Shown here: piece by piece, positions 1 through 64,000 of the stretch
Layout of the letters: the number at the start of each line of letters is the position of its first letter
Numbering within the stretch: position 1 is the first letter of the stretch
DNA from: Patescibacteria group bacterium
GTDB taxonomy: Bacteria > Patescibacteriota > Patescibacteriia > JBAZBY01
Assembly (NCBI GenBank): GCA_041671225.1
Contig: JBAZBY010000001.1
Coordinates: forward strand, 109,963 to 173,962
Direction: 5' to 3'
Length of the DNA: 64,000 nucleotides
Made by a program: the position numbers and the translations under genes
Notes under the pieces: model-generated
The model's database searches: none
Told to the model about the DNA's origin: nothing
Seen by the model: only the letters and a program-made list of their open reading frames with translations

Positions 1-322
1 GTGGGTCAGAAAGAACAACAACATCACCGCGCTTCACATCATGAAGACGATAAGAGAGTCGATCGATAACGAGATATTCATTGTCATGAAATGTTGGCTC
101 CATCGATGCCCCTTTGACATAGTATGGTTGAACCAAAAAGTACCGCACCGGCACCACAATGGCCGCAGCAATAATAAGGACTTTAAGAATCTCTATGGTG
201 AATGAACCAAATGACTTCCAAAAACTTGGAAGTACATCGCCTTCTTCGCGGTCAATGCGATGCTGCCCCGATGGCGTGAATGGGATCTCTGGCTTCTTTT
301 GACTGTTATCGTCTTGTGGCAT
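1..322 (-). CDS. lepB: Signal peptidase I (partial; N-terminal part only, gene continues beyond window start)
   Basis: Minus-strand ATG at 320-322. The translation MPQDDNSQKKPEIPFTPSGQHRIDREEGDVLPSFWKSF...VRYFLVQPYYVKGASMEPTFHDNEYLVIDRLSY...RGDVVV carries the SPase I box B (SMxPT) and box C motifs after an N-terminal TM segment. The ORF runs off the window start. Confidence 0.75.
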   Translation of the reverse strand, partial: MPQDDNSQKKPEIPFTPSGQHRIDREEGDVLPSFWKSFGSFTIEILKVLIIAAAIVVPVRYFLVQPYYVKGASMEPTFHDNEYLVIDRLSYRLHDVKRGDVVVLSDP

Positions 323-351
323 AGAAAGTGATTATTCTCGCGAGCGAAGAC

Positions 352-428
352 TGGTGGGCGACTCAGGACTCGAACCTGAGACCTCTGTCGTGTGAGGACA
401 GCGCTCTAACCAGCTGAGCTAGTCGCCC
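352..428 (-). tRNA. tRNA-Val (anticodon CAC)
   Basis: The reverse complement folds as a 77-nt cloverleaf: acceptor GGGCGAC/GTCGCCC, D-arm GCTC-AGCTGGTTAG-GAGC, anticodon stem CTGTC/GACAG with loop CTCACAC, T-arm TCAGG-TTCGAGT-CCTGA, discriminator A, CCA. Confidence 0.85.
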
Positions 429-915
429 GCGCATCTAACAAAATCATTAGAAAAATGCGGAAAACAGGCACAGTGTACCACGTCAGGGACACGATTTCAA
501 GTACTGACCCATATACCACACAACACCTCCTCCCAGAGGTGCTGTGGGCTGCTGAGTACATTTTTGGTACTCTGCGGGGTTTGAGGAAGAGGAAAGGAAA
601 AGTGGGGAGGTATCGTATGCTGGTCTTCAATAAACAAGAATAACCGAGATACGGTAGAAGGCGGTGCCGGTTCAAAAAATCACCGCCATACGGTGAAGGA
701 ATATACAGAACCTATATCTATGATGCTTTTGTTCTGTTTTTCCTTTTTCCTTCCGCCATTATTGACGGAGGCTTCCGTTGTCTTTTTTCTGTTTCAAACG
801 TGCATTTTGTGGCCATATTTCTGGCTCACGAACACAGTATAGCGCATTTTAAGCAAAAAGTCAACCTCAAAAACACCAAACATTGCCAGTATGAGGCGTT
901 TTCCGTATACTGCAC

Positions 916-2352
916 ATGTTTATGCCACTAAAAAAACTGGATCTCACGCCACGCAAGGAGCCGATGAATCTTGCAAAGAAGGTGCTCCCCCACCACCACG
1001 AAAGCCGCATCCCACGGTTCTTCTTCCGTCCGGTATTTTTTGTGCTTGCCGGACTGTTGGTGAGTGCTCTAAGTATTTTTATTTGGACCCAATACCAGCC
1101 ATCGCGCATTTCTATCGGTGACAGTGAAAACCCTGGCTTTTTGACACAGCTCGGTCAGCTTATTACCAGCGGCGACCGCAAGCTCATCGGCGAGAGTGAA
1201 GACCGCGTTAATATATTACTCATGGGTATTGGTGGTGATGGGCATGATGGCGCATACCTTGCTGATACCATCATGGTTATTAGTCTGCGACCTTCCACAA
1301 AGCAAATCTCGATGCTCTCGATTCCGCGCGACCTTGCAGTACCGATCCTTGATTATGGTTACCGTAAAATAAATAATGCGCTCGCGTTCGGCCAAGCAGA
1401 GGGATACGAGGGCGGCGGTGAAAAATTACTCTCTGACGTGATCAGTGAAGTTTTTGATATTCCTATCCACTATTTTGCACGCGTTGACTTCCAGGGATTT
1501 GTTGATGTGATCGATCGTATTGGTGGTGTGACGATTGACGTGGAACGAAGCTTCACGGATTATCAATACCCCACCGATGACTACGGTTACCAAACCATAC
1601 GCTTCTCTGCTGGCACACAACGCATGGATGGGGCAACAGCGCTTGAATATGTTCGGTCGCGTCACGGTAATAACGGTGAAGGTTCTGACTTTGCACGCGC
1701 GACTCGCCAACAGAACGTACTCCAAGCAGCGAAGAATAAAATTCTTACGTTTGGCACATTACTGAATCCAACAAAAATTTCCGGCTTACTTGAAGCAATC
1801 AATAAGCACTACGTCTCAAATATTGAACTCTGGGAAATGGCGCGTATAGGGAATATCGCAAAAACATACGACACGGACAATATTATTACGTACGTCCTTG
1901 ATAACAGTGCTGAAGGATTCCTAAAAACAGAAATCGGCCTTAACGGCGCATATCTCCTTGTACCACGCGCTGGCGACTTTGAGGAACTCCAATTTCTTGC
2001 GAACAACATCTTTGATATCGGAGGAATCAAACAAGAAGACGCACTCGTTATGGTGCAAAATGGAACCACAACGCCCGGGCTTGCTGGTGCGGCATCAGAA
2101 GAAATTGCATCGTACGGTATTGAAACTCGCTTAATCCTTGAACGCGCGACAGACACGGGTACCACAACACTCTATGACTTCACAAATGGTGCGGCACAAG
2201 AAACGAGTGCAATCATCGTGGAACATTTTGGCGCAACAGTAAAAACAGGCACCCAAGAAATGCGTGATGCACTACTCCTCAGCGAACAGGAAGCGCCAGA
2301 CTTTTTACTGATCATGGGGCAAGACCAGGTCACTCCGCAACATATCTCCTAA
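916..2352 (+). CDS. LytR-CpsA-Psr (LCP) family cell-envelope attachment protein
   Basis: 478 aa with an N-terminal TM segment. LCP-domain motifs are present (NILLMGIGGDGHDGAYLADTIMVISL, SIPRDL, DFQGF). Confidence 0.8.
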   Translation: MFMPLKKLDLTPRKEPMNLAKKVLPHHHESRIPRFFFRPVFFVLAGLLVSALSIFIWTQYQPSRISIGDSENPGFLTQLGQLITSGDRKLIGESEDRVNILLMGIGGDGHDGAYLADTIMVISLRPSTKQISMLSIPRDLAVPILDYGYRKINNALAFGQAEGYEGGGEKLLSDVISEVFDIPIHYFARVDFQGFVDVIDRIGGVTIDVERSFTDYQYPTDDYGYQTIRFSAGTQRMDGATALEYVRSRHGNNGEGSDFARATRQQNVLQAAKNKILTFGTLLNPTKISGLLEAINKHYVSNIELWEMARIGNIAKTYDTDNIITYVLDNSAEGFLKTEIGLNGAYLLVPRAGDFEELQFLANNIFDIGGIKQEDALVMVQNGTTTPGLAGAASEEIASYGIETRLILERATDTGTTTLYDFTNGAAQETSAIIVEHFGATVKTGTQEMRDALLLSEQEAPDFLLIMGQDQVTPQHIS

Positions 2353-2356
2353 GGCT

Positions 2357-3640
2357 ATGACAACGCATCCGACCCTTGCGCTGGTAGGGAAAACGAACGT
2401 CGGAAAGTCCACCTTGGTCAACCGCATTTCAGAACAGCGCAGTGCATTCACCAGTGCCACACCGCACACAACCCGAGACCGTACACGGGTATTTTTTGTA
2501 TGGCGTGGCCTCGAGGCGATTATCTCTGATACTGCCGGCTTTAACCTCGAAGCCCATCATCCGCTGCAAAAATCCACGCGTATTTTAATTCAAAAAGCAA
2601 TGGAAACGGCAGATGTGATAGGATTTGTCGTGGACGGACGCGAGGGTATTACTGTAGAAGATCGTTCCTTTGTGAAGGAACTCCGTAAAACAAAAAAACC
2701 CGTGATCCTTATCGTGAATAAGGTTGATAATTCACGTGTAGCAATGAAATTGGATGATTCTTTGCATCGTCTTGGTTTTAAGGACGTTGCATATGTTTCT
2801 GCTGCAAATGGCAGCGGCGTTGGCGACCTATTGGATATGTTCTTTGATAAAGTAGAAACGCCGCCGGATGCTGAAAAAAAGGGAAACGAACCGCGCGTTA
2901 TTCTTGTAGGCCAAACCAACGCGGGTAAATCATCGCTCGCAAATGCCATGCTCGGCAGTGATGAAATTCTCACCAGCTCGCAGCCACATACCACGCGCGA
3001 TGCGCAGCGCCACTCACTCTCAAACAAAGGAATACGACTTGAACTTATCGATACCGCCGGCCTCTCAAGAAGTAAACAGACGGGTATTGAAGAGCTCACC
3101 CAGCGAGAAAGTCGCCTCCTTCTTCGTGACGCGCAGGTAGGCTGTCTCGTTCTTGATGCAAATGCAGAAATCACTGTGGAGGATCGCCGAATCACGCGTC
3201 TCATTGAGCAGGCGAACATTGCGCGTATGCTCATCATCAATAAAATGGATCTGATCGAAGATCGCCCCAGAAAAGAAGATAGCATACTGCGCCAACTCCC
3301 TGGCTTCCGTGGCGCACCTCACATCTGGGTCTCTGCAAAGACAGGTCGTAATGTTAAAAAGATCCTTCCGATGTTCACAGAACTCTTAGAACGATATAAC
3401 TTCATGCTGCCAGAAGAGGAACTTACAGAACTGAACAGCGAACTCTTCAACTCCACCACGTGGCAAAAACTCAAGTTTGAGTATATTGAACAAGATGCGA
3501 GTCGACCGCCAAAGTTTCGCATACGCTACAGAGGAAGAGTGTCGCCGCCAGAGGCAAAGCTCGATCATCTTTCCAAACAATTGCAAGAACGCTATAGCCT
3601 AGAAGGCGTACCCGTCATCATTACGACAAGTCGAAGATGA
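2357..3640 (+). CDS. der: Ribosome-biogenesis GTPase Der/EngA (two GTPase domains plus KH-like C-terminus)
   Basis: Two P-loops (GKTNVGKST and GQTNAGKSS) and two DTAG motifs. The tandem GTPase architecture is typical of EngA. Confidence 0.85.
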   Translation: MTTHPTLALVGKTNVGKSTLVNRISEQRSAFTSATPHTTRDRTRVFFVWRGLEAIISDTAGFNLEAHHPLQKSTRILIQKAMETADVIGFVVDGREGITVEDRSFVKELRKTKKPVILIVNKVDNSRVAMKLDDSLHRLGFKDVAYVSAANGSGVGDLLDMFFDKVETPPDAEKKGNEPRVILVGQTNAGKSSLANAMLGSDEILTSSQPHTTRDAQRHSLSNKGIRLELIDTAGLSRSKQTGIEELTQRESRLLLRDAQVGCLVLDANAEITVEDRRITRLIEQANIARMLIINKMDLIEDRPRKEDSILRQLPGFRGAPHIWVSAKTGRNVKKILPMFTELLERYNFMLPEEELTELNSELFNSTTWQKLKFEYIEQDASRPPKFRIRYRGRVSPPEAKLDHLSKQLQERYSLEGVPVIITTSRR

Positions 3641-4188
3641 AACTCATCGTGGGACTTGGAAATCCCGGAAAGGAATACGAACATACCCGTCATAACATCG
3701 GGTTTCGCGTGGTAGATATTGTGCAAGAAAAACTCCATGCACCGGACTGGGATGAAAAGCCTATGTTCAAAGCATGGGTGTCGCGTGAAAAAGATATTCT
3801 CCTCGCAAAACCCACCACCTACATGAATAACTCCGGCGACGCAATCCGCCTTCTTACGAAGCACCATCGCCTTACCCCTGAGGATGTACTCATCGTCTAC
3901 GATGAAATCGATATTGTATTCGGGAAGCTCCGCATCCGGAGTCAAGGCTCTGCGGCAGGACACAATGGCGTTGCATCCATACTGAAAGCACTAGGGACTG
4001 ACGAGGTGCGTCGCTTCCGTTTTGGCATTGGTCCAAAGATGCCGGAGCAAAAGCCGGCAGAGGATTTTGTCTTAGAACGCTTTACTGATGAACAAGAGAA
4101 TGTATTAAAAAAGACTCTCCCGACCGCTGCGGACGCCATTCTGAACAATCTCTCCGACGGTAGCGAAGAAACTATACATTTGCTCTAA
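3637..4188 (+). CDS. pth: Peptidyl-tRNA hydrolase
   Basis: N-terminus MKLIVGLGNPGKEYEHTRHNIGF and a GHNG motif. Its 4-nt overlap with der and the pth-mfd synteny support the call. Confidence 0.9.
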   Translation: MKLIVGLGNPGKEYEHTRHNIGFRVVDIVQEKLHAPDWDEKPMFKAWVSREKDILLAKPTTYMNNSGDAIRLLTKHHRLTPEDVLIVYDEIDIVFGKLRIRSQGSAAGHNGVASILKALGTDEVRRFRFGIGPKMPEQKPAEDFVLERFTDEQENVLKKTLPTAADAILNNLSDGSEETIHLL

Positions 4189-4190
4189 AA

Positions 4191-4321
4191 AAATCCCCTG
4201 GAAAGACCTATTTACAAGCGTCAGAACGATACAGAAGCATCGTATCCAAGCTTGTAGCTACTGACGCTTGAGGAGGGGTCAGCGTTTTCGCTGCTTGTAA
4301 ATAGGTCTCTCAAAGGGATTT
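4191..4321. repeat. MITE-like element: ~29-bp imperfect terminal inverted repeats flanking a ~75-bp structured core
   Basis: Left arm AAATCCCCTGGAAAGACCTATTTACAAGC (4191-4219) is the near reverse complement of right arm GCTTGTAAATAGGTCTCTCAAAGGGATTT (4292-4321). Inner hairpins are CGTCAG...CTGACG and GATAC...GTATC. It lies in the 211-bp pth-mfd intergenic region. Confidence 0.5.
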
Positions 4322-4399
4322 ACCTGAAAATGAACGGCTAACTACCTTAGCAAAGCCATTGCTTTTGCGTCAATATTTTGTGTAAAGACCCCGTATTCA

Positions 4400-7300
4400 T
4401 TGACAATCACCAAAAGAAGCGCTACAATGCTTACTGTGAATAAACGCCCATCCCGGAGCGCAGGACTGCTCGGGGAGCTTGAAGGCAGTGTTTGGAATCG
4501 CCGAGTGCTCCCCTTAAAATCAGTTGGGCCAGAAACCGCGCAGGGATTTGTCATCCAAGAACTTGCTCATCGATTACCTGATGAATCGACGCTTTTTGTC
4601 GTGGCAAAAGACCCAAAGGATGCCGCAACATGGAATGAGATCCTCAGTTTGTTCAATGTACCGACCACGCTCTACCTTACGGCGGAGGAACTTTTTGCCG
4701 CACTCGCAAATAACGTAAAGCGGCGCGTGATTATTCTTCCTGCTGAAACACTGTTACAACCTCTTCCGAGAGACAAGCGCAAGGTGACCATTGAGCTCAC
4801 CAAAAATACACCAATAAAGCCAGGCGACCTTTGTGCGTGGCTTGTCGAGCACGGTTATAGATTTGAAAAAGCAGCGGATCTCCCAAAAAGTTTTGCGCGG
4901 CGTGGTGGCATTGTTGATTGTTACATTCCAGGACGCCATGACACTATTCGTATTGAATTCTCAGGTAACACTATTGAAGACATCACCACCTTTGTTCCAC
5001 ACAATAAAACAAAACCAATAAAACTTGAACGGATAATGATCACCGCCGCGGATCTTCCGCCGGATGGTGCCGATACCCTCCTCTCATATATTTCTAAAGA
5101 TGAACGCAAAAGTCTGCTGATCTTTAGGGACAGCGATGAATTCGCACATACACTGCCGGGCTGGAACAAACTTGAAAGTAAGCTCGAGGAATACACACAG
5201 ATGCACTTTGAAACCATCAGCACCATGGAAAACGCCGATGCACTCAATGCAAAAGCTCTGCCTATTCTTCCAAAGCACTGGGATCAGATAGCGGAATTTC
5301 TCAAGGAACAAAAAAACAGTACGACCATCATCCTCACAAAAAACCAAAAACGCCTGAAGGGATTCCTTAAAGAATACGGGCTCGCGGGGGCTGTAAAAGA
5401 AATACATACACGAACACATTCCACATCATATCAAGGCTTCATCTCAGAGACACTCGGGGTTTTGATCGTGACTGACCGCGACCTCTTTGGGATTGAACAA
5501 ACAACAGAAGAAGGCCTGCCACGAAGCGGAGCATTGGACAAGCTGTGGGTTGCAACGCTCAATGAAGGTTCTTTTGTGGTGCATCTGGATCACGGCATCG
5601 GTCGCTTTACCGGAACCACGGTGCAAAAGGTGGGAGATGTAGAACGGGAATACTTTGTTTTGGAATACGCAGAAGGCGACAAACTCTTTGTGCCGGTGGA
5701 ACTTGCGGATAAACTTTCCAAATATATCGGTGTCCCAAATCCATCGATGACCCGTCTTTCTGGCGGTAATTGGAAAGAAGTCACAGAAAAAGTAAAGCAG
5801 GATACCCTCGCCATTGCGAAGGAACTTCTTTCTGTTGCAGCAGAACGTGAGCGAGCCAAAGCGCCGATCCTTAAAGGTGAAGGCGCAGAGGATGAAGCAA
5901 AACTTGAAGACAGCTTTCCGTATGAAGAAACGCCAGACCAGGGTCAAGCTATCCACGAAGTAGCATATGACCTTGAGCAGACAACACCAATGGATAGGCT
6001 TATTTGTGGCGACGTTGGTTTTGGGAAAACAGAAGTTGCCATTCGCGCAGCCTTTAAAGCCGCTGCGAACGGTTACCAGGTTGCGGTGCTCTCTCCCACT
6101 ACCATTCTTGCGCAGCAACACTTTGATACATTCGTCGAACGCCTTGAAGCGTTTGATGTGAAAGTCGATCTCCTTTCGCGTTTCCGATCGGCAAAATCAC
6201 AGCAACGCGTGTTGGCCAGCGTACGAAGCGGTGACGTTGATATTGTGATTGGCACGCATCGTCTTCTTTCAGACGATGTTCACTTCAAAAAAATCGGTCT
6301 CCTTATCATTGACGAGGAGCAGCGCTTTGGCGTTCAGGCAAAAGAATATCTTAAAAGATTGCGCAAAGAAGTGCATGTACTCTCACTTTCTGCAACGCCA
6401 ATCCCCCGTACGCTGCATCTTTCGCTTTCTGGACTTCGTGACCTTTCCATCATCAAAACGCCTCCTGCGGGACGCAAGCCGATCACCACGCACATTGCGC
6501 CATATAGCACCGGACAAATCAAAAGGATTATTGAAAAAGAAATCGAACGCGGCGGGCAAGCGTATTATGTCTACAACAAAGTAGAGACCATCATTCCAAA
6601 AATGAAGGAGCTCAAAAAATTAGTGCCGCAGGCGCGCTTTGGTATTGCACATGGACAGCTTGCAGAAATCGATCTTGCGAAGGCAATGTCCTCTTTTGAC
6701 CACGGTGACATTGATGTCCTTATTGCTTCAACGATCATTGAAAACGGACTCGACCTGCCGAATGTGAATACGATGATCGTGGAAGATGCACCGAACTTTG
6801 GGCTCGCACAACTCTATCAGCTACGCGGTCGTATTGGACGCGGTGACCGCGATGCCTTTGCATACTTCTTCTATCATGAACAAAAGCTTGCACCAGACGC
6901 GCGCAAGCGCCTTTCTGCACTTATGGAAGCAGAACGACTCGGCTCTGGCATTGACCTCGCTATGCGGGATATGGAAATTCGCGGAATCGGCAACATTCTT
7001 GGCAAGGCACAACATGGACGCGCTCAGGCGATTGGACTTGCGCTTTATTCTCGCCTCCTCAAACAAGCTATTCAAGAAATGCGCGGGCAAGACGTTACCC
7101 CGCTTTCTGAAGTGGATATAGACCTCCCAATCTCCATCGGCATTCCCAAAAATATTGTGTATGAAGAAACAGACCGTCTGCGTCTTTACCAAGAACTTGC
7201 AAATGAAGAAGAGGTTGATAGCCTTCACAAAAAAGCACAGCGTGAATTCCGTGAGCCATTTGCCGAGCCGATCACAAACCTCATCTATGCGCTGGAATGC

Positions 7301-7597
7301 AAAATCGTCTCCCGCACCGCGCAGATCAAATCCATCACAACAGAAAGTCCTGTCTCCGGAAAGCGTTTTGTGGTCGTTGCGCGCGACCAATTTGGCCCTG
7401 AGGCGATGGGTATCTTTATTAAACAACCAGAACTGTGGGACATCACCAATGAACGCGCAAAGATCTCTATGGAGGCGCTCGGCGACAACTGGAAGAAAAA
7501 GCTTCTTAAGATTCTGAGACAGCTAACGAATCTTTATGCTATGCAGGCAAACGCAAAGTCCGCCTCCGCTAAAGCTTCGGCGGATAAAAAGGATTGA
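4400..7597 (+). CDS. mfd: Transcription-repair coupling factor Mfd
   Basis: 1065 aa. It has the RecG-like helicase motifs GDVGFGKTEVAIRAA, DEEQRFGV and SATPIPRT, plus a TRCF C-terminal domain. Confidence 0.9.
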   Translation: MTITKRSATMLTVNKRPSRSAGLLGELEGSVWNRRVLPLKSVGPETAQGFVIQELAHRLPDESTLFVVAKDPKDAATWNEILSLFNVPTTLYLTAEELFAALANNVKRRVIILPAETLLQPLPRDKRKVTIELTKNTPIKPGDLCAWLVEHGYRFEKAADLPKSFARRGGIVDCYIPGRHDTIRIEFSGNTIEDITTFVPHNKTKPIKLERIMITAADLPPDGADTLLSYISKDERKSLLIFRDSDEFAHTLPGWNKLESKLEEYTQMHFETISTMENADALNAKALPILPKHWDQIAEFLKEQKNSTTIILTKNQKRLKGFLKEYGLAGAVKEIHTRTHSTSYQGFISETLGVLIVTDRDLFGIEQTTEEGLPRSGALDKLWVATLNEGSFVVHLDHGIGRFTGTTVQKVGDVEREYFVLEYAEGDKLFVPVELADKLSKYIGVPNPSMTRLSGGNWKEVTEKVKQDTLAIAKELLSVAAERERAKAPILKGEGAEDEAKLEDSFPYEETPDQGQAIHEVAYDLEQTTPMDRLICGDVGFGKTEVAIRAAFKAAANGYQVAVLSPTTILAQQHFDTFVERLEAFDVKVDLLSRFRSAKSQQRVLASVRSGDVDIVIGTHRLLSDDVHFKKIGLLIIDEEQRFGVQAKEYLKRLRKEVHVLSLSATPIPRTLHLSLSGLRDLSIIKTPPAGRKPITTHIAPYSTGQIKRIIEKEIERGGQAYYVYNKVETIIPKMKELKKLVPQARFGIAHGQLAEIDLAKAMSSFDHGDIDVLIASTIIENGLDLPNVNTMIVEDAPNFGLAQLYQLRGRIGRGDRDAFAYFFYHEQKLAPDARKRLSALMEAERLGSGIDLAMRDMEIRGIGNILGKAQHGRAQAIGLALYSRLLKQAIQEMRGQDVTPLSEVDIDLPISIGIPKNIVYEETDRLRLYQELANEEEVDSLHKKAQREFREPFAEPITNLIYALECKIVSRTAQIKSITTESPVSGKRFVVVARDQFGPEAMGIFIKQPELWDITNERAKISMEALGDNWKKKLLKILRQLTNLYAMQANAKSASAKASADKKD

Positions 7598-7640
7598 CGA
7601 AGGCTGCAGAGTCTGGTAGGTTGGGTGTAAGAGATTCATG

Positions 7641-7670
7641 AGTGGCGAGAAGCCGCTCATTTTTATGTAA
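7641..7670 (+). terminator. Rho-independent terminator downstream of mfd
   Basis: Hairpin ATGAGTGGC-GAGAA-GCCGCTCAT followed by TTTTAT. Confidence 0.5.
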
Positions 7671-7671
7671 A

Positions 7672-7716
7672 AAAAATTTGAGGGCCGCGGACGTACTGGA
7701 CGTCTGGGCCCTCAGG
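7672..7716 (-). terminator. Rho-independent terminator for the small minus-strand gene 7734-8015
   Basis: The GAGGGCCGCGGACG...CGTCTGGGCCCTC hairpin is followed, on the minus strand, by a T-run (the A-run at 7672-7680 on the + strand). Confidence 0.55.
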
Positions 7717-7733
7717 AAGCATGGGGGTTGGCC

Positions 7734-8015
7734 TCAGAAGAGACCAAGTTGGGCGGGAGGAAGAGCCTTAGCGGGCTCCGGCGGAGTTTGGGATTTTTCC
7801 CGTTCGGCATTAAGCGCGATATTCGCCGCTCTTATCGCCGTGTCAAATACATCCTGCGGAAGGTACACGCGGCGATGCTTCTCATCCTCCGCATAACCCT
7901 TTCGCATCTGATGTCCAGCCTGTCTGGTGAACACCAGATATTGACCGACGGTGAGGATAATTTCGAATGTGTCCTCACCAATACTACCGTGCGTTTCGAG
8001 AATTTCCACTTTCAT
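7734..8015 (-). CDS. Hypothetical small protein (93 aa)
   Basis: ATG with RBS AGGAGAG 7 nt upstream and its own terminator. Protein MKVEILETHGSIGEDTFEIILTVGQYLVFTRQAGHQMRKGYAEDEKHRRVYLPQDVFDTAIRAANIALNAEREKSQTPPEPAKALPPAQLGLF; no confident family assignment. Confidence 0.55.
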   Translation of the reverse strand: MKVEILETHGSIGEDTFEIILTVGQYLVFTRQAGHQMRKGYAEDEKHRRVYLPQDVFDTAIRAANIALNAEREKSQTPPEPAKALPPAQLGLF

Positions 8016-8100
8016 GGATCTCTCCTTTCGTGTGAGGACATTGTTGGTGGAAGGTGCGGCCTGACTCAAAATCAAAGAATCCTACCATTAATCTACCAAA

Positions 8101-8958
8101 ATGTCAATAAAACTTACAAGAACAAACGCACAATATCCTTCAGTGCTGCATGAATTAGCAGATCCCCCTGCCCAGATCTTTGCAAAAGGGAATAAAAACC
8201 TTCTTAACGGCTCACCCGTGCTTGCCGTTATCGGTGCGCGCAATATGACGCCGTACGGACGATCTGCAATAGAAAAACTTATCCCGCCCCTCGCAAAAAG
8301 CGGGGTGATTATTCTCTCTGGACTCGCCATTGGGTGCGATGGTCTCGCGCACGAGGTCGCTCTTGCAGAAGGTGGAAAATGCATCGGCGTTTTGCCTGTG
8401 AGTCTTGACAAGATGTACCCAAGACGGCACACTCCGCTATCAGAAGCTCTTCTCAAAGCGAACGGCCTTCTCATTTCTGAATATCCTGACGGCACAGAAG
8501 GTCCCTACGCGCATCATTTTCTTGCACGAAACCGCATTATTGCCGCACTTGCAGATGTATTGCTTATCGTGGAAGCAGCTGCGCGTTCTGGAACGCTTTC
8601 CACCGCACGGCACGCGTTGGATCTCGGAAAAGACGTGGCCGCCATTCCTGGTCGCATCATGGATGAATCCTCAATAGGAACGAACCGACTGTTGCAGCGA
8701 GGCGCACACCTCATTACCACAGCGCAAGACCTTGCTGATCTGCTTGCGATAACACTGCAACAACAGCTTCCCGTGCCACAAAATCCGCATACTGAAGATG
8801 AGAAAAAAGTGCTTCAAGCGCTCACTGAAAAGTCATGCACAGTTGACCAGCTCGTTTCTATGGGTACAATGGACACCAGCGCTGTGCTCGCAGCTCTTTC
8901 GGGTCTTGAAATGTCTGGACATATTTATACAACCGACGGTTTCTATTCTATAAGCTAA
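8101..8958 (+). CDS. dprA: DNA-processing protein DprA (Smf)
   Basis: Rossmann-like DprA core (VIGARNMTPYG, SGLAIGCDGLAHEVAL, ARNRIIAALADVLLIVEA) and a C-terminal winged-helix-like tail. Confidence 0.85.
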   Translation: MSIKLTRTNAQYPSVLHELADPPAQIFAKGNKNLLNGSPVLAVIGARNMTPYGRSAIEKLIPPLAKSGVIILSGLAIGCDGLAHEVALAEGGKCIGVLPVSLDKMYPRRHTPLSEALLKANGLLISEYPDGTEGPYAHHFLARNRIIAALADVLLIVEAAARSGTLSTARHALDLGKDVAAIPGRIMDESSIGTNRLLQRGAHLITTAQDLADLLAITLQQQLPVPQNPHTEDEKKVLQALTEKSCTVDQLVSMGTMDTSAVLAALSGLEMSGHIYTTDGFYSIS

Positions 8959-8975
8959 CACAACGCCACTCCCGT

Positions 8976-11300
8976 ATGGGAAATGCACTCGTCATCGTTG
9001 AGTCACCAACAAAAGCAAAAACCATTACGCGGTTTCTTGGCAAAGGCTACACGGTCGTCAGCTCATATGGCCATTTTCGTGATCTCCCAAAATCGAAGTT
9101 TGGCGTGGATGTCAAAAACGACTTTACACCGGAATATGTTATCCCCAAGGACAGTAAATCTCTCGTGACCGATCTACAAAAGAAAGCCGACAAAGCAGAG
9201 ATCATTTATCTCGCAACTGACCAAGACCGCGAAGGAGAAGCTATTGCGTGGCATCTCGCAACGGTTCTGGAAGACCCCAAAAAAGAGCTCAAGCGTATTG
9301 CCTTCCATGAAATTACTGACCACGCCATTAAAGAGGCAATCAAGGATCCGCATGAGCTGAACATGGATTTGGTAAATGCCCAACAAGCACGGCGTATCTT
9401 GGATCGCATTGTGGGTTATGAACTCTCCCCCTTCCTCTGGAAAAAGGTTGCACGGGGTATTTCTGCGGGGCGCGTCCAGTCCGTTGCTGTGCGTCTCATT
9501 GTTGAGCGCGAGCGAGAAATCGAGGCATTCAAGCCAAAAGAATATTGGACCGTCGATGCACTCTTTACAAAAGACAGTGATGAGTTGGCGGCGAGTCTTG
9601 CCAAGAAGGACGGCAAGACGCTTGGCAAATTCGGCATACCAGATGAAAAAACGAAACAGGAAATCGAAAAGGAGCTTGAAGGCGCCGCGTACAGCATTGC
9701 GAGCATTACAGAAAAAAAGGTAAAGCGCTCCCCATACCCTCCATATACCACCTCAACCCTGCAGCAGGATGCAAACCGTAAACTCGGCTTCTCCTCAAAA
9801 AAGACAATGGTGCTCGCACAAAAACTCTACGAAGGTTTGGACATCCCTGGCGAAGGTCAAACCGGTCTTATTACCTACATGCGTACCGACTCCCTCACGC
9901 TTTCACAAAAGTTCCTTGGCGAAGCAAAAGCTCACATAGCAAAAAGCTTTGGTGAGCACTATGCACATCAGGCGCCCCGTTTCTATAAAACGAAGTCAAA
10001 AGGCGCTCAAGAAGCGCATGAGGCCATTCGTCCGACCGATCCGGCACGTACTCCTCAGGTCGTTGCACAAGCAATGGAACATGACATGCAGCGTCTCTAT
10101 GAGCTTATCTGGAACCGCGCCATGGCATCACAGATGGCAGATGCAGAACTCAACCAGACGGGTATTGATATCAACGCCGGAGCAACGGGGTATACCTTCC
10201 GTGCAAACGGCACCACGGTTATCTTTGATGGATTCTTAAAGCTCTCCCCAAACAAACCAAGCGAACAACTCCTTCCACAGCTCAAAGAAAAAGACGCGCT
10301 AGACCTCAAAAAATTAACTTCCGAGCAACACTTCACAGAACCACCGGCTCGTTATTCTGAAGCAGGGCTCGTGAAGGTATTAGAAGAACATGGTATTGGT
10401 CGCCCTTCAACGTATGCGCCAACCATCAGTACCATTGTTGATCGCGGATACGTTGAAATGAACGAACAAAAGCGTCTGCAACCAACAGACCTCGGCACGC
10501 TCGTTACTGACCTTCTTGTGGAACATTTTAAACATATTGTTGACTACGCGTTCACCGCAGAGGTGGAACAACATCTAGATGAAATTGCAGAAGGTACTCT
10601 GGAATGGCCAAAAATGCTCAAGAATTTCTACGGCCCCTTCCATAAAAATCTTGAAGAAAAAACGGAAAGTCTTTCCCGGGACGACGTGATGAAGGTACGC
10701 ATTGTTGGGAAGGATCCAAAAACCGGCCTTGATATTATTGCACGCCACGGACGCTTTGGCGTGTTTGTACAGCTCGGAGAGTGGAGTGAAGAGGACAAAA
10801 AGGCAAAGAAAAACAAGCCGCGCAGTGCTTCATTGCCAAAAGGCGCAACGGTAGACTCTATTGATGTTGAAGGAGCGATGAAACTGCTCGTCTTTCCGAA
10901 GGTGCTTGGCACAGACGAAGATGGTGAAGAAATAAATGTGAATGTTGGGCGCTACGGTCCGTACTTGAACAAAGGCCGCGTGAACGCAAAACTTCCTGAT
11001 GGAGTAGAACCAAACGCGGTAACCTTTGAGCAAGCAAAAGATATTCTTGTCAAAGCAAAAAAACGCAAGGAGGAACTCGCAAAACCTATCGCGGAGCTTG
11101 GTGAAGACCCACAGAGCAAACAACCTATTCTTGTGAAGAATGGTCGATTTGGCCCATACATCACCGATGGCAAAACGAATGTCTCAGTAAAGAAGGATAT
11201 GGACCCGGCAAGCGTCACGCATGAAAAGGCAGTGGAAATGCTGGAATACAAGCGCAAAAATCCCGGTCGCGGACGCTTCCGCCGCAAAAAAAAGGCTTAG
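8976..11300 (+). CDS. topA: DNA topoisomerase I
   Basis: 774 aa with a TOPRIM N-terminus (ALVIVESPTKAKTI) and the catalytic-Tyr region (GLITYMRTDS). The C-terminus has zinc-ribbon-like repeats and a Lys-rich tail. Confidence 0.9.
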   Translation: MGNALVIVESPTKAKTITRFLGKGYTVVSSYGHFRDLPKSKFGVDVKNDFTPEYVIPKDSKSLVTDLQKKADKAEIIYLATDQDREGEAIAWHLATVLEDPKKELKRIAFHEITDHAIKEAIKDPHELNMDLVNAQQARRILDRIVGYELSPFLWKKVARGISAGRVQSVAVRLIVEREREIEAFKPKEYWTVDALFTKDSDELAASLAKKDGKTLGKFGIPDEKTKQEIEKELEGAAYSIASITEKKVKRSPYPPYTTSTLQQDANRKLGFSSKKTMVLAQKLYEGLDIPGEGQTGLITYMRTDSLTLSQKFLGEAKAHIAKSFGEHYAHQAPRFYKTKSKGAQEAHEAIRPTDPARTPQVVAQAMEHDMQRLYELIWNRAMASQMADAELNQTGIDINAGATGYTFRANGTTVIFDGFLKLSPNKPSEQLLPQLKEKDALDLKKLTSEQHFTEPPARYSEAGLVKVLEEHGIGRPSTYAPTISTIVDRGYVEMNEQKRLQPTDLGTLVTDLLVEHFKHIVDYAFTAEVEQHLDEIAEGTLEWPKMLKNFYGPFHKNLEEKTESLSRDDVMKVRIVGKDPKTGLDIIARHGRFGVFVQLGEWSEEDKKAKKNKPRSASLPKGATVDSIDVEGAMKLLVFPKVLGTDEDGEEINVNVGRYGPYLNKGRVNAKLPDGVEPNAVTFEQAKDILVKAKKRKEELAKPIAELGEDPQSKQPILVKNGRFGPYITDGKTNVSVKKDMDPASVTHEKAVEMLEYKRKNPGRGRFRRKKKA

Positions 11301-11499
11301 ACCTCCTTTCAAAACCTGCTTTCAGTGGCGAGCGATGCGGTTTTTTGGCGAGGCGAAGTGGCGGACGATGAGACGGCGCAAACCCGCCGTCGAGTCGGAG
11401 CCGCAAGCCGTAGCCGAAATGAGGTTTTGAAAAAGGAGGTCACATCTGGACGAAGCAACAAAAGACCGCTACAGTACGAACAAGTACTGAACCGTTCTT

Positions 11500-12963
11500 A
11501 TGGCTGAAACCGACAAACTTCTTAAACTTGTTGCCGCATATAATCCACAGGCGAACATGCAGCGCATTCAACGTGCGTATGATTTTGCAAAAAAAGCGCA
11601 TGGCGAGGAAAAGCGTCTTTCAGGGGAACTTTACAGCACACATCCGCTTGCGGTTGCAGAAAAACTCGCAGAGATACGATTAGATGAGGATACCATCGTT
11701 GCCGCGCTACTGCATGATGTGCGTGAGGATACCGATGTGCAGCTGCAAGAAATTGAAACGAAATTTGGCAAAGACGTTGCGTTTCTTGTGGAGGGAGTGA
11801 CAAAGCTTGGAAAGTTGAAGTACCGCGGTCTCACGCGATACGTTGAAAGCCTGCGCAAAATGTTCATTGCCATGGCGCAGGATATTCGCGTGATCATCAT
11901 TAAATTTGCAGACCGCACGCACAATCTTGAAACGCTGCAGTACCTTCCAAAAAATAAGCAACAACGCGTTGCTCGTGAATCACTCGAAATCTATGCACCG
12001 ATAGCAAGTCGACTTGGTATGGGCGCCATGAAAGGTGATATCGAGGATCTCGCATTTCAATATGTTTTTCCGAAGGAGTACAAGCACGTCTCTGCTCTCC
12101 TCTCTGAGCGCACACCGCGCCTCACGGCTTCATTAAAAAAAACGCAAAAGACGCTTGAAAGTGAACTCAAGAAGGAAGAGATCGCGATTCTCTCAATTCA
12201 TGGGCGCCAGAAGCACTCATATTCTCTCTACCGCAAATTATTGCGCCCCGCATATGACCAAGACATCAATCGTATCTATGATCTTATTGCGCTTCGGATT
12301 GTTGTGAAGAATGTTGAGGATTGTTACCGCACACTTGGCATTGTTCACAAACTTTGGAAGCCTATTCAGGGCCGCTTTAAGGATTATATTGCACAACCAA
12401 AGCCAAATGGCTACCGTTCGCTCCATACAACTGTTTTTGGTGAAAATAACGAACCAATTGAAATTCAAATCCGCGATGAAGAAATGCATGAACTCGCCGA
12501 ATACGGCGTGGCAGCGCACTGGCATTATGATGAGTCAGGAAAACCAAAACGCGGCAATGTGAAGCAACGCAAATTTGAATGGGTGGATAACCTGGCAAAA
12601 TGGAAAGAGGAATTTAAAAATGACCAAGAATACCTCGAGGCATTAAAACTCAACGTTTTTCAGAATCAATTCTTTGTGTTCACTCCGCGCGGTGATGTTA
12701 TCGAATTGCCAGAAGACTCCACGCCAATCGACTTTGCGTATCGCATTCATACGGGTCTTGGTAACACGTATACCGGCGCACGGGTTAACGATCAATTCGT
12801 TGGCTACGCAACAAAACTCAAAAGTGGCGACGTGGTTGAAATCATCACCGATAAGAACAGAAAACGACCATCGCGTGACTGGCTTGATGTAGTAAAAACA
12901 CCACAGGCGCGTGAGGCTATCAAGCGAGGACTTCGACAGCATTCATTGAAAGATGAACGATAG
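11500..12963 (+). CDS. (p)ppGpp synthetase/hydrolase, RelA/SpoT family (short form: HD + synthetase + TGS, no ACT domain)
   Basis: HD motif HPLAVAEKLA...LLHDVREDT, the synthetase motif RIVVKN...YRSLHTTV, and a TGS-like region (FVFTPRGDVIELPEDSTPIDFAYRIH). Length is 487 aa. Confidence 0.85.
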   Translation: MAETDKLLKLVAAYNPQANMQRIQRAYDFAKKAHGEEKRLSGELYSTHPLAVAEKLAEIRLDEDTIVAALLHDVREDTDVQLQEIETKFGKDVAFLVEGVTKLGKLKYRGLTRYVESLRKMFIAMAQDIRVIIIKFADRTHNLETLQYLPKNKQQRVARESLEIYAPIASRLGMGAMKGDIEDLAFQYVFPKEYKHVSALLSERTPRLTASLKKTQKTLESELKKEEIAILSIHGRQKHSYSLYRKLLRPAYDQDINRIYDLIALRIVVKNVEDCYRTLGIVHKLWKPIQGRFKDYIAQPKPNGYRSLHTTVFGENNEPIEIQIRDEEMHELAEYGVAAHWHYDESGKPKRGNVKQRKFEWVDNLAKWKEEFKNDQEYLEALKLNVFQNQFFVFTPRGDVIELPEDSTPIDFAYRIHTGLGNTYTGARVNDQFVGYATKLKSGDVVEIITDKNRKRPSRDWLDVVKTPQAREAIKRGLRQHSLKDER

Positions 12964-12966
12964 AAA

Positions 12967-15018
12967 TTATTCAGTCGTATCCGTTTTTATTCCCGCTGCG
13001 CGCTCCTGCTCCAGGGCATCCTGAAAGTCCTGTATATCAGGATAAAACTCAACAAGCGCTTCAAGAATCGCAAGGGCTTCTTCATGACGGCCAAGGAGTG
13101 AAAAAACCTGTGCTTGTGTGAAATCAATTCCTGGAAGGAAGGGGTTCCGCTCCTTTGCTGCTGCAAGCAGTGATTCTGCCTGCGCGAGTTGTGGGCTCGT
13201 TGCCACATCCGTTCCGTCTGCAATGAGATATTCAAGCAAAAATTGGGCATACTGCAAATAATGGGTGGCTTGATTCGGCTCTTGTGTTAAACGCAACGCA
13301 AGTGCTTCTTCCAGCACGGCGGCAGAATATGGGGACGCCGCGCCAAGAAAATTGTTTGTGCGGAACAACGCGGCAATGACGGATGGTTGCAGTGGATCCA
13401 ATGCGCGGGCATCAGCAATGTGCTGCTCTGACTCCTTCGCGCGATTCGCGTCTTCGCCTTCGATATAATTACGGATAGCAAGTTGCTCACCAAGCGTTAC
13501 CTGCAGCACCGCATCCCATGACGCAAGGCGTGCAGCGGTTTTGAGGCGGGATTCAATAGCTGCAAAATCATCATTTTTTTCCGCATGAGTAATGGCACTG
13601 CCAAAAGCAAGTTCTGCGCTCCAAAGACGAGTGGCGTACACCCCACCCACAAGAACAATAATGCCGATCAGGACAACTGCAAACATATGCCGTTGTTGTG
13701 TGTGCTTTGGTAATGCAATATCGCCTTGATTTTTACCGCGCAGCATCAATAATACTTCCGCCATGCCAAGAATGAAGAACCAAAATACAATAACCGTAAA
13801 ATGCATCGGAAAAAAGAAACTCACAAAAAGAAGCAAAGTGAGCATAATGAAGGCAAGATCGAGACCGAGTAACCCACGCTCATCTTCTCCACGCTTCTTG
13901 GGAACAATCGCCAGAAAAACCCGAATGAGTGTCGCGATCATAAGCCCTACAAGGAGCAAACCGCCCGCACCAAGCGTTGCGAGCCATTGCCACCATTGAC
14001 TCCCTGCCCGCACAAATTGAATATTTGCACCGGACTGATACAGTTCCGCAGGCGCAAAACGAAGATAATCATAAAGAAAAGTATTTGGTCCACTCCCTAG
14101 CACTGGATGTGCTTTTGTAACATCAAGAGCAATCTGCGCACTGGCGCTCTGGCCAAGTAATATATCCTGCACTAACTGCGTGTTGGTGAACGTGGTGAGA
14201 TCCAGCACAAGAAAAACAATGGCAAGTGCTGCCAGGCCAATGAGCACGCCAACGCGCCTGCTCTTCTGCAAGCCTCCGCGAATGCCAAGAAGATACACCA
14301 TGAGAAGAAGGCCCAAAAGCAACACGTACCATGCAATATTTAAATCCAGCACAAAAAGTAACAACCCGTGAATCACGATACCTGCTAGGGTGAACATGAC
14401 GAACGCGCCTGTGCGTCCAGAGAGTATGATATAAAGCAGCGCAGTAAGCGCCAATGCCGACGCAACACTTACCATAACAAGTGAATTTGCCAGCAGTGGA
14501 AGTTCACTCACGTTACCGAGTATGGGAAAGCCAAAAAGCCCCATGAGATAGAACAGTGCCGCAAACGTCATGCCAGCTACGAGAATCCAGAAACTTACAA
14601 GGAGTAGCCGCGCATCCCGCAAATACACACGAATGAGATAGAAAAAAAGCAACAAACTGCCGAAGACGAGCAGACTTTCCGTGTATGCGCCGCGGAGTCC
14701 AAAAAGAGACGTCAGGGGATGCACGCTCAACAAAAAAGAAAGCAAATAGAGCACTACGAATGCAAGCCAGAACCAATCTCCTTTGTGTGCGATGCGCGGA
14801 AGGCGCTGTTCCCGTGAACTGATAATAATCGTGACGAGCATGACGGCGAGTACTCCTAAAACAAAAACCGTAGACTTGGTTGTCTCCCAACTATCTACCA
14901 TCATTGGCATAAACAGAAGCGGGATAATGAAAAGCAGAACGCCCAGAATACCGGGTCCGAATGGAAAAAATTTTGGACTCTCTGCACCAAAGACGCGTTG
15001 ACGTATACGAAATGCCAT
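12967..15018 (-). CDS. Polytopic membrane protein, O-antigen ligase/Wzy-like with C-terminal TPR repeats
   Basis: 683 aa with more than 10 predicted TM helices, followed by a soluble C-terminal domain with TPR-like repeats (EALAILEALVEFYPDIQDFQDALEQE). Confidence 0.55.
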   Translation of the reverse strand: MAFRIRQRVFGAESPKFFPFGPGILGVLLFIIPLLFMPMMVDSWETTKSTVFVLGVLAVMLVTIIISSREQRLPRIAHKGDWFWLAFVVLYLLSFLLSVHPLTSLFGLRGAYTESLLVFGSLLLFFYLIRVYLRDARLLLVSFWILVAGMTFAALFYLMGLFGFPILGNVSELPLLANSLVMVSVASALALTALLYIILSGRTGAFVMFTLAGIVIHGLLLFVLDLNIAWYVLLLGLLLMVYLLGIRGGLQKSRRVGVLIGLAALAIVFLVLDLTTFTNTQLVQDILLGQSASAQIALDVTKAHPVLGSGPNTFLYDYLRFAPAELYQSGANIQFVRAGSQWWQWLATLGAGGLLLVGLMIATLIRVFLAIVPKKRGEDERGLLGLDLAFIMLTLLLFVSFFFPMHFTVIVFWFFILGMAEVLLMLRGKNQGDIALPKHTQQRHMFAVVLIGIIVLVGGVYATRLWSAELAFGSAITHAEKNDDFAAIESRLKTAARLASWDAVLQVTLGEQLAIRNYIEGEDANRAKESEQHIADARALDPLQPSVIAALFRTNNFLGAASPYSAAVLEEALALRLTQEPNQATHYLQYAQFLLEYLIADGTDVATSPQLAQAESLLAAAKERNPFLPGIDFTQAQVFSLLGRHEEALAILEALVEFYPDIQDFQDALEQERAAGIKTDTTE

Positions 15019-15021
15019 AGG

Positions 15022-15852
15022 TTATGTTAACTGATCCATAAGCGAGCGCAGCTCCTCTTCAGAATAATACTGCACTTTAATTTCACCTTTTGTTTTATCT
15101 CCAACAATCTCAACTTTTGTTCCTAATGCGTTCCGAAGCTGTTCTTCATATGCGCCCATCGCTGCATTGCGCTTGAGTGTTCCCTTCTTTGTTGCGCCGC
15201 CTTTTGCAGCTTGCGTGCTCTCGGCAACGGTCATGCCTTTGAGCATCTCACGGAATACTTTGTCTTGCTTAGCGACATCCTTAATAGAAAGCAAAACCTT
15301 TGCGTGCCCCTCGCTAATCTTTTCCGTTGCAAGCGCATCCTGCATATTCGCGGGTAGATTCAAAAAACGCAACGTATTCGCAACGACTTCCCTGCTCTTT
15401 CCAACGCGTTCCGCTGCCTGCACCTGGGTCAGTGAAAACTCATCGATGAGACGTTGATACGCATGCGCACGCTCCAGAGGACCAAGGTCGGTGCGTTGAA
15501 TATTTTCAATCAACGCCAGCTCAAGCTGTTCCTGCGCATTTGAATCACGAATAATAACAGGTACCTTTGAAAGGCCAACCTGCTTTGCTGCGGTGAGTCG
15601 TCGTTCGCCGGCGATAAGTGCGTAGCGTCCATTCTTTTCTGGCATCACCACAAGGGACTGAAGAATACCGTGTTCCTTGATGGAAGCGGCAAGCTCACCC
15701 AGCTGCTTCTCATCAAAGTGTGTGCGAGGTTGAAACGGATTCGCATCAATCACCGCAGGATCAAGCTCGTGCACTGGCTCATTATCGCGCTCGTGCTTGC
15801 GTGCTGCTTGGGGAATCAATGATGAAAGGCCGCGGCCAAGTGCTTCTGCCAT
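15022..15852 (-). CDS. parB: Chromosome partitioning protein ParB (Spo0J)
   Basis: ParB box GERRLTAAKQVGLSKVPVIIRD and an HTH; it sits directly downstream of parA. Confidence 0.9.
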   Translation of the reverse strand: MAEALGRGLSSLIPQAARKHERDNEPVHELDPAVIDANPFQPRTHFDEKQLGELAASIKEHGILQSLVVMPEKNGRYALIAGERRLTAAKQVGLSKVPVIIRDSNAQEQLELALIENIQRTDLGPLERAHAYQRLIDEFSLTQVQAAERVGKSREVVANTLRFLNLPANMQDALATEKISEGHAKVLLSIKDVAKQDKVFREMLKGMTVAESTQAAKGGATKKGTLKRNAAMGAYEEQLRNALGTKVEIVGDKTKGEIKVQYYSEEELRSLMDQLT

Positions 15853-15854
15853 AG

Positions 15855-16613
15855 TTATATATAAAGAATTTCACGCGCAAGACGCTCATACGCGCGCGCG
15901 CCGGATGAATTTGGTTCATAATCTGCAATGGACTTCCCATACGATGGCGCTTCGGCAAGACGAACATTTCGCGGAATCACGGAGCGGAAGATATTGTTCG
16001 GGAAATGGCGATACAATTCTTGCATCACTTCGGCAGAGAGCTTTGCGCGGCTATCATACATCGTGAGTACGGCGCCAAGTATACGAAGATTCGGCTGCAG
16101 ACCCTGCTGCACGAGCCGAATGGTCTCAAGGAGCTGTGAAAGTCCCTCCAGGGCATAATATTCCGCCTGCACGGGAATAAGCACATCATCAGCCGCGACA
16201 AGCCCGTTCAACGTTAAGAGTCCCAAGCTCGGTGGATTATCAATAATAATATAATCATAATTATTCCGCACTTCCAGAAGTGACTCGCGAAGACGATGCT
16301 CACGTTGTTCTTGATTCACGAGTTCAATCTGTGCGCCCGCGAGATCCATTGTTCCTGGAGCAATCGTGAGGCCATCGATACTCGTTTGTAATAAGACATG
16401 GGACATCTGTTTTATTCCAACGATTGCTTCATACGTTCCATGTGAAAGATCGCTCACCACATGGCCGAGTCCGCTGGTCGCATTCGCCTGCGGATCGATA
16501 TCCACGAGTAACACAAACTTCCCTTCTCGGGCGAGGTATGTTGCGAGATTGATGGCCGTGGTGGTCTTTCCAACCCCGCCCTTTTGATTGACCACAGAAA
16601 TAACACGTGCCAT
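15855..16613 (-). CDS. parA: Chromosome partitioning ATPase ParA (Soj)
   Basis: Deviant Walker A MARVISVVNQKGGVGKTTTAINLA and 252 aa length. Confidence 0.9.
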   Translation of the reverse strand: MARVISVVNQKGGVGKTTTAINLATYLAREGKFVLLVDIDPQANATSGLGHVVSDLSHGTYEAIVGIKQMSHVLLQTSIDGLTIAPGTMDLAGAQIELVNQEQREHRLRESLLEVRNNYDYIIIDNPPSLGLLTLNGLVAADDVLIPVQAEYYALEGLSQLLETIRLVQQGLQPNLRILGAVLTMYDSRAKLSAEVMQELYRHFPNNIFRSVIPRNVRLAEAPSYGKSIADYEPNSSGARAYERLAREILYI

Positions 16614-16696
16614 AGTCTGTAGAGTATAGCAAAAAGTACCCTTTGCTTACAGTTGACGTTCTATTACTTTTTCAATACACTGCTGGGGTTTCATAC

Positions 16697-16713
16697 GTGC
16701 CGGAGTGGCGGAG
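16697..16713 (+). repeat. 17-nt duplicate of the 5' end of tRNA-Leu(CAA) (CGTGCCGGAGTGGCGGA)
   Basis: Identical to 16800-16816. tRNA-like homology stops after the D-stem 5' strand and is followed by the hairpin GCCCCGCA...TGCGGGGC. Confidence 0.7.
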
Positions 16714-16801
16714 CCCCGCACTATGCAAGCAAATGCGGGGCGGGACGATGTGAGTCTCTATTTGTCCTCCGTATCACCTATCGGTGTAAAATAAACTTCG
16801 T

Positions 16802-16888
16802 GCCGGAGTGGCGGAACTGGTATACGCGCGCGACTCAAAATCGCGTTCCCTTCCGGGATTGTGGGTTCGAGTCCCTCCTCCGGCACCA
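16802..16888 (+). tRNA. tRNA-Leu (anticodon CAA), type II with long variable arm
   Basis: 87 nt: acceptor GCCGGAG/CTCCGGC, D-arm GCG-GAACTGGTATA-CGC, anticodon stem CGCGA/TCGCG with loop CTCAAAA, a long variable arm, T-loop TTCGAGT, ACCA. Confidence 0.85.
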
Positions 16889-17065
16889 TAGAAAGGTTTG
16901 GTTATCTCGAAGAGATGAACAAGCCTTCATATGACAGCAGACTCGAACGGGCAGAAGCGAGACAAGTCGCTTGCCGAAAGGCGCGGCGCAGGCGAGCGAT
17001 CGCAGAATGCGAGTAAGCGCAGCATGCTGCGCTGCCCAGGACAACGAGCCCCGCGAGATGCGGGG

Positions 17066-17083
17066 CGAGGCGAAAGTCCCTCC
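17066..17083 (+). repeat. 18-nt duplicate of the 3' end of tRNA-Leu(CAA) (GTCCCTCCTCCGGCACCA)
   Basis: Identical to 16871-16888 and preceded by the GAGCCCCGC-GAGAT-GCGGGGC hairpin; no matching 5' acceptor strand lies immediately upstream. Confidence 0.7.
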
Positions 17084-17142
17084 TCCGGCACCAACTTGAC
17101 GAAGAAAGACATCTCAGCTATCCTCTGCAAGCAACATCATGA

Positions 17143-17218
17143 CGCGGGATGGAGCAATTGGTAGCTCGCCGGGCTCATAATCCGGAGGTTGTGGGTTCGA
17201 GTCCCACTCCCGCAACCA
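17143..17218 (+). tRNA. Initiator tRNA-fMet (anticodon CAU)
   Basis: 76 nt with anticodon loop CTCATAA. The C1:A72 mismatch and A11:U24 pair are characteristic of bacterial initiator tRNA; T-arm GTGGG-TTCGAGT-CCCAC. Confidence 0.8.
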
Positions 17219-17240
17219 GGTCAATCTACATTGTCGACGT

Positions 17241-17317
17241 GCCAGGGTAGCTCAGTTGGTTAGAGCACGGGACTCATAAGCCCGGGGTCGTGGGTTCGAA
17301 TCCCACCCCTGGTACCA
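17241..17317 (+). tRNA. tRNA with CAU anticodon (elongator Met or lysidine-modified Ile2)
   Basis: 77 nt: acceptor GCCAGGG/CCCTGGT, D-loop AGTTGGTTAG, anticodon loop CTCATAA, T-arm GTGGG-TTCGAAT-CCCAC, ACCA. Confidence 0.8.
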
Positions 17318-17319
17318 GA

Positions 17320-17355
17320 AGTCAGTCCTTAAAAAAATGAGGGCTGACTTTTGGT
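17320..17355 (+). terminator. Rho-independent terminator after the tRNA cluster
   Basis: Hairpin AGTCAGTCCTT...AGGGCTGACT followed by TTTTGG. Confidence 0.6.
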
Positions 17356-17422
17356 TTCGTAGCATTCAACGCTGTCTGCTTTTATTTCTCTTTAACGCCA
17401 AAATCCGATATACTAACGAAGT

Positions 17423-17959
17423 ATGTATCTTACCCCTCACGCCTCCGTAGGCATCCTCATTAGTCAACATGTGGACAAGCCCCTTTGGGTTTTTGTCTTT
17501 GCGTTTCTTTCTCACTTTGTCCTTGATTTCATCCCCCACGGCGACGAACCGATTGGTGAATGGATGCATAGTAGATTGCGGCGCGTCGTGTTCATTGCAA
17601 CCATCGACCTCACGTTGGTTTTTTTTATGACCATGACAGTACTCGCAATAGAAACCGACCCAACAACAACGTCCCTGTACCTTGCGGGGATCTTTGGAGC
17701 AATTCTACCTGACTTTCTCTCAATGGTATTTCCAAAAATGCACGAGAAACTCAATTGGTTCTTTGTTGTTCGATGGGTTCACTCCATTCTCCACACCAGT
17801 CGCATCACACACATGGTGAGTGGCGTGAACTGGCTCCACATGAAGCTCCACAAATTCCTACTGAATCGTTACCAAGTAAAGATCTCACTCGAGCGCGGCA
17901 TTATCTTTCAGAGTATCTTTCTTGTGTTCGTGCTGCTGCTCATCTCATACAGCATATAA
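17423..17959 (+). CDS. Polytopic membrane protein, possible membrane-bound metal-dependent hydrolase (DUF457/YdjM-like)
   Basis: 178 aa with 4-5 TM helices and an HFVLDFIPHGDEP motif; the family assignment is tentative. Confidence 0.4.
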   Translation: MYLTPHASVGILISQHVDKPLWVFVFAFLSHFVLDFIPHGDEPIGEWMHSRLRRVVFIATIDLTLVFFMTMTVLAIETDPTTTSLYLAGIFGAILPDFLSMVFPKMHEKLNWFFVVRWVHSILHTSRITHMVSGVNWLHMKLHKFLLNRYQVKISLERGIIFQSIFLVFVLLLISYSI

Positions 17960-17967
17960 CACAACCA

Positions 17968-18429
17968 TTACAAACGATCCGAGAGTGCGAATCGGTCTTT
18001 TGGGCTAACAAGCGTCCAGGCAGCGATCAGAAAAAGAATCACATCACGCGCAAGAATCTCCTCAAGTGTCTCATCAATACGGAAGATGCCAAAACACCCA
18101 CATGCAGCCAGAATATCATCTGAGCCGCGCGCATGCTCTATGGCGATGAAAAAGGAAAGCAACAGGAGAAGAAGCGCCACAGCGGCATAACGTCGGTACA
18201 ATCCAAGTACCATCATCATGCCCGCAAGCAACTCAACCCAGGGCAACAATGTTGCGTACCACACGTCGAGCGGGTTTGGCAGGAGATTAAACGCACGTAC
18301 GGCACCAAGCACCTCCTCACGTGGTTCCAGAAGTTTCCCTACTGCGCTAAAAATAAAGACACCGCCAATTGCGAGTCGGAGAAAAAATGTCCCCCACCCC
18401 GCAAACGTCGCATGACGCGCAATATGCAT
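17968..18429 (-). CDS. DoxX/MauE-family membrane protein (candidate thiol-disulfide membrane partner)
   Basis: Start chosen at an internal ATG (MHIARH) so that it abuts the upstream DsbA gene. There are four TM helices and a cysteine motif AACGCFG; a longer upstream extension would overlap the DsbA gene. Confidence 0.55.
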   Translation of the reverse strand: MHIARHATFAGWGTFFLRLAIGGVFIFSAVGKLLEPREEVLGAVRAFNLLPNPLDVWYATLLPWVELLAGMMMVLGLYRRYAAVALLLLLLSFFIAIEHARGSDDILAACGCFGIFRIDETLEEILARDVILFLIAAWTLVSPKDRFALSDRL

Positions 18430-18430
18430 G

Positions 18431-19153
18431 CTACTGCGCCAATGCCTTCTCAATCGCGGTCGTAAGGCCTGCCGCATCAGCGCCAACAACACGCTCATCA
18501 CCTACGAAAAATGTTGGCGTTGAATTAATATTTTTTCGCGCCGCTTCGCGAATATCCTCATCAACGTTGTTTTGCGTTGCCTTTGAATCAATGCACGTTT
18601 GAAACGCTTCTGTATCCATCTCAAGCTGTGATGCATAGGTCATGAGGGTATCCGTAAGTTCAGTGCTCCCAAGGGCTTCCCAACTCGTCTGATTCGTGAA
18701 CAAGAGATTATGAAAATCCCAATACTTTCCTTCCTGCAAATTTGCGCAATTTGCTGCGATGGCTGCGGCCTCCGCATTGCGATGAATGGATTTTAATGGA
18801 AAATCATTATATTCAAGGCGAACCTGATCCCCAAACTGCGTGAGCACACTATCAACGACAGACTCTGCGGAGCGACATGCCGGACACTGGAAGTCTGAAT
18901 ACTCCTGAATGACAACTGTCGCATCAGCATTACCCTTTATGGGATCCACAATAGTATCAACACTGCCTGTTGTTGTCTCAGATGAATTACCAGCAAAAGT
19001 AAGAAGCCAACCAAGTCCCACGACACCAATAACGACAATAAGTATAACGATCATCTTTTGTCGTGACTTACGCTTTGATTCTTCTGACCGAGATTCAAGT
19101 TTTTCCTGCCGCTTCAATTCGCGACGCTGCTTTCGGGTCATCTCTTCTTCCAT
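18431..19153 (-). CDS. DsbA-like thioredoxin-fold thiol:disulfide oxidoreductase, membrane-anchored
   Basis: Charged N-terminus plus a single TM, then a thioredoxin fold with CxxC motif (YSDFQCPACR). Confidence 0.75.
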   Translation of the reverse strand: MEEEMTRKQRRELKRQEKLESRSEESKRKSRQKMIVILIVVIGVVGLGWLLTFAGNSSETTTGSVDTIVDPIKGNADATVVIQEYSDFQCPACRSAESVVDSVLTQFGDQVRLEYNDFPLKSIHRNAEAAAIAANCANLQEGKYWDFHNLLFTNQTSWEALGSTELTDTLMTYASQLEMDTEAFQTCIDSKATQNNVDEDIREAARKNINSTPTFFVGDERVVGADAAGLTTAIEKALAQ

Positions 19154-19162
19154 GGGTTTGCC

Positions 19163-19843
19163 TTAAAAGTAAGTAACGTTGAGCGCAAGACTCTTCTGCC
19201 ATGAAAAACCTTTGCGTACCTCTTCTACGCCATCAAGGAGTAACTGTATTGTCTCTCCCCCATTAGACCAGACGCTCGTACCATCATCCGCAACAGAAGA
19301 AACAATCAACACGCCGGTTTCCTGTGTCTGGCCTTCGTCTGGACGCAACGTCAGTGGACTGATGCGTTCCCAGCCAAGTACGGGATACGTGCGCCCAAGA
19401 TCATCCGTGACACTTGCATAGTCTGCCACGGCAACATTACTGACATCAGCAGTTTCTGTTGTGAGAAGGACAGAAAAAGTCAGAACATCCTCATTCTCTA
19501 AGCGCGCGAGCAAGCGCGAAAGGTCGCGCTGGAAGGACGACGGCTGCGTATAGGCAAAAAGGAGCTGAGTGAGCTCTGGTGTGTACCATGTTGCCTCAGC
19601 CAAAATATTCCCTTCGATATCCGCGCGATGCATGAGTGCAAAGAGTTCGGTGTAGTTATTACGCGCAACGTCAGTTGCGTTTGTCTGTGTTGCTGTCACA
19701 GTAGCAGTATCCTCTGCAGTAAACACGACATTGATCTGCCACAAAAGAAACACCAAAAAACCTACACCGAGCACTCCCATGAGCGCTCGGCTTGTAAGTT
19801 TTTGAACCTGAGTTAACGTTTTATTGGTGAGGTGTTTTTCCAT
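19163..19843 (-). CDS. Hypothetical extracytoplasmic protein with N-terminal TM anchor
   Basis: 226 aa with one N-terminal TM helix and no recognisable motifs; it sits between the two DsbA paralogs. Confidence 0.5.
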   Translation of the reverse strand: MEKHLTNKTLTQVQKLTSRALMGVLGVGFLVFLLWQINVVFTAEDTATVTATQTNATDVARNNYTELFALMHRADIEGNILAEATWYTPELTQLLFAYTQPSSFQRDLSRLLARLENEDVLTFSVLLTTETADVSNVAVADYASVTDDLGRTYPVLGWERISPLTLRPDEGQTQETGVLIVSSVADDGTSVWSNGGETIQLLLDGVEEVRKGFSWQKSLALNVTYF

Positions 19844-19866
19844 TTCCCCTACCCTGTCGCAGATGC

Positions 19867-20658
19867 TTAGAGAAGACCATCAATAACTTGCACGATACTC
19901 TCGTAAGGGAGTGCACCAGAAACAAGCTGTGCCGTTGAAACATCATTGCCCTGCATAATAATCGTACCTGGCGTACCAGTTACCCCTCCATTGGAACCAT
20001 CAGTCGTATCTGCCTGTACTTCGGTAAGATATTCACGGTTATCATAGCAATCCGTAAATGCGCTTTCACTTACACCCAAAGCTGTTGCTTCCTGAAGATA
20101 TAGGTCATCGCCAAGCGTGCTTTGATTCTCGAACATTGCGCTTGTAAAATCCCAGAATTCTTGATTGCCGGCAAGCGCGCCAACGCATTCTGCCGCAAGC
20201 GCGGCTGGTGTTGCATTCGGATGAATGGAATCAAGCGGGAAGTGACGGTAAACCCATGAAATCTGACCGTCATAGGCATCAACAACCTGCTGAAGGGTTG
20301 GATGGTGCCGTTCACAAAAGGTACACTGATAGTCTGAGTATTCAACCATCACAATATCGGCATCTTCTGGTTTTTCGCCAAGATAATAATCTGTTTCACT
20401 ATTTGGCTGGGCAATATCACCAGCAACGGCCGGTGTGGGTTCTGCAGCGGCTGCAGCGGTATTTGTATTCGTTTTTGTGGTGTTCGTTGTCTTTGTTCCG
20501 TCACCGCCAACACCGAGTAAAAGCCCGATGAGCGCTGTGGCGGCTACGCCTAGGAAGAGCCCCATAAAGAATGTTGTCTTTGGGGGTGCATCCAAAATAC
20601 CGCCGCCGGATTGCGAGCCTCGTCTTTCTGACGGGCCGGAATTTTTTTCTGTTGTCAT
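19867..20658 (-). CDS. DsbA-like thioredoxin-fold protein, membrane-anchored (second paralog)
   Basis: N-terminal TM, a low-complexity TKTTNTTKTNTNT linker, and CxxC motif YSDYQCTFCERHHP. Confidence 0.75.
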   Translation of the reverse strand: MTTEKNSGPSERRGSQSGGGILDAPPKTTFFMGLFLGVAATALIGLLLGVGGDGTKTTNTTKTNTNTAAAAAEPTPAVAGDIAQPNSETDYYLGEKPEDADIVMVEYSDYQCTFCERHHPTLQQVVDAYDGQISWVYRHFPLDSIHPNATPAALAAECVGALAGNQEFWDFTSAMFENQSTLGDDLYLQEATALGVSESAFTDCYDNREYLTEVQADTTDGSNGGVTGTPGTIIMQGNDVSTAQLVSGALPYESIVQVIDGLL

Positions 20659-20715
20659 TGTGTATGAAAGTTAATAGACAAGTTACGGTACCCTATTTAT
20701 GGGTCAATCGTCAAA

Positions 20716-21663
20716 TTAATAAACGCTCAAAAAAATGATGGAAGTATCAACCGGAAGTTGCAATGATGGACCAGGAATGCTTTGTAGAGTCTTCTGCACG
20801 CAGTATGGGAGTGCAGTACACATTTCACCAGTTGCGGCTTGCACTTCTGTAGACATTATGAACAACGATAAAACAGAGGCAACAACCACAAGGGCAAGGG
20901 CAAGGAGTCCGGTCTGCGCCCACAACATGAAGCGTGGAATGCCGAGCGGTTCACGAAGTAATTTCTTTACACGTAGCGAGTTTGCAGAAAACGCATGGAC
21001 GGTTATGGGTACGGCCTGCGGTTCGTCGCGTAGCACCTTCACCAGCGCCGCAGCGAGCACGCGCAGGGGCATGAAACGCAATGCGGCTTTGTCTGCTTCG
21101 CGTTCTGCGAGAAAGCGAAGATACTCAACAATAGAATGCGGAAGTAAGAGCACTTTCTCTGCAATGGTCAAAATAAAAGTGAAAAGTGGATGATATGCAT
21201 GCGCATGGCGCGCCTCATGTGCAAGGACTGCCGTAAGCTCCGTGGCGGAAAGCTCTCGCAATAATGCCGTACTGACAACCACCCACGGCTTCAAAAATCC
21301 CGTGGTAAATGCCTCCATGCGGTCAGATTGCACAAGCAACAGGCGAATAGCGTGAAGATGAGACTGCTCAACCAATCCATCGGTCAATGGTATGCGCTGC
21401 GCGGCAAGCGTGCGATGAAATCGCGCTTGAGTAAACAAAATATGTACAATGTGTACGAGCAGCAGCAGTAAAAAAATGGCGGCGGCGGCAGAAAGCCCCC
21501 AGCTCCACCATGGCAGCGTTGCGACTGAACATCCGCAATCCGACGATACACCCGTCAACGCGCCTATTTGATTTACAACAAGAAATATACTCCCACTGAC
21601 CAGTGCGAGAAGAAGAAGGGCAAGTACGCTGATCTGCACATAATAAAAACGTGTCATGTTCAT
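20716..21663 (-). CDS. BlaR1/MecR1-like M56 family membrane metallopeptidase (no C-terminal sensor domain)
   Basis: HExxH zinc motif (LAHEARHAHAYH) within a TM scaffold; 315 aa, too short to include a penicillin-binding sensor domain. Confidence 0.7.
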   Translation of the reverse strand: MNMTRFYYVQISVLALLLLALVSGSIFLVVNQIGALTGVSSDCGCSVATLPWWSWGLSAAAAIFLLLLLVHIVHILFTQARFHRTLAAQRIPLTDGLVEQSHLHAIRLLLVQSDRMEAFTTGFLKPWVVVSTALLRELSATELTAVLAHEARHAHAYHPLFTFILTIAEKVLLLPHSIVEYLRFLAEREADKAALRFMPLRVLAAALVKVLRDEPQAVPITVHAFSANSLRVKKLLREPLGIPRFMLWAQTGLLALALVVVASVLSLFIMSTEVQAATGEMCTALPYCVQKTLQSIPGPSLQLPVDTSIIFLSVY

Positions 21664-22025
21664 GAATCAATGAGCTTCTTCAAGCGCGCCTTAAGTTCTG
21701 GGTCTACCTTACCGATACGATCCATAAACTGCACAATGGCAACATCACCGCATTCCGCAATGAGCGTATCAATAACGTGTTTGGAAGCATCTGCGTGAAA
21801 CGCTTCCTTTGACTTCGCCGCACGATATTCAAAGGCGTTTTTGTCTGGCTTACGTACAAGAATACGCTTATCAACCAAACGATTCATCACCGTCATTGCT
21901 GTGGTGTATGCAACTTTCTTCTTCATTTTCAGTGCACCAAGAACATCGCGTACGGAAACGGCACCGCGTGCCCAGATAACTTCCATGATGGCAGACTCTA
22001 ACGATCCCAAGAGTACTTTCTTCAT
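21660..22025 (-). CDS. BlaI/MecI/CopY family transcriptional repressor
   Basis: 121 aa winged-helix protein (SLESAIMEVIWARGAVSVRDVL...TTAMTVMNRLVDKRIL); it overlaps the start of the M56 peptidase gene by 4 nt. Confidence 0.8.
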   Translation of the reverse strand: MKKVLLGSLESAIMEVIWARGAVSVRDVLGALKMKKKVAYTTAMTVMNRLVDKRILVRKPDKNAFEYRAAKSKEAFHADASKHVIDTLIAECGDVAIVQFMDRIGKVDPELKARLKKLIDS

Positions 22026-22086
22026 AAGCTACTACATAGTGTAGCAGACCAAAAAAGCGCGTCAAGGCTTTGCTGTGGATGATGCG

Positions 22087-23622
22087 TTACGCGATGATGA
22101 ACACGCCTGCAGTGAAGATAAGCAGCAATGTGTAGAGTATTGTTGGCTGGTGCTGCACGCGAATGCGCACGAGAAGTTTCATTGCCAGCGCAAGCACAAG
22201 GAAGAGCATAAAAGCAATGAAGAACTGCTCAGAGAAAATAAGCGCGCGTGCGGCTGCTGTTGGAGTGAATAATGTATCCGGACGCACAATGCCAGTAAAA
22301 GGGCTTGCAATACGACCTACTGATGTTACAGAAATATTCTCTGCTGCATCGCCTGCAACAATGGCAAGATTACGCGTTGGCACTCCTCCTGCTTCTGTTT
22401 GGATCGTTCCGCGAAAGCCATTTGTCGTCTGAATAAGTGGCGTTCGCAAATCACCAAAGGCAAGCTCTGCACGCTCCACATCGCCGTTGATATCAGAGAA
22501 GACATCAACGCGACCAAGATCAGCATACTGGGGAAGAATAAGCGTACTGCCGTCTGCAACACGTGGAGCAGCGGTATCCACTCGTACGGTTACAGGAAAT
22601 GCTGTTTCACTTGCAAGTTCACTTTCTGTATCAAATGTAGAAAGGGTCAATGTATGTGTACCATCAACAAGTGCTACCTCCGCGACAAACACCCCATCAT
22701 CAGATGTGGTTGTGGTTGCGAGTACTTCTTCTCCCTGTACAATCCTCACATCCACGCCAGCAGGGGCTGTGCCACGTATGACTGTGGGGAATGAATTTGC
22801 AAGAAGAATACCTTCTGGAAGGCTAACAGCTGGAGGGGCGGGAGGTACTGCCGGCACTGGCTCCGGTGTTGGTTCTGGAACGGGCGTTGGTTCTGGAGTT
22901 GGAGTCGGCACTGGCTCCGGTGTTGGTTCTGGAACGGGCGTTGGTTCTGGAGTTGGAGTCGGCACTGGCTCCGGTGTTGGTTCTGGAACGGGCGTTGGTT
23001 CTGGAGCTGGGGTCGGTTCTGGAGCTGGAGTTGGCACTTCCGCAACCTGTACTGGTACGGGAGCGCCAAAATGCTGTACCACCACGATTGTTTCCAATCC
23101 TTCAAATTCTCCTTTAACAATACCTATGCCGATCTCAGTGAAGTTGCCGTTAAGAATATTCTTTCTATGTGATGCACTTGCCATCCATGCATTCATGACA
23201 TCCTCTGCAACAAAAAAATCAATCGCAAGATTTTCGCCCGCATACGTATAGCTATACCCTGCTTGCTGGAACCAAAACCACGGCGAAAGGTTATCCGGAC
23301 TTGTATGTGCAAAGTAGCCTTTGGCAAGCATATCATTTGCCTTTGCTGTTGCCGCAGCATTCAAAGTGTTATTCAATGCGAACTGTGAAAGTCCACTATT
23401 CAACCGTTGCTGATTTGTAAGATTCACAAGTACCTGAGTCGTAATATCAGAGACATACCCAATACCTGGCGTAAAGAGAATAAGAGCAACGCTCGCAATT
23501 TTGACTGTCACAAGAAGCGCTGCATACACTTTAAGCAACTTCTTTGAAAGCACGTGCGGAATATGTTGATTCCGTTCGTGTGGGAGAAATGTATCCCAGA
23601 CATGTTGTCCTGTGGTTTTCAT
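22087..23622 (-). CDS. Secreted/surface CAP (SCP/YkwD-like) domain protein with Pro/Thr/Glu-rich repeat linker, Ig-like region and C-terminal TM anchor
   Basis: CAP-domain motifs (GYFAHTSPDNLSP, HRKNILNGNFTEIGIGIV), then a PEPTPVPEPTPEPVPTPT repeat, a beta-rich region and a C-terminal hydrophobic helix. Confidence 0.7.
   Translation of the reverse strand: MKTTGQHVWDTFLPHERNQHIPHVLSKKLLKVYAALLVTVKIASVALILFTPGIGYVSDITTQVLVNLTNQQRLNSGLSQFALNNTLNAAATAKANDMLAKGYFAHTSPDNLSPWFWFQQAGYSYTYAGENLAIDFFVAEDVMNAWMASASHRKNILNGNFTEIGIGIVKGEFEGLETIVVVQHFGAPVPVQVAEVPTPAPEPTPAPEPTPVPEPTPEPVPTPTPEPTPVPEPTPEPVPTPTPEPTPVPEPTPEPVPAVPPAPPAVSLPEGILLANSFPTVIRGTAPAGVDVRIVQGEEVLATTTTSDDGVFVAEVALVDGTHTLTLSTFDTESELASETAFPVTVRVDTAAPRVADGSTLILPQYADLGRVDVFSDINGDVERAELAFGDLRTPLIQTTNGFRGTIQTEAGGVPTRNLAIVAGDAAENISVTSVGRIASPFTGIVRPDTLFTPTAAARALIFSEQFFIAFMLFLVLALAMKLLVRIRVQHQPTILYTLLLIFTAGVFIIA
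22857..23040. repeat. In-frame 54-nt tandem repeat (about 3 copies) encoding an 18-aa PT-rich unit inside the CAP-domain gene
   Basis: Unit CTGGCTCCGGTGTTGGTTCTGGAACGGGCGTTGGTTCTGGAGTTGGAGTCGGCA is repeated nearly perfectly. The last copy is degenerate. Confidence 0.85.
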
Positions 23623-23716
23623 TGCAAACGCATTCTATTTACAATAACAATATACTTTATCAAAAAATTACCTTTTTGTCAAGGTTAGTATACAAAAAAA
23701 TGAACGAGGGGCGCAA

Positions 23717-24865
23717 TTACCGCTTTACATTCAGTGTGGCAGCAATATCCTTCAGCGTTGCAATAATGCGGGGAATATCCTGTTCCTTCGTGGTTCGTCC
23801 AAGCGTGATACGGATACTGCTATTTGCCTCTTCTTCGCTACGGCCAATTGCGCGTAAGACATGCGAAGGATCCTGCTCCACCGTGCTGCATGCGGATCCT
23901 GTGGAGAACATCAATCCTGCTTGTGACGCATAGATTACCAACGCTTCACCATCCAAACCAGGAAGAACCACATTGATATTGTTTGGTAAACGATGCTCGC
24001 GCGAGCCATTCACCTTCATATTTGCAAACGTTCGCTGCAGTTCAATAATGATTCGATCACGCATGGACGTCAGTCTCTGCGACTCATGTTCCTTCTCCTG
24101 TTGGGAAATCTCTAGAGCTCTTGCAAACCCAACAATACCCGCAACATGCTCCGTACCGGATCGCATTCCGCGTTGTTGGCCGCCACCATACATCAATGGC
24201 AGCAAAACCGTCCCCTTCTTCACATAGAGAACGCCCACTCCCTTGGGTCCGTACATCTTAGAACTCGTGAGACTCAATGCATCAACACCAAGCTTGCCGG
24301 TATCAAGGGTGAGTGCGCCCGCAGCCTGCACCGCATCTGTATGAAAAAAAATCTTTCGCTTCGCGAGCGCATGATGAATTTCTCGGATCGGCTGAATCGT
24401 TCCAATCTCATTATTCGCGTAGCCGATTGAAACAAGAATCGTGTCATTGCGCAGGGCGTCCGTAAGCTGCGCCGGATCAACGAGTCCTTCGCTGCTGACG
24501 GGAAGTTCTGTAACATCAAAGCCCTCATCAATAAGGGCACGCGCCGCATAAAGCACAGAATGGTGTTCGATTGCCGTTGTGATGATATGTTTGCCTTTAT
24601 CCTGGTTTGCGCGCGCATAACCAAGAATGGCAAGGTTGTTTGACTCTGTTGCGCCGGACGTAAAAAGAATCTCGTCCGGACGACATTGCAAAAACTGCGC
24701 AACGATCTCGCGAGCTTGCTGCACAGCATGGGAAGCCTCCTCACCCATGGCATGGAGACTTGAAGGATTGCCAAACCGTTCATGAAAAAACGGCTCCACG
24801 GTTTCTCGCACCCGTGGATCAACGGGTGTGGCTGCGGCATAATCGAGATAAAGAATGTCGCGCAC
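23717..24865 (-). CDS. Cysteine desulfurase, NifS/IscS-like (class V aminotransferase)
   Basis: The PLP-Lys region SSHKMYGPKGVGVLYV, a catalytic-Cys loop (SACS) and 382 aa length. Confidence 0.8.
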   Translation of the reverse strand: MRDILYLDYAAATPVDPRVRETVEPFFHERFGNPSSLHAMGEEASHAVQQAREIVAQFLQCRPDEILFTSGATESNNLAILGYARANQDKGKHIITTAIEHHSVLYAARALIDEGFDVTELPVSSEGLVDPAQLTDALRNDTILVSIGYANNEIGTIQPIREIHHALAKRKIFFHTDAVQAAGALTLDTGKLGVDALSLTSSKMYGPKGVGVLYVKKGTVLLPLMYGGGQQRGMRSGTEHVAGIVGFARALEISQQEKEHESQRLTSMRDRIIIELQRTFANMKVNGSREHRLPNNINVVLPGLDGEALVIYASQAGLMFSTGSACSTVEQDPSHVLRAIGRSEEEANSSIRITLGRTTKEQDIPRIIATLKDIAATLNVKR

Positions 24866-25104
24866 TAGTCTTTTGGATATATTTTATTGCCGTCTTCGTC
24901 GTAGATGACAATGGCCTTGACCGGACATGCGCGTGCCGCTTCCAAAATAGTCTCATCATCATTTCCTTTTGGATCCTTTACGCGAGCAATGCCATCTTCA
25001 TCTAACTCAAAAGTAGCACCCGCAATGGCAACGCAGTCTGCAGATGAAATACAAAGGTCGCGATCGACCTCAATCTTGCCAATTTTTACCTTCTTCTCAT
25101 GCAT
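24865..25104 (-). CDS. Small single-cluster ferredoxin
   Basis: 79 aa carrying C-x5-C...CP cysteines (DRDLCISSADCVAIAG...ARACPV), typical of 3Fe/4Fe single-cluster ferredoxins. Confidence 0.6.
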   Translation of the reverse strand: MHEKKVKIGKIEVDRDLCISSADCVAIAGATFELDEDGIARVKDPKGNDDETILEAARACPVKAIVIYDEDGNKIYPKD

Positions 25105-25143
25105 GCGCCTGCAGTATACGAAAGCTCTCGTGACGGGTCAATG

Positions 25144-25506
25144 CTATGTACTGCTATGTAAGGCATCGAGTGGCAGCGTCGCACATTTTTCCCGTGCTGT
25201 CGTTACCGGTGAACCAAGTAGCTTCATCATATCGTTCTTATCCATACCCTTCAGCTCTTCTATATTTTTACCCTTGGCATATTCAGTGAACAAAGAAGTT
25301 GCCGCCTGAGAAATAGTGCACCCCTGTCCTTCAAAACTTATCTCCTGCACAATACCGGCGTCATCTATTTTTATATACAGCGTTATGGAGTCCCCGCACA
25401 ATGTATTATTGCGATCGAGAGTGAGATTTGCATTCTCTAGTTTCTTCCTGTTCCGTGGATTCTTGCCATGGTCCAAAACATTTGCCTGGTACATTTCAAA
25501 ACTCAT
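25144..25506 (-). CDS. Fe-S cluster scaffold protein, SufU/IscU (NifU N-terminal domain) family
   Basis: Three conserved cysteines (LCGDSI, GQGCTISQA, REKCATLP) in a 120-aa protein. Confidence 0.8.
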   Translation of the reverse strand: MSFEMYQANVLDHGKNPRNRKKLENANLTLDRNNTLCGDSITLYIKIDDAGIVQEISFEGQGCTISQAATSLFTEYAKGKNIEELKGMDKNDMMKLLGSPVTTAREKCATLPLDALHSST

Positions 25507-26735
25507 AGCGTTATCCCGCTCTTAAAAATATCTAATGCTTTTGTGATCGCTTCAGCGGTGCGATCAATATCTTCCTTCGTATTATAGATGAAAAAACTCG
25601 CGCGTGTCGTTGCGGCAAGGCCAAAGCGCTCATGTAATGGCTGCGTGCAATGATGGCCCGCACGAACATACACGCCCTGTTCATCCAACATCGAACCGGC
25701 ATCATGAGGATGAAGTCCCTCAAAGTGCATAGAAAATACCGCACCACGGTTCTTTGCGTCGTGTGGTCCAAGAATACGCACATCGGCTAGCAAGCCGAGC
25801 GTTTCTAAACCATGCGTCGTCAGTGCCTGCTCATGCTTCCAAATTTCCTCACGCCCCAATTTTTCTATATAGTCTATCGCTGCGCCAAACGCAATAACGC
25901 CAGCGATATCCGGCGTACCTGCTTCAAACTTCCAGGGCAAATCGTTCCAGACAGATTCCTCCTTTGTTACGGAAAGAATCATATCACCGCCAAACAAAAA
26001 TGGCGGGATGCTTTTTAAAAGCTCCTTCTTGGCAAAAAGAACGCCCACGCCAGAAGGGCCGCACATTTTATGACTGGACATCACCAGCGCATCACAACCG
26101 ATCTCCTGCACATCGATAGGGATATGCGCTCCAGACTGTGCAGCATCAACAATAAAAAGTGCTCCGTGAGCTTTTACGACTTTTGCCGCTTCGTGAATAT
26201 CATTCACGGTGCCGAGGGTATTTGACATGTGCACCATGGAAACAAGCTTTGTGCGTTCGGTAAGGAGCGCGTGCAGCGCAGAAAGCTCCAAACGGCCATC
26301 GTCTGTTACGGGCCAAAACGTCAAAACAGCCTTCTTGCGCTTGGCAAGCTGCTGCCAGGGTACAATATTCGCGTGATGCTCCATTTCCGTAACAATAATC
26401 TCATCACCTTCCTGAATCTCCTGTTCACCCCATGTGTATGCGAGGAGATTCAATGATTCTGTGGCATTGCGTGTCCATACGATTTCTTCTGTCCCACTCG
26501 CATGCAAAAAAGCGCGCACTTTTTCGCGCGCAGCCTCATACTGATTCGTTGCATCAACGCTCCACTTATAAACACCGCGATGAATATTTGCATACGTGGT
26601 GCGCTGTACATGCGCCTCAGTATCAATCACCACTGCCGGTTTCTGTGATGATGCCGTACTGTCTGCAAAGACAACACCCGCAGCTCCAGGCTGCTGAAAA
26701 ATAGGAAAATCTTTTTTGATGATACTACCGTCCAT
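25503..26735 (-). CDS. sufS: Cysteine desulfurase SufS (group II)
   Basis: Start placed at the internal ATG (MDGSIIKKDFPIF) 10 nt after the sufD stop. Motifs SSHKMCGPSGVGVLF and RAGHHCTQPL are present. Confidence 0.85.
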   Translation of the reverse strand: MDGSIIKKDFPIFQQPGAAGVVFADSTASSQKPAVVIDTEAHVQRTTYANIHRGVYKWSVDATNQYEAAREKVRAFLHASGTEEIVWTRNATESLNLLAYTWGEQEIQEGDEIIVTEMEHHANIVPWQQLAKRKKAVLTFWPVTDDGRLELSALHALLTERTKLVSMVHMSNTLGTVNDIHEAAKVVKAHGALFIVDAAQSGAHIPIDVQEIGCDALVMSSHKMCGPSGVGVLFAKKELLKSIPPFLFGGDMILSVTKEESVWNDLPWKFEAGTPDIAGVIAFGAAIDYIEKLGREEIWKHEQALTTHGLETLGLLADVRILGPHDAKNRGAVFSMHFEGLHPHDAGSMLDEQGVYVRAGHHCTQPLHERFGLAATTRASFFIYNTKEDIDRTAEAITKALDIFKSGITL

Positions 26736-27354
26736 AGTATGAGAATAAACTCGCAAGCTTCGCGTGCATGGCGCTCTGCACATCATCTGGCATATACCGC
26801 AGCACGCTTGTTGCAAATCCTTTCACAATATACTCCTCGGCTTCTCCTTCTGTAAAACCACGACTCATAAGAAAGAATCTCTGCAAAGGGTCCACAGGAC
26901 CTGCGGTTGCTGCATGAAAAGCCTTCACGTCATCTGCCTCAATCTCCAATGCGGGAATTGCTGTAGCATGGGCGTCCTGAGAAAGAAGCAATGAATGCTG
27001 GTGCAGTTCGCCGTTGGATTTCTGCCCCGCAGGAAGAATGTGAATGTTGCCCTTAAAGACAAACTGCGATGAATCGGAAAGAATGGCGTCAATATGCACC
27101 TTACCTTCTGTGGCGCGCGCGGCATGAATAGTATTTACCTCGATAGTATTCTTTTCATCTGCGTCTCCGATAAACAACCCATAGATCTCACCGCGGGCGC
27201 CTTCTCCTTCCAATATCATCGTCATGTATCGCGGCGTTGCGTCCCCATGAAGCGGCAGAAACAATGTCAGCGCCGCGCGCGCAGGAACGCGAATATCCAT
27301 ATGTTCTGGTATGTCGTTCAACACGAGCTGCTTTGTTTCACCAGCGGCAATCAT
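26725..27354 (-). CDS. sufD: Fe-S assembly protein SufD (short form)
   Basis: The SufD beta-helix C-terminal region (FFLMSRGFTEGEAEEYIVKGF) is present; length is 209 aa, and it overlaps sufB by 4 nt. Confidence 0.75.
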   Translation of the reverse strand: MIAAGETKQLVLNDIPEHMDIRVPARAALTLFLPLHGDATPRYMTMILEGEGARGEIYGLFIGDADEKNTIEVNTIHAARATEGKVHIDAILSDSSQFVFKGNIHILPAGQKSNGELHQHSLLLSQDAHATAIPALEIEADDVKAFHAATAGPVDPLQRFFLMSRGFTEGEAEEYIVKGFATSVLRYMPDDVQSAMHAKLASLFSYYGR

Positions 27355-28760
27355 CCGACACTCCCTTCCATCTCTAACTCAATAAGTCTATTCAATTCAA
27401 TGGCATATTCAAATGGCAATTCCTTCACGATCGGCCTGATGAAGCCATTCACGATCATCGCCTTCGCTTCTTCTTCAGTAAAACCGCGACTCATAAGAAA
27501 AAAAAGTTGCTCCGCGCCAATCCTACTCACCGATGCCTCATGTTCGATAGTGACATCATTCTGGTGAATCTTCATCTTCGGATATGTATCTGAACGCGCC
27601 TCAGGGCCAAGGAGAATAGCGTCACAGCGTACGTGTGAGCGCGAACCTGGCGCGCGTGGAGTGACACGCAACGTGCCGCGATAACTTGAGCGGCCGGTTC
27701 CCTTGCTGATGGATTTTGATGTGATAGTCGACGTCGTCTCTGGCGCCAAATGAATAGCGCGTCCGCCCGCGTCCTGATGTTGGCCATCTCCCGCAAACGC
27801 AATGGAAAGCACCTCGCCATGCGCTTTGCGTCCCGCAAGAATGACTGCCGGATACTTCATCGTGACCTTGCTGCCAAGGTTCCCGTCCACCCAGCTCATG
27901 CGTGCTTCTTCTGCAACCGTTGCGCGCTTTGTCACAAGATTATAGACATCCTTTGACCAGTTCTGAATCGTCGTGTATCGCACATTGGATCGCGGCTTAC
28001 AAAAGATCTCTACGACCGCTGCATGAAGCGACGATGCGCTATACACTGGCGCCGTGCACCCTTCGACATAATGCACTTCTGCATCTTCATCAACAACGAT
28101 CAGTGTACGTTCAAACTGCCCCATGTTGCGGGCATTGATGCGAAAGTATGCCTGCAATGGCATGGTCACCTTCACACCCTTCGGGACATACACAAACGAT
28201 CCCCCGCTCCACACTGCGGAATTCAGCGCGGCGAATTTATTATCTGTCGGCGGGATGAGTGTGCCAATATACTCCTGCACCATCTCTGGATGTTCACGCA
28301 AGCCGCCATCCATATCCAAGAACTCCACGCCCTGCTTGGAGAGTGCTTCCTTGATATTATGATAGATCACTTCAGAGTCAAACTGCGCGCCCACGCCAGC
28401 GAGCCATGCTTTCTCTGCCTGGGGTACGCCAAGCCTGTCAAAGGTCTTCTTCATCTCCTCTGGAACATCTGCCCAGCTGCGACCTTGCTTGTCTGTTGGA
28501 CGGACGTAATAATGCATGTCCTGAAAATCAAGTTCCGAAAGGTCTGCACCAAAATCCGGCATGGGAAGATCCAAAAAGATACGATAGGCCTTAAGACGGA
28601 ATTCCAGCATCCATGCCGGTTCTTTTTTCTTTGCAGAGATTGCACGGATGGTTTCTTCTCCAAGTCCCTTATTGAACTTCTCAACATACGCATCCGGTGA
28701 TGAAAAACCGTACTGGTACTCATCAAGTGTCTGCGTTGCCTTGCGCGCCTTCTGTGTCAT
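27351..28760 (-). CDS. sufB: Fe-S assembly protein SufB
   Basis: 469 aa; conserved SufB blocks (FFLMSRGFTEEEAKAMIVNGF, HxEGC region). Confidence 0.9.
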   Translation of the reverse strand: MTQKARKATQTLDEYQYGFSSPDAYVEKFNKGLGEETIRAISAKKKEPAWMLEFRLKAYRIFLDLPMPDFGADLSELDFQDMHYYVRPTDKQGRSWADVPEEMKKTFDRLGVPQAEKAWLAGVGAQFDSEVIYHNIKEALSKQGVEFLDMDGGLREHPEMVQEYIGTLIPPTDNKFAALNSAVWSGGSFVYVPKGVKVTMPLQAYFRINARNMGQFERTLIVVDEDAEVHYVEGCTAPVYSASSLHAAVVEIFCKPRSNVRYTTIQNWSKDVYNLVTKRATVAEEARMSWVDGNLGSKVTMKYPAVILAGRKAHGEVLSIAFAGDGQHQDAGGRAIHLAPETTSTITSKSISKGTGRSSYRGTLRVTPRAPGSRSHVRCDAILLGPEARSDTYPKMKIHQNDVTIEHEASVSRIGAEQLFFLMSRGFTEEEAKAMIVNGFIRPIVKELPFEYAIELNRLIELEMEGSVG

Positions 28761-29509
28761 GAATGCTTTTCAAGAATGGGAGCATACCCGCGCGCTTCCA
28801 GTTCTTGTGCCAACTCAGGACCACCTTCATGGATCATGCGGCCATTGGAAAGAACATGAATGCGGTCAGGCTTCACATAATCCAAAATACGCTGGTAATG
28901 TGTGATAAGTAAGACGGCAGTTCCTTGCGTATGCGCCACATTCACATTCTCTGCGACAACGCGCAGCGCATCAATATCCAAACCAGAATCGGTTTCATCA
29001 AGCACAGCGAGCTTTGGTTTGAGCAAACGCATGGCAAGCATCTCTGTACGCTTCTTTTCACCGCCGGAGAATCCCTCATTCAGACCACGCTCCACAAAAT
29101 CTTCACCGAGCTTTAATTCGTGCAAGACATCAAGTAAGTCATCATGAAAATCCTGAGCGGAATATGCAGGGTTATTGGTGATTATTTTCTTCGCCTGAAA
29201 GAGATATTGATCAATGCGCACACCGGGGATCTCTGATGGATACTGAAACGACAGAAAGAGTCCTTTGCGCGCGCGCTTGTCAGCAGAAAGTCCGGTGATG
29301 TCTTCATTATTAAAAAGTATCGTTCCTTTGGTAATGGTATACGAAGGATGCCCCATCAGCGCATTTGCAAAGGTCGATTTCCCAGAACCATTTGGACCCA
29401 TGATGGCATGAATGGCGCCCTGCGGTAATGCCAAATTCACACCACGAAGGATGCTTTTCTCATTTGCGGAAACATGAAGACCCTGCACGTCAAGTATGAG
29501 CTTGCTCAT
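28757..29509 (-). CDS. sufC: Fe-S assembly ATPase SufC
   Basis: Walker A GPNGSGKST, ABC signature LSGGEKKR and 250 aa length. Confidence 0.9.
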   Translation of the reverse strand: MSKLILDVQGLHVSANEKSILRGVNLALPQGAIHAIMGPNGSGKSTFANALMGHPSYTITKGTILFNNEDITGLSADKRARKGLFLSFQYPSEIPGVRIDQYLFQAKKIITNNPAYSAQDFHDDLLDVLHELKLGEDFVERGLNEGFSGGEKKRTEMLAMRLLKPKLAVLDETDSGLDIDALRVVAENVNVAHTQGTAVLLITHYQRILDYVKPDRIHVLSNGRMIHEGGPELAQELEARGYAPILEKHS

Positions 29510-29559
29510 GGAAAAAGAGTAATGAAATCCTGTTCAGTATGCCGGAGAAAGGCGTCTGC

Positions 29560-29597
29560 GTCAATAAAAAAAACCGGGGCGGATCAGAGATCCGCCC
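29560..29597 (-). terminator. Rho-independent terminator (minus orientation) downstream of the small gene 29622-29891
   Basis: Hairpin GGGGCGGATC-TCT-GATCCGCCCC followed on the minus strand by an 8-T run. Confidence 0.6.
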
Positions 29598-29621
29598 CAC
29601 GTGCTCGTTGACGTACGTCAA

Positions 29622-29891
29622 CTAGCGAAGGTTCGGGTTGGGTTCGCGCCGGCTGAAACCTGGCGAGGCGATGACGATCTTGCGAAGCTCTCCATCCACG
29701 CCCTGGAGACCAAGGCGGGCAACCTCCCGCTGCGTCACCGGAATGACGTGCAGAATCGTGCCAACCTTGGGCAACGTGTCGCCCGACATAGGCTCAAGCG
29801 GCCCAAAGTCATGGATGCCGAACTGGCGCAGTAGTGACGCACCCGCTCGGCAGAAAGGAATTCCGATATACGAACGCGCTTCCCGTAGCAA
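29622..29891 (-). CDS. Hypothetical small protein (89 aa), possible PRC-barrel-like fold
   Basis: TTG start with a strong SD (AAGGAGGG) 6 nt upstream. Protein MLREARSYIGIPF...GDTLPKVGTILHVIPVTQREVARLGLQGVDGELRKIVIAS has its own terminator; the fold guess is weak. Confidence 0.45.
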   Translation of the reverse strand: MLREARSYIGIPFCRAGASLLRQFGIHDFGPLEPMSGDTLPKVGTILHVIPVTQREVARLGLQGVDGELRKIVIASPGFSRREPNPNLR

Positions 29892-30065
29892 AGAACAGCC
29901 CTCCTTGTATCACCGTTTCCATACGCTCATAGCAAAAGCACCGGTGCATATGAGTGCAGAGACTATCAGGGTTTCACGGTCATGTCAATACCGTACGCAA
30001 GGCGCAATGATGCTTGTTGCGTATCATGAAAAGACATACAATAAAAACATAATACACGATCATAT

Positions 30066-30875
30066 ATGAAATCACTTCCTTTCTCATCATTACTTGATCT
30101 CTCGGGGAAAACCGCACTTATAACGGGCGGCGCGCGCGGAATCGGACTCGGCATCGCAAAGCGCCTCGCAGAAGCAGGCGCGCAGGTTGCCGTGGCTGAT
30201 GTGCGAGAAAGCGAAGCGCAAAATGCCGCAAAAGAAATAGAACAAGCCGGCGGCAAAGCGCTTGCTATTGCTGGTGATGTTTCGAAGGAAGCAGACGTTA
30301 AGGCCTTGCTCGACGCAACGGTCAATGCCTTCGGCGGCATCGATATCCTGGTGAACAACGCGGGTATTTACCCCAACATCCTCGTCATGAAGATGACGCA
30401 GGAGGATTTTGACAAGGTGATTGCCGTGAATCTTCGCGGTGTTTTTCTTTGTACAAAATATGCAGCAGAACAAATGATCGCCCAAGGAAGGGGCGGCAAA
30501 ATCATCAATGTCACCTCCATTGATGCGCTCCATCCTTCTACTGCCGGACTCGCGCACTATGACGCATCCAAGCACGGCGCGTGGGGATTCACAAAAAACG
30601 TCGCGTTGGAACTCGCACCGCACAATATTTGGGTGAACGCAATCGCACCCGGGGGCATTACAACGCCCGGGGTCACAGAAACGCAATCGCAAGTCAAACT
30701 CCCCAAGGGCGTTGATATGGATCAGATGCTGAAGGGCTTCATGGCAAAAATCCCCATGGGTCGCATGGGTGAACCGGATGATATCGGCAAGGTTGCGCTC
30801 TTTCTCGCGTCCGACATGTCTTCCTATATGACCGGAGAACAAATCGTCGTCGACGGCGGGTACCTACTGAGCTAG
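30066..30875 (+). CDS. Short-chain dehydrogenase/reductase (FabG-like 3-oxoacyl-ACP reductase family)
   Basis: Cofactor motif TGGARGIGLGIA, NNAG, and catalytic YxxxK (YDASKHG). Confidence 0.8.
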   Translation: MKSLPFSSLLDLSGKTALITGGARGIGLGIAKRLAEAGAQVAVADVRESEAQNAAKEIEQAGGKALAIAGDVSKEADVKALLDATVNAFGGIDILVNNAGIYPNILVMKMTQEDFDKVIAVNLRGVFLCTKYAAEQMIAQGRGGKIINVTSIDALHPSTAGLAHYDASKHGAWGFTKNVALELAPHNIWVNAIAPGGITTPGVTETQSQVKLPKGVDMDQMLKGFMAKIPMGRMGEPDDIGKVALFLASDMSSYMTGEQIVVDGGYLLS

Positions 30876-31603
30876 GTTGAGAGAGGCATCCCCATAAGCG
30901 CCATCTGCGTCTGAAGCGGCGCAGGGCGATCGCGACGTGAAGAAAAATACATATCACGCGCACAGGCCGTGCAGGTTGAGTCGATGCGTATATGCTCCCC
31001 ACGAACGCCAACGCGTTCGGCTTGTTGGTGTGCAACGTGACTCAGGTTAAGATACTGCTTTGCATTGCGCTTCTCCACCGCACCGCGATAGTGTTGAAAT
31101 ACTTTTGCCCGTTCATCTTCAACGTCATAGTGATCCACGCCAATACCAGGCCCCACAACCATGCGAATATCCTGCGGCTTGGTGCCAAAAGCGCGCTGCA
31201 TCAGCACAACTCCCGTTGTCACAATGTCCGCATCAAGTCCGCGCCATCCCGCATGAATCAACCCGCATGCGTGCTGCTCAGGGTCATAGAGAAAAACCGG
31301 CAAACAATCTGCCATGGTGACCATGAGAAATACTCCTTGCTCATTGGTAAGCAGACCATCAGTATTGGAAATCCTCTCTCCACTGTGTTGTGCGCCCACA
31401 ACGGCAACATTGCCCGTATGTCGCATTTCAGGACGCACGAGTTGCGTGCGCGCGATCCCATGACGCTTCAAAAATACTTCTCGATTTTTCCACACTGCCG
31501 TGTCATTTTCCGGCTCGTCGAGAAGACGCATGTTGCCGTCTGCCTTTGTCGAGACATCAACAATAATTGCATACTGCCGCAATGATGAAAAAATGTCAGG
31601 CAT
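30872..31603 (-). CDS. pgeF: Peptidoglycan editing factor PgeF/YfiH (laccase-domain, DUF152)
   Basis: 243 aa with a conserved His/Cys pattern (CGLIHAGWRGL, H...C...H). Confidence 0.75.
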   Translation of the reverse strand: MPDIFSSLRQYAIIVDVSTKADGNMRLLDEPENDTAVWKNREVFLKRHGIARTQLVRPEMRHTGNVAVVGAQHSGERISNTDGLLTNEQGVFLMVTMADCLPVFLYDPEQHACGLIHAGWRGLDADIVTTGVVLMQRAFGTKPQDIRMVVGPGIGVDHYDVEDERAKVFQHYRGAVEKRNAKQYLNLSHVAHQQAERVGVRGEHIRIDSTCTACARDMYFSSRRDRPAPLQTQMALMGMPLST

Positions 31604-31606
31604 GTG

Positions 31607-31783
31607 TTATGCGCAGTTGCATGTGACTTCACTTCTCTTGCAAGACATGCATTGTAACTGAAGATACCCCATACCGCAGCGATGCTCCTGCGGCTTCTGT
31701 TCCATACCCTCGCCACACACAGAGCAAATATAACCAGTTACCGGGCCAAGACACTTTGTACATAATTGTTCATGAAGATCCAT
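31607..31783 (-). CDS. Putative 58-aa Cys-rich zinc-ribbon protein (not in ORF track, below 60 aa)
   Basis: Minus-strand ATG at 31781-31783; protein MDLHEQLCTKCLGPVTGYICSVCGEGMEQKPQEHRCGMGYLQLQCMSCKRSEVTCNCA has CxxC...CxxC...CxxC spacing. The stop lies 4 nt before the pgeF start. Confidence 0.35.
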   Translation of the reverse strand: MDLHEQLCTKCLGPVTGYICSVCGEGMEQKPQEHRCGMGYLQLQCMSCKRSEVTCNCA

Positions 31784-31852
31784 AGTGCATTACTATACGC
31801 GCTTAAGAAGATCAGCAACTGCCTCAATGTCTTTTATTGTAACACACCTGAT

Positions 31853-32656
31853 CTACTCCCCATGCACATGCGGGAAAAGTCCGCCAACCCAATACAGCAA
31901 ACCCAAACCAAAAAGAATCAAAGCGATGTGAAGCATGCTGCCAAGAAATTTACGTTCATGTTGGATGGTCGGAAAAAGATCCGCAAGCGCAATATAAATG
32001 AAGTTCCCGGCGGCAAAGCCAAGAAGCGGAAGCTCGATCTCAGAGAATGAATCGTGGGCATAAAAACCAACGATTGCGCCAGCTGTTGCCATGAGCGCTC
32101 CGACCATATTCCAAAAAAGTACGCGCGCGCGCGCCATCCCGGAACTCAATAATATACTAAAGTCACCTACTTCCTGTGGAATCTCATGCGCAAGCACGGC
32201 AAGTGCAGTAACCCACCCAAGGTGAGCATCAATCAGAAAAGCAACCGCAATAATAACACCATCGAGAAAATTATGGAGGCCATCACCAAAAATAATAAGC
32301 GGTCGAAGGGACTTATTGTGTGGAAGGTGAGAGGCGTGTTGTGGATCCTCCGCTTCTTCGTCGTCATGCGGGTGAGAATGATGATGCCAAACAAGCAGCT
32401 TCTCGATAACAAAAAAGACGAGCACGCCGAGTAATGTGTATGAGAGAATATGGGATGTTTCGCCGCCTTCTAATGCCTCTGGGAGCAAATCAAGAAACGC
32501 AGCACCAAGCAATCCGCCGGCAGCAAAGCTCATGAAATAATATGACCATCGTTTAACAAGATGCTGCCGCCAAAAGAGCAACACCCCGCCAACAAGACCA
32601 ATAAGGCCAACGCCCGTGGTAATAAGCAGAATAAAAGGGAGTGATGACGTGTCCAT
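31853..32656 (-). CDS. ZIP-family divalent metal (zinc) transporter, ZupT-like
   Basis: 8 TM helices, the ZIP signature HEIPQEVGDFSILL, and a His-rich loop HHHSHPHDDEEAEDPQHASH. Confidence 0.8.
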   Translation of the reverse strand: MDTSSLPFILLITTGVGLIGLVGGVLLFWRQHLVKRWSYYFMSFAAGGLLGAAFLDLLPEALEGGETSHILSYTLLGVLVFFVIEKLLVWHHHSHPHDDEEAEDPQHASHLPHNKSLRPLIIFGDGLHNFLDGVIIAVAFLIDAHLGWVTALAVLAHEIPQEVGDFSILLSSGMARARVLFWNMVGALMATAGAIVGFYAHDSFSEIELPLLGFAAGNFIYIALADLFPTIQHERKFLGSMLHIALILFGLGLLYWVGGLFPHVHGE

Positions 32657-32658
32657 AA

Positions 32659-32677
32659 GAGTAAAAAAAGTTAAGGT
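32659..32677. promoter_or_regulatory. Candidate Fur/Zur operator: perfect 7-5-7 palindrome AGTTAAG-GTATT-CTTAACT
   Basis: Sits in the 59-bp divergent intergenic region between the ZIP transporter and the Fur-family regulator genes. Confidence 0.5.
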
Positions 32678-32715
32678 ATTCTTAACTATAGACTAACTGC
32701 AAAATATTTGCAATA

Positions 32716-33150
32716 ATGAATACAAACTCCTTGAATATGCCGATGGAAAAAACATTACTTCATGAGAAGGGTTTTCGTGCAACTCCCGCAAAAATAGCTT
32801 TGCTGGATGTATTACAGCGCGCCAAAAAGCCGCTCAGTATCGAAGCTATCCAGGAACTACTCCCTTCCTCCATTAACCAGGCGACGGTCTATCGTACGTT
32901 GCATGATTTTCATGCGCGCGGCATCGTACGGCATGTGGACCTCCATCACGGACATCAGCATTATGAAATTGCCGACGCAAAAGAACACCACCACATCATG
33001 TGCAAAAAATGCGGCAAAGTGAAGGATGTTGCTACCTGCGTCATGCAACAGCTGCAAAAAAACGTGCTGAAACAATCCGGTTTTGCGGAAATTAACGAAC
33101 ACACCATGGAATTCTATGGCGTGTGCGCGGTGTGCGACAAAAAACGCTAA
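32716..33150 (+). CDS. Fur-family transcriptional regulator (likely Zur)
   Basis: 144 aa with a winged helix (ATPAKIALLDVLQRAKKPLSIEAIQ) and metal sites HHGHQHYE, HHHIMCKKCG and CAVCDKK; transcribed divergently from the ZIP transporter. Confidence 0.8.
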   Translation: MNTNSLNMPMEKTLLHEKGFRATPAKIALLDVLQRAKKPLSIEAIQELLPSSINQATVYRTLHDFHARGIVRHVDLHHGHQHYEIADAKEHHHIMCKKCGKVKDVATCVMQQLQKNVLKQSGFAEINEHTMEFYGVCAVCDKKR

Positions 33151-33177
33151 CGCGTGCGACGTGTATCGTCGCAGCTG

Positions 33178-33711
33178 CTATGCAGTATGACTGTTGTGCG
33201 TCTGCCTCGTAAGGTGCAACACAAGATATGCAAGAATGCCTCCCATAAGCGCCGTAATGAGCTGGGGCCAATTCATCATTGCACTGACCTGCATTGCAAC
33301 GGTTTTTTGCATGAGAAGATTGATGACCAGTGAGCTTGTTGCATAGAGAAATGCAAACTTCACGGCACTTGCAACCAGCACGCCTTGCCAATAATGCTTT
33401 TTTTGCATCACGGAAAACGCAAGCACGAGGAGCGTATTCCCAATAATGATGAACGGCACCATCGGCGCGAGCACTGCCGGAAGCGTCCCGACGGTAAGCG
33501 CAATAACGCTTGGAAATAACCCAATGAGCATCGCATTCTGTGTGCCGAGATACGCGACGGCAAGAAACAAAACTGCGTTCACTATCGGTCCGGTAATGAA
33601 CTGCTGGTGTATGAGCATCGGTGCAATGGTTGCGACGGCAAGCAGCCCTGCAAACATCGTCAGTGTGCGAATGCGTTGCTGTTCTGATGGGAGAACGGTC
33701 GTATGTTCCAT
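33178..33711 (-). CDS. Polytopic membrane protein, possible ECF-type S-component-like, co-directional with hydrogenase genes
   Basis: 177 aa with 5-6 TM helices. Its start lies 5 nt after the hydA stop; function unknown. Confidence 0.45.
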   Translation of the reverse strand: MEHTTVLPSEQQRIRTLTMFAGLLAVATIAPMLIHQQFITGPIVNAVLFLAVAYLGTQNAMLIGLFPSVIALTVGTLPAVLAPMVPFIIIGNTLLVLAFSVMQKKHYWQGVLVASAVKFAFLYATSSLVINLLMQKTVAMQVSAMMNWPQLITALMGGILAYLVLHLTRQTHNSHTA

Positions 33712-33715
33712 ATGA

Positions 33716-35437
33716 TTAAAGAATCACTTCTTTCTCTTTTTTACTGTAACTCGTGATAAAAATATTCTTGTGAAGCTGTTTATCCCTCATAAACTTCTCA
33801 TAGAGTTTGGTCACCTGCGGATTCATATGCGCCGTACGGATGTTCTTTGCCGCATCAATGTCATAGAGTGCAGCGGCGCGCTTCTTTCGTATCTCTTCGC
33901 TCGTGGGCACAGGCTGTCCGCCGCCGCCAATGCATCCGCCAGGGCATGACATCACCTCAAGATAATCGTACGCATGCGGATCTTTCTCAAGCTCGCCAAG
34001 AACAGCAATGGCATTCTTGATGCCATTGACCACGGCAACATTCAGTTTCTTCTTTCCCACGGTCACGGTTGCTTTTTTCACGCCATCGAACCCGCGCACA
34101 GCAGTGAGATCAAGTGAGCCTAAGTCTTTCCCCATCAACGAATGGTACGCCGTTCGTAATGCCGATTCCATGACGCCGCCGGACGCACCATAAATCACTC
34201 CTGCGCCGCTCGGTACGCCAAATGGCGTATCCGCAGGTTGTGGAATGACCTTTGCCAAATCAATATTCTTCTTTCGCAAAAGATGCGCCAGCTCACGGGT
34301 CGTGAAGACATAATCGATCGGTTTGACGCCGTCATTCGAAAGCTCCGGACGCGTGATCTCATATTTCTTTGAAACGCAGGGCATGATGGAGACCACCACG
34401 ATATCCTCCGGTTTGATATTATTGCGCTCAGCCCAGAATGTCTTGATGATCTTCCCAAGAATGATCTGCGGTGAACGGACCGTGGTGAGGTGCGGAATGA
34501 GATCCGGACGATAAAATTCAACGTACTTCACCCACGCCGGACAGCATGACGTGAACATCGGCAAATCCTCATTCTTCTTTATGCGATCGATAAGTTCTTC
34601 TGCCTCTGCAAGCGTTGTAAAATCCGCACCAACACTCACATCAAATACCTTATCAGCGCCAAGCGCTTTGATGGCGCCGACGAGCTTCTCCGTCACCACG
34701 GATCCATGCGGGAGATCAAACTCCTCACCGATACTTGAGCGGATGGAGGGTGCGAACTGAAACACCACCACCTTCTTTTTATCCCTTAAAGGCCTTTCGA
34801 TCTCATTGAATTCTCCAACTCCCTCAAGCGCGCCCACGGGGCAATGAACAATGCACTGCCCGCAATAAATACAATCTTTCTTCGGATCCTTGCTCGGCAC
34901 GACCTGATAAAACGTATCTTTTTCTTCCAGTTCCAAAAATCCTATCCCCTGTTCCTGACAAACTTCAACGCAGTTACGGCAATCAATACACTTCGTGCCA
35001 TCAAAAAGCACCGATGGGCCAAACTGATGGATAGGTTGATTGATCTTGCGATCTTCAAAACGCGCAACAGGCACTTCCATTTTGCGCGCGAGTGAAAGCA
35101 GAGGGCAGCTCGGCTGAACAATGCAGTCCTTGCAATTCTTACTGTGTTGCGAATACAGAAGCTCCAAATTGATCTTCCGCGCACGGAGTACCTTGGGTGA
35201 TGCAGTGAGAATCGCTTTCCCTTCACGGACCGGGCTCGAGCACGCGGGGATGAGTCCCGGAATCCCCTCAACCTCCACAACACACATGCGACAGCTCGCT
35301 TTTACTTTCAAATCCGGATGATAGCAGAGGACTGGAATTTCAATATCATTCTCCCGCGCGACCTCAAGAATCGTCTGACCTTCCTTCGCGGTCACCGGTT
35401 TGCCGTCTATGGTTGTTGTAATGGTTTTCTCCGTCAT
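33716..35437 (-). CDS. hydA: [FeFe]-hydrogenase catalytic subunit HydA (N-terminal 2Fe-2S and 4Fe-4S ferredoxin domains plus H-cluster domain)
   Basis: H-cluster motifs TSCCPAW, MPCVSKKYE and EVMSCPGGCIGGGGQP, with N-terminal Cys clusters (CRMCVVEV, CKDCIVQPSC, CIDCRNCVEVC, CIYCGQCIVHCP). Confidence 0.9.
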   Translation of the reverse strand: MTEKTITTTIDGKPVTAKEGQTILEVARENDIEIPVLCYHPDLKVKASCRMCVVEVEGIPGLIPACSSPVREGKAILTASPKVLRARKINLELLYSQHSKNCKDCIVQPSCPLLSLARKMEVPVARFEDRKINQPIHQFGPSVLFDGTKCIDCRNCVEVCQEQGIGFLELEEKDTFYQVVPSKDPKKDCIYCGQCIVHCPVGALEGVGEFNEIERPLRDKKKVVVFQFAPSIRSSIGEEFDLPHGSVVTEKLVGAIKALGADKVFDVSVGADFTTLAEAEELIDRIKKNEDLPMFTSCCPAWVKYVEFYRPDLIPHLTTVRSPQIILGKIIKTFWAERNNIKPEDIVVVSIMPCVSKKYEITRPELSNDGVKPIDYVFTTRELAHLLRKKNIDLAKVIPQPADTPFGVPSGAGVIYGASGGVMESALRTAYHSLMGKDLGSLDLTAVRGFDGVKKATVTVGKKKLNVAVVNGIKNAIAVLGELEKDPHAYDYLEVMSCPGGCIGGGGQPVPTSEEIRKKRAAALYDIDAAKNIRTAHMNPQVTKLYEKFMRDKQLHKNIFITSYSKKEKEVIL

Positions 35438-36414
35438 ACTTTCACTTTTTCAAGTAAACTCCGGAACGGCAAGGGAATCCCCTGACCGAGCCCGCAAAAA
35501 CTCGCATTTTCCATGGCGAAGAACAAATCATCTGCCGTCTTCATGTCAAAGGCATTCTTGTCGAGCATTTCTTTGAGTCGAAAAACACCTTCGCGGCACG
35601 GGACGCATTTGTCGCAATTTGCCTGCAGGTAAAAATCCACCCATTGCTTCATGAGTGTCGTCGGGGATATTTCATTTTTATCATAGACAAGAATCGCGCC
35701 GCCGCCGGGAACCGGGCGATCCAGTTCTGTGGGGAGGAGAATCTCGCCGCTCGCGCCGCCGCCAGCCTGCACAAAATGGGAAGGTGGGAGTTGTGCGTCC
35801 ATATTCTTCGTCTGCCGCAAGACTTGCGCGATGGTCAAATACTCCGGCAATTCAAACACGCCGGGATTCGGGATAAACCCGCTCACGGAGTACCAACGCG
35901 TTCGGTGGTATTCTCCGCGCGCGATCTTTGCCACGTCATAAAATGTCTCAACATTATTGATGAGCGTCGGGAACCCCCAGATGCCCGCCTGCGCTGGATA
36001 CGGCGGGCGATGCCGCGGTGACGGAAACTTGTTCTCGATCACCTCACAGAGCACGGTTTCTTCTCCGCCTAAATACTTACCGCGCTTGCGCCACAACGTG
36101 ATGGGTTTCTTGCCGATAAGTTTTTCCAGCTTTTCATGAAAACGATCGAAATAATCATGATTCAAATACAAAAACGCTTCGCTGTTTTCAAATGTCTGGA
36201 GGGCAATAATAATGCCTTCTATAACAATGTCCGGATGATGCTCCAAAAGATAACCATCCTTCATCACGCCCGGCTCGCCTTCAGCGCCATTGCAGACGAT
36301 ATATTTTTTTTCTGACTGAATTGCCTTAATGAGCGCCCATTTCTTTGCTGTGGGAAATGATGCTCCGCCCCTGCCGGTCAATTTTGCTTCTTCGAGTTTT
36401 TGTATGATGTCCAC
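35434..36414 (-). CDS. NuoF-like flavoprotein (NADH-binding, FMN, 4Fe-4S) subunit of hydrogenase, short form
   Basis: GRGGASFPTAKKW and CNGAEGEPG motifs, and a C-terminal CDKCVPCREG cluster. It overlaps hydA by 4 nt and is 326 aa long. Confidence 0.75.
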   Translation of the reverse strand: MDIIQKLEEAKLTGRGGASFPTAKKWALIKAIQSEKKYIVCNGAEGEPGVMKDGYLLEHHPDIVIEGIIIALQTFENSEAFLYLNHDYFDRFHEKLEKLIGKKPITLWRKRGKYLGGEETVLCEVIENKFPSPRHRPPYPAQAGIWGFPTLINNVETFYDVAKIARGEYHRTRWYSVSGFIPNPGVFELPEYLTIAQVLRQTKNMDAQLPPSHFVQAGGGASGEILLPTELDRPVPGGGAILVYDKNEISPTTLMKQWVDFYLQANCDKCVPCREGVFRLKEMLDKNAFDMKTADDLFFAMENASFCGLGQGIPLPFRSLLEKVKV

Positions 36415-36579
36415 GCAGTATTTTTGTAACTCTTTTCTCCTTTTAGGATATGCTTTACAACGACAATGTCAACGCTTTCATAAAACCCTTCCCTCTTGAA
36501 CTATCGGGGTGGTATGTTATTCTGTGCAAGCTGAAATAACCCTGTTCCGGGGTAGCTCAGTGGTAGAGCGGTCGGCTGT

Positions 36580-37144
36580 ACATTTCACATCACTTTGGTA
36601 TACACTTTCATGTATGCCAGAGAAACGTCGGTATCGAGATCGCGCTGAATATCTCAAGAAAGCCGTTGCAGAACGCCGTAGAAAGGTGAAAGTGATGGCG
36701 GTTGAGTATGCTGGTGGTCATTGTCAGATATGCGGATATAAGAAGACGGTTGCAGCTCTTGAGTTGCATCACCGTGACAGTAAGAAAAAGGTATTCGCAA
36801 TATCTGGTCAGGGGCTTACTCGTTCTTGGGAACGCATAAAAAAAGAAGCAGACAAATGCGTTCTTCTTTGTGCAAATTGTCATCGCGAGGTTCATGCCGG
36901 CCTAGTGCAGCTTCCATGAGTAATCATGGTCGAAAAACGAGGTGAAATGCGGGAATCCTACGTCGCGAAAGCGATATGGCAATCCGCAGCCAAGCCCTTC
37001 GCAAAAGGCGAGAGGAAGGTTCAGAGACTATCCGCAAGGAGTAGTCCCGTCACGTGACGGGCCGAAGCGCCTCGCACCCATATCCGGCAAAGCCGGATGG
37101 GTGATGATATAGTCCATCCCCTTTAGAAATATTGGGATCAGATG
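36580..37144 (+). mobile_element. Group I intron (566 nt) in the tRNA-Asn anticodon loop, carrying an HNH homing endonuclease ORF
   Basis: The R element GTTCAGAGACTA (37019-37030) and S element GATATAGTCC (37105-37114) are present. The intron follows a U, ends with G, and is inserted between anticodon positions 35 and 36. Confidence 0.7.
36614..36919 (+). CDS. HNH homing endonuclease (intron-encoded)
   Basis: ATG at 36614 inside the intron. The HNH motif is GHCQICGY...ELHHRDSKKK...CANCHREVH; the ORF-track extension upstream of this ATG runs through the tRNA 5' exon and is not coding. Confidence 0.7.
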   Translation: MPEKRRYRDRAEYLKKAVAERRRKVKVMAVEYAGGHCQICGYKKTVAALELHHRDSKKKVFAISGQGLTRSWERIKKEADKCVLLCANCHREVHAGLVQLP

Positions 37145-37189
37145 TAACCGATTGGTCGCCGGTTCGAATCCGGCCCCCGGAGCCATGAG

Positions 37190-37218
37190 AGAAATCGTCG
37201 CCAGCGCGGCGATTTTTC
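37190..37218 (+). terminator. Rho-independent terminator after tRNA-Asn
   Basis: Hairpin ATCGTCGC-CAGC-GCGGCGAT followed by TTTTT. Confidence 0.6.
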
Positions 37219-37232
37219 TGTATACTGTCCGC

Positions 37233-37622
37233 ATGCAACCGCCAAAAACGCACCCGCGCATCATCCGTGAATTTTATTTCTGGGCTGGCATCATCGCCAC
37301 CTTTGCCTACCGCATTATCGTGGTGCTCAATAATTACAGCGCCATCTGGGTGAGCGTTGCTTGGTATGTGGGGACTATCGGATTTATCTTGTACTTCATG
37401 CACCGATACAGCATCTCCAATCTCCGCGCAAAGCTTATTGAGAAAAATCAGCTTATAAAGAAGATTGATGAGCGCTCCGAGCTCAATGAGGATGACCGCG
37501 CAGCCTTGGGGTATATTCTCCGCACGCTCAAAACCACAAAAGAGAAATGGAACTCCATCTTCATCTTTGTGGCATCCGGTATTGCGCTGCTCGTTGGGGT
37601 CTATTTGGATTTTTTCTCATAA
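37233..37622 (+). CDS. Hypothetical small membrane protein
   Basis: Start at the internal ATG (MQPPKTHP) downstream of the tRNA terminator; the ORF-track extension overlaps the tRNA 3' exon. Two to three TM helices. Confidence 0.5.
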   Translation: MQPPKTHPRIIREFYFWAGIIATFAYRIIVVLNNYSAIWVSVAWYVGTIGFILYFMHRYSISNLRAKLIEKNQLIKKIDERSELNEDDRAALGYILRTLKTTKEKWNSIFIFVASGIALLVGVYLDFFS

Positions 37623-37669
37623 CGCAGAACTGACGCACAGGAAACTCACGTTTTTGCTATACTCACATC

Positions 37670-38161
37670 ATGAATAAAGCCCAGAAAACTCTTCTCGTCA
37701 TTGCTGGGTTCGTCATTCTCCTGGGTGGATTTTTTATATTTCACAAACAAGAAACAAACACGACCAATAATGACACCGCCATTCGGCAACCATGTATCGT
37801 TCGTTCGGTTGCTGAAAAAGTTGAACGTGCTGATTTAATTATTATTGGAAGAGTATTCGCCGTGATCCCAAATGACCGTACCGGCGCAACGGTACTCATT
37901 GAGCCTGATGGCATATTGAAGGGTGAGCTCCCTGAGCGTGGCATTGAAATTGCAGCGCTCGATTCACTGAATCTTCCGGAAGTCTCCCGTACACAGGATG
38001 AGATCAACTTCACAAGTACTGATGGCACCTATCTTCTCTTCCTGCGTACTCGTCCAGACGGCCAATATGATACAAGTCTCTGTGATGGATCGCGGTTGCT
38101 CGGAACCGGTCTTTTAGAAAATGAAAAAGAAGCGCTCGGCACACCTGCGCTCGTGATCTAG
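37670..38161 (+). CDS. Hypothetical secreted/membrane-anchored protein
   Basis: 163 aa with an N-terminal signal/anchor (LLVIAGFVILLGGFFIF); no recognisable motifs. Confidence 0.5.
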   Translation: MNKAQKTLLVIAGFVILLGGFFIFHKQETNTTNNDTAIRQPCIVRSVAEKVERADLIIIGRVFAVIPNDRTGATVLIEPDGILKGELPERGIEIAALDSLNLPEVSRTQDEINFTSTDGTYLLFLRTRPDGQYDTSLCDGSRLLGTGLLENEKEALGTPALVI

Positions 38162-38165
38162 CGCA

Positions 38166-39029
38166 CTACTGCTTCCACTCACGGAGCTGCTTGTCAAAAT
38201 CGGTGAGCGAGGCAAGATAGCGGATATTCTTCGTACCACGCCACGTTCGCTCCCTCACGACCTTACTCCAACCGCCACCGCCATACACCAATTTCGCATG
38301 GTGCTTTTTTGTGTACGTGGCAATAGCATTCAGGTATTCAAGTGAACCGACTTCGGTGAATATTTTTGAAAGACCTACCAAGGAAGGTTGGAGTTTTTGT
38401 GCTGCTTTAATAACCTCAACAGTCGAAATATTGATACCGAGAATATGCGTGGTCCAACCATGTAACTTCATAACGAGAGCGATCATGTGCAAGGGGATCT
38501 CATGCTGCTCACCAATTACACAAGCAAGGACCGCCACATTCTTCTTATCTAGCTTCACTTCTGGAATAAGCTGTCCAATACGAAAAAGCTGCAGACGAAT
38601 CAAGAAGCTCATGCGATGCTCTTCGTAAATGGAAATATGACCTTTACGCCATTCATCGCCAATGTTTTTGAGCGTTGGTGCAATGATGTGATCAAGAATA
38701 ACCGGCACAGGAATATTCTGGAGATACAGCGCCTCAAGGACGCGCTCCGCAGCGGTAATATCATTACTGGCAAGTGCACGATAGTATTCCTTCCATTCAT
38801 CTTTCGTTGGTTCCGGTTTCTTCTTCAAGCGACGAAGGACATACGATTTCTTCGCATTTTTTGGGTAGCGCTTCACAAAGAGTGCAAGTTCTTCTTGGGA
38901 AATCCTCCGATGTCCGCCAGCGGTAATTTGGGCTTTCAAAAAGCCTTTATCCACCCAACGCTTAATAGTTGAGACATTTACCTCAAAAAGCTTCGCGATT
39001 TCGGGAGGACTGAAATGCACGTTTTGCAT
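38166..39029 (-). CDS. MerR-family transcriptional regulator with C-terminal cobalamin (B12)-binding domain (CarH/LitR-like)
   Basis: N-terminal MerR HTH ([26 protein letters not shown]), then a B12-binding-like Rossmann segment containing the ExHxxP variant [20 protein letters not shown]. Confidence 0.6.
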
Positions 39030-39103
39030 GTTTTAAGTATATCCCCTATCATCTCGATACGCAAAGCGCTTATGCTCATTCATCTTATTCATTAACATCC
39101 AGT

Positions 39104-39640
39104 ATGAAGACAGGGCTCATTCTCATCATCGCAGTCATTGTCGTCGGTGGCGGCGCGTTCCTCCTCGGAGGCGGATCAAACGACGATAGAGAAAATAGTA
39201 ATGAAACATTAACTCAACAAGAAACAACCATGTCAAAAAATATCGTCGAAACGGCAATTGATGCCGGTTCATTCACCACACTCGTCTCAGCTGTCCAAGC
39301 TGCTGATCTCGTAGAAACGTTGTCTGGTGAAGGTCCCTTCACCGTATTCGCTCCAACGGACGAGGCATTTGCCAAACTCCCAAGCGGTACACTTGAAAGC
39401 CTTCTCGAAAATAAAGAAGGACTCGCGAAGATTCTCACCTACCATGTCGTTGCAGGAAAAGTGATGTCAGCGGATGTTGCAGCACTCTCAGAAGCAACAA
39501 CCGTTCAAGGTGGCACACTCACATTTGATACCAACAATGGCGTCAAAGTAAACAATGCAATGGTCACTCAGGCTGACATCGAAACAAATAATGGCGTCAT
39601 CCATGTGATCGACACCGTCCTCATCCCGGAAGAAAATTAA
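39104..39640 (+). CDS. Fasciclin (FAS1) domain secreted protein
   Basis: Signal peptide plus FAS1 motifs ([36 protein letters not shown]). Confidence 0.85.
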
Positions 39641-39678
39641 CTTAGTATTGTTCTTTCAAGATTATTAATCGTACCAAC

Positions 39679-39885
39679 ATGAAAATGAACGCAAGCGAAT
39701 GGATCGCATTCATCCTCCTCGTGGTCGGTGGTCTGAACTGGGGCCTCGTCGGCTTCACAGACTTTGACCTCGTTGCATCAATCTTTGGAGAAGGATCCGC
39801 ACTCGCGCGCATTGTCTATGCGCTAGTCGGTATCAGCGCTGTGTACCTGCTTATTGCAGTACCATCCAAGCGCAAATCCTCATAG
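39679..39885 (+). CDS. DUF378 family small membrane protein
   Basis: 68 aa, MKMNASEWIAFILLVVGGLNWGLVGF, with two TM helices. Confidence 0.7.
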   Translation: MKMNASEWIAFILLVVGGLNWGLVGFTDFDLVASIFGEGSALARIVYALVGISAVYLLIAVPSKRKSS

Positions 39886-39904
39886 AAAAGGATGCCCCCA
39901 TTGC

Positions 39905-39946
39905 AAAAGCCCGTATTCTACGGGCTTTTGTGTTTTTCGCCTTTTC
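39905..39946 (+). terminator. Rho-independent terminator between the DUF378 paralogs
   Basis: Hairpin AAAAGCCCGTA-TTCT-ACGGGCTTTT followed by GTGTTTTT. Confidence 0.6.
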
Positions 39947-40017
39947 TTGAGGAAGTCATGTTATACTGAAAACAAGAAAGAAGAGAATAACACTTTTTTA
40001 AGGGAGGTGAGAAATAC

Positions 40018-40257
40018 ATGAAAATGAATATATTTGACTGGATCGCCTTCGTTTTGGTGATCATCGGCGGCCTCAACTGGGGTCTCGTTGGCCTCTTTGA
40101 ATACGATCTCGTTGCAGAAATCTTTGGCGCCGGGTCAACGATGGGCAACATCGTCTATGACCTCGTCGGTCTTGCAGCACTTTATACGCTCATCATGGGC
40201 ATGAAGAAGGGCATGAAAAAGGAGGGAAGCGCCGCGCCGCAACAGCCGATGCAATAG
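40018..40257 (+). CDS. DUF378 family small membrane protein (paralog)
   Basis: 79 aa, MKMNIFDWIAFVLVIIGGLNWGLVGL, with RBS GGGAGGTGA upstream. Confidence 0.7.
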   Translation: MKMNIFDWIAFVLVIIGGLNWGLVGLFEYDLVAEIFGAGSTMGNIVYDLVGLAALYTLIMGMKKGMKKEGSAAPQQPMQ

Positions 40258-40262
40258 TCGCT

Positions 40263-40360
40263 CAAAAAACCCGCGTCATTCTCCGGCCTCGCCCGTAGGT
40301 CTATGGCCGATGGCCTCGCAAGTGGCACGGCCAAGGGAGAGCGGGTTTTTTGTTTTGCGA
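40263..40360. terminator. Long bidirectional-looking stem-loop (A-run, GC-rich extended hairpin, T-run)
   Basis: AAAAAACCCGCGTCATTCTCC ... GGAGAGCGGGTTTTTTGTTTT. The inner stem is GGCCTCGC...GGCACGGCC. Confidence 0.45.
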
Positions 40361-40425
40361 TCGTTGATGAAACACAGTATACTCATATCAGTTCTTTCTG
40401 CTCCTCATAATAAAAAACATTTCAC

Positions 40426-40911
40426 ATGGAAAAAGCAAAATATCTTATTGCAATCATTCGTATCTCCATGGGATGGATCTTCCTATGGGCATTTATCGAT
40501 AAGCTCGCCGGTCTTGGCTTTGCAACAGAATCTGCAAAGAGCTGGCTCAATGGTGGGTCACCTACTTTGGGATTTTTGAAATTTGGCACGAGCGGTCCTT
40601 TTGCGGACTTCTACCAATCGCTCGCTGGTCAGGGATGGGTAGACTGGTTGTTCATGCTCGGACTCGCAGGTATCGGTCTTGCGCTTCTTTTTGGCGTCGG
40701 GCTGCACATTGCGAGTATCACCGGAACGCTTCTGCTGTTCATGATGTACACTGCCGTATTACCGCCGGAAAATAATCCCTTCATGGATGAGCACATCATC
40801 TATGCGCTCGTTCTGCTCGCACTGCCGATGTTACAGGCTGGACATACATGGGGCATAGGACAGATGTGGAACAATATTCCGTTCGTACAAAAGAACCGCT
40901 GGCTGCAATAA
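40426..40911 (+). CDS. DoxX-family membrane protein
   Basis: 161 aa with four TM helices and a DoxX-like N-terminus (LIAIIRISMGWIFLWAFIDK). Confidence 0.65.
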   Translation: MEKAKYLIAIIRISMGWIFLWAFIDKLAGLGFATESAKSWLNGGSPTLGFLKFGTSGPFADFYQSLAGQGWVDWLFMLGLAGIGLALLFGVGLHIASITGTLLLFMMYTAVLPPENNPFMDEHIIYALVLLALPMLQAGHTWGIGQMWNNIPFVQKNRWLQ

Positions 40912-40968
40912 CAAGGTACCAAAAGCCGCCTCACGTGGGGCGGCTTTTTTGTATGGTATACTCCGTGC

Positions 40969-41577
40969 ATGATCGAAGTGGAAAAGAAATTCGAAGCAGA
41001 CGAAGCGCTTGCTGCTCGAGCCGTTAAAGGGCTTGAACGCAAAAAAACGATTCACCTTGAGGACATATACTACGAGACCTCGGATTTTGCATTAACGTCA
41101 AAGGACAACTGGTTGCGGAACCGCAACGGACGCTTTGAGCTCAAGATGGCTGTGCTCCGTGGAGACCGCAATACGCGCCATCCCTATGACAACTACAAAG
41201 AAATCGAAGAGGAAAATGCAATTCGTGATGAACTGAGCCTTCCACGCGATCTCCCATTTGCAGAAACAATCTCGCAAGCGGGGTATGCGCCGTTTGGACC
41301 AATCATTACCGATCGCGCAGAGTATAAAGATGGGGCCTTCACCATTGACGTGGATCATCTGCCAGGTGGAAGAATTATTGTTGAAGTGGAAACACTGGTT
41401 GAAAAAAATAAAGACATCACCGCCGCAGAAGAACGTCTCGCCTCATTTGCAAAAAAACGCGGTCTTTCAAAAGAAGCGCACTACGGAAAAATTTTTGAAT
41501 TTCTAAAAATCAACCGTCCGGAACATTACCAGGCGCTTAAGGCTGCCGGCGTGATCGACAAATATTACCCGGAGTAG
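40969..41577 (+). CDS. CYTH-domain protein (triphosphate tunnel metalloenzyme; CyaB/thiamine-triphosphatase-like)
   Basis: N-terminal EVEKKF motif and the E/R/K tunnel residue pattern; 202 aa. Confidence 0.65.
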   Translation: MIEVEKKFEADEALAARAVKGLERKKTIHLEDIYYETSDFALTSKDNWLRNRNGRFELKMAVLRGDRNTRHPYDNYKEIEEENAIRDELSLPRDLPFAETISQAGYAPFGPIITDRAEYKDGAFTIDVDHLPGGRIIVEVETLVEKNKDITAAEERLASFAKKRGLSKEAHYGKIFEFLKINRPEHYQALKAAGVIDKYYPE

Positions 41578-41781
41578 CAAGATGCATCGGGCTGGAGCGG
41601 GCACTCGCCTAGGAGATTTTTTGTGTCGTTCGATGCGACGCTCTGGAGCGAGCAGCGACCGAGCCGTATTCTCATACGGCGAGAGAGCAGCACAGCGAAG
41701 AGCAAGCCGAAGGACAGCAGTATGAATAGCCCGGCTTTGCCGGGATTTCATGCTGCTGTCAGCGAACACACAGAAAATCTC

Positions 41782-43110
41782 CTAGTAATCCCGGAGCTTC
41801 CGCATGCCCTTATGCTGCTGAATGCGTTCCAACGCTTTTGCCTCGATCTGACGGATGCGCTCGCGCGTAACGCCGAATTCCTGCCCGACTTCTTCCAGCG
41901 TGTGCGAGATGCCGTCCGTCAAACCAAAGCGCATTTCCAGGATCTTCTGCTCGCGCGCAGAGAGCTCACGGATGACCTCTCGCACGTGATCTTTCAAAAG
42001 CTGCAACGCGGCAATGCGGTCCGGCGTGATGGTCTTGACGTCCTCAATGAAGTCGCCGAGTTTGGAATCCTCATCATCTTCACCCACGGATGTTTCAAGT
42101 GAAACCGTATCCTGTGAAATCTTGATGATATTGTGAATCTTATCAATCGGCTCACCCATCTCTGCGGCGATTTCTTCTGGTAATGGCTCACGTCCAAGAT
42201 CTTGAATAAGCTGACGCTCGATCTGCTGGAACTTATTGATCGTTTCCACCATATGAACCGGAATACGGATGGTGCGGCTTTGGTCTGCAAGAGCGCGGGT
42301 AATTGCTTGGCGGATCCACCACGTTGCATAGGTTGAGAACTTATATCCCTTACGGTAATCGAACTTCTCAACCGCACGGAACAAACCGATATTGCCTTCC
42401 TGTATCAGATCCAGCAATGAAAGCGAGCGGCCGGTGAACTTCTTTGCGATGGAAACAACAAGACGAAGGTTCGCTTCCACAAGCCTGCGTTGCGCTTCTT
42501 GATCATGACGCTCTTTGCGCTTTGCAAGCTGCACTTCTTCTTCTGCGGTAAGAAGCGATACTTTTCCTATTTCACGCAGATACATCTGAATGGAGTCACC
42601 AGAAATATCACCAAGGTTGAATGGCTTATCATCCTCCTTTTTTTTCTTCAGTGGCTTTTTCTTTTTCGACTTTTTACCCGTGGGCGTTCTATCTTCTTCC
42701 TTGGGTTTGAGTGAAAGGTCTAAAGAATCAAAAATACCCGCTTTCTTCTCCACCACCGGAATGCCATAGTCCTCGAGCTTTGAAAGGAGACTTTCATACA
42801 CATCCACATGCAATTCAATATCAGGCAGCGTATACATGATCTCATTTTCTGTCATAAAACCACGCTGCTGTGCCTTCTTCAGCAGTTCCTCAATAAGACC
42901 CGCATCAATCTCCTTTGCTCTGCGAGCGGTGCGACGAGTAGCTTTGACAATTTTGGATACCGTTCTTGTAGCCTTTTTTGCTTTAACAACAGCGGTCTTT
43001 TTGATGACCGGCTTCTTCTGTGCAGGAGTTTTCTTTGCTGTTTTTTTTATGGTGGTCTTTCCGGCAGAACCGGATCCGGCTTTGCCGGACTTTGCCTTTT
43101 TGGCGGTCAT
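41782..43110 (-). CDS. rpoD: RNA polymerase primary sigma factor (sigma-70, RpoD)
   Basis: Region 2 ([14 protein letters not shown]), region 4 HTH ([24 protein letters not shown]) and a Lys-rich N-terminal extension. It lies downstream of dnaG, the classic operon arrangement. Confidence 0.9.
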
Positions 43111-43124
43111 AGGTATTGCAAAAA

Positions 43125-44951
43125 TTAACGCAGGGCGCGGAGTTGCTGAGAAAGGTTCTGAAACTGCTCAGTGAGCTGTTCAATACCCGACTCATCGCCT
43201 CCAGCGGTTTCCAGCGATTTCATTTCCCGCTCGATGCGGCGGAGTCCCTCTATAAGAAAGAGTTTTGTGAGCTCGCGAGCATGCGTAATCGCAGCCGGAT
43301 CAAGCTCTCGTGAGGGAAACTCACTGAAATCCCGGTCAAAGCGGAGCACAAGTTGTTCAATGAGACTCCGCTGTCCTCCCTGTTCTTCCCACTTCTGCGT
43401 GAGAAGATCGGTTGAAAAAGCTTCGTGAGTATACAAAGAAATGAGGAGGGTGTAAAGCTTGCGAAGATCGCCTTCTGGGAGCTGTTCTGGTTTTATGACA
43501 TCCGCAACATCTTTGGTGTCCGTTGGTTTATGAAGGAGTAATGCAAGAAGCTCCTCAAGAAGTTCTGAGGCGCGATGCTGCGCTTGCTTTTCTGGTGGAG
43601 AATTGTGTTGTTGTGAAAGGACGTGCGTGGGAGGTACCTGGGCTTTTGACAGGTCGTTCTTACCGGCCCGCTTCGTCGCGAGGCGAGCAGGCAGGCGTGC
43701 CATTAATGTCTCCACATCCACATGAACAATGTGTGCGAGTTGTTCCAAATAATGCCGCTGCTCCACCGGGTCAGCGATTTTTGCAAGCGCGGTGAGATAC
43801 TGTTTGGTGATCTGTTTTTTTGCTTCCACGGTTTCTGTGCCGTGTCGCTGCACGAGCTGATCAAACAACACGGCAAAAAAAGGGCGGGCGTTTTCAACGC
43901 ATTGCTTCCATGCCGCGGCATTCTCACGCACCAATTCATCTGGGTCCTTCCCTTTCGGTAAAAGAAGCGCTTTAATCTCCATCTCCATCTCCAACGCGAG
44001 GTCCAAACCCCGGGCAGTCGCCGCCTCGCCGGCCATATCCGCATCAAATGCAACAATGATGGTGTTGGTAAAGCGCTTAAGAAGTCCAAGCTGATCTTTT
44101 GTTAATGCAGTGCCAGAAACACCAACCACCTGCTGCACGCCAACGCGGTGTGACGCAATAACATCGGTATAACCTTCCACCAACACAACCGCCTTCACAT
44201 CTCGAATCGCCTTCTTTGCTCGATACAAACCATAAAGCACGCGGCTCTTATCATAAATAGGCGTCTGCGGTGAGTTCAAATATTTTGCCGGGTCGTCCTT
44301 ATCGAGCGTACGGCCGCCAAAACCGATCACATTCCCGTGCACATCAGCAATGGGGAACATGATGCGGTTACGGAACCGTTCATAATAGCCATCTCGCTTC
44401 TCGCTCTTCACGGTGAGACCCGCCTGAAAGATCTCTTTCTCCGTGAACTGCTTCTCTTTGAGAAAGATCATCGCGTGTTCCCATGCTTCTGGAGCAAAGC
44501 CAATGCCAAACTGTTCCTGCACATCGGTATCCATTCCGCGCTCTTCCAGATACTTCCGCGCATCTGCACCGCGTTCACCGGTGAGCTGCTTCATGAAGTA
44601 TGCCGTCGCCCATTTGTGCACATCCAAAAGACGCGTCCGTTCATTGGATTCGCTCTTCCCCTCATTACTTAATTCAACGCCTGCGCGTTTGGCGAGAAGC
44701 CGCAATGCCTCAGGGAATTCAATCCCTTCCACTTCCATCACAAAAGCAAACACATCACCGCTCCGGCTACAGCCAAAGCAATGCCAATACTGCCGGTCCC
44801 GATTCACCATAAAGGACGGCGTCTTCTCTTTATGGAAGGGGCACCGCGCTTTGAAGTTGATTCCTGCCGGGGTCAAACGAACATACTCGCTGATCAAATC
44901 AACAAGGTCAACTCGCTCTTTGATACGTTCAGTGTCTTTCATATGTCCCAT
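43125..44951 (-). CDS. dnaG: DNA primase DnaG
   Basis: CHC2 zinc finger ([25 protein letters not shown]), a TOPRIM domain ([10 protein letters not shown]...DADMAGEAA) and 608 aa length. Confidence 0.9.
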
Positions 44952-46224
44952 GCGCTGGATACGAGCTCCGCGCGCGGAGAATCTCCGCTTCGGGAATATA
45001 CACCTTTCTTATATCGCCGACAAGAAACGTTGAACCGGTCACAAGAATCGTCCCTGTCTGCGGGGTTTTTCTCTTTGCGAGTGCCAATGCCGATAATGGA
45101 TCAAGCTCAATCGTTGTGTGCTGCCGCTGCTTCTGAGAAAGGGTACGATACAATGCGCCAAGATCATAAACCTTACGAAACGGCGTCGCGTAGCGGGTGA
45201 GCACGATATGCGTGCACTGCGGCGCAAGTGTGCGGAGCATCTCTGGCGCATCCTTTGACGCAGTGCTGGTGAAAACAAGGGTATATGTTTTGATGTTGTT
45301 GCGTTCGAGCTTCTCTTTGAGAAAATGAATCTTCTCATTATTATGCGCGGAGTCCAACAAGACGCGCGGGTGCCGTGCAACGGTTTCAAAGCGTCCCGGC
45401 AGGCCTGGCTGAGCAAGGGCGCGCTCCTGAGCCGCGCGGCTCACGCCAAGTTTTTCTGCTGCTGCTTTTGCAAGCAAGATGTTCTGCGCGGTCTGCATCT
45501 CTTTTGTGAGCGTCAGCGATGTGAACGTTGCGCCCGCTCGTTGTGCGCGTTGGTGAAAGTATTTTACAAATCGCGGGCGTTGCTCTGCGGTAAGCACGTG
45601 CCGTGTCCCCTTTTTAATGATCCCCGCTTTTGCCCGAGCAATATCTTTAAGCGTGGGGCCGATAATAGGCGCGTGATCCCATCCAATGTTCGTAATGATT
45701 GCGGCTTCTGCCTTTGGCACGGCATTGGTTGCATCAAGTTCACCGCCAAGTCCTGTTTCAAGCACCATCCAATCCACCTTTGCGCGCTTAAAAGCAAAAA
45801 AAGCAAGCGCGGTCTTAATTTCAAAAAATGACGGAGGATCCCATCGCTCTTTTTGCATAAAACGTTGCAGCGCATCCTTCAGCTCCCAGGTGATTCCCGC
45901 ATATTCTTTTGGGCTGATATAGGCATTGTTGATCAAGATGCCGTCGATCGGCGTGGTGACATACGGAGAATAGAATGAACCGACTGTCCTGCCATCTGCG
46001 CGCAGCATGTGATGCAATAAATGCGTGGTACTCCCTTTGCCGGCCGAACCGGCAACCTGCACCGCACGAATGCCGCGTTCAGGGTGCCCCAAAAACGCGA
46101 GAAACTTCTTGTAGTGCGTGAACACATGGTGCGCATTCTCGCGATACACCATATATTGGCGTTGCGTGAGATTCGTCATCCCAAGAATAAACGCAACCGC
46201 GTCATGATACTCCTGATACTTCAT
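44929..46224 (-). CDS. Mur-ligase-family folylpolyglutamate/dihydrofolate synthase (FolC-like)
   Basis: P-loop VAGSAGKGST and a Mur ligase middle/C domain pattern; 431 aa. Confidence 0.7.
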   Translation of the reverse strand: MKYQEYHDAVAFILGMTNLTQRQYMVYRENAHHVFTHYKKFLAFLGHPERGIRAVQVAGSAGKGSTTHLLHHMLRADGRTVGSFYSPYVTTPIDGILINNAYISPKEYAGITWELKDALQRFMQKERWDPPSFFEIKTALAFFAFKRAKVDWMVLETGLGGELDATNAVPKAEAAIITNIGWDHAPIIGPTLKDIARAKAGIIKKGTRHVLTAEQRPRFVKYFHQRAQRAGATFTSLTLTKEMQTAQNILLAKAAAEKLGVSRAAQERALAQPGLPGRFETVARHPRVLLDSAHNNEKIHFLKEKLERNNIKTYTLVFTSTASKDAPEMLRTLAPQCTHIVLTRYATPFRKVYDLGALYRTLSQKQRQHTTIELDPLSALALAKRKTPQTGTILVTGSTFLVGDIRKVYIPEAEILRARSSYPAHGTYERH

Positions 46225-46586
46225 GCCTTCTCCTCTCCGCTGCGTAGCCAGCGCGCGCCAAGATACACAAACGGCGTATCAAGAAGTGCCATTGCAATCT
46301 TGAATAGCCAATACGGAATAATGAGCGTGTAGAGAAAACCAACATCAAACTTTTCCGTTACCTGATAGAGCGCGATCAATCCCGCGTTCACGAGCTGACG
46401 GGAATACTCCTTCCCTTTTACCTCGGAAATGATATCCGTGATCATGAACGTCAACGGATATGCAAAAATACCAATCGACACGGACACGCCGAGTAGTGTG
46501 GTAATTTTTGTACCTAAAAGATTGGCCGCAATAAGACCAGCTATGAAGATACCCGAGAGAAGCTGAAGTCTGCCCTGTTGTGTCAT
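46221..46586 (-). CDS. VUT/YhhQ-family (DUF165) membrane protein, short (121 aa)
   Basis: Conserved FAYPLTFMITDIISEVKGKEY block matches the YhhQ signature; the protein is roughly half of typical length and overlaps folC by 4 nt. Confidence 0.5.
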   Translation of the reverse strand: MTQQGRLQLLSGIFIAGLIAANLLGTKITTLLGVSVSIGIFAYPLTFMITDIISEVKGKEYSRQLVNAGLIALYQVTEKFDVGFLYTLIIPYWLFKIAMALLDTPFVYLGARWLRSGEEKA

Positions 46587-46849
46587 AAATCTTTTGTCTT
46601 AGCCTTGAATGATCTGCTCCTCAAACGCGTCTTAGTTATTTGAAGGACATTCTGATTGAAATCCATGTATAGAGTAGTCTGCTGTCTTAAAAGAGTACAC
46701 AACATCAACGTCCAGTGAGACATTGTACCTTTTTATGTTCTTTTTTCAAGGATTCCCCTTGATAGGTATTCCGGAGTGTGCTAAGACACAGTCAGCTTTT
46801 TGATGCATTCTGCATCTTGTTCCCTCGATCTTTCACAGGAGGTACGGTC

Positions 46850-47791
46850 ATGTGGCTCTGGTTGACACTGCTTGGTTTCGTCGTACTGGGCGCCAGCGCC
46901 AAGTACATCCCACTCTCCCGCGATGAGCGCAACAGCCTCCTGGTGGAGGTAGGGCGCCGCGTCGGCCAGCATTTCATGCTGCGGTATGGCAACATCCTGC
47001 TCACCTACACGCACTGCGGTCACACCATGGTCAAGGTGAAGCGTTATCTCACTGTTCCCTACTCCATCGGCGACCCCCTCAGTGGAGTCATCAGCGGGCA
47101 GGTATCCGTGAGAATGACGGACCTACGCGTTTGCCAAAGATGTCACCACATTGAGGAGCACCCAAGAAACGCGCGGCTCGCCTGCTGGATGCAAACGGTG
47201 TTGCTGTGGGTCTTCATGGGGGTCATGTACTCCATAGACCGTTGCGTCAACGTCTATGGTCACATCCGCGCGGCAAGGCATGTTCTACTCTTCGGCGCGG
47301 AGATCGGCAGCATCTTTGGTGTCGCATTCGGCATCGGCGTCGTCACGGCACCGGCGACCGGAGGCTGGGTTGCGGCGATCCTGGGCATCATCGTGCTCAT
47401 GCATCGATCCGCGGTAGACACCAAAGAGACCCTTGCCACGATCATCTCGACCTATATGTTCGCACCGCATGTGGGAGGCATCTGCTTCGGAATCACGTGG
47501 CTCGGCGTTTCTCTTGCGCGCGGCGGCGTGGGACTCAGTGCCACCATCATGACGGTGGTGCTCATGGGGATCGTTGCGCTCAAGGACAGCAGACTTGGAC
47601 TCCTGCTCGGCATGTGGCTTGCCATCATGCTGCCCGCCGGTGTCCTTGCGATGCTCTTCCGAGACGACGTAAGCGTCTACACGATTCTCGCCGGGCTTGC
47701 GGGAATCGTAATTGTCCCACTTCTGCACCACTCATACACCGCAAAACCCCTGAAGCTGGATGCTCCGGGGGCACACACGGCGCAAGCGTAG
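46850..47791 (+). CDS. Hypothetical polytopic membrane protein on GC-rich segment
   Basis: Start at the internal ATG with RBS AGGAGG 7 nt upstream (CACAGGAGGTACGGTCATG). About 313 aa with 7 or more TM helices and local GC clearly above the window average. The alternative-frame ORF 47206-48039 is Arg/His-rich and judged spurious. Confidence 0.55.
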   Translation: MWLWLTLLGFVVLGASAKYIPLSRDERNSLLVEVGRRVGQHFMLRYGNILLTYTHCGHTMVKVKRYLTVPYSIGDPLSGVISGQVSVRMTDLRVCQRCHHIEEHPRNARLACWMQTVLLWVFMGVMYSIDRCVNVYGHIRAARHVLLFGAEIGSIFGVAFGIGVVTAPATGGWVAAILGIIVLMHRSAVDTKETLATIISTYMFAPHVGGICFGITWLGVSLARGGVGLSATIMTVVLMGIVALKDSRLGLLLGMWLAIMLPAGVLAMLFRDDVSVYTILAGLAGIVIVPLLHHSYTAKPLKLDAPGAHTAQA

Positions 47792-47817
47792 TGGTCGTAC
47801 GCGTCTCCTGTTCTCGC

Positions 47818-47850
47818 CGCCCGGTTCCCCATAAAGGAACCGGGCGTGCT
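47818..47850 (+). terminator. Rho-independent terminator after the GC-rich membrane-protein gene
   Basis: Hairpin CCGGTTCC-CCATAAAG-GAACCGG then GCGTGCTTCTTTAT. The tail resembles those at 60149-60190 and 62559-62612. Confidence 0.5.
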
Positions 47851-47853
47851 TCT

Positions 47854-48807
47854 TTATATGACGATACGAAATACGATGAAAGCCACATAGAGCGCCAAAA
47901 ATGCCCCACCTTGCCATCGGTCAATCGTATGTCTGCGCCCCGTGAACATCGCAAGAAACAAGAGAAGCGTTGCAACAATGGCCACGACGGCATCACCCTG
48001 CGCATCACCGGAAAATGGAAGCGGCCTGATAACGCTTGAAAGCCCTAAAATCCAGAATACATTGAAGATATTTGACCCCACCACGTTGCCAACGGCAATG
48101 TCATCTTGTTTATGCAATGCCGCAACAACTGAGGTTGCAAGCTCGGGCAGCGATGTGCCGATTGCCACGACCGTAAGGCCGATGATGCTCTCTGCAACGC
48201 CAAGGAGATTGGCAAGTTCCACGGCATTATCAACAAGAACCTTGCCGCCGATGAAGAGCAAAAAAATTCCTCCTAAGGTCATTATGATTGCAATGGGCGT
48301 GCGATATATTCTGATCCCATCATCAGTATTCTTCTCTACTTTTGCGATACCGACGGTGTAATACAAAAAGATAAAAAAGATGCCTATCAGCGCGACCCCG
48401 TCCGTACGCGTCAATGCGTCATTCGGGATACCGTCAAAAAGATGATCGCTCCCCATGACAAACACCAGAAACCCCGCAAGCAGCGCAAACGGGATCTCCT
48501 TCCATGTGGTAGAACGCTGGACAGCAAGCGGCGTGATGAGCGCGGCAATGCCAAGAATCATCAAAATATTGACAATATTGCTTCCCAGAATATTACTGAT
48601 AGCGATGTCAGTATTGCCGCCGATTGAGGCAAACAAGTTCACGATCAGCTCCGGCGCTGAAGTGCCGAATGCGACAATCGTGAGCCCAACCATGAGCGGG
48701 GAGAGCCCAAAACGGCGTGCAATGGAAGACGCACCGCGAACAAGTACCTCGGCGCCCACAATGAGCACTGCGAGGCCGATGATGATGAAAAGAATTGGGA
48801 GAAACAT
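47854..48807 (-). CDS. CaCA-family sodium/calcium exchanger (YrbG-like)
   Basis: Duplicated alpha-repeats GTSAPELIV...GSNIVNIL and GTSLPELATS...GSNIFNV; 317 aa. Confidence 0.85.
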   Translation of the reverse strand: MFLPILFIIIGLAVLIVGAEVLVRGASSIARRFGLSPLMVGLTIVAFGTSAPELIVNLFASIGGNTDIAISNILGSNIVNILMILGIAALITPLAVQRSTTWKEIPFALLAGFLVFVMGSDHLFDGIPNDALTRTDGVALIGIFFIFLYYTVGIAKVEKNTDDGIRIYRTPIAIIMTLGGIFLLFIGGKVLVDNAVELANLLGVAESIIGLTVVAIGTSLPELATSVVAALHKQDDIAVGNVVGSNIFNVFWILGLSSVIRPLPFSGDAQGDAVVAIVATLLLFLAMFTGRRHTIDRWQGGAFLALYVAFIVFRIVI

Positions 48808-48959
48808 AAGGTTATTGTTCTATTTTTTTGATTCGATCTTTTGCGGTCGTGGATCTTTATTACTCTCGTGATGTATTCCGAAACTGGCCGCAAGCCCAAT
48901 CATCACTGCGATGATCGATCGTTTGATAAAACGGATAACCGCGCGAAAACAACACATAC

Positions 48960-49847
48960 CTATCGCTTCTTCTTAAGAATGCCTAAAGGAACCAGCGAGA
49001 GATTATTTACAAGTGTATAGAGAATAGCAGGTAATGCAACAAGCGGCGTAAACAGCGTCAAAGCAACCACCGTTGCAAGCGTATAGTTCTTATAACTCGC
49101 CGTTATTCCATAAGTGATCCGTTCGGAATGATTGCCGCCAAACATGAATCCAACAATAAAATTGACCCCCACAAGACCGAATATGACAAGACCAAGAATA
49201 AATGATTGATTTGGGTTAGCGATAATATCATCACGTACGGGAGAAATAATCCCACAAATAATCACCATAAGGAGTATGGCGGACAACTGGCTGCTGTATG
49301 CATCTAAAGGATTATTCAAGGGCGTGCGTCGAACAATAGCAGCGAGCACGAGAGGGATAATGATGAGTTTCACCATCGTCCAACTCATTGCAAGCGGATC
49401 AATGGCAATATCTACCCGCGCAAAAAGGAGAACGAGCAACGGAACAACAATGGGGCTTAAGATGTTTGAAAAGGTTGTAATAACAAGTGCTTCTGATGGC
49501 GTGCCCCCATACAACTTTGAAAGAAAAACGACTGCGAGCCCAGAGCTCATAACGCCGGCAAGAATTAACCCCAAAAAAAGTTCATCAGAAAAGAACGGCT
49601 TCAAAAATAAAACAATAGCTGGCGAGAGGAGATGAATAATTGCGTAGATCCCGAGATGCTTCTTCCAGTTCGCGAGCTGACCTATCACCTTCTGCATATC
49701 AACGCGCAGCAAACTGAAGAACATCAGCGCCATAAGAAGGTAAATGACATAGGCGCTAAATGGCTTACCGATCTGCGGAAATACAAATGCTGCGACGATC
49801 GCAACAAGAATGAGAACCCAACTTTCTTCAGTAATAAACCGTTTCAT
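48960..49847 (-). CDS. Polytopic membrane transporter, bile acid:sodium symporter (BASS/SBF)-like
   Basis: 295 aa with about 9 TM helices; pattern LILAGVMSSGLAVVFLSKLYGGTP...SNILSPIVVPLL. Confidence 0.45.
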   Translation of the reverse strand: MKRFITEESWVLILVAIVAAFVFPQIGKPFSAYVIYLLMALMFFSLLRVDMQKVIGQLANWKKHLGIYAIIHLLSPAIVLFLKPFFSDELFLGLILAGVMSSGLAVVFLSKLYGGTPSEALVITTFSNILSPIVVPLLVLLFARVDIAIDPLAMSWTMVKLIIIPLVLAAIVRRTPLNNPLDAYSSQLSAILLMVIICGIISPVRDDIIANPNQSFILGLVIFGLVGVNFIVGFMFGGNHSERITYGITASYKNYTLATVVALTLFTPLVALPAILYTLVNNLSLVPLGILKKKR

Positions 49848-50518
49848 TATTCAATCCTTCCTTTCCACTCTTTCAAAAACTGCCGCACATACTCCTTAAG
49901 ATAATGATGGCGCTTCTCGGCCATCTTTTTCCCGGTGCGCGTCTGCATCCTATCCTTCAGCAACAACGATTTTTCATGAAGGTGATTGATGGTCGAACTG
50001 TCGCGCTTCTGGTATTGCTCCCAGCTCGCATGAAGTAATGGTTTTTGCGAAGGATCATGAAGCGCACGTCCTTTCTTTCCACCGTACGCAAAGGCCCGTG
50101 CAATGCCGATAGCGCCATTGGCATCGAGCCTGTCCGCATCCTGCACCGCCTTCGCCTCCATGGTCTTTGCCGGCGTTTTGACCTTTGCCCCGCGGAAGCT
50201 CACGGATCGCACCGCATCGGCAACCCGCATGATCGTTGCTGCATCCGCACCTGCCTTGCGCAGAACGGCGATGGCGCGCTTTGGCTTGTCCGGATGCCCT
50301 CCTTTCACAAGCTTTGCATCATCAAGCTCATGCGTTAGCGCGGCAAGTTCAACGATGTATGAGTCGGCCTTCTCAACGCGTGCAATGCGGAGTGCCATGG
50401 TCCGCACGCGCTCAATATGCCAAAAATCATGTCCCGTGCTTTCGTGACCGAACCGGCGGCGCACTTCCCGCTCAACCGCGGTGCGCACGCTGTGCTTACT
50501 GGGCTTTGTGTGCGGCAT
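49847..50518 (-). CDS. HD-domain phosphohydrolase
   Basis: HD motif HDFWHIERV...LTHELDDAK. Start placed at an internal ATG (MPHTKPS) to limit overlap with pyk. Confidence 0.65.
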   Translation of the reverse strand: MPHTKPSKHSVRTAVEREVRRRFGHESTGHDFWHIERVRTMALRIARVEKADSYIVELAALTHELDDAKLVKGGHPDKPKRAIAVLRKAGADAATIMRVADAVRSVSFRGAKVKTPAKTMEAKAVQDADRLDANGAIGIARAFAYGGKKGRALHDPSQKPLLHASWEQYQKRDSSTINHLHEKSLLLKDRMQTRTGKKMAEKRHHYLKEYVRQFLKEWKGRIE

Positions 50519-51524
50519 GTTCCACTGCGTCAATGATCTGCTTGGCAACGGTGACGGAATGCCCTGGCGTATCGCTCACGCCGGTTTCCTTGGCGAGCAT
50601 GATATACTCCGCCCCATCAAGCACGATATTCGTAAGATCCAGCACATCAGAGCGTGACGGCATATAATTAGTGAGCAGACTCTCCAGAATCTGCGTTGAG
50701 ACGATCACCGGCTTGCCGGCCTTCTTTGCCGCCTGCACGATGCGCTTCTGGTACACGCCGAGCAGTTCAACCGGCGCCGTAACCGCCAGATCCCCTCGCG
50801 CCACCATCACAATGTCGCTTTCTGCAGCAATATCATCGATCTGCGCCACGCCTTTTGGTGTCTCCACCTTGGAAACAACTGGCGGTACTTTTCCTCTGCC
50901 AAAGCGTTCTGCGAGCAATGCTTTTGTCCGGCGCATGTAGTCTCCGGAGTTTGCGAATGATACGGCAACCCAATCCGGTTGAATGGCCGGCAATACATCC
51001 ATGCACGCGAGGGTCTTCTCCGTGATATGCATCAGCGCATCCATACCAGACCCGATATTGAATCCCTTCATCCTGCCGATCTTGCCGCTGTTGATCGCCT
51101 CAGCAATGAAGGTCTCTTTGTCCTGTATTTGCAACACGCGAAATCCGACTTCGCCGTCTCCAATAGTCACTTCCTGGCTTTCCCGTACGTACGTCGCAAT
51201 ATCCGGCACATTGACCGGGAGATACACCGCGGGATCCTCTGTGCCTTGCGCAGTCTTAAAAACCACGCGCTGACACGCCTGCACTTCATAATACAACTCG
51301 GGGAAATCGCCCAACCGCAACTTATTGCCTGGCAAGTCCGCCAAGATACGCGCGTCGCTGCCGAGTTTTTTTATAACATCGCGCGCAACCTGCATTTTCC
51401 CTAGAGACTCCTCTGGCGTGCCATGCGACATATTGAACCGAAGCACGGATGCTCCTGCGCGGAGAATCTCTTCGATCTTCTCCGGGGCGTAGGACTTCTG
51501 GGAAATGGTGGCGATGATCTGCAT
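50496..51524 (-). CDS. pyk: Pyruvate kinase (short form lacking C-terminal regulatory domain)
   Basis: RFNMSHG, DLPGNKLRLG and VMVARGDLAV motifs; 342 aa. Confidence 0.75.
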   Translation of the reverse strand: MQIIATISQKSYAPEKIEEILRAGASVLRFNMSHGTPEESLGKMQVARDVIKKLGSDARILADLPGNKLRLGDFPELYYEVQACQRVVFKTAQGTEDPAVYLPVNVPDIATYVRESQEVTIGDGEVGFRVLQIQDKETFIAEAINSGKIGRMKGFNIGSGMDALMHITEKTLACMDVLPAIQPDWVAVSFANSGDYMRRTKALLAERFGRGKVPPVVSKVETPKGVAQIDDIAAESDIVMVARGDLAVTAPVELLGVYQKRIVQAAKKAGKPVIVSTQILESLLTNYMPSRSDVLDLTNIVLDGAEYIMLAKETGVSDTPGHSVTVAKQIIDAVEHAAHKAQ

Positions 51525-51527
51525 AAG

Positions 51528-51827
51528 CTACTCCACCGGCTCACACCATGTGAAGGAATCACTACATCGCATCATACTACTCTGAAAACCTTCGGGACAA
51601 CCTGCTATGGACTGAAGCACAAAACCATTCTGCTCCATATAGTGTACAGAACTTATACAGCAACCAAAACTACTTTTTTCCAAACATTGTTTTGCGAGTT
51701 CCTTATACGCAGAAGAAATATGCGATACTTCAACTCTCTCGCTGAGATACATATCAGCATTAAACCCAGCAATAAAGACAATAAGAATTGCCAACGTGAA
51801 TAAAACTATTTTGATAATCTTATGCAT
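51528..51827 (-). CDS. Hypothetical small secreted Cys-containing protein
   Basis: 99 aa with an N-terminal signal/anchor (IVLFTLAILIVFIAG) and six Cys. Confidence 0.4.
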   Translation of the reverse strand: MHKIIKIVLFTLAILIVFIAGFNADMYLSERVEVSHISSAYKELAKQCLEKSSFGCCISSVHYMEQNGFVLQSIAGCPEGFQSSMMRCSDSFTWCEPVE

Positions 51828-52057
51828 ATCACTATGCTAGTCTTTTTTTCGGTTGTCTGCTTTTGAGAGTAAAAAAATCATGAGTCCAACAAGCGCCAAA
51901 AAAATTCCGGTGCCTATCGGCGAACCCCAGCCAAATATGGAATAGAGACTATCCATACAACATACTTAAGGATAAACAGTATTAGTGTAGCAAAATATCA
52001 TACACCAAAACAGTTGCACTTTAAGGATGTTGTGCTACTATGCCCGCTGCTGAATAC

Positions 52058-52147
52058 GGAGAGGTGCCTGAGTGGTCGAAAGGGCTTGCTTGGAAAGCAA
52101 GTGTACGAGCAATCGTACCGGGGGTTCGAATCCCTTCCTCTCCGCCA
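52058..52147 (+). tRNA. tRNA-Ser (anticodon GGA), type II
   Basis: 90 nt: acceptor GGAGAGG/CCTCTCC, anticodon stem CTTGC/GCAAG with loop TTGGAAA, a long variable hairpin GTACGAGCAATCGTAC, T-loop TTCGAAT, GCCA. Confidence 0.85.
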
Positions 52148-52208
52148 GGCCTTCGCCCCAAAGGGGCTACGGCCTGCAGACGGCACATAAATACCCAAAA
52201 GCAATACT

Positions 52209-53147
52209 ATGAAAAAAATCATCGTCACAGGAGCAACAGGGCAAATTGGCTCTGAGTTGGTTGTGGAGCTACGAAAAAAATACGGTAATGAAAACGTCGT
52301 TGCAGTGGGGTATTCTGCACCACAGCACGGTGAAGAACATGCGGGACCTTTTGCAACGGTTGATGTTACAGATGCGGCAGCGGTTACCGAACTGTTACAG
52401 CAACATAAACCAGACACTCTTTTTCATCTTGTGGGTATCCTTTCTGCAACAGGTGAAAAAGATCCTGAACTTGCCTGGAATGTGAACATAGGCGGTCTCA
52501 AAAATATATTGGATGCCGCGCGAGAACATGGAGTGAAACAGATCTTCTGGCCAAGCTCAATTGCCGCCTTTGGACCAACAACACCGCGAGACGACACGCC
52601 ACAACAAACCGTGCTCGAACCCACAACCATGTATGGCGTCACAAAAGTTACCGGGGAACTGCTTTGCCAATACTACTGGAAAAAGTATGGTCTAGATATT
52701 CGGAGTCTGCGCTACCCCGGCCTTATCAGCTACAAAACGCCGCCAGGCGGCGGCACGACAGATTATGCAGTGGCGATCTACTTTGATGCAAAACACAAGG
52801 GTTCGTATGAATGCTTTGTTGGACCAGAGACCGTGCTGCCAATGATGTATATGCCGGATGGCGTGCGTGCGACGATTGAGCTCATGGAAGCTCCGCAAGA
52901 AAAAATCAGCATACGCACGAGCTACAATCTCGCAGCGATATCCTTTTCCGCGTCAGAACTCGCTGCCTCTGTTGCGCGCCAGGTGCCGGGATTCACCTGT
53001 ACATATGCCCCTGATGAACGACAAAAGATCGCAGACTCATGGCCTCGCTCCATTGATGATAGTGCCGCAAGAAAAGACTGGAATTGGAATCATGCCTTTG
53101 ATCTGGATGCCATGACGGCTGACATGCTCGCAAACATTCCGTCATAA
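52209..53147 (+). CDS. NAD-dependent epimerase/dehydratase family protein (L-threonine 3-dehydrogenase/UDP-sugar epimerase-like)
   Basis: N-terminal Rossmann motif VTGATGQIGSEL and a YxxxK site (YGVTKVTGE); 312 aa. Confidence 0.75.
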   Translation: MKKIIVTGATGQIGSELVVELRKKYGNENVVAVGYSAPQHGEEHAGPFATVDVTDAAAVTELLQQHKPDTLFHLVGILSATGEKDPELAWNVNIGGLKNILDAAREHGVKQIFWPSSIAAFGPTTPRDDTPQQTVLEPTTMYGVTKVTGELLCQYYWKKYGLDIRSLRYPGLISYKTPPGGGTTDYAVAIYFDAKHKGSYECFVGPETVLPMMYMPDGVRATIELMEAPQEKISIRTSYNLAAISFSASELAASVARQVPGFTCTYAPDERQKIADSWPRSIDDSAARKDWNWNHAFDLDAMTADMLANIPS

Positions 53148-53245
53148 CACCCATAGAGTAGGATACTTGCCTCTGCGCATCATGCGCGCTACACTACGAC
53201 CGAAGGCATTACACAGCTAACAATCCGATCCAAAGGAGGGGCATC

Positions 53246-53752
53246 GTGATTGTTCGTACATGGAGACGTGTCGTGCGGATCATCGCTGCAGACACGATCG
53301 CGCTCGTTCTGTTCAACTGTAGCATGGGGGTGTTCAACTTCTTTGTTGAACGATACTTCGTGGGTTACCACATGGCGCAATGGGCGGGCATTCACCTGCT
53401 CTACAACATCGCGAAGTACGCGGGTGCGGGAATCTGTGGATGGATGAAACGGCGTCTCCGCCGAGCTCTTGGTGCAACGGCACCGAGCGCAACAAAGAAA
53501 GGCCGCGTGTGGTGTGCGGCCGTCGACACCGTTGCACTTGCGTGCTATCAGATCCCACTCTACATCGTGTTCGCGTTTCTCTTTGGCGCCGAATGGAGCC
53601 AGATCAGACTCGCAGTGTACTACGCGATCGCCGAGCACATCATCGGCGGCTGGTGGTATGGAGTGCTCTCTGACTGGTGCGCGCATCGGTACGTGAACCA
53701 CAAACCCGCCTCCACTGAGGCCGTTGTTCTCAAACCAGCCGCCTGCGACTAA
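53246..53752 (+). CDS. AlaE-like L-alanine exporter family membrane protein, on GC-rich segment
   Basis: Blocks resembling E. coli AlaE as recalled from memory: ADTIALVLFNCSMGVFNFF versus ADTFAMVVYCSVVNMCIEVF, and VDTVALACYQIPLYIVFAFLFGAEWSQIRLAVYYAIA versus [37 protein letters not shown]. The antisense ORF 53189-53842 is judged spurious. Confidence 0.55.
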   Translation: MIVRTWRRVVRIIAADTIALVLFNCSMGVFNFFVERYFVGYHMAQWAGIHLLYNIAKYAGAGICGWMKRRLRRALGATAPSATKKGRVWCAAVDTVALACYQIPLYIVFAFLFGAEWSQIRLAVYYAIAEHIIGGWWYGVLSDWCAHRYVNHKPASTEAVVLKPAACD

Positions 53753-53789
53753 CCCTCGCCGGCGGCTGCTTCCTCTACAAAAAACCCCT

Positions 53790-53850
53790 TGCGGGGGTAG
53801 TTGTGGGGTTCGGTCGCGAAGCGTCCGAACCCCACATTTCATGGCGAAGT
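53790..53850 (-). terminator. Rho-independent terminator (minus orientation) after the basic-protein gene
   Basis: Minus-strand hairpins GGGGTTCGGACGCTTCGCGACCGAACCCC and CCCCGCAAGGGG followed by TTTTTT. Confidence 0.5.
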
Positions 53851-53858
53851 TCTGCCCG

Positions 53859-54176
53859 TCAGACGACGAGTTGGCTCCGGATCAGACGCCCGTTGGCGAT
53901 GATGTCGGAGACGATCCCGTCGAAGCTCAACTTGTGCTTTTCCAGCACATCGGCGAACGGCTCGGCCTTCCTGCGACCGGTGTTCAACACCCTGCGCATC
54001 CGGGAATCGGAGACGCCATCATGGACGGCCACGACGAGCGGGATGAACGGCGCCCTGGCCTGCGCGGGAACGCCGTGCCTCTTCAGGAATGCCTGCGGAT
54101 TGAAGACCTTTGTCTTCGGAACCTCCCGAGCCTTCTGAGCCTTCGGAACCTTCCGGTGGGACACTTTCCTTGCCAT
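53859..54176 (-). CDS. Hypothetical small basic (Lys/Arg-rich N-terminus) protein on GC-rich segment
   Basis: Start at the internal ATG (MARKVSHRKVPKAQKAREVPKTK) with RBS GAAGGA upstream. About 105 aa, possibly nucleic-acid binding; no family assigned. Confidence 0.45.
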   Translation of the reverse strand: MARKVSHRKVPKAQKAREVPKTKVFNPQAFLKRHGVPAQARAPFIPLVVAVHDGVSDSRMRRVLNTGRRKAEPFADVLEKHKLSFDGIVSDIIANGRLIRSQLVV

Positions 54177-54460
54177 GTTGTGCTTGTCCTTCTCTGTAGA
54201 TCGGACTTCTAGGAACAATGTGCGCCAATGACAACCAGACGCACGGTTGGATAACTGCGAGGCTACACCCAAAGAGCGGGTGTTGTCAAGAAGAGGGCCG
54301 GTACACAAAATCTTTCCGCAGACCGGCTCGGCCCTCCTGCGGGGCCTCGCCTACGCTGCACACCCGCGGTCGTCAACCTATAGGATTGACAAACCAAGCC
54401 CGCGAGTGTTCGCGAGTCTGCGTCAGATTTTATACCGACCTGAAGGGGTAACGTGATTGC

Positions 54461-56896
54461 CTAACGGCGCTTTCTCTTCATCGTTTGCTTACGCGACTTC
54501 CCTTTTTTCTCCGTCTTCACAACATCGATCGTGGTCTTGATGACGGTGTCTGGATTGAGTGACATGGAATCAATGCCTTCTTCCGTGATGAAACGCGCGA
54601 TCTCCGGGTAATCACTCGGCGCCTGGCCGCAAATGCCCACCTTGCGATGCGCCTTCTTTGCGCCGCGAATGATCATGGAGAGCATCGCCTTCACCGCAGG
54701 ATTACGCTCGTCATAGATGTGCGAAACGAGCGCGCTATCGCGATCCACGCCGAGCGTGGTCTGTGTGAGGTCATTTGAGCCGATAGAGAAGCCGTCGAAA
54801 ATCTTCGCGAAGTCCTCAACAAGGATGGCATTAACCGGAAGTTCTGCCATCACATAGACTTCCAAACCATTCACGTGCTGCGTCAGGCCGTTTGCTGCGA
54901 GTGTCTTGAGGACAAGCTTCCCTTCTTCAATCGTACGGCAGATAGGAATCATCAACTTGACGTTCGTGAGGCCAAATTCTTCGCGCACGCGCTTGAGCGC
55001 CTTACACTCCATGGCAAACGCGGGGGCAAACTTCTCCGAATAATACCGTGACGCACCGCGCCAACCGAGCATCGGGTTTTCTTCTACTGGTTCGTATGCC
55101 TTACCGCCAATGAGGTTCGCGTACTCATTTGATTTGAAATCCGAGAGCCGCACGATCACATCCTTGGGGTAAAACGCCGCGGCAATCATGCCCACGCCCT
55201 CTGCGAGCTTGTCCACAAAGAACTGCTTCTTGTTTGGGTAGCCCGCCGTGATCTTTTCAATCTGACGCTTCGCCTTCGCGTCCTTCAGCCTGCTGAAATT
55301 CACCAACGCGAGCGGATGTGCCTGAATGTATGCATTGATAACGAATTCAATGCGTGCAAGACCCACACCATCATTGGGAATAAAACTTGCGGAGAACGCC
55401 TGTTCCGGACTGCCGATGTTCATCATGATCTTTGTTTTGGGGCGCGCAAGATTCTTGATGCTCGTTCTGATGATCTTATATGGCAACTCGCCCGCATACA
55501 CCTTACCCACATCTCCCTCGGAACAGGATACCGTCACTGCCTGGCCGGTCTTCACCTTCTTTGTGGCGTTGTCGGTTCCGACGATCGCCGGAATCCCAAG
55601 TTCACGGGAGACGATAGCCGCGTGACTTGTGCGGCCGCCCTTATTGGTCACGATCGCAGAAGCGATCTTCATGATGGGTTCCCAATCCGGATCCGTCATG
55701 TCGGTAATAAGCACTTCACCTTTCTTGAACTCATGAATTTTCTTTGCGGAAAGAATGATGCGCGCTTTGCCTGCGCCGATCTTTGTGCCGACAGGCGAAC
55801 CCGTGGTAAGAACCTTACCCTTCTTTTGGAGCATGTAGTCCTCCAATACGCTCGTATCCCGCTGGCTCTGCACGGTCTCCGGCCGGGCCTGCACAATAAA
55901 GAGCTCGCCGGAAATGTCCTTTGCCCATTCCATATCCATGGCCTTGCCATAATGCTGTTCGATCTGCATGGCCCACGTTGCCAAATGGAGCACTTCTTTG
56001 TCTGTGAGGCAGAACTGATAACGCTGAGCAACTGGCACGCTCACGTTCTTTGTGGGGCCGCTCTTGCCTGTGGCGTAAATCATTTTGATCTGCTTGGAAC
56101 CGAGCTTCTTCTTCAGAATCGGCTTCATACTGCGCCCGCCAGTACCTTTCTTACCGAGCGTCGGCTTGAACACATAAAACTCATCCGGGTTCACCTTGCC
56201 CTGCACAATGTTCTCGCCAAGACCGTATGCGGCGTTGATGAGTACCGCGTTCTCAAAACCCGTTTCCGTATCAATAGAGAACATGACGCCAGAAACTTCA
56301 GAATGCACCATCTTCTGCACACCAATGGATAAAGCAATGGAAAAATGGTCAAAACCTTTGTCTTCGCGATAGCTAATGGCACGATCGGTAAACAAAGATG
56401 CCATGGCCTTGCGGCACGCATCAAGAAGCGCGGTATTCCCTTGAATATTCAGGTAGGTATCCTGCTGGCCAGCAAACGACGCATCGGGAAGGTCTTCTGC
56501 GGTTGCGCTCGAGCGCACAGCTACCGCGAGATTCTTGCCATATTCCTTCTGAAGCTGAACATACGCGCCGATGATTTCCTGCTTGAGGTCATCCGGAAAC
56601 TCTTGCCTCAAAATTGCTTCACGAACAGCCACGCCATGCGCATGCAAATTCCGCACATCATGCGTGTCGAGTGTTTTTAATATGCGGCGAATTTCCTTTT
56701 TGAGTCCTGTTTTTTCCAAAAAATAACGGTAGGCCGTTGAGGTAACCGCGTAACCATCTGGAACCTTGACGCCTTTCTTCGTGAGATTGGCGTACATCTC
56801 ACCCAACGATGCGTTCTTTCCGCCGACAAGCGGTACATCTTTATTACGAAGTTCTTTAAAAAAGAGAATGAGTTTCTTTGAACGTGACGTTGGCAT
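54461..56896 (-). CDS. ppsA: Phosphoenolpyruvate synthase (pyruvate, water dikinase)
   Basis: PEP-utilizing enzyme motifs (GGRTSHAAIVSRELGIPAIVGT, the catalytic His, a C-terminal TIM barrel). Start at the ATG with RBS AAGGAG (MPTSRSKK). Confidence 0.9.
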   Translation of the reverse strand: MPTSRSKKLILFFKELRNKDVPLVGGKNASLGEMYANLTKKGVKVPDGYAVTSTAYRYFLEKTGLKKEIRRILKTLDTHDVRNLHAHGVAVREAILRQEFPDDLKQEIIGAYVQLQKEYGKNLAVAVRSSATAEDLPDASFAGQQDTYLNIQGNTALLDACRKAMASLFTDRAISYREDKGFDHFSIALSIGVQKMVHSEVSGVMFSIDTETGFENAVLINAAYGLGENIVQGKVNPDEFYVFKPTLGKKGTGGRSMKPILKKKLGSKQIKMIYATGKSGPTKNVSVPVAQRYQFCLTDKEVLHLATWAMQIEQHYGKAMDMEWAKDISGELFIVQARPETVQSQRDTSVLEDYMLQKKGKVLTTGSPVGTKIGAGKARIILSAKKIHEFKKGEVLITDMTDPDWEPIMKIASAIVTNKGGRTSHAAIVSRELGIPAIVGTDNATKKVKTGQAVTVSCSEGDVGKVYAGELPYKIIRTSIKNLARPKTKIMMNIGSPEQAFSASFIPNDGVGLARIEFVINAYIQAHPLALVNFSRLKDAKAKRQIEKITAGYPNKKQFFVDKLAEGVGMIAAAFYPKDVIVRLSDFKSNEYANLIGGKAYEPVEENPMLGWRGASRYYSEKFAPAFAMECKALKRVREEFGLTNVKLMIPICRTIEEGKLVLKTLAANGLTQHVNGLEVYVMAELPVNAILVEDFAKIFDGFSIGSNDLTQTTLGVDRDSALVSHIYDERNPAVKAMLSMIIRGAKKAHRKVGICGQAPSDYPEIARFITEEGIDSMSLNPDTVIKTTIDVVKTEKKGKSRKQTMKRKRR

Positions 56897-56950
56897 GTGT
56901 CTCCTTATATACGCAGCACACCCCCTTATAACCAAGGAGGCAATACCAGC

Positions 56951-57265
56951 TTAGATGTTGAACTTTTCTGAGAGATCAGCGATGAGGGGAAGCCGATAGA
57001 ACTTACCGGTGAACGCCTGCACAAACCCTATGATGCAGAAGATGAGCAGTGCCATGCTGTAAAGCCAGCCGATGACGAAGATCCACCACACAAATATGGC
57101 GATCAACCAGCCGATAAAAAGCACCAGGCCCTGTTTTGCATGGAACTGGGCAAACTTTGAGTCGCGCTTGAGGAGCATGGGAAGAAGAAAGAGGATACCG
57201 ACATAGGAGAGCGCGGCGATAACGCGATTCTCGTCAATGTCCTTGCTGTTATTGAGTTCTGGCAT
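56951..57265 (-). CDS. DUF4870-like small membrane protein
   Basis: 104 aa; pattern AALSYVGILFLLPMLLKRDSKFAQFHAKQGLVLFI. Confidence 0.5.
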   Translation of the reverse strand: MPELNNSKDIDENRVIAALSYVGILFLLPMLLKRDSKFAQFHAKQGLVLFIGWLIAIFVWWIFVIGWLYSMALLIFCIIGFVQAFTGKFYRLPLIADLSEKFNI

Positions 57266-57279
57266 ATGTATTTTATTAA

Positions 57280-57762
57280 TTATTTCCCTCCTTTGGAGGA
57301 TTGTTGTGATTGTTGTTTGGCTATGCGCTTTTCTTTTCGTTGCTTGATGAGCTGAACGGCAACGGCAGTGATAAGTGCGCCAAGGAGTGCGGTGATGACT
57401 GGTTCTGCAATGAGATTGAGAATGAAGTATGCGGCACGTTCATAGACCAGACGGAAAATGGCCATGCCGAGTCCAGCAAGAAACCCTGCCACGGCTCCCA
57501 ATGCTACTGCGCGCTGTGCCGTCAGGTCCTTCACTGTCCCGACAAGATAGAGAAAGAGCGCAATGTGGAACAACCAGACAACCGCATTAAGTCCAATGAG
57601 AATATAGAGCACCATCTCCGCAATGACAGCTGCGAGCACGGGAATACGCACAAGCTGAAAGTATCGCGAGAGCGTCCAGCCGGAGATGACGGCCTCGTTC
57701 TGCTCTTGCGCTTTCTGCTCTCGCGCCTCGTGCTCAAGATCACGCATTGGTTCCATGTGCAT
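57280..57762 (-). CDS. Hypothetical membrane protein
   Basis: 4 TM helices and a Lys/Gln-rich C-terminus; the start is uncertain between MHMEP and MEP. Confidence 0.45.
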   Translation of the reverse strand: MHMEPMRDLEHEAREQKAQEQNEAVISGWTLSRYFQLVRIPVLAAVIAEMVLYILIGLNAVVWLFHIALFLYLVGTVKDLTAQRAVALGAVAGFLAGLGMAIFRLVYERAAYFILNLIAEPVITALLGALITAVAVQLIKQRKEKRIAKQQSQQSSKGGK

Positions 57763-57805
57763 AGTATACCAAAAACTGAGGCACTGTGCATTGTCCCCCC
57801 GCACA

Positions 57806-57842
57806 CAACCAAAAACCCCCACCGTGAGGTGGGGGTTTTCTT
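57806..57842 (-). terminator. Rho-independent terminator after the RRM-protein gene
   Basis: AAAAACCCCCACC-GTGA-GGTGGGGGTTTT is a symmetric hairpin flanked by A and T runs. Confidence 0.65.
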
Positions 57843-57860
57843 AAACACGTTTATTCGCGA

Positions 57861-58130
57861 TTAGTCGCGACGTGGTCTGTCGGTTTGTGGGCGTGCCTCG
57901 TTTACGACGAGCGCGCGACCATCAAATTCCTTACCGTTCAGCTTTTCTACAGCTGCCTGCGCTTCTTCTTCAGTTGCCATTTCCACGAAGCCGAATCCGC
58001 GTGAGCGGCCGGACATGCGGTCCTGGACAACCTGCGCAGATTCTACGGTGCCTGCTTCGGCAAAGAATTGCCCAAGCGTAGCATCATCCGCAGAATACGG
58101 AAGGTTACCGACGTAGAGCTTCTTAGCCAT
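57861..58130 (-). CDS. RRM-domain RNA-binding protein
   Basis: Start at the internal ATG (MAKKLYVGNL). RNP-2 is LYVGNL and RNP-1 is RGFGFVEM, followed by an Arg-rich tail. Confidence 0.8.
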   Translation of the reverse strand: MAKKLYVGNLPYSADDATLGQFFAEAGTVESAQVVQDRMSGRSRGFGFVEMATEEEAQAAVEKLNGKEFDGRALVVNEARPQTDRPRRD

Positions 58131-58324
58131 ACGTCCATTTTGACTTACCTTGTTAAACTGCACTCTACTTTCGGGAGACCACTCCTCTAACTAGACTGCG
58201 CGGCTATACTAGCAGAATACCCAAAATAAAGCAAGGGGGTGGGTAGTAGGGCATATTCCTTGACGCCGCTCTTGCCTTCCGCTACAGTGACGCCGCTCTT
58301 TCTCTCTCACGCTGGAGGTGATTC

Positions 58325-58714
58325 GTGGGAACGGCTCTCATCGTCCTGCTTTCCCTGATCCAGATCGCGTTCGGATGCGTCATCATCCGCGCATACAAGA
58401 ATGCACGCAACGAGAACATCATCCTTGCATTCGAGAGGCGCGTGGGCTACGGCAGGACGGACGAGATGCGTTACGATGCGCTCTACGGCCTGGCGTGCGC
58501 CTCGTTCTACGCGCTCGTATCCTGTCTCGTTGCAGGAGCCTTGTACCTCATCTTCGGAAAACCCGAATTCTGGTACATGGCGTGCAGTATCGGATGGTGG
58601 TTCGCTGTCTGGGTGACCTGCCTCATCCTGCGCATGCGCGGCAGGGACCTCTACCAGTACGTGATCTACGGGCCTGAGGGCTCATTCGCGGAACGTCTCT
58701 GCGAGATCCAATAG
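58325..58714 (+). CDS. Hypothetical small membrane protein on GC-rich segment
   Basis: GTG start with RBS GGAGG 9 nt upstream; 129 aa with 3-4 TM helices. Confidence 0.45.
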   Translation: MGTALIVLLSLIQIAFGCVIIRAYKNARNENIILAFERRVGYGRTDEMRYDALYGLACASFYALVSCLVAGALYLIFGKPEFWYMACSIGWWFAVWVTCLILRMRGRDLYQYVIYGPEGSFAERLCEIQ

Positions 58715-58861
58715 TAGCGCAACGTGCGCTGCACTCCCCAACTCCTTCGCCGACCCGACTCCGGGTCGGCCTTTATATGTATTAAAAATCTTTGCTGCCG
58801 CGCCTTTTCACAAGAGCCAATGGCACTGTTTTTTATATCGCGTCATACGTATACTGAGCAT

Positions 58862-59752
58862 ATGAATCCAACGCTCGGACTCCTTGCAGCATTCGGCGCA
58901 TTCCTTTCTTGGGGAATCGGTGATTTCGCCATCCAGCGTTCTGCGCGCGCCGTCGGCTCTATGGCGGCATTGTTTGGCATCACTGCATTCGGTGCCATCG
59001 TGCTCTTTCCTTTTGCAGCACCGCATCTTTCCGCGGTCTTCCATAGCGCATACCTGCTCGGGCTGCTATTGTTGACCGTACTCGTCACACTCTTTGCCGC
59101 CGTGTTCGAATTTGAAGCGCTCAAAAAGGGAAAAATAGCCGTCATTGAGCCCATTATGTGTCTTGAACTTGTTGTGACCGTCGGCATCAGCGTCGTTCTG
59201 CTCCAAGAGAAGGTCACTACCGTGCAGTTTCTTTTAATGGCACTGATTTTCTCCGGCATTCTCCTCACTGTCATCCGTCACGAGCCGCGTCACTGGTGGG
59301 GCTGGTGGAGAAAAAAACGCCGCTTGGAGCGCGGCGTGCTTCTTGTGCTGCTCGGTGCCTTTACCATGGGTATAACGAACGTCGTCACGGGACGTTCCAG
59401 TCAGGAAACTGACCCCGTAACCGCAATCTGGTTCATCCATACCAGTCTTGCTCTCATCTGTCTCATTTGGTTCATCATGAACCGCAACACGCACACTGTA
59501 ATGCGCGAAATTCGCATCCATTGGCGCCCCGTGCTTGCGGAGGGCGTGTTTGACAATGCTGCCTGGCTTTCCTATGCCGCGGCAGTCACCTACTTCCCCA
59601 TCTCCATCACGAACGCCCTCACGGAGGGCTATATCGTGCTCGCATCGGTGCTCGGGATCATCTTCAATAAAGAACGCGTGCAAAAGCATCAAGCGATGGG
59701 GATGGTGATCACCATCATCAGCGCCATCGTGCTGGCAGCGATCTCGGGGTAA
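58862..59752 (+). CDS. EamA/DMT-superfamily transporter
   Basis: Start at the internal ATG (MNPTLGLLAAFGAFLSWGIGDF); 10 TM helices arranged as two EamA repeats. Confidence 0.65.
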   Translation: MNPTLGLLAAFGAFLSWGIGDFAIQRSARAVGSMAALFGITAFGAIVLFPFAAPHLSAVFHSAYLLGLLLLTVLVTLFAAVFEFEALKKGKIAVIEPIMCLELVVTVGISVVLLQEKVTTVQFLLMALIFSGILLTVIRHEPRHWWGWWRKKRRLERGVLLVLLGAFTMGITNVVTGRSSQETDPVTAIWFIHTSLALICLIWFIMNRNTHTVMREIRIHWRPVLAEGVFDNAAWLSYAAAVTYFPISITNALTEGYIVLASVLGIIFNKERVQKHQAMGMVITIISAIVLAAISG

Positions 59753-59859
59753 GCCTAAACATTCATGCATCACCGGCGCATTGACAAATGCTGCGTTGTG
59801 ATGTAATTTCTCCTGTCCCTCACTTCCGGTAATTGTCCAAAACGAGAGGAGTCTCAAAT

Positions 59860-60117
59860 ATGATCCTTCGAGGGAAGTCCAAGGAGACAAAAGCCAGGGA
59901 TTACCTGGCAACGCTTGCCGAGATGATGGCGCTCGCACGGGAGTTTATGCCGGAAGCATCGGAGGATGCAATCCGTACCGTGGCACTCAAGCTCTCCGAT
60001 GTTGCGTCGCGTCTCGATGAGGAGAAGTTCCGTCTCACGCAGCAGCGCATGGGAGTGCAGCTGATCGGCCAGCTCGCGCCGCTCGCGATCGCCCTGGCGG
60101 CGATCCTCAAGTCGTGA
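59860..60117 (+). CDS. Hypothetical small protein (85 aa), GC-rich array member 1
   Basis: ATG with RBS GAGAGGAG upstream and a terminator 60149-60190 downstream. Confidence 0.45.
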   Translation: MILRGKSKETKARDYLATLAEMMALAREFMPEASEDAIRTVALKLSDVASRLDEEKFRLTQQRMGVQLIGQLAPLAIALAAILKS

Positions 60118-60148
60118 GCGGCACGCGCCCGCCCTTGTACCTCTTTCC

Positions 60149-60190
60149 GCCCCGGTGCCAACCCCGGGGCGTGTCTTTTTTATTACGCAC
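60149..60190 (+). terminator. Terminator hairpin with conserved tail motif (CCCCGGGGCGTGTCTTTTTTATTACGC)
   Basis: Hairpin CCCCGGTGCCAACCCCGGGG followed by a T-run. The 27-nt tail is nearly identical to 62585-62611. Confidence 0.55.
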
Positions 60191-60212
60191 GATGTTGTCA
60201 TCCATTACACTG

Positions 60213-60242
60213 CTTGACGTGCCGTTTTGATATTGCTAATGT
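60213..60242 (+). promoter_or_regulatory. Candidate sigma-70 promoter for the lipoprotein gene
   Basis: TTGACG, a 17-nt spacer, then TAATGT, located about 40 nt upstream of the ATG at 60282. Confidence 0.4.
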
Positions 60243-60281
60243 CGCAGCGCCATACTTCCGTGGCAGAACAAGGAGGAACGC

Positions 60282-60737
60282 ATGAAACGTGCGTCTCGCA
60301 CTCTGGTGCTCTTTCTTTCCCTGGCTATGGTGATCTGCGTCGCCGGGTTCTCCGGTTGCGGCAGGGGCGACGTCCACGTGGCCTCCGCCGCACAGGACTC
60401 GTCGCAGGTCCGATTCTTCCAAGGGGAACACCAGCTGGTTCCCTTCAACAACGACCCGAACTGCGGGTACGTCTCCTTCGACGGAAGCACATACCGGTTC
60501 TACTGGCGGAACAACAACACGGGTTCGGATTTCGCCGCGAGTTTCGCCCCACACGAAGTCTCCTTCGTCACCAACGAAATGATTCCGGCTCCCTTGTGCG
60601 AATTCCGTTGGAACAAGAGCTCCGACTTCAAGGAGTATGACTGGCGCATCTACGCCACGAGGGTGTTCATCAGCGGCAAGGCGGAGCACATCATCGTCGA
60701 GCCGAAGATGCAATTCGCACCCTTGGGAGCGCTCTAG
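60282..60737 (+). CDS. Hypothetical lipoprotein (151 aa), GC-rich array member 2
   Basis: RBS AAGGAGG, a signal peptide with lipobox-like AGFSGC, and no family match. Confidence 0.55.
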   Translation: MKRASRTLVLFLSLAMVICVAGFSGCGRGDVHVASAAQDSSQVRFFQGEHQLVPFNNDPNCGYVSFDGSTYRFYWRNNNTGSDFAASFAPHEVSFVTNEMIPAPLCEFRWNKSSDFKEYDWRIYATRVFISGKAEHIIVEPKMQFAPLGAL

Positions 60738-60813
60738 GCATAGTTCGCGCACGAAGCAATCCAGGACGTCTGGACTGCAGACAAACACGAGACACGCTGA
60801 GGAGGATCGCTGA

Positions 60814-61134
60814 ATGCAACGGGAAACGCTCATTGAGGCCATTCTGAAGGAGATGCGGGGACGCATCACGGCGGAGGCCAATCTCTTCAATCTCTCGCTT
60901 GGGCTCGACGACGAGCTGATCGATCTGGGCAGGACGGTCTGCCCCGAAGGCACCACGATGCCCGGCATGGAAGATCTCGATGATGTTGGCTCTCCCGAGG
61001 AGCTCGCGGACGCCATCATCGCGGCCAACCCGCAGTGGGCCGAGGAGGAGGTTACAGAGAACCTCGATGAGACCCACGTCGTCTCCGCATCCAATGGTGG
61101 GGAGGAGCCGGCTCCGGACGAAAGCCTGAAGTAG
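60814..61134 (+). CDS. Hypothetical acidic protein (106 aa), GC-rich array member 3
   Basis: RBS GAGGAGG; a highly acidic protein; terminator 61166-61212 downstream. Confidence 0.5.
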   Translation: MQRETLIEAILKEMRGRITAEANLFNLSLGLDDELIDLGRTVCPEGTTMPGMEDLDDVGSPEELADAIIAANPQWAEEEVTENLDETHVVSASNGGEEPAPDESLK

Positions 61135-61165
61135 GCCGCCACTCCGCAGTGGCCACATTGCACAT

Positions 61166-61212
61166 ACCGCATCGCTCGCCGCCGCGCCTTCTCACGAGGG
61201 CCGGCGGCGCAA
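61166..61212 (+). terminator. Rho-independent terminator
   Basis: CGCCGCCG...CGGCGGCG stem followed by CAACTTTTTTATA. Confidence 0.55.
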
Positions 61213-61255
61213 CTTTTTTATACCACAAAATTATCGCCTTCCAGACATTGCCTGC

Positions 61256-61555
61256 TTACTGCACGTTCTTCATCCCGCCGAGAAACAGCCGGATCCCCAA
61301 GCGAAGCAGGAGATAATAACAAAAATACGCAGCAGCCCAGGCCATGACCGTATACAGCACGGTCAAAAAAATCACGGCAACTACTTCCCGAGCAGTGGGG
61401 CCGCCGTTGCTGTATCCAAGTCCATCAAACGCGATGATGATCGGAATAGCGAGCGTGATCAACCACACTACAAACCACCCGACGATGCGGTACGCGCGGT
61501 ATCCCATTTTCTTCATGAGTTTTTCGTGGACCTGCTTATTAAGAAAAAGTGTCAT
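61256..61555 (-). CDS. Hypothetical small membrane protein
   Basis: 99 aa with 2-3 TM helices; it is the only minus-strand gene within the GC-rich array. Confidence 0.45.
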   Translation of the reverse strand: MTLFLNKQVHEKLMKKMGYRAYRIVGWFVVWLITLAIPIIIAFDGLGYSNGGPTAREVVAVIFLTVLYTVMAWAAAYFCYYLLLRLGIRLFLGGMKNVQ

Positions 61556-61719
61556 ACCTCTTGTATCGTACGTTAGGCTGTCATATTACGACAGCTTTCA
61601 TTTTAACATAAAACCGGGGCGAGGCCTTCGATTCCGGAATGATTTTTGTACCCCATGCATTGACAGTACATACCCGGCATGATAAGAGAACCACGGTCCT
61701 TTGAGAGAAAGGTGGACAC

Positions 61720-62049
61720 ATGACCACACGCAACAAGCGTACCAGAAGGGGCGTGCCACGGCCTGGCGCGTTCACCCTTCCACGTCGGGTGTACGTATCA
61801 GAACGGGAAGAAGGGCTAGCGCTGGCACTCAAAGCTGCAAGTTGCTACGTGCCACTCATCGGCCGACCTCCCGACGAGCACACCACGTTTGGAGAACTCG
61901 GGATGTCCACGGCTTCGAAAAGGGCGCTCGCGCTGGAAATAGCGGAGCACCTCAGAAAGAAGTCATCTGTGGAGGTGACCCTCAACGTCCCCATGGGGGA
62001 TGCAGTGTCCCTCGGCCAGTTCGTGGACACGATCATAGCGCTGCCCTGA
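61720..62049 (+). CDS. Hypothetical protein (109 aa), GC-rich array member 4
   Basis: RBS AAAGGTGGA and a basic N-terminus. Confidence 0.45.
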   Translation: MTTRNKRTRRGVPRPGAFTLPRRVYVSEREEGLALALKAASCYVPLIGRPPDEHTTFGELGMSTASKRALALEIAEHLRKKSSVEVTLNVPMGDAVSLGQFVDTIIALP

Positions 62050-62088
62050 AACGCAGGGCCGCATGTGCATCCGCAGAAAGGAGAGACG

Positions 62089-62535
62089 ATGAACGACGAA
62101 CTTGTACGGCACATGAGAGTGGTCATCTCGCACCTGCTCAGCGATGTGGCGACCGGAGTGCGGCAGTGGGAGCGCCTGTTTGTCACACAACTCCGGGCTG
62201 CGGAGGGAAACATCGATACCTCCGCATCGGACGAGGGCCCTTCTGACCCCTCCAACGCGGAGATGGCGCGCATCGGTGCTGAGTTTGAACAGAAGGGGGC
62301 AATGCCGCGCTCCACCCGCCGCGATCTGCTGCAGATCCGCGCAAGCGCCATGGTCAGCGAGGTGCTGCGGGAGATTCCGCGCCCGTCGCGCGACATTCCA
62401 CCTGGTGACACGGCACAGCGGGAGCGATTCCTGCGCTTCCGTGTCCTGCGCGTGATCCTTATCACGGCACTCACGTTCATTCTGGAGGATGCGGAAACGC
62501 CGCCTCCCACAGAAGGTGGCAGCCCGGAAGCCTAG
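62089..62535 (+). CDS. Hypothetical protein (148 aa), GC-rich array member 5
   Basis: Internal ATG with RBS AAAGGAGAG; terminator 62559-62612 downstream. Confidence 0.45.
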   Translation: MNDELVRHMRVVISHLLSDVATGVRQWERLFVTQLRAAEGNIDTSASDEGPSDPSNAEMARIGAEFEQKGAMPRSTRRDLLQIRASAMVSEVLREIPRPSRDIPPGDTAQRERFLRFRVLRVILITALTFILEDAETPPPTEGGSPEA

Positions 62536-62558
62536 TGCTTCTGGAATGCCCAAAAAAC

Positions 62559-62612
62559 ACGCGCCCCGAGGTTCTCCATGAGGACCCGGGGCGTGACTTT
62601 TTATTACGCGAG
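62559..62612 (+). terminator. Terminator hairpin with conserved tail motif (ACCCGGGGCGTGACTTTTTATTACGC)
   Basis: Hairpin CGCCCCGAGGTTCTCCATGAGGACCCGGGGCG followed by a T-run; the tail matches 60160-60188. Confidence 0.55.
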
Positions 62613-62714
62613 GGATATTGACATACAAGCATTCCTGTGCTAGAAAGACCGGTCGTATTTTGCAGGCTCATGTTCCCCTGCATATGCGACGGCTCTCTTG
62701 AAAAGGAGTGTTCC

Positions 62715-63008
62715 ATGCGACATCGTGATGGGAAGCGCTACGTCCGCCACGGGCGAATCGAGGGGCTCGACGAGCTCCTCAAACAGATTGCTGGCTGGCC
62801 CGAGGTGAAAAAGGTCATCTCCGGGCAGATCCGCAACACCGGCGGAAGCGGCGGCGGCCATGGGCTCGTCATTCGCGTCCAGCGCGAAGAGCAGGGCAGG
62901 CTCAAGTGCGTGGCAAGCCACAACAGCCAGCACCAGGACCTCACCATCATCACCGGCTGCCCCGGCCGCATCGCGGAGCGCATCCGCGCCCAGGCCTGGG
63001 GAAAGTAA
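62715..63008 (+). CDS. Hypothetical protein (97 aa), GC-rich array member 6
   Basis: Internal ATG with RBS AAAAGGAG; protein MRHRDGKRYVRHGRIEGLDELLKQIAGWPEVKK... Confidence 0.4.
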   Translation: MRHRDGKRYVRHGRIEGLDELLKQIAGWPEVKKVISGQIRNTGGSGGGHGLVIRVQREEQGRLKCVASHNSQHQDLTIITGCPGRIAERIRAQAWGK

Positions 63009-63198
63009 CCCCAAAACCCGCCGGCAGAACGTCGGCACAAACCTCCAAAAAAAGGAGCGTGTCGTGCGAAGACACTAACTACGGTCGAGCCCTCGGGCCC
63101 GGCCGTTTTCCCTTACACAAAAACTCCACACCCTGCCCGCCTACGCCTTGCGGAGATGGGTGCACTCCACTTTGAAACACACCGAGCTACTTTCAACG

Positions 63199-63759
63199 CT
63201 AATTGTGAATTAAATCCGCAAAATCAATAATCGCCTTAACAATCTGAGCTATATCCGTTGCGCCGGACATAAAATCTCGAAGTTTTTCCAACTTACCTTT
63301 TCGCACTGGATCATCTGTCGTTGCAATCTGCTTATCAATCTCACCTACTAACAATGCAACATTTACAGTTGCCTCCGCATGAGCAATATTTGTGATAAAA
63401 GAATTACCTTGAACCTCTTGAGGAATGGGCTCCCGTATATCTTCCATAAGAATTATTAGGCTATCAAGATTACCATTAATTTCATGAAAGCCTTCACCAA
63501 GAGAATACACTGTATACTCAATTCTTGTCAGCAATTTTCCCTTATCACATTCCTGAACAAATTGATTATTTGCAGCTCCAATAGCCGCGGATTGATAGGA
63601 CTTAAATCCTCTTTCCTGTGTCTTTTCAAACTCAGATGCTCTGCTGCGAACGTCACGAAGTCGCGCAAGTGCAGCACGATGGTTTTTCTTCGCAGCGCGA
63701 TACTTCATTTCTGTTGCTGTTTTTTTGGGAAATCGGGCGTAAGGAATGTTACGTATCAT
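63199..63759 (-). CDS. Hypothetical protein (186 aa) on AT-rich segment
   Basis: Local GC is clearly lower than in its neighbours; no motifs recognised. Confidence 0.45.
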   Translation of the reverse strand: MIRNIPYARFPKKTATEMKYRAAKKNHRAALARLRDVRSRASEFEKTQERGFKSYQSAAIGAANNQFVQECDKGKLLTRIEYTVYSLGEGFHEINGNLDSLIILMEDIREPIPQEVQGNSFITNIAHAEATVNVALLVGEIDKQIATTDDPVRKGKLEKLRDFMSGATDIAQIVKAIIDFADLIHN

Positions 63760-63799
63760 ATATTTGTGTGTGAATAACTCATTTAATGATAAGTGTTAT

Positions 63800-64000
63800 A
63801 GTTTATCCGTAGTCCATTGGGACTCCCTCAACGCCTTTACTTGTCAGCGATTAGTGCCGGGTTCTATCCTCAAGCACGTAACGCTGGCCTGGTTTTGGGG
63901 TGGGCGGTAAACGCTCACCCTGAACGGAGGTAACCTCATCCCGCGTACCAACTAAACGGTACTGGCCGGAAACGGGCACTCGCTCCCCAGGGCGAAAAGT
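63800..64000 (-). ncRNA. rnpB: Probable RNase P RNA (bacterial type A), 3' portion; the 5' part lies beyond the window end
   Basis: Minus-strand reading contains GATAGAACCCGGC (P4 3'-strand consensus ACAGARCCCGGCUUA), GCTTGAGG, a P15-like GGTACG and a GGGTGAGCG...CCGCCCACCC hairpin, matched from memory against E. coli M1 RNA. Confidence 0.4.

Follow-up and report, generated by a model that had tools for sequence, protein, structure and literature searches.

Our results point to a tRNA-Leu(CAA) gene that gained a folded, protein-less insertion element of ~205 nt at its T-loop/3' end, and to a later tandem duplication and deletion at the same locus, a reading to which we assign a probability of about 60%. 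The locus lies in a 64,000-nucleotide stretch of DNA from a Patescibacteria group bacterium, which was analyzed as a whole and is referred to as the window. The 3'-side insertion measures 205 nt and consists, in order, of a replacement 3' end (19 nt; 16870-16888, the last 19 nt of the intact tRNA, which form the element-side copy), a hairpin, a 9-nt arm and a 126-nt scaffold, followed by the displaced 3' end (Table 1). The element would bring a replacement for tRNA positions 58-76, so that the tRNA stays intact, and the original 3' end of the gene would have been pushed downstream. The window element is a member of a family which, on our best reading, is very widespread at tRNA 3' ends and apparently undescribed.

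Table 1. Features of the tRNA-Leu(CAA) locus (window coordinates).
Feature	Position	Strand	Basis and remarks
tRNA-Leu promoter, TTGACG-17 nt-TACACT	16653-16681	+	promoter scan; now upstream of the 5' stub
5' stub, CGT + tRNA-Leu positions 1-14	16696-16712	+	17/17 nt identical to 16799-16815
First hairpin (16713-16741) and tail GGGACGAT	16713-16749	+	stem and flanks as in 17046-17074
Putative decayed tRNA 3' fragment (AGTCTCT..TCCTCCG..CACC)	16753-16798	+	alignment to the downstream copy
Intact tRNA-Leu(CAA)	16802-16888	+	ARAGORN and Rfam tRNA model, 54.7 bits
Linker with long hairpin (~16893-16927)	16889-16939	+	fold; absent from the L081 empty site
Arm GACTCGAAC	16940-16948	+	reverse complement of tRNA-Leu G53-C61 (T-loop and first T-stem base), read off the sequence
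Multi-hairpin scaffold	16949-17074	+	fold; ~93% identity to L084 968-1099; subfamily alignment with compensatory changes
Displaced 3' end, A58 to CCA, AGTCCCTCCTCCGGCACCA	17075-17093	+	19/19 nt identical to 16870-16888
Promoter of downstream tRNA-Met genes	17096-17124	+	promoter scan; conserved in L081; end of disturbed region

A sequence-only reading of this DNA had reported a 17-nt copy of the tRNA-Leu 5' end 105 nt upstream of the gene and an 18-nt copy of its 3' end 178 nt downstream. Both copies exist and the upstream one is identical over its full length, but it lies 103 nt (start to start) from the intact-gene copy and takes in 3 nt of leader ahead of tRNA position 1, and the downstream copy is 19 nt long and starts 186 nt past the tRNA end. 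The interval drawn earlier (16697-17083) was too short, as it left out the last 10 nt of this 3' fragment. The hairpin GCCCCGC...GCGGGGC does occur in two copies: we found exactly two in the 64 kb (16713-16741 and 17048-17066), against a chance expectation of 0.01 and with two matches in 0 of 100 shuffles, and both copies share their flanks (GA before, G.G.CGA after). Of the two orphan fragments said to abut this hairpin, the 5' stub is touched by the first copy, but the second copy ends 8 nt before the 3' fragment.

Comparison with related genomes, which had been proposed as a check, showed that the arrangement differs among close relatives. L081 (ParA 82% identical) has an empty site with one uninterrupted tRNA-Leu(CAA), which in the alignment equals that of the window except in the variable-arm loop. 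The same promoter hexamers with the same spacing lie directly upstream of this single gene, the flank that contains them aligns with the window upstream of the 5' stub, and the downstream flank of the gene matches the sequence that follows the displaced 3' end in the window. Because the L081 flanks match the window outside the fragments, the alignment identifies the orphan fragments as the ends of the ancestral tRNA-Leu gene, still beside the ancestral promoter and downstream flank, and the window as carrying an insertion relative to the empty site. The closest relative, L083, has the same promoter hexamers and spacing upstream of the same stub, followed by unrelated sequence at the contig end. 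The L083 contig ends 28 nt after its stub and the L081 contig in the second tRNA-Met gene, both inside the tRNA cluster. A similarity between the L083 insert and L084 755-790 was weak, not significant and was discarded. The earlier suggestion that insertion of a tRNA-Leu-bearing segment had split a tRNA-Leu-like gene was thus right about the fragments, which L081 identifies as true gene ends, but not about one insertion into one gene, as the 3' element stands alone in L014, a distant Patescibacteria genome, and the 5' side is better explained as a decayed tandem duplicate.

A split or intron-bearing second tRNA-Leu, or a tmRNA-like RNA, whose exons would be the stub and the 3' fragment, connected in the RNA, is extremely improbable. 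Stub and fragment could form an acceptor stem (GCCGGAG/CTCCGGC) and lie in one transcription unit, yet the middle of such a tRNA, positions 15-57, is absent, neither L084 nor L014 conserves a T-arm-like pairing next to the 3' fragment, and L014 as well as the metagenome loci described below have the 3' module without a 5' stub. ARAGORN and Rfam detected only three intact tRNAs and no tmRNA in 16600-17400, even at E <= 10, and the group I intron model RF00028 had no match there at the same threshold; the covariance searches that had been called for therefore assign neither the orphan fragments nor the spacer to a known family. The idea of a tRNA-like non-coding RNA is accordingly not supported, as there is no Rfam match and the fragments rebuild no tRNA fold in the relatives. 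Elsewhere in the window (36826-37136) the group I intron model does find a true intron.

The spacer was suspected earlier to be hairpin-dense, structured and free of any credible ORF, and here the sequence-only reading holds. No credible ORF was found in the 205-nt insert, and the ORFs that cross the spacer are short, overlapping and of 51-77 aa. The spacer (16889-17075) folds at -77.6 kcal/mol (z = -4.3), with 0 of 200 shuffles as good, and the whole stretch 16696-17096 gives z = -5.5 against shuffles; the structure is real and conserved, as detailed below. Within the scaffold a long-range stem of GGGCAG (16949-16954) and CTGCCC (17032-17037) has hairpins inside it, and the scaffold also holds a single-stranded AGGACAACGA, a last hairpin (17048-17066) and the tail GAGGCGAA (17067-17074). 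In predicted folds this tail pairs together with the 3' fragment to the arm, with the mismatches facing T54/T55. The linker hairpin holds the place that a terminator hairpin takes in other family members and has equivalents in L014, L084 and the metagenome loci.

In L014 a tRNA-Leu is followed by hairpin, arm and scaffold and then by a 3' fragment of 17 nt; a 5' stub is lacking. The L014 arm, GACTTGAAC, fits its own A57 T-loop, and the repeat lacks CCA and runs on into the gene flank. The L084 scaffold abuts a tRNA-Met 3' fragment with the same T-loop join, and its arm GGGATTCGAAC fits the tRNA-Met T-loop. Homology between the window and L084 is confined to the scaffold, the hairpin, spacer and arm being locus-specific; the arm may be taken over from the target during insertion, or else the scaffolds may be homogenised within a lineage. 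A GC-rich DUF5701 gene upstream of the L084 element was considered as cargo and rejected, since its homologues lie in ordinary housekeeping neighbourhoods.

Metagenome contigs were scanned with the pattern T-arm, 55-85 nt, arm, which finds compact copies only because of the limited gap, and this yielded at least 120 loci, most of them with the layout of the window element, behind tRNAs for Leu, Asp, Pro, Arg, Gly, Met and others. The module is known here from Patescibacteria and from contigs of human-gut, groundwater and soil metagenomes. In 47 of the loci listed the 3' end recurs 67-157 nt beyond the arm, over 12 nt or more. The remaining 73 listed loci, whose sequences were read by eye, mostly have arm and scaffold with a 3' copy that is decayed, shifted or cut by the contig end, and a few scan matches among them run into ordinary sequence. 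The direct repeat of the 47 listed loci has a median length of 19 nt and starts at C56/A58; its left edge is fixed (positions 55-58) and its right edge varies, from 12 to 64 nt and sometimes with the terminator included. Across the family the module is only about 100-150 nt and the whole insert about 150-250 nt. Tandem arrays of the element occur in L160 and L108, and related genomes have almost the same scaffold at different tRNAs. One subfamily carries GGGAGCGG...GGTCA and is represented in gut Clostridia.

The arm co-varies with the tRNA. Although the scan pattern left position 57 free, it is complementary to its arm partner in 46/47 listed loci, and the arms follow six T-loop variants. A covariance model built without the arm was used to seek further copies, and found them behind tRNAs with the T-loops TGCAAGT, TGCAATT and TTCGATT, where the arms are complementary over 11, 12 and 8 nt, respectively. 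In these three copies the arm is perfect and the displaced 3' fragment decayed, which hints at a continuing function in place and not at transposition alone. The arm is complementary to positions 53-61/63 and the 3' segment equals positions 56/58-76, an overlap of 4-8 nt. An origin of the arm from an antisense tRNA gene was rejected, since the arms stop opposite G53 and then continue with a G that is not the T-stem complement. The structure of the scaffold is conserved as well: in subfamily A5 pairing holds in 91.7% of the cells, and double-sided changes affect 21 of 33 pairs, where shuffles give 10.2 +/- 2.0 (0/500) and slid controls 5-7, and the alignment of the window's own subfamily has the same compensatory pattern.

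These data bear on the possibility of an inert scar, left by an integrase-borne island or prophage at the tRNA-Leu T-loop that was mostly deleted, with fused attL/attR ends (CIME-like) and incidental folding. tRNA-targeted integration classically leaves a repeat like the 19-nt one seen here, which spans T-loop to tRNA 3' end, and the tandem copies resemble tandem accretion at att sites. We nevertheless regard a scar as highly unlikely: at least 47 independent loci repeat this compact layout and have no integrase nearby, the scaffold hairpins keep pairing through double-sided changes, the T-loop-complementary arms co-vary with the tRNA, the scaffold has a GC content of 0.67 against 0.50 for the window and the genome, and shared boundaries or structure are unexpected in random deletion remnants. 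The att-like duplication proposed before is therefore retained for the 3' side, where the repeat runs from T-loop to 3' end as at integrated elements, but not in its usual sense, as there are only ~205 nt, no integrase and a conserved structured module.

No gene is linked to the element. Downstream of the 47 listed loci there is no conserved protein family, and no integrase recurs beside them, with one rve-domain protein among 53 neighbouring ORFs. A DEDD (RuvC-like) transposase was found neither in the insert, nor in the downstream ORFs of the 47 listed loci, nor in 10 unassigned window ORFs, which when scanned one by one gave no recombinase or transposase family at all. For the 63 window ORFs, no recombinase or transposase was among the 25 listed of 104 Pfam families matched. 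The compact copies (gap 55-85 nt) include no autonomous copy with a recombinase or reverse transcriptase. Searches for exact scaffold 22/23-mers in viral or metagenome contigs gave no match, in a collection that evidently does not contain the window's contig; a hairpin-plus-tail pattern matched 10 viral contigs, all of them unrelated GC-rich terminators. Phage and plasmid records searched by BLAST with one subfamily yielded nothing meaningful. Rfam 15, run on the scaffolds of the window (E <= 10), of 20 loci (gathering score) and of 15 loci (E <= 1), returned just tRNAs and chance hairpins, and in a published set of candidate structured RNAs we found no counterpart of the element.

A different view is that of a resident functional RNA whose arm would base-pair to the T-arm of the tRNA upstream, either in read-through precursors or in trans, with mobility secondary. 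Such an RNA would control maturation, stability or use of the tRNA, or guard the tRNA gene from integrating elements, with the downstream 3' fragment as a relic or a competing partner for the arm. The strong covariation agrees with this, as do the copies found without the arm in the model, with perfect arms and decayed 3' fragments, and the near-identical scaffolds at different tRNAs, as expected for partners of one protein. The tRNA-sense strand also outfolds its complement in 40/48 elements (p = 1e-7). The window element itself would be transcribed, because it lies inside a tRNA operon and the terminator scan predicted no strong terminator between it and the tRNA-Met genes, and the RNA might then be freed by tRNA-processing enzymes; the sole flagged terminator-like site is weak and lies upstream of the intact tRNA-Leu (16742-16758). 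Still, we consider a resident RNA rather unlikely, as close relatives (the window and L081) differ in whether the element is present, and insertion events are indicated both by the sharp duplication of the target and by the tandem arrays. Most members outside Patescibacteria have a terminator hairpin and T-run between tRNA and arm and no evident promoter, which argues against abundant sense RNA, and we know of no ligand or protein partner.

How an insertion element of this kind would reach its site can be outlined from the arm. We infer that Watson-Crick pairing between the arm and the sense strand around the T-loop would select the site and that strand exchange, or nicking and copying, would take place between positions 55 and 58, the exchange step being done by an enzyme supplied in trans, with either RNA or single-stranded DNA as the possible active form. 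Tentatively, and at somewhat less than even odds, the loci may represent a hitherto unrecognised, very widespread, protein-less, base-pair-guided class in which a conserved folded scaffold bears a programmable arm that reads the T-loop/T-stem of a specific tRNA gene and which inserts at positions 55-58, mending the tRNA in the process, or keeps interacting with the tRNA. If true, nature would have in these elements a retargetable nucleic-acid guide system that works with a partner enzyme.

A SINE-like retroelement could also give such loci: the scaffold RNA would be a tRNA trailer whose 3' part anneals to a nicked tRNA gene and is reverse-transcribed in trans, and staggered nicks would double the 3' end, which would then be a target-site duplication that varies in length. 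This would account for a repeat with a fixed left edge and a right edge of 12 to 64 nt, for two 3'-end copies that both fit the local tRNA without any need for tRNA-specific sequence in the element, and for the scaffold being all that the window and L084 have in common. It is very unlikely, however, as no reverse transcriptase is linked, the antisense arm is unexplained by the model itself, and the L014 repeat, without CCA and with gene flank, was copied from DNA and not from mature tRNA. For the same reason an origin of the 3' fragment from reverse-transcribed mature tRNA was rejected. A TnpB/Cas12-type guide RNA (scaffold with 19-nt guide and a TTC adjacent motif) was likewise discarded, because the occupied locus keeps an intact target that would be cut.

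tRNA genes are classic landing sites of mobile DNA, and the cases that we know of at tRNA genes involve element-encoded integrases and a site recognised as protein-bound double-stranded DNA. If the arm guides insertion, the element would be a new natural case of nucleic-acid-programmed site selection and would point to a partner enzyme; if it acts on the tRNA itself, it would be a new class of tRNA-linked regulatory RNA. The family accounts for many 'partial tRNA' annotations and assembly breaks beside tRNA genes. Literature searches on seekRNA/bridge RNA, tRNA-gene integration, miniature elements, folded attP and PATEs turned up no account of the layout; several known systems resemble it in part. 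With islands and prophages at tRNA genes, which are placed by tyrosine integrases and have CIMEs as integrase-less derivatives, the element shares a 3' copy of its own that keeps the tRNA intact, tandem copies, and an original 3' end that now lies beyond the insert as a short direct repeat beginning in the T-loop; in the window this repeat matches at 19/19 nt and flanks the insert as in an integrative element. In contrast to these, the insert is ~150-250 nt without integrase or any gene, and has a conserved folded module, an arm antisense to the T-loop and a variable right repeat edge.

Folded single-stranded att sites are known from the CTX phage, whose attP(+) is used by XerCD, and from integron attC, in which structure is conserved and sequence variable. 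By analogy, the inverted segments of the element, with a loop of ~70-160 nt, may fold into a duplex that resembles the target but is defective at its centre, here T54/T55; integrating such a fold would give the observed order of arm, loop and partial site followed by the host site, and the conserved structure with varying sequence would be attC-like. The target, on the other hand, is a tRNA T-arm and not dif or attI, and no phage genome or cassette ORF is attached. IS200/IS605 elements insert without target duplication and have guides of 4 nt. Their protein-less derivatives, the PATEs, have similar subterminal hairpins at the two ends and are, like our element, compact, strand-specific and hairpin-bearing with a short internal guide that pairs with the cleavage/target site, but the element has a 19-nt repeat and no linked TnpA or TnpB, and its linker hairpin shows no sequence relation to the last scaffold hairpin.

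The seekRNA or bridge RNA of IS1111 and IS110 is encoded in a structured non-coding segment near the element end and reads, from its 5' side, first as a complement of the top strand of the target and then as a complement of the bottom strand, the two parts overlapping in the target; natural retargeting accompanies changes in these stretches (PMC11187229). The order of arm (top-strand complement) and 3' segment, with its 4-8-nt overlap, is alike. Unlike IS110/IS1111, our element has no linked DEDD transposase, its bottom-strand match coincides with the flanking or duplicated tRNA 3' end and is not internal, and its repeats are 19 nt compared with a 2-nt core. A separate donor-recognition loop as in bridge RNA was not identified in the element. 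In tRNA-dependent lysogeny a phage likewise disturbs a host tRNA gene and brings compensating tRNA sequence, but does so as a whole phage with a complete tRNA gene (PMC10865867); our element has no phage with it and replaces just the last 19 nt.

The 5' side is best explained, judging by its stem and flanks, as the leftover of an upstream element copy, of which 16713-16749 would be the last hairpin and tail; a GA microhomology marks the junction with the stub. The following segment, 16753-16798, aligns to tail, 3' fragment and flank with a score of 14.5 (shuffles 7.0 +/- 2.9, 105/5000 as high) and contains AACTT, a match to the ancestral downstream flank. It also carries an inserted TGTAAAAT (16785-16792), extended -10-like and possibly a promoter element. 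The 5' side therefore looks like a tandem duplicate of tRNA and element that was gutted by deletion, a model built on this weak alignment (p about 0.02) and junction matches of 2-5 nt. Possibly, after the element had inserted at tRNA-Leu, a unit of 3 nt leader, tRNA, element, 3' fragment and 5 nt flank was duplicated in tandem, and the upstream copy then lost everything from tRNA position 15 through to the last hairpin of its element. What would remain of that copy is the 17-nt stub beside the old promoter, together with the first hairpin and the decayed 3' fragment.

The tRNA-Leu(CAA) gene, which the sequence-only reading had described as lying between duplicated fragments of its own ends, is a real observation as a whole. 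A repeat finder returned both copies as exact: a 5' stub of 17 nt (CGT plus tRNA positions 1-14) and a 3' fragment from A58 to CCA, the latter measuring 19 nt and lying 186 nt downstream of the gene, not 18 nt and 178 nt as first given. The same hairpin was said to stand at both fragments, and GCCCCGC...GCGGGGC indeed occurs at only two sites in 64 kb (chance expectation 0.01), with flanking bases common to both. The spacer after the gene is structured as proposed and folds far more stably than shuffled sequence (z = -4.3); for the whole stretch including both fragments the value was z = -5.5 versus shuffles. The suggested covariance-model check for a known RNA gave nothing further, as tRNAs were the sole Rfam matches in the region at E <= 10. 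A tRNA-like RNA, one of three readings offered, was rejected as the identity of the feature, while the other two (a gene split by insertion, and att-like duplications from integration) were each partly right.

Positions of features in the window and how they were called
Feature	Position	Remark
5' stub	16696-16712	exact counterpart 16799-16815
First hairpin	16713-16741	
Terminator-like site	16742-16758	flagged by scan, weak
Extended -10 element, putative	16785-16792	TGTAAAAT
tRNA-Leu(CAA), intact	16802-16888	ARAGORN + Rfam
Arm	16940-16948	GACTCGAAC
Scaffold	16949-17074	
Last scaffold hairpin	17048-17066	
3' fragment	17075-17093	exact counterpart 16870-16888
tRNA-Met(CAT)	17143-17218	ARAGORN + Rfam
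tRNA-Met(CAT)	17241-17317	ARAGORN + Rfam
HNH endonuclease ORF	36509-36919	Pfam HNH, E = 2e-5
tRNA-Asn(GTT), interrupted	36548-37190 (+)	
Group I intron	36826-37136	Rfam RF00028, 83 bits

The window comes from a Patescibacteria genome. A parA gene lies 189 nt upstream of the tRNA-Leu region on the opposite strand, and its product shares 100% identity with a protein from a 1.03-Mb contig. By way of ParA homologues the same locus was retrieved in relatives, a comparison the sequence-only reading had asked for, and it yielded both an uninterrupted gene and a stub with a different continuation. In L081 (ParA 82% identical) there is a single uninterrupted tRNA-Leu; its upstream sequence, including TTGACG-17 nt-TACACT, matches window 16653-16695, and its downstream sequence matches 17094 onward, including the tRNA-Met promoter. 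Because these flanks match the window outside both fragments, the stub and the 3' fragment are the true ends of the ancestral tRNA-Leu gene and all between them is extra; against this empty site the element is additional DNA. In the closest relative, L083 (ParA 86%), the same 5' stub GCCGGAGTGGCGGAA is present at 1-50 (minus strand), and after GGCGGAA an unrelated hairpin follows, TTTCCGCCAGAGGCGGATCAGCC, which holds the complement of the stub itself, and then the contig ends. The break after tRNA position 14/15 thus recurs there with a different partner.

Other rearrangements were seen in the same neighbourhood. In L082 (ParA 71% identity) the tRNA-Leu(CAA) by parA, at 432-518, is in the opposite strand relative to the window and L081, which would imply a local inversion of the gene. 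In the distant relative L002 a pseudo 5' half of tRNA-Leu(CAA), GCCTCGGT...ACTGGTAGACGCGC..ACTCA, interrupted by hairpins, lies at 3230-3350 (minus strand), roughly 100 nt ahead of the intact gene, and the parA-tRNA spacer is full of repeated CTCCCCCTTTTAGGGGGAG hairpins. All three assemblies of L081, L082 and L083 break within or beside this tRNA cluster, consistent with repeated tRNA and element sequence misleading short-read assembly.

Comparison of loci marks the 3' side of the tRNA-Leu region as a discrete element, which restores the tRNA and displaces its old 3' end. In the distant Patescibacteria genome L014, which has no 5' stub, the tRNA-Leu(CAA) by parA is trailed by a hairpin, then by GACTTGAAC, then by a GC-rich folded stretch of 84 nt, and last by 17 nt that repeat this same tRNA from A58 on; GACTTGAAC, the arm, is the reverse complement of the T-loop region of that tRNA, where A57 stands in place of G57. 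The window arm is likewise the reverse complement of tRNA-Leu G53-C61. A further relative, L084, reached through the 178-aa protein whose gene follows the tRNA cluster, holds a copy of the window scaffold (about 93% identical) joined at the same T-loop position to a tRNA-Met 3' end, AATCCCACCCCTGGTACCA; ahead of this copy stands GGGATTCGAAC, which is the Met T-loop in reverse complement. Homology between the window and L084 is limited to the scaffold; each locus has a hairpin, spacer, arm and tRNA fragment of its own. Only the last 8 nt of the upstream tRNA-Met remain in L084, the rest being deleted, and at 1-960, ahead of the element copy, a GC-rich (0.65) DUF5701 gene takes the place of the parA-tRNA cluster, which suggests a rearrangement with its break point at the element.

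On the 5' side, the stub is followed by a hairpin whose stem and flanks are the same as those of the last scaffold hairpin, then by tail-like GGGACGAT and AGTCTCT..TCCTCCG..CACC..AACTT. This post-hairpin stretch aligns with the tail, the 3' fragment and the start of the ancestral flank that follows it (score 14.5 vs 7.0 +/- 2.9 shuffled; 105/5000 shuffles as high). Identity between stub and intact gene starts 3 nt upstream of the tRNA (CGT), and AACTT stands directly 5' of CGT at the intact gene. The simplest history, a reconstruction and not a demonstration, would be insertion of the element at the tRNA-Leu 3' end, tandem duplication of the unit from CGT to AACTT, and, in the upstream copy, loss of the stretch that starts at tRNA position 15 and stops just short of the last hairpin; GA is common to both deletion break points. 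In the decayed part a 15-nt insertion creates a sequence that would give the surviving tRNA-Leu gene an extended -10 element.

Metagenome contigs were scanned for a T-arm with the arm sequence plus G at a distance of 55-85 nt downstream, and at least 120 loci match. In 47 of the matches listed, at least 12 nt of the tRNA 3' end recur 67-157 nt past the arm; by reading, without a count, the other 73 listed mostly have arm and scaffold in the same arrangement and a copy that is decayed, shifted or cut off by the contig end, and in a few the match runs into ordinary sequence. Among the matches listed the tRNAs include Leu, Asp, Pro, Arg, Gly, Met and others, and contig labels include human gut. 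The usual order begins with the tRNA and a hairpin, mostly a T-run terminator. The arm, antisense to positions 53-63 (9-20 nt exact, to about 27 nt allowing mismatches), comes next, then a scaffold spanning 67-157 nt, a short tail (GG.CR) and a repeat of the tRNA from C56/A58 to its 3' end. The direct repeat, with a median of 19 exact nt in listed loci with a second copy, has a fixed left edge and a variable right edge, at times taking in the terminator, up to 64 nt. Two or more tandem units stand behind single tRNA genes (L160 9817-10300, L108 280-520, L175), each ending with a tRNA 3' end copy, and in L160 also with a terminator copy.

The feature is a member of this widespread, structured, tRNA-matched family, and is not a simple scar. 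The fold is conserved: the subfamily including L014 has a consensus of 33 pairs (91.7% of cells paired), with both-side changes in 21/33 pairs vs 10.2 +/- 2.0 in column shuffles (0/500), and with partners slid by 1-3 columns only 5-7 pairs had such changes. In the window subfamily (window, L084, L198, L141, L157) the long-range stem GGG.CAG/CTGCCC is common to all, joining sequences are conserved and hairpin pairing is kept via compensatory changes. Scaffolds match no Rfam family, and the element family was found neither in Rfam 15 nor in the searchable literature. In 40/48 elements the tRNA-sense strand gives a better fold than the complementary strand (Wilcoxon p = 1e-7), a predicted bias compatible with a structure formed by the sense strand, either as RNA or as single-stranded DNA.

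Arm and tRNA vary together. Position 57 and its arm partner, which the scan pattern did not constrain, are complementary in 46/47 loci among the matches listed. This was further supported by a covariance model of 15 scaffolds, stripped of arms and tRNA fragments, which detected additional copies downstream of tRNAs whose T-loops are unusual: tRNA-Met with TGCAAGT (arm AAGGACTTGCA), tRNA-Met with TGCAATT (arm CAGGAATTGCAC) and tRNA-Gly with TTCGATT (arm ..ATAATCGAAC). Six T-loop variants are matched by their arms. Three copies found by this model combine a perfect arm with a decayed displaced 3' fragment, and this hints that arm and scaffold are maintained in place. A serious rival explanation is a resident regulatory RNA pairing with the tRNA T-arm. 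The window element lies within a Leu-Met-Met transcription unit, and the only terminator-like site flagged by the scan, a weak one, is upstream of the intact tRNA-Leu, so the element would be transcribed and then cut out by tRNA-processing enzymes.

We rate the element with mobile DNA at tRNA genes, a known kind, and see a substantial chance that it represents a guide-bearing element of a new kind. No gene lies within it. ORFs downstream of family loci are unrelated housekeeping genes with no recurring recombinase family, none of 10 window ORFs scanned individually matched a recombinase or transposase family, and no such family was among the 25 listed of 104 Pfam families in 63 window ORFs. 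As mobile DNA, the arm would pair with the sense strand of the tRNA gene in the T-loop region, breakage and joining, or nicking and copying, would follow between positions 55 and 58, and the enzyme for exchange or copying would come in trans. The seekRNA or bridge RNA of IS1111/IS110 carries a top-strand complement, then a bottom-strand complement, which overlap in the target (PMC11187229). The element shows exactly that top-then-bottom order but, unlike IS1111/IS110, has no linked DEDD transposase. Folded single-stranded att sites are known from CTX phage and integron attC. In the element, the predicted pairing of the arm with the tail and 3' fragment would imitate the target duplex, with a defect at T54/T55; exchange of a single strand would then yield the observed order of parts. 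Target-primed copying would account for the variable right edge of the direct repeat and for scaffold-only sharing between copies at different tRNAs. We make no choice among the three mechanisms, each of which may be likened to parts of the element.

Elsewhere in the window, a group I intron with an HNH endonuclease ORF splits the anticodon loop of a tRNA-Asn(GTT) after CTGT; ARAGORN misses this tRNA, and the arrangement matches the situation described for Patescibacteria (PMC13011429).

What the first reader, a model, noticed from the sequence alone, without database searches (positions are those of the whole stretch)
36546..37185. tRNA-Asn(GUU) gene split by a group I intron that encodes an HNH homing endonuclease
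tRNA-like homology stops after anticodon positions 32-35 (CUGU) at 36579 and resumes at 37145 with UAA and the rest of the tRNA; joined, they form a canonical 74-nt tRNA-Asn(GUU). The 566-nt insert has the group I R and S elements and an HNH ORF (see features). Group I introns are known in bacterial tRNA-Leu(UAA), Ile, Arg and fMet genes. A tRNA-Asn host with a 35/36 insertion site and an HNH cargo would be unusual, and it means this genome carries self-splicing mobile introns.
Basis: partly seen in the sequence, partly recalled or inferred. Interest (0 to 1): 0.62.

Follow-up and report, generated by a model that had tools for sequence, protein, structure and literature searches.

The report
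Self-splicing intron in tRNA-Asn gene
The only tRNA-Asn gene in this window, from a Patescibacteria genome, is interrupted in its anticodon by a self-splicing group I intron that carries an HNH homing-endonuclease gene, and this exact arrangement was already published for this phylum in 2020 and 2025-26, so it is a real but ordinary new example.

Summary
Exons 36546-36579 and 37145-37185 join into a canonical tRNA-Asn(GUU) with CCA. The insert 36580-37144 is a group I intron (Rfam 83.3 bits, threshold 50). It has a U·G pair at the 5' splice site, a terminal G, and helices P1-P9 supported by covariation in 60 relatives. An intact 101-aa HNH gene (36614-36919) sits in the P1 loop. Two figures need correcting: the intron is 565 nt, not 566, and the tRNA is 75 nt, not 74.

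The arrangement is not new. Williams (bioRxiv 2020) catalogued this tRNA-Asn intron class. Nakagawa et al. (mSystems 2026) showed that tRNA-Asn 35/36 introns are the commonest tRNA introns in Patescibacteria. They demonstrated precise self-splicing in vitro for a relative and reported four with HNH genes. This genome is not in their table, so it is a new member of a known kind.

- The HNH family occurs in at least 550 species genomes, including Blastocatellia and Omnitrophota.
- The ribozyme's guide sequence lies inside the last codons of the ORF (Gln-Leu-Pro).
- Relatives of the HNH gene also occur free-standing, directly beside tRNA-Asn genes. This is seen in Patescibacteria and inside phage tRNA arrays (45 of 61 non-redundant phage loci).
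- This pattern points to a tRNA-Asn-targeting endonuclease that moved into the intron.

The parts
36546..36579 (+). tRNA-Asn 5' exon (positions 1-35), ending C32 U33 G34 U35
   Evidence: ARAGORN on the joined exons and with introns allowed. The exons are 93% identical to those of the in-vitro-spliced GCA_016700035.1 tRNA-Asn.
36580..37144 (+). Group I intron, 565 nt, subgroup IA-like (has P7.1 and P7.2); terminal G (omega-G) at 37144
   Evidence: Rfam RF00028 at 83.3 bits. The helix model is 83.5% paired across 60 relatives, against 34-44% for slid controls. The MFE fold recovers P2-P9 with z=-4.46.
36574..36581 (+). P1 5' strand: exon GGCUGU plus intron AC. The U36579·G36907 wobble marks the 5' splice site.
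   Evidence: Read from the sequence. CUGU:GCAG is invariant. The intron +1: IGS -1 pair is kept in 64 of 67 relatives, as G-C, A-U, C-G or U·G.
36905..36912 (+). P1 3' strand / internal guide sequence (GU-GCAGCU), lying inside the last codons of the HNH ORF (Val-Gln-Leu)
   Evidence: The CAG of the guide is read in frame as Gln inside the ORF in 55 of 59 intron-borne relatives.
36614..36919 (+). HNH endonuclease gene (101 aa plus stop) in the P1 loop. It has CxxC...CxxC zinc ligands (C37, C40, C86, C89), His52-His53, Asn88 and His90.
   Evidence: Pfam HNH. More than 880 homologues with invariant motif residues. dN/dS median 0.083. AlphaFold pLDDT 88.5, with nearest folds all HNH nucleases.
36593..36622 (+). 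Conserved element just upstream of and across the start codon. It contains a TGG-TATACA box (36596-36604) that looks like an extended -10 promoter element, 9 nt before the ATG. It can also form a 12-bp hairpin (36593-36604 with 36611-36622) that buries the AUG.
   Evidence: A GGTATA box is present in 45 of 81 loci, usually 9-10 nt from the ATG. A looser -10-like pattern (TATACT/TATAAT and variants, 4-18 nt before the ATG) is met by 40 of 62 intron-borne and 9 of 11 free-standing genes. Hairpin energy is -14.8 kcal/mol, z=-5.9. Covariation is inconclusive because the core is invariant.
36914..36929 (+). P2 hairpin CCAUGA-GUAA-UCAUGG. The ORF stop codon (36917-36919) lies in its 5' strand.
   Evidence: 98.6% paired, and all 6 pairs show compensatory changes.
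36938..37074 (+). P3 (36938-44 with 37068-74), which encloses P4 (36948-53/36983-88), P5/P5a, P6/P6a, the P7 5' strand (37026-30), P7.1 (37031-40) and P7.2 (37046-61)
   Evidence: P3 is 90% paired, P4 97-100%, P5 96%, P6 94%.
37075..37137 (+). P8 (37075-37103), J8/7, the P7 3' strand (37110-14, forming a pseudoknot with 37026-30) and P9 (37117-37137)
   Evidence: P7 is 100% paired and almost invariant; the outer pairs of P8 and the inner pairs of P9 covary.
37145..37185 (+). tRNA-Asn 3' exon (positions 36-76): U36 A37 A38, discriminator G at 37182, encoded CCA at 37183-37185
37197..37213 (+). Terminator-like hairpin followed by a T run, 12 nt after the tRNA 3' end

Best explanation
This is the tRNA-Asn(GUU) gene of a Patescibacteria bacterium, interrupted between anticodon nucleotides U35 and U36 by a subgroup-IA-type group I intron. 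In the precursor, anticodon-loop nucleotides C32-U35 (plus G31 and G30 here) pair with the guide sequence GCAGCU at 36907-36912 to form P1, with the U35·G wobble at the splice site. Free guanosine attacks there. The terminal G37144 then takes the G-binding site and the exons are joined, giving a normal 75-nt tRNA-Asn. The anticodon stem (27-31/39-43) presumably holds the exons together, because no P10 pairing is visible. The 5' half of the intron is an expanded P1 loop that carries an intact 101-aa HNH endonuclease gene. The last codons of that gene double as the guide sequence and the 5' strand of P2. The endonuclease most likely cuts intron-less tRNA-Asn genes and so drives homing of itself and the intron. 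What is shown: the anatomy, the comparative support for the fold, and purifying selection on the ORF. What is inferred by homology to an experimentally spliced relative: splicing. What is inferred from family, conservation and gene neighbourhood: endonuclease activity and its target.
For: A canonical tRNA-Asn forms only after removing 36580-37144. Rfam Intron_gpI scores 83.3 bits. The P2-P9 model is 83.5% paired in 60 relatives, against at most 44% for slid controls, with a covariation score of 0.427 against at most 0.103. The MFE fold recovers the same helices, z=-4.46. All 69 split relatives (68 loci plus the window) end exon 1 in CTGT and end the intron in G. The P1 extension pair covaries. 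The ribozyme is 71% identical, and the exons 93% identical, to the GCA_016700035.1 tRNA-Asn intron, which splices precisely at 35/36 in vitro and is blocked by an omega-G to C change. The HNH motif residues are invariant in 31 aligned homologues. dN/dS has a median of 0.083 over 49 pairs. In 73 of 73 resolvable cases (72 of the 80 genome loci plus the window) the HNH gene lies inside or beside a tRNA-Asn gene. The same holds for 45 of 61 non-redundant phage loci, p=4.5e-18. No other tRNA-Asn is present in the window. PMC13011429 reports that intron-bearing and intron-less copies of the same tRNA rarely coexist in one genome.
Against: There is no RNA evidence or splicing assay for this particular sequence. 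Only 64 kb of a contig of about 1.03 Mb was visible, so a second, intact tRNA-Asn elsewhere cannot be excluded. No cleavage assay exists for any member of this HNH family, and 101 aa is small for a sequence-specific homing enzyme. No P10 pairing was found.
Confidence: 0.9

Rival explanations
1. The intron splices, but the HNH protein is no longer, or never was, a homing endonuclease for the tRNA-Asn gene. It could instead be a splicing helper, a nicking enzyme with another target, or a domesticated protein.
For: No member has been assayed. The protein is only 101 aa, with one long N-terminal helix and the HNH core. The nearest solved sequences are the HNH domain of a group II intron maturase (E=2e-4) and McrA. 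Structural matches are weak, E>=0.078. Three genomes keep the gene next to an intron-less, apparently uncut tRNA-Asn (L007, L011, L074).
Against: The ORF is under strong purifying selection and its catalytic and zinc residues are invariant. The gene stays physically tied to tRNA-Asn genes in Patescibacteria, Blastocatellia, Omnitrophota and many phages, whether or not an intron is present. That is the signature of a site-specific homing enzyme. ORF-less relatives of the intron splice on their own in vitro, so no maturase is needed.
Confidence: 0.12
2. The gene is a dead, disrupted tRNA pseudogene. The insert no longer splices and a second intact tRNA-Asn elsewhere does the work.
For: Only part of the genome was visible. 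No expression data exist.
Against: Every core helix, the U·G pair and omega-G are intact, and the sequence fits a model that covaries across 60 relatives. The exons form a perfect cloverleaf. A terminator-like hairpin follows the gene. In complete Patescibacteria genomes the interrupted copy is typically the only tRNA-Asn gene.
Confidence: 0.03
3. The host is really tRNA-Thr(UGU) with the intron two bases further 5' (33/34). ARAGORN and tFind often call relatives this way.
For: ARAGORN called many of the related loci Thr(tgt) i(33/34). The same ambiguity is described in PMC13011429. GGCU + UGUAACC would also give a 7-nt loop.
Against: In this window the shifted intron would end in A (…CAGA), not G. 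ARAGORN itself calls Asn here. The exons are 93% identical to a tRNA-Asn whose spliced product was sequenced. U1-A72 and discriminator G73 are as in E. coli tRNA-Asn (own knowledge).
Confidence: 0.02

Closest known systems
Patescibacteria tRNA-Asn(GUU) group I introns at 35/36, four of them with HNH (PF01844) genes (Nakagawa et al., mSystems 2026, PMC13011429; preprint 10.1101/2025.07.03.662931)
   Same: Same phylum, host tRNA, insertion site and intron subgroup features (P7.1/P7.2). The ORF has the same position at the 5' end of the intron and ends in ...gtgcagcttcc (Table S3). The ribozyme is 71-76% identical and the exons 85-93% identical.
   Different: This genome is not among their 95 complete genomes, since its exon-intron junction is absent from Table S3. 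They did not describe the guide-in-ORF overlap, the -10-like box, free-standing copies, non-Patescibacteria hosts or the phage relatives.
Class 'Asn.4Ug' in the tFind survey of intron-split bacterial tRNA genes (Williams, bioRxiv 10.1101/2020.01.27.920355)
   Same: The intron lies after the 4th anticodon-loop nucleotide (U) of tRNA-Asn and ends in G.
   Different: That work is a catalogue only, with no analysis of cargo genes.
Cyanobacterial tRNA-fMet intron encoding a PD-(D/E)XK homing endonuclease, and tRNA-Arg(CCU) introns encoding LAGLIDADG enzymes (as summarised in PMC13011429)
   Same: A bacterial tRNA anticodon-loop group I intron that carries a homing endonuclease gene.
   Different: Different tRNA, insertion site (33/34, 36/37), endonuclease family and phylum.
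Cyanobacterial/plastid tRNA-Leu(UAA) intron and the Azoarcus tRNA-Ile intron (subgroup IC3; own knowledge)
   Same: A self-splicing group I intron in the anticodon loop, with P1 built from anticodon-loop nucleotides and similar J6/7-P7 and J8/7 consensus sequences.
   Different: Those are IC3 introns without P7.1/P7.2, have no ORF, and insert at 34/35 or 36/37.
Free-standing homing endonucleases in phage tRNA clusters, e.g. T4 SegB (PMC2330249), and the 'free-standing endonuclease plus ORF-less intron' model (Zeng/Bonocora/Shub 2009, from memory)
   Same: Relatives of this HNH gene sit as free-standing genes directly beside tRNA-Asn genes in phage tRNA arrays and in some Patescibacteria.
   Different: SegB is a GIY-YIG enzyme. 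In the window the gene is inside the intron, not free-standing.

Membership tests
Group I intron (Rfam RF00028) | Match to the covariance model above the curated threshold | tested here: met
   83.3 bits against a gathering score of 50, E=1e-19, full model 1-253
Group I intron (Rfam RF00028) | P1 helix formed by the 5' exon and an internal guide sequence, with a U·G wobble at the 5' splice site | tested here: met
   GGCUGU|AC (36574-81) pairs with GU-GCAGCU (36905-12), with U36579·G36907. The adjacent pair covaries in 64 of 67 relatives.
Group I intron (Rfam RF00028) | Terminal guanosine (omega-G) before the 3' splice site | tested here: met
   G37144. All 69 split relatives (68 loci plus the window) also end in G.
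Group I intron (Rfam RF00028) | Conserved core P3-P9 including the P3/P7 pseudoknot, supported by covariation | tested here: met
   83.5% of cells paired against 34-44% for slid controls. 54 of 68 pairs show double changes. P7 is 100% paired. The MFE fold agrees.
Group I intron (Rfam RF00028) | Self-splicing with guanosine and Mg2+ | not testable with these tools
   Shown in vitro only for a relative with a 71% identical ribozyme at the same site (PMC13011429)
Subgroup IA | Extra helices P7.1/P7.2 between P7 and P3' | tested here: met
   Two hairpins at 37031-40 (GCAA loop) and 37046-61, between the P7 5' strand and the P3 3' strand. The published relatives were classified IA with subgroup models. 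I did not run those models.
tRNA-Asn(GUU) | Cloverleaf with anticodon GUU after intron removal | tested here: met
   ARAGORN calls tRNA-Asn(gtt), 75 nt, all four stems intact
tRNA-Asn(GUU) | Mature spliced tRNA present and charged with Asn | not testable with these tools
   No RNA data
HNH endonuclease (Pfam PF01844) | Profile match above the curated cut-off | tested here: met
   26.3 bits against 21.4. PHROG 2255 and 3106 'HNH endonuclease', E=2e-29 and 3e-26.
HNH endonuclease (Pfam PF01844) | Catalytic His/Asn/His and CxxC...CxxC zinc ligands on a beta-beta-alpha fold | tested here: met
   C37, C40, H52, H53, C86, N88, C89 and H90 are invariant in 31 homologues. The model has strand-strand-helix elements at pLDDT 88.5. 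Top fold hits are Cap5, T4 endonuclease VII, Cas9 HNH and Gme HNH, but with weak scores.
Homing endonuclease (functional class) | Site-specific cleavage of the intron-less allele, and gene conversion | not testable with these tools
   Indirect only: purifying selection, constant linkage to tRNA-Asn genes with or without the intron, and patchy cross-phylum distribution

The most novel reading that the evidence does not exclude
The HNH gene, with its own -10-like box, is an independently mobile tRNA-Asn-targeting homing cassette that is older and wider than the intron. It sits free-standing beside tRNA-Asn genes in many phage tRNA arrays and in some Patescibacteria. It has repeatedly settled in the P1 loop of the tRNA-Asn intron, where its last codons were recruited as the ribozyme's guide sequence. 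The intron-plus-gene unit has since jumped into Blastocatellia, Omnitrophota and Elusimicrobia. If so, this family preserves every stage of how a mobile group I intron is assembled: free-standing beside an intron-less target, free-standing beside an ORF-less intron, and inside the intron. Phages are the likely vehicles.
Probability: 0.45. Interest if true: 0.5.

Novelty: new member of a known kind. Interest (0 to 1): 0.27.

Why it matters
For this locus the practical point is annotation. Standard tRNA finders miss the gene, so the genome would look as if it lacked tRNA-Asn, and a gene caller can run an ORF through the exon. Both problems are already described in the 2026 paper. The wider value lies in the by-products. 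This one HNH clade is tied to tRNA-Asn genes in phages, in Patescibacteria and in three other phyla, in free-standing and intron-borne forms, with RNA and protein constraints superimposed at the guide sequence. That makes it a convenient natural system for asking how endonuclease genes and group I introns come together and move between phyla.

Tried and rejected
- The look-up of encoding contigs on the exact HNH protein returned nothing, so the rest of the source genome could not be searched for a second tRNA-Asn. The listing of cluster members gave only NCBI accessions MFA6511639.1 and MFA6943410.1, 'Patescibacteria group bacterium', longest contig 1,028,488 bp.
- Table S6 of PMC13011429 (the HEG list) lies beyond the stored part of the supplement. 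I used Table S3 instead.
- My first reading of the core as IC3-like (similar to Azoarcus) was dropped once two hairpins between P7 and P3' were seen.
- I looked for P10 pairing between the 3' exon UAACC and the bases 5' of the guide, and found none (by eye).
- The guide does not covary with exon position 31: C at IGS+4 is fixed and pairs in only 41 of 67 relatives. The exon part of P1 is therefore essentially the four loop bases.
- The start-codon hairpin is thermodynamically strong, but its 6-bp core never varies and its covariation score (0.082) is no better than one slid control (0.093). A hairpin and a plain -10 box therefore cannot be separated.
- NCBIfam gave no hit. The Foldseek PDB matches were all HNH folds but none reached E<=0.001.
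- My first automatic guide-sequence and ORF-start callers made errors and were replaced. L001 and L057 still have wrong ORF starts in the tree, so their '100%' neighbours should be ignored.

Full report
**Observation.** The region reads as the first stage described. Exon 1 (36546-36579) ends ...GGCUGU and exon 2 (37145-37185) begins UAACCG. Joined, they give a 75-nt tRNA-Asn(GUU) with all four stems intact and an encoded CCA. ARAGORN run with introns allowed finds the split gene directly, with a 565-nt intron after position 35. Default ARAGORN and the Rfam tRNA model both miss it. Rfam Intron_gpI matches 36826-37136 at 83.3 bits, against a threshold of 50. The ORF 36614-36919 encodes a 101-aa protein that passes Pfam HNH. 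Two small corrections apply: the intron is 565 nt, not 566, and the tRNA is 75 nt, not 74.

**Anatomy of the ribozyme.**
- The Rfam alignment forces P1 and P2 into the ORF, so I derived the 5' part by hand.
- P1 is formed by exon GGCUGU plus intron AC (36574-36581) pairing with GU-GCAGCU (36905-36912). The U36579·G36907 wobble lies at the splice site.
- P2 is CCAUGA-GUAA-UCAUGG (36914-36929).
- P3 (36938-44 with 37068-74) encloses P4, P5/P5a, P6/P6a, the 5' strand of P7 (37026-30) and two extra hairpins, P7.1 and P7.2.
- P8, the 3' strand of P7 (37110-14) and P9 follow. The intron ends in G37144.
- The two hairpins between P7 and P3' are the mark of subgroup IA, which is how the published relatives were classified.
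- An MFE fold of 36905-37144 recovers P2-P9 on its own, at -88.3 kcal/mol with z=-4.46.

**Comparative test of the fold.** A scan of one genome per species with an alignment of HNH homologues found at least 550 genomes that encode a relative, and I kept the best 80 loci. I aligned the ribozyme halves of 59 of these loci with the window, giving 60 sequences, and counted pairs for my structure.
- 83.5% of cells are paired, against 34-44% when the partners are slid by 1-3 columns.
- The covariation score is 0.427, against at most 0.103 for the slid controls.
- 54 of 68 pairs show changes on both sides.
- P2 is 98.6% paired, P3 90%, P4 97-100%, P6 94%, and P7 100% and nearly invariant.

For P1, the pairing CUGU:GCAG never varies. 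The next pair (intron +1 with the base before the guide) is kept in 64 of 67 relatives as G-C, A-U, C-G or U·G. The guide does not track exon position 31, which pairs in only 41 of 67. The exon part of P1 is therefore essentially the four loop bases C32-U35. I saw no P10 pairing, so the anticodon stem presumably aligns the exons.

**The ORF.**
- The protein is identical to an NCBI entry from a Patescibacteria MAG. More than 880 homologues at 60-74% identity were found, almost all labelled Patescibacteria/CPR.
- The zinc ligands and HNH residues (C37, C40, H52, H53, C86, N88, C89, H90) are invariant in 31 aligned homologues.
- dN/dS over 49 moderately diverged pairs has a median of 0.083.
- The AlphaFold model (pLDDT 88.5) shows a long N-terminal helix followed by a strand-strand-helix core.
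- The nearest folds are all HNH nucleases (Cap5, T4 endonuclease VII, Cas9 HNH, Gme HNH), but the scores are weak.
- By sequence, the nearest solved chain is the HNH domain of a group II intron maturase, E=2e-4.

**What is already known.** A literature search found the arrangement already published.
- Williams (bioRxiv 2020) listed tRNA-Asn introns after the fourth loop base, class 'Asn.4Ug'.
- Nakagawa et al. (mSystems 2026, PMC13011429) found 22 intron-containing tRNA genes in 95 complete Patescibacteria genomes. Fifteen of them are tRNA-Asn(GUU) at 35/36.
- They showed precise self-splicing in vitro for one tRNA-Asn and one tRNA-Asp intron, abolished by changing omega-G to C.
- They classed the introns as IA and reported that four tRNA-Asn introns longer than 500 bp encode HNH (PF01844) endonucleases.
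- Their Table S3 shows the same layout, with the ORF at the 5' end of the intron ending in ...gtgcagcttcc.
- The window's junction sequence is not in that table, so this is a further member.
- Its ribozyme is 71% identical, and its exons 93% identical, to the experimentally spliced GCA_016700035.1 gene.

**Where the HNH relatives sit in genomes.** I classified the 80 loci plus the window.
- In 62 the HNH gene lies inside a tRNA-Asn 35/36 intron.
- In 8 it is free-standing beside a tRNA-Asn gene that has an ORF-less intron of 192-260 nt.
- In 3 it lies beside an intron-less tRNA-Asn gene. One of these, L007, keeps a remnant of the 5' exon and the intron start upstream of the ORF.
- 8 loci are cut off by contig ends.
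- Every split gene ends exon 1 in CTGT and ends the intron in G.
- Some hosts are not Patescibacteria. They include Blastocatellia/Pyrinomonadaceae (one on a 2.9-Mb contig), Omnitrophota and Elusimicrobia, each with its own lineage-specific exons.
- In a rough NJ tree each of these groups forms one clade, while the free-standing forms appear in at least six separate places.

**Overlap of RNA and protein constraints.** In 55 of 59 intron-borne genes the CAG of the guide is read in frame as a Gln codon inside the ORF. A C-terminal Gln-Leu(-Pro/Ser) motif (or Gln-Pro-Pro/Ser) is present in 57 of 60 intron-borne proteins and in 0 of 11 free-standing ones. The conserved 'QLP' tail is therefore imposed by the ribozyme, not by the enzyme.

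**Expression signal.** A TGG-TATAC(T/A) or TATAAT box lies 6-10 nt before the ATG.
- A strict GGTATA box is present in 45 of 81 loci.
- A looser -10-like pattern, searched 4-18 nt before the ATG, is met by 40 of 62 intron-borne and 9 of 11 free-standing genes.
- It looks like an extended -10 element that would give a nearly leaderless mRNA.
- The same bases can pair with GUAUGCCAGAG across the start codon. In the window this hairpin has an energy of -14.8 kcal/mol, z=-5.9.
- The core of the hairpin never varies, so covariation cannot decide between the two readings.
- Both readings together would resemble what I recall of phage T4 I-TevI, where an internal promoter frees a start site that is buried in read-through transcripts. 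This is inference only.

**Phage relatives.**
- At least 570 IMG/VR contigs encode relatives at 47-68% identity.
- In 63 of the best 80 viral loci the gene lies directly beside an intron-less tRNA-Asn(GTT) gene inside a phage tRNA array. In many of these loci the ORF stop overlaps the 5' end of the tRNA by 9 nt.
- After collapsing at 90% identity, 45 of 61 representatives have tRNA-Asn as an immediate neighbour. tRNA-Asn makes up 49 of 92 neighbouring tRNAs but only 53 of 364 tRNAs in those loci (p=4.5e-18).
- Cultured examples confirm the pattern. Cronobacter phage CR3 has tRNA-Asn followed by HNH. Bacillus phage Bastille has tRNA-Asn, HNH, tRNA-Asn. Pseudomonas phage PAK_P4 differs, with tRNA-Arg, HNH, tRNA-Lys.
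- I found no paper describing this link. The known precedent is the GIY-YIG enzyme SegB in the T4 tRNA cluster (PMC2330249).

**Verdict.** The arrangement is a published, phylum-typical feature of Patescibacteria, so the finding itself is ordinary. The side observations extend the published picture and may merit a separate look. These are the breadth of the HNH family, the non-Patescibacteria hosts, the free-standing copies, the guide sequence inside the ORF, and the association with tRNA-Asn in phages.

Noticed in passing
L081-L160 (IMG/VR viral contigs); L161 (Cronobacter phage CR3 145846-146292); L162 (Bacillus phage Bastille 5857-6685): Relatives of the HNH gene (47-68% identical) lie directly beside an intron-less tRNA-Asn(GTT) gene inside phage tRNA arrays. 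This holds in 63 of 80 loci, or 45 of 61 after de-duplication (p=4.5e-18). The ORF stop often overlaps the tRNA 5' end by 9 nt. In a few loci a tRNA-Asn gene lies on both sides (L089-L091, L109, Bastille).
   Followed up: partly
L006, L026, L028, L037, L055 (HNH upstream); L040, L050 (downstream); L043 (opposite strand); L007, L011, L074 (intron-less tRNA-Asn): In 11 Patescibacteria genomes the HNH gene is free-standing next to the tRNA-Asn gene. That gene then carries an ORF-less intron of 192-260 nt, or no intron at all. These forms fall in at least six places in a rough tree. L040, L050 and L074 have near-identical HNH genes but differ in whether the intron is present.
   Followed up: partly
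L007:1440-1940: A Kerfeldbacteria locus keeps a remnant of the tRNA-Asn 5' exon, the intron start and the HNH gene (the closest relative of the window's gene in the tree, but with a different C-terminus). The ribozyme has been lost. An intact intron-less tRNA-Asn with a different anticodon stem follows 54 nt downstream.
   Followed up: partly
L042, L051, L053, L056, L068, L071 (and L018); L004, L017, L019 (and L033); L047: HNH-bearing tRNA-Asn 35/36 introns also occur outside Patescibacteria: in Blastocatellia/Pyrinomonadaceae (one on a 2.9-Mb contig), Omnitrophota and Elusimicrobia. Each group has its own exon sequences and forms one clade in the HNH tree. The 2026 paper found HEG-bearing 35/36 IA introns only in Patescibacteria, but it looked at complete genomes only.
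   Followed up: partly
window 36905-36919: The ribozyme's guide sequence and the 5' strand of P2 are the last codons of the HNH ORF (Val-Gln-Leu-Pro-stop). The Gln-Leu(-Pro/Ser) tail is present in 57 of 60 intron-borne proteins and 0 of 11 free-standing ones, so it is an RNA constraint read through as protein.
   Followed up: yes
window 36593-36622: A conserved TGG-TATACA box lies 9 nt before the ATG. It may be an internal extended -10 promoter giving a leaderless mRNA. It can also form a 12-bp hairpin that hides the start codon. It is absent from the Blastocatellia and Omnitrophota versions. Covariation is inconclusive.
   Followed up: partly
window 36509-36919: A mechanical ORF of 136 aa (GTG start) runs in frame from upstream, through the tRNA 5' exon, into the HNH gene. 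Several homologues in the database are 110-134 aa long and may be such over-extended calls.
   Followed up: no
window 33716-36414 (- strand): Immediately upstream, on the other strand, lie an [FeFe]-hydrogenase large subunit with ferredoxin-type domains (573 aa) and a NuoF-like FMN/4Fe-4S subunit (326 aa). This is a hydrogenase module in a small-genome bacterium.
   Followed up: partly
window 32716-33150 (+), 38166-39029 (-), 39104-39640 (+): Other neighbours are a Fur-family regulator, a MerR-type HTH fused to B12-binding domains (CarH/LitR-like light or B12 sensor architecture), and a secreted fasciclin-domain protein.
   Followed up: no
L081:1434-2053: One contig that IMG/VR classifies as viral (22 kb) carries the full intron-plus-HNH tRNA-Asn gene (68% identical protein). 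It is either a Patescibacteria fragment misfiled as viral or a phage or prophage carrying the split gene.
   Followed up: no

What the first reader, a model, noticed from the sequence alone, without database searches (positions are those of the whole stretch)
59760..63180. GC-rich array of six small, separately promoted and terminated + strand ORFs that share a terminator-tail motif
This ~3.4-kb segment is visibly GC-richer (about 58-62%) than the ~50% window average. It holds six small + strand ORFs of 85-151 aa, each with a strong SD, and each followed by a hairpin plus T-run on the + strand. The tails of two terminators (60160-60188 and 62585-62611) are nearly identical over ~27 nt, CC(C)GGGGCGTG-N-CTTTTTATTACGC, which extends past the T-run. 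A related tail lies at 47836-47850. None of the proteins matches a family I recognise: one lipoprotein, one very acidic protein, several basic ones. The segment is followed by an AT-rich gene (63199-63759). This pattern fits a horizontally acquired multi-cassette region, for example an immunity-like or accessory gene array, or an unknown small-protein system.
Basis: partly seen in the sequence, partly recalled or inferred. Interest (0 to 1): 0.6.

Follow-up and report, generated by a model that had tools for sequence, protein, structure and literature searches.

The report
Shuffled small-gene units in CPR bacterium
This is a fast-rearranging patch of small, lineage-specific genes, many of them membrane or secreted, in an ultra-small (Patescibacteria) bacterium, and the shared "terminator tail" is a scar left when gene units were duplicated and moved, so it is a tidy case of local genome shuffling and not a new kind of system.

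Summary
Region 59760-63180 is 58.3% GC against 49.6% for the rest of the window. There are four transcription units, not six: o1 | o2-o3 | o4-o5 | o6. Each has a TTGAC(A/G)-N17-TA promoter and an intrinsic terminator.

The genome is a Patescibacteria MAG. A single relative (L085; the neighbouring EamA transporter is 89% identical) carries five of the six genes. Their dN/dS is 0.28-0.52, and for four of the five dS is about 0.5, the same as EamA, so those four at least are inherited protein-coding genes. The units sit in a different order in the relative.

There, the o1 terminator abuts the o6 promoter. In the window that junction is split and about 43 nt of it is present twice (60163-60204 and 62585-62627). 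The o5 terminator is a chimera of an o5-type left arm and an o1-type right arm. A second scar, a decayed copy of the o3 terminator, lies upstream of EamA.

No integrase, transposase, phage or defence family matched. o6 is DUF2103. o2 belongs to a sparse family of small proteins, most with an N-terminal hydrophobic segment and Cys, and no significant structural match. Protein functions remain unknown. Verdict: an ordinary but instructive variable accessory region.

The parts
58260..58288 (+). Promoter-like site (TTGACG-N17-TA) upstream of p129
   Evidence: Pattern scan. Five of the 17 such sites in 147 kb of strand lie at 58260-62618 on the + strand.
58325..58714 (+). p129: small membrane protein with GC3 0.79. 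It belongs to the same class of GC3-rich lineage-specific units and is followed by its own terminator hairpin at 58749-58770.
   Evidence: The L085 orthologue is 61% identical with dN/dS 0.40.
58794..58837 (+). Decayed copy of the o3 terminator (T3 remnant) just upstream of EamA. It marks where the o2 unit used to sit.
   Evidence: the repeat finder family D1. SW score 33 against a shuffle maximum of 27, 0 of 1000. Folding energy is -7.7 against -28.2 kcal/mol for the intact T3. In L085 the intact o2-T3 sits at this position.
58862..59752 (+). EamA/DMT transporter. Conserved flank used as the synteny anchor.
   Evidence: Pfam EamA 4e-29. 89% identical to L085 with dN/dS 0.10.
59781..59809 (+). 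Promoter P1 (TTGACA-N17-TAATTT) for o1
   Evidence: The intergenic region is 87% identical to L085, with a 36-nt exact run starting at 59757.
59860..60117 (+). o1: 85-aa basic protein with a C-terminal transmembrane segment (residues 65-83)
   Evidence: The L085 orthologue is 46% identical with dN/dS 0.37 and dS 1.26.
60148..60181 (+). T1: intrinsic terminator of o1 (8-bp all-GC stem plus T6)
   Evidence: -17.9 kcal/mol.
60163..60204 (+). Repeat copy A: right arm of T1, T-run, ATTACGC tail and a decayed o6-promoter -35 box (TTGTCAT)
   Evidence: score 42, 0 of 1000 shuffles. Alignment A1.
60214..60242 (+). Promoter P2 (TTGACG-N17-TAATGT) for o2-o3
   Evidence: Promoter plus leader is 95% identical to L085.
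60282..60737 (+). o2: 151-aa putative lipoprotein with a small beta-barrel-like domain
60814..61134 (+). o3: 106-aa very acidic protein (pI 4.1), apparently co-transcribed with o2 and absent from L085
   Evidence: No terminator or promoter lies between o2 and o3.
61177..61219 (+). T3: intrinsic terminator of the o2-o3 unit
   Evidence: -28.2 kcal/mol. 91% identical to the terminator after o2 in L085.
61256..61555 (-). m: 99-aa membrane protein with 2-3 transmembrane segments, on the opposite strand.
   Evidence: The L085 orthologue is 58% identical.
61660..61688 (+). Promoter P4 (TTGACA-N17-TAAGAG) for o4-o5
   Evidence: Similarity to L085 starts just upstream of the -35 box.
61720..62049 (+). 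o4: 109-aa basic soluble protein with an Arg-rich N-terminus
   Evidence: Its only homologue in 5.8 billion proteins is in L085 (80% identical). dN/dS 0.28.
62089..62535 (+). o5: 148-aa acidic protein with a C-terminal transmembrane segment. The 39-nt spacer to o4 is 100% conserved in L085.
62560..62602 (+). Chimeric terminator after o5: left arm and loop are o5-type (T5), right arm and T-run are o1-type (T1)
   Evidence: -31.1 kcal/mol.
62585..62627 (+). Repeat copy B: T1-type right arm, T-run, ATTACGC tail and the intact o6-promoter -35 box (TTGACAT)
   Evidence: It runs on into promoter P6 and the o6 leader and matches L085 from about 3011 to the o6 start codon in one piece (score 143).
62618..62646 (+). 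Promoter P6 (TTGACA-N17-TAGAAA, with TG one base upstream of the -10 hexamer) for o6
   Evidence: The leader has a 41-nt exact match to L085.
62715..63008 (+). o6: 97-aa very basic protein (pI 10.6), DUF2103
   Evidence: Pfam PF09876, 1.3e-10, 41.5 bits against a cutoff of 22.4. Orthologues are 73% (L085) and 53% (L090) identical.
63082..63109 (+). T6: hairpin plus a weak T-tract after o6
   Evidence: L085 has a hairpin with a different stem sequence at the same place, followed by the same TTTCCCTT tail.
63199..63759 (-). AT-rich 186-aa gene between the array and groEL, with no family match
   Evidence: L085 has an unrelated AT-rich 289-aa gene at the same position.

Best explanation
The segment is a lineage-specific variable accessory region in a roughly 1-Mb Patescibacteria (CPR) genome. 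It lies between a conserved EamA transporter gene and groEL.

It consists of self-contained transcription units, each running from a sigma-70-type promoter (TTGAC(A/G)-N17-TA) to a GC-rich intrinsic terminator:
- o1
- o2-o3
- o4-o5
- o6
- the inverted gene m
- p129, upstream of EamA

The products are small, fast-evolving proteins. Four of the seven in the array look membrane-bound or secreted:
- o2 is a putative lipoprotein.
- o1 and o5 each have a C-terminal transmembrane segment.
- m is a polytopic membrane protein.
- o3 is a very acidic soluble protein.
- o4 and o6 are basic soluble proteins.

Shown: the genes are real and are mostly inherited from the ancestor shared with the one known relative. 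The units have been reshuffled since that split.

Inferred: the shared '27-nt terminator tail' is not a common regulatory motif. It is a duplicated junction. The ancestral o1-terminator/o6-promoter junction, still contiguous in the relative, is present twice in the window and flanks the 2.4-kb block o2-o3-m-o4-o5. The likely cause is recombination or template switching between the paralogous o1 and o5 terminator hairpins, which share a CCCCGGGG core. That would give a duplication followed by loss of the redundant copies. A second duplication scar, the decayed T3 upstream of EamA, records the move of the o2 unit.

My best guess at biological role is envelope-associated accessory functions, such as surface or host interaction. 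This is speculation from predicted localisation only.
For: Organism and reproducibility:
- NCBI names the proteins MAG Patescibacteria, on a 1.03-Mb contig.
- The sequence is identical in an ENA 601-kb contig and was recovered by exact protein match on a Logan contig.

The genes are real:
- Reading frames are conserved between the window and L085, with dN/dS 0.28-0.52 against 0.10 for EamA.
- dS is 0.46-0.54 for o2, o4, o5 and o6, against 0.49 for EamA.
- o2 has remote homologues with invariant F/F/G/H/P/F/W/F/W/W columns and a confident AF2 core.
- o6 passes the Pfam DUF2103 threshold.

Transcription units:
- Four TTGAC(A/G)-N17-TA sites lie 56-97 nt upstream of the start codons of o1, o2, o4 and o6. 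With the p129 site they make five of the 17 such sites in 147 kb of strand.
- Promoter and leader segments are 86-100% identical to L085, while synonymous sites differ by 34-38%.
- Terminators follow only o1, o3, o5 and o6.

Rearrangement:
- The order in L085 is p129, x147(-), o2, EamA, o1, o6, m(-), x137(-), x100(-), o4, o5, x87, x99, x176, x289(-), groEL.

Scar 1:
- The L085 o1-terminator/o6-promoter junction aligns on its left with window 60145-60195 (score 60) and on its right with window 62582 to the o6 start codon (score 143).
- The two window copies align over 43 nt (score 42, 0 of 1000 shuffles).
- In copy A the -35 box is degraded (TTGTCAT).
- The left arm of the o5 terminator aligns with the L085 o5 terminator, while its right arm carries the o1-type GGGGCGTG-N-C before the T-run and the TTACGC tail.
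- In L085 the o1 and o5 terminators share most of the hairpin (about 32 of 39 aligned positions), so a recombination substrate exists.

Scar 2:
- The decayed T3 copy lies exactly where o2-T3 sits in L085.

The motif is not generic:
- Among about 66 hairpin-plus-T-run candidates in 74 kb, only these two share it.
Against: - Only one close relative exists, so the direction of the changes cannot be polarised. The relative, not the window, could carry the derived order.
- The duplication-and-loss path needs at least three events and is a reconstruction, not an observation.
- The first 26 nt of the repeat are a terminator arm plus T-run. These are functionally constrained, so some similarity could be convergent.
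- o1 and m have much higher dS than their neighbours. This hints at allele replacement by recombination and not simple vertical descent.
- No protein function is demonstrated. The envelope-role statement rests on hydropathy and a lipobox-like pattern only.
- High GC3 relative to groEL and uvrA (0.67-0.84 against about 0.6) remains unexplained.
- Promoters and terminators are sequence predictions. There are no transcript data.
Confidence: 0.66

Rival explanations
1. The shared tail is a functional cis-element, for example a protein-binding site, an UP-like element or an insulator between a terminator and the next promoter. On this reading it is kept at two sites by selection and is not a rearrangement scar.
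For: - The tail is conserved between the window and L085: (A/G)TTACGC after the T-run.
- Non-coding promoter and leader DNA in this region is generally under strong constraint.
- Another terminator, at 29573 on the - strand, ends TTTTTTTTATTGACGC, with the T-run running straight into a -35-like box.
Against: - Both copies trace to one ancestral junction that is contiguous in L085.
- Copy A continues into a degraded copy of the o6 -35 box, which has no reason to be there other than descent.
- None of the other roughly 60 terminator candidates in 74 kb carries the motif.
- Spacing from the tail to the next -35 box differs between the two copies.
Confidence: 0.15
2. The region is a recently acquired mobile cassette array: an integron-like or island-borne set of cassettes moved by a site-specific recombinase, with the terminator hairpins acting as attC-like sites.
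For: - Atypical GC and GC3.
- Modular units whose order differs between two close genomes.
- Breakpoints fall at or next to hairpins.
- Unrelated AT-rich genes are inserted at the same spot next to groEL in both genomes.
- Genomic islands are reported to be common in Patescibacteria (PMC12455944).
Against: - No integrase, transposase or recombinase domain is on record or found from 33 to 74 kb.
- Units carry their own conserved promoters, and one unit is inverted.
- The hairpins are 24-36 nt, GC-rich, and followed by T-runs, as intrinsic terminators are.
- For o2, o4, o5 and o6, dS equals that of the flanking EamA, so they pre-date the split from L085.
- There are no PHROG hits.
Confidence: 0.1
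3. The units are conflict modules: toxin-antitoxin, immunity or anti-phage pairs such as o4-o5 and o2-o3, with the DUF2103 protein o6 as an effector.
For: - The genes are small, fast-evolving and lineage-restricted, sit in a variable region, and include two bicistronic pairs with opposite charge.
- L085 has a MazG gene inserted in the array.
Against: - No PADLOC, PHROG, NCBIfam or PDB sequence match for any ORF.
- No paralogy among the proteins.
- No toxin-like domain.
- The o6 homologue in L090 sits alone next to an ORF that looks like SAM synthetase (MetK; read from the sequence only).
- The DUF2103 link is a literature lead for a distant homologue, not a test.
Confidence: 0.1
4. The arrangement, or the ORFs themselves, are artefacts. 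Either the assembly is chimeric at the repeated terminators, or these are spurious ORFs in GC-rich DNA and the true genes lie on the opposite strand.
For: - Long antisense ORFs exist: 60198-61172 (324 aa), 61963-62628 (221 aa) and 62640-63038 (132 aa).
- The ENA annotation of the identical sequence calls a 184-aa and a 132-aa gene on the opposite strand, over the o2 and o6 regions.
Against: - An ENA contig is identical over 10.8 kb, and a Logan contig and the NCBI/JGI record carry the same proteins in the same order.
- Exact shared runs in the repeats are at most 12 nt, shorter than typical assembler k-mers (my assumption about k).
- The + strand frames show dN/dS below 1, carry SD sites and keep conserved promoters in L085.
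- o2 and o3 are not adjacent in L085, so the 324-aa antisense ORF cannot be conserved.
Confidence: 0.03

Closest known systems
Strain- or lineage-specific variable regions (plasticity zones, genomic islets) in bacterial genomes, including the genomic islands reported in Patescibacteria (PMC12455944)
   Same: - Atypical composition.
- Hypothetical small genes.
- Gene content and order differ between close relatives while the flanks (EamA, groEL) stay fixed.
- Unrelated AT-rich genes are inserted at the same spot in the two genomes.
   Different: - No mobility genes, no tRNA attachment site and no island-flanking repeats.
- Most genes are as old as the flanking core gene (same dS).
- The variation comes mainly from internal shuffling of intact promoter-to-terminator units.
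Integron gene-cassette arrays
   Same: - Short single-gene modules.
- Mostly one orientation.
- Each module ends in an imperfect palindrome.
- Module order differs between genomes, and breakpoints fall at the palindromes.
   Different: - No IntI integrase or attI.
- Units have their own promoters, whereas integron cassettes are generally promoterless (own knowledge).
- The palindromes are GC-rich intrinsic terminators with T-runs, much shorter than typical attC sites.
- One unit is inverted.
Duplications and rearrangements by recombination between short dispersed palindromes such as REP/BIME elements (own knowledge, not checked in the literature here)
   Same: - Paralogous GC-rich hairpins downstream of genes serve as short homology for unequal exchange.
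- The result is a hybrid hairpin at the novel junction, as in the chimeric o5 terminator.
   Different: - Only two or three related hairpins are seen in 74 kb.
- There is no evidence for a genome-wide repeat family.
- The homology tract is very short (15 nt exact in L085).
Pfam DUF2103 (PF09876), for o6 only
   Same: o6 scores 41.5 bits against a gathering cutoff of 22.4 over residues 19-81. The L090 homologue also passes the threshold.
   Different: - o6 is a minimal 97-aa single-domain protein.
- It has only two Cys, so the 'metal-binding' label is doubtful for it.
- The family has no demonstrated function.

Membership tests
Integron cassette array | Adjacent IntI tyrosine recombinase and attI site | tested here: not met
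   No integrase or recombinase Pfam family on record or found for genes between about 33 and 74 kb.
Integron cassette array | Promoterless cassettes in one orientation, expressed from a common Pc promoter | tested here: not met
   Four units have their own TTGAC(A/G)-N17-TA sites that are conserved in L085. Gene m is inverted.
Integron cassette array | attC site with conserved R''/R' core sites at each cassette end | not tested
   No attC model was available. The hairpins are 24-36 nt, GC-rich and followed by T-runs, which fits terminators.
Rho-independent (intrinsic) terminator | GC-rich stem-loop immediately followed by a T-run, downstream of a stop codon | tested here: met
   Met after o1, o3 and o5 (-17.9, -28.2 and -31.1 kcal/mol, each with a run of 5-6 T). 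Weaker after o6 (TTTT). Not met after o2 or o4. Function was not measured.
Genomic island (horizontally acquired) | Atypical base composition and codon usage | tested here: met
   58.3% against 49.6% GC. GC3 is 0.67-0.84 against about 0.49 (1-46 kb) and about 0.60 (local neighbours).
Genomic island (horizontally acquired) | Mobility genes, a tRNA or other attachment site, and island-flanking direct repeats | tested here: not met
   No mobility genes. The nearest tRNA (Ser) is at 52058-52147. The direct repeats found are internal to the array.
Genomic island (horizontally acquired) | Presence/absence polymorphism among relatives, with divergence different from the flanking core genes | tested here: inconclusive
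   Absent from relatives at 53-58% EamA identity. Present in L085 with dS equal to EamA for o2, o4, o5 and o6, but higher for o1 and m. o3 and the AT-rich gene are window-specific.
Pfam DUF2103 (o6) | Score above the Pfam gathering threshold | tested here: met
   41.5 bits against 22.4, E = 1.3e-10.
Bacterial lipoprotein (o2) | Signal peptide followed by a lipobox with an invariant Cys | tested here: inconclusive
   Hydrophobic segment at residues 8-26, followed by a lipobox-like FSGC. The Cys is conserved in L085 and in most remote homologues. No dedicated predictor was available, and Phe at -3 is atypical (own knowledge).
Anti-phage defence, toxin-antitoxin or immunity array | Match to a known defence, toxin or immunity family, or an array of paralogous immunity genes | tested here: not met
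   PADLOC gave no hit for the window proteins, and PHROGs and NCBIfam gave only hits far below any threshold. No paralogy.
Dispersed palindromic repeat family (REP/MITE-like) | Many copies genome-wide | not testable with these tools
   Only 74 kb of the roughly 1-Mb genome could be read. Within it, only the o1 and o5 terminators are related.

The most novel reading that the evidence does not exclude
The paralogous GC-rich terminator hairpins (CCGCCCCG...CGGGGCG plus a T-run) could be more than accidental homology. They could be the working recombination sites of an integrase-independent module-shuffling mechanism in streamlined CPR genomes. Such a mechanism would move whole promoter-gene-terminator units, which is a cassette system whose 'att' site doubles as the transcription terminator. 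It would make this locus a generator of diversity in small envelope proteins.
Probability: 0.1. Interest if true: 0.6.

Novelty: new member of a known kind. Interest (0 to 1): 0.3.

Why it matters
- It shows, at nucleotide resolution, how a streamlined CPR genome with no visible mobile-element machinery still reshuffles accessory genes. Breakpoints fall at terminator hairpins and promoter edges, so every surviving unit stays expressible.
- It adds several well-supported but uncharacterised small-protein families of Patescibacteria. These include a family of small proteins with a confidently predicted beta-rich core (most members having an N-terminal hydrophobic segment and Cys) and a minimal DUF2103 protein. 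A group of organisms in which most small genes are unannotated needs such families.
- It is a caution for annotation. One public annotation of the identical DNA calls antisense ORFs in this GC3-rich stretch.
- It does not reveal a new kind of system.

Tried and rejected
- **Genome-collection scan with PPDK as anchor.** The best hits were only 55-66% identical and came from many phyla. None of those loci carried the array genes.
- **Metagenome scan with EamA.** Nothing found.
- **Metagenome scan with the o2 family alignment.** It had no usable conserved stretch.
- **Metagenome scan with o6.** One distant locus, L090.
- **Viral-contig scan with the o2 family.** No relatives.
- **Family and sequence searches for all ORFs.** Pfam, NCBIfam, PHROGs and PADLOC gave only one hit above threshold, DUF2103 for o6. 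PDB sequence searches for o2, o4, o5 and o6 gave nothing significant.
- **Rfam over 57.8-64 kb.** Only sub-threshold noise outside the array.
- **AF2 of o6 without an alignment.** pLDDT 40.7, so unusable and no fold search was run.
- **A suspected third scar.** An ACAAAA-type tail shared by the o3-m and o6-downstream spacers was not supported (912 of 1000 and 784 of 1000 shuffles score as well).
- **An orphan hairpin upstream of o2 in L085.** It resembles the L085 o5 terminator tail only marginally (8 of 1000).
At chance level.
- **Paralogy among the array proteins.** None.

Full report
**What is there**

Region 59760-63180 is 58.3% GC, against 49.6% for the rest of the window. It is the GC-richest 3.4-kb stretch of the window (sliding mean 50.0%, sd 2.3%).

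It holds six + strand ORFs:
- o1 59860-60117
- o2 60282-60737
- o3 60814-61134
- o4 61720-62049
- o5 62089-62535
- o6 62715-63008

Their GC3 is 0.67-0.84, and AGGAG-type ribosome-binding sites can be read.

Two public annotations of the same DNA call exactly these genes. A third, from ENA, calls antisense ORFs over o2 and o6. This shows how ambiguous gene calling is in GC3-rich DNA.

The proteins:
- o1 is basic with a C-terminal transmembrane segment.
- o2 has an N-terminal hydrophobic segment followed by FSGC, which looks like a lipobox.
- o3 is very acidic (pI 4.1).
- m has 2-3 transmembrane segments.
- o4 is basic and soluble.
- o5 is acidic with a C-terminal transmembrane segment.
- o6 is very basic (pI 10.6).

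**Source and surroundings**

NCBI labels the proteins as from a MAG of the Patescibacteria group, on a 1.03-Mb contig. An ENA contig is 100% identical over 53199-64000 and extends past the window end.

Upstream lie PPDK, a MamF-like protein, an RRM protein, p129 and an EamA transporter. Downstream lie an AT-rich gene (63199-63759, - strand, GC3 0.30), then groEL-groES, uvrA and uvrC.

No integrase, transposase or recombinase domain is on record or found anywhere from about 33 to 74 kb. The nearest tRNA is 7.6 kb away.

The GC contrast is real but graded. GC3 averages roughly 0.49 (my estimate from the per-gene values) for genes in 1-46 kb. It is about 0.60 for neighbours such as pyruvate kinase, PPDK, groEL and uvrA. 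It is 0.67-0.84 for the six ORFs. A few other small hypothetical genes are equally extreme: p129 at 0.79, 53859-54308 at 0.75 and 46778-47791 at 0.73.

**Transcription units**

Only o1, o3, o5 and o6 are followed by a hairpin plus T-run. After o2 there is a short hairpin without a T-run. The o4-o5 spacer is 39 nt with no terminator.

A TTGAC(A/G)-N17-TA pattern lies 56-97 nt upstream of the start codons of o1, o2, o4 and o6, and one also lies upstream of p129. These are five of only 17 such sites in 147 kb of strand.

So there are four + strand units, not six: o1 | o2-o3 | o4-o5 | o6. Promoters and terminators are sequence predictions, and I have no transcript data.

**The one close relative**

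Searches of 5.8 billion proteins with o4 and o5 found a single homologue each, on one 9.5-kb Logan contig, L085.

L085 encodes orthologues of the following:

| Gene | Identity to window |
|---|---|
| p129 | 61% |
| EamA | 89% |
| o1 | 46% |
| o2 | 64% |
| m | 58% |
| o4 | 81% |
| o5 | 65% |
| o6 | 73% |

There is no orthologue of o3.

dN/dS is 0.10 for EamA and 0.28-0.52 for the small genes. dS is 0.46-0.54 for o2, o4, o5 and o6, the same as EamA at 0.49. These four are therefore real protein-coding genes present in the common ancestor, evolving fast under relaxed purifying selection. o1 (dS 1.26) and m (saturated) are more diverged, which may reflect allele replacement.

Promoter and leader DNA is 86-100% identical between the two genomes, although synonymous sites differ by 34-38%. 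The o4-o5 spacer is identical, and the o6 leader has a 41-nt exact run.

Relatives whose EamA is 53-58% identical carry none of the ORFs. A 53%-identical o6 homologue sits alone next to an ORF that looks like SAM synthetase on a 330-kb contig.

**Different order, and what the 'tail' is**

The two genomes order the units differently:
- L085: p129, x147(-), o2, EamA, o1, o6, m(-), x137(-), x100(-, MazG), o4, o5, x87, x99, x176, x289(-, AT-rich), groEL.
- Window: p129, EamA, o1, o2, o3, m(-), o4, o5, o6, AT186(-), groEL.

In L085 the o1 terminator runs straight into the o6 promoter:
...CCGCCCCGCGGCTTCGGCCCCGGGGCGCGTCTTTTTTGTTACGCACGAAGTATTGACAT...

In the window this junction is split.
- The left part, including the whole hairpin, the tail and a degraded -35 box (TTGTCAT), follows o1. 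It aligns with L085 at score 60.
- The right part, from the right hairpin arm through the o6 leader, follows o5. It aligns with L085 at score 143.
- The two window copies align with each other over about 43 nt, 60163-60204 against 62585-62627. The score is 42 against a shuffle mean of 15.9 and maximum of 30, 0 of 1000.

The o5 terminator is a chimera. Its left arm aligns with the L085 o5 terminator. Its right arm has the o1-type GGGGCGTG-N-C before the T-run and the TTACGC tail. In L085 the o1 and o5 terminators are themselves close paralogues, with about 32 of 39 aligned positions identical and a 15-nt exact core GCTTCGGCCCCGGGG. A substrate for unequal recombination or template switching therefore exists.

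The simplest reading is this. An exchange between the o5-type and o1-type terminators duplicated the segment, and the redundant copies were then lost or replaced. That left the junction in duplicate around the 2.4-kb block o2-o3-m-o4-o5. This path is inferred and needs several events. With only one relative, the direction of change cannot be proven.

**A second scar supports the same process**

Just upstream of EamA, at 58794-58837, lies a decayed copy of the o3 terminator.
- It scores 33 against a shuffle maximum of 27, 0 of 1000.
- It folds at -7.7 kcal/mol, against -28.2 for the intact terminator.
- In L085 the intact o2 gene and this terminator occupy exactly that place.

So the o2 unit was copied downstream of o1 and the source copy was deleted up to its terminator.

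**Is the motif generic?**

No. Among about 66 hairpin-plus-T-run candidates in 74 kb, only these two share it.

**What the proteins are**

- o6 passes the Pfam DUF2103 threshold, at 41.5 bits against 22.4. One paper treats DUF2103-like domains as putative effector domains and mentions a link to type III CRISPR-Cas (PMC12065111). That is a lead, not a test.
- For the rest, nothing matched above threshold in NCBIfam, PHROGs, PADLOC or PDB sequences.
- The proteins are not paralogues of each other.

Because four of the seven are predicted to be membrane-bound or secreted, I guess at envelope-associated accessory roles. That is speculation.

**Verdict**

The 'acquired cassette or immunity array' reading is only partly supported.

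The region is a variable accessory patch of lineage-specific small genes. It has been reshuffled as intact promoter-to-terminator units, and the shared terminator tail is a duplication scar. This is a new example of a known kind of thing. It gives a clear view of rearrangement in a genome that has no visible mobile-element genes in the 41 kb examined.

Noticed in passing
window 63199-63759 (- strand); L085 7193-8062 (- strand): In both genomes the slot between the array and the 3' end of groEL holds a strongly AT-rich gene (GC 39.9% and 34.5%, GC3 about 0.30). The two genes are unrelated to each other and match no family. This looks like a recurrent insertion spot for foreign DNA.
   Followed up: partly
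window 62650-62690 (o6 leader); 62050-62088 (o4-o5 spacer); 60211-60281 (o2 promoter and leader): Non-coding leaders are far more conserved between the window and L085 than synonymous sites: a 41-nt exact run, 39 of 39, and 71 of 75 identical, against about 36% synonymous differences. The o6 leader folds into a hairpin (z = -1.7). There was no Rfam match. These may be regulatory RNA or protein-binding elements.
   Followed up: partly
window 63049-63078; L085 about 3461-3486: Downstream of o6 and just before its terminator there is a strong SD followed by a four-codon mini-ORF (GTG CGA AGA CAC TAA). L085 has ATG CGA AGA CAA TAA at the same place. It resembles o6's own ribosome-binding site and start (repeat finder family D10, 80%). 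It could be a remnant of a partial o6 duplication or a small regulatory ORF.
   Followed up: no
window 60198-61172, 61963-62628, 62640-63038 (all - strand): Long antisense ORFs (324, 221 and 132 aa) overlap the real genes, because GC3-rich coding DNA lacks stops on the opposite strand. The ENA annotation of the identical sequence calls a 184-aa and a 132-aa gene on the opposite strand, over the o2 and o6 regions, and omits o4. These are probable mis-annotations.
   Followed up: yes
window 1-46600 vs 46700-64000 and the next 9.7 kb (L083 1-9759): There is a step in composition. Genes in 1-46 kb have GC3 of about 0.49 (rough average). From 46.7 kb onward core genes (pyruvate kinase, PPDK, groEL, uvrA) sit near 0.60, interspersed with AT-rich genes at 0.30-0.46. 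The more distant relatives of the EamA locus are 54-58% GC. The cause is unknown.
   Followed up: partly
window 58838-58864; L085 1694-1720: The EamA start codon has no SD. It lies 6 nt after a TATACT -10-like hexamer, directly downstream of the (remnant) T3 T-run, in both genomes. The mRNA may be leaderless, with a promoter overlapping the upstream terminator.
   Followed up: no
window about 29558-29600 (- strand): A terminator, GGGGCGGATCTCTGATCCGCCCC followed by T8, runs directly into ATTGACGC, a -35-like box for the next gene (28757-29509, - strand). This is a very compact terminator-promoter junction similar in style to the o1/o6 junction.
   Followed up: no
L085 3880-4592 (- strand): The relative has a two-gene insert, a MazG-family pyrophosphohydrolase plus a 137-aa protein, between m and the o4 promoter. 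The window genome lacks it within the 74 kb examined. The relative also has four other genes here with no counterpart in the window (x147, x87, x99, x176).
   Followed up: partly
window 59860-60117 (o1) and 61256-61555 (m): o1 and m have much higher synonymous divergence from L085 (dS 1.26 and saturated) than their neighbours (about 0.5). This suggests that these two units were replaced by more distant alleles through recombination.
   Followed up: no
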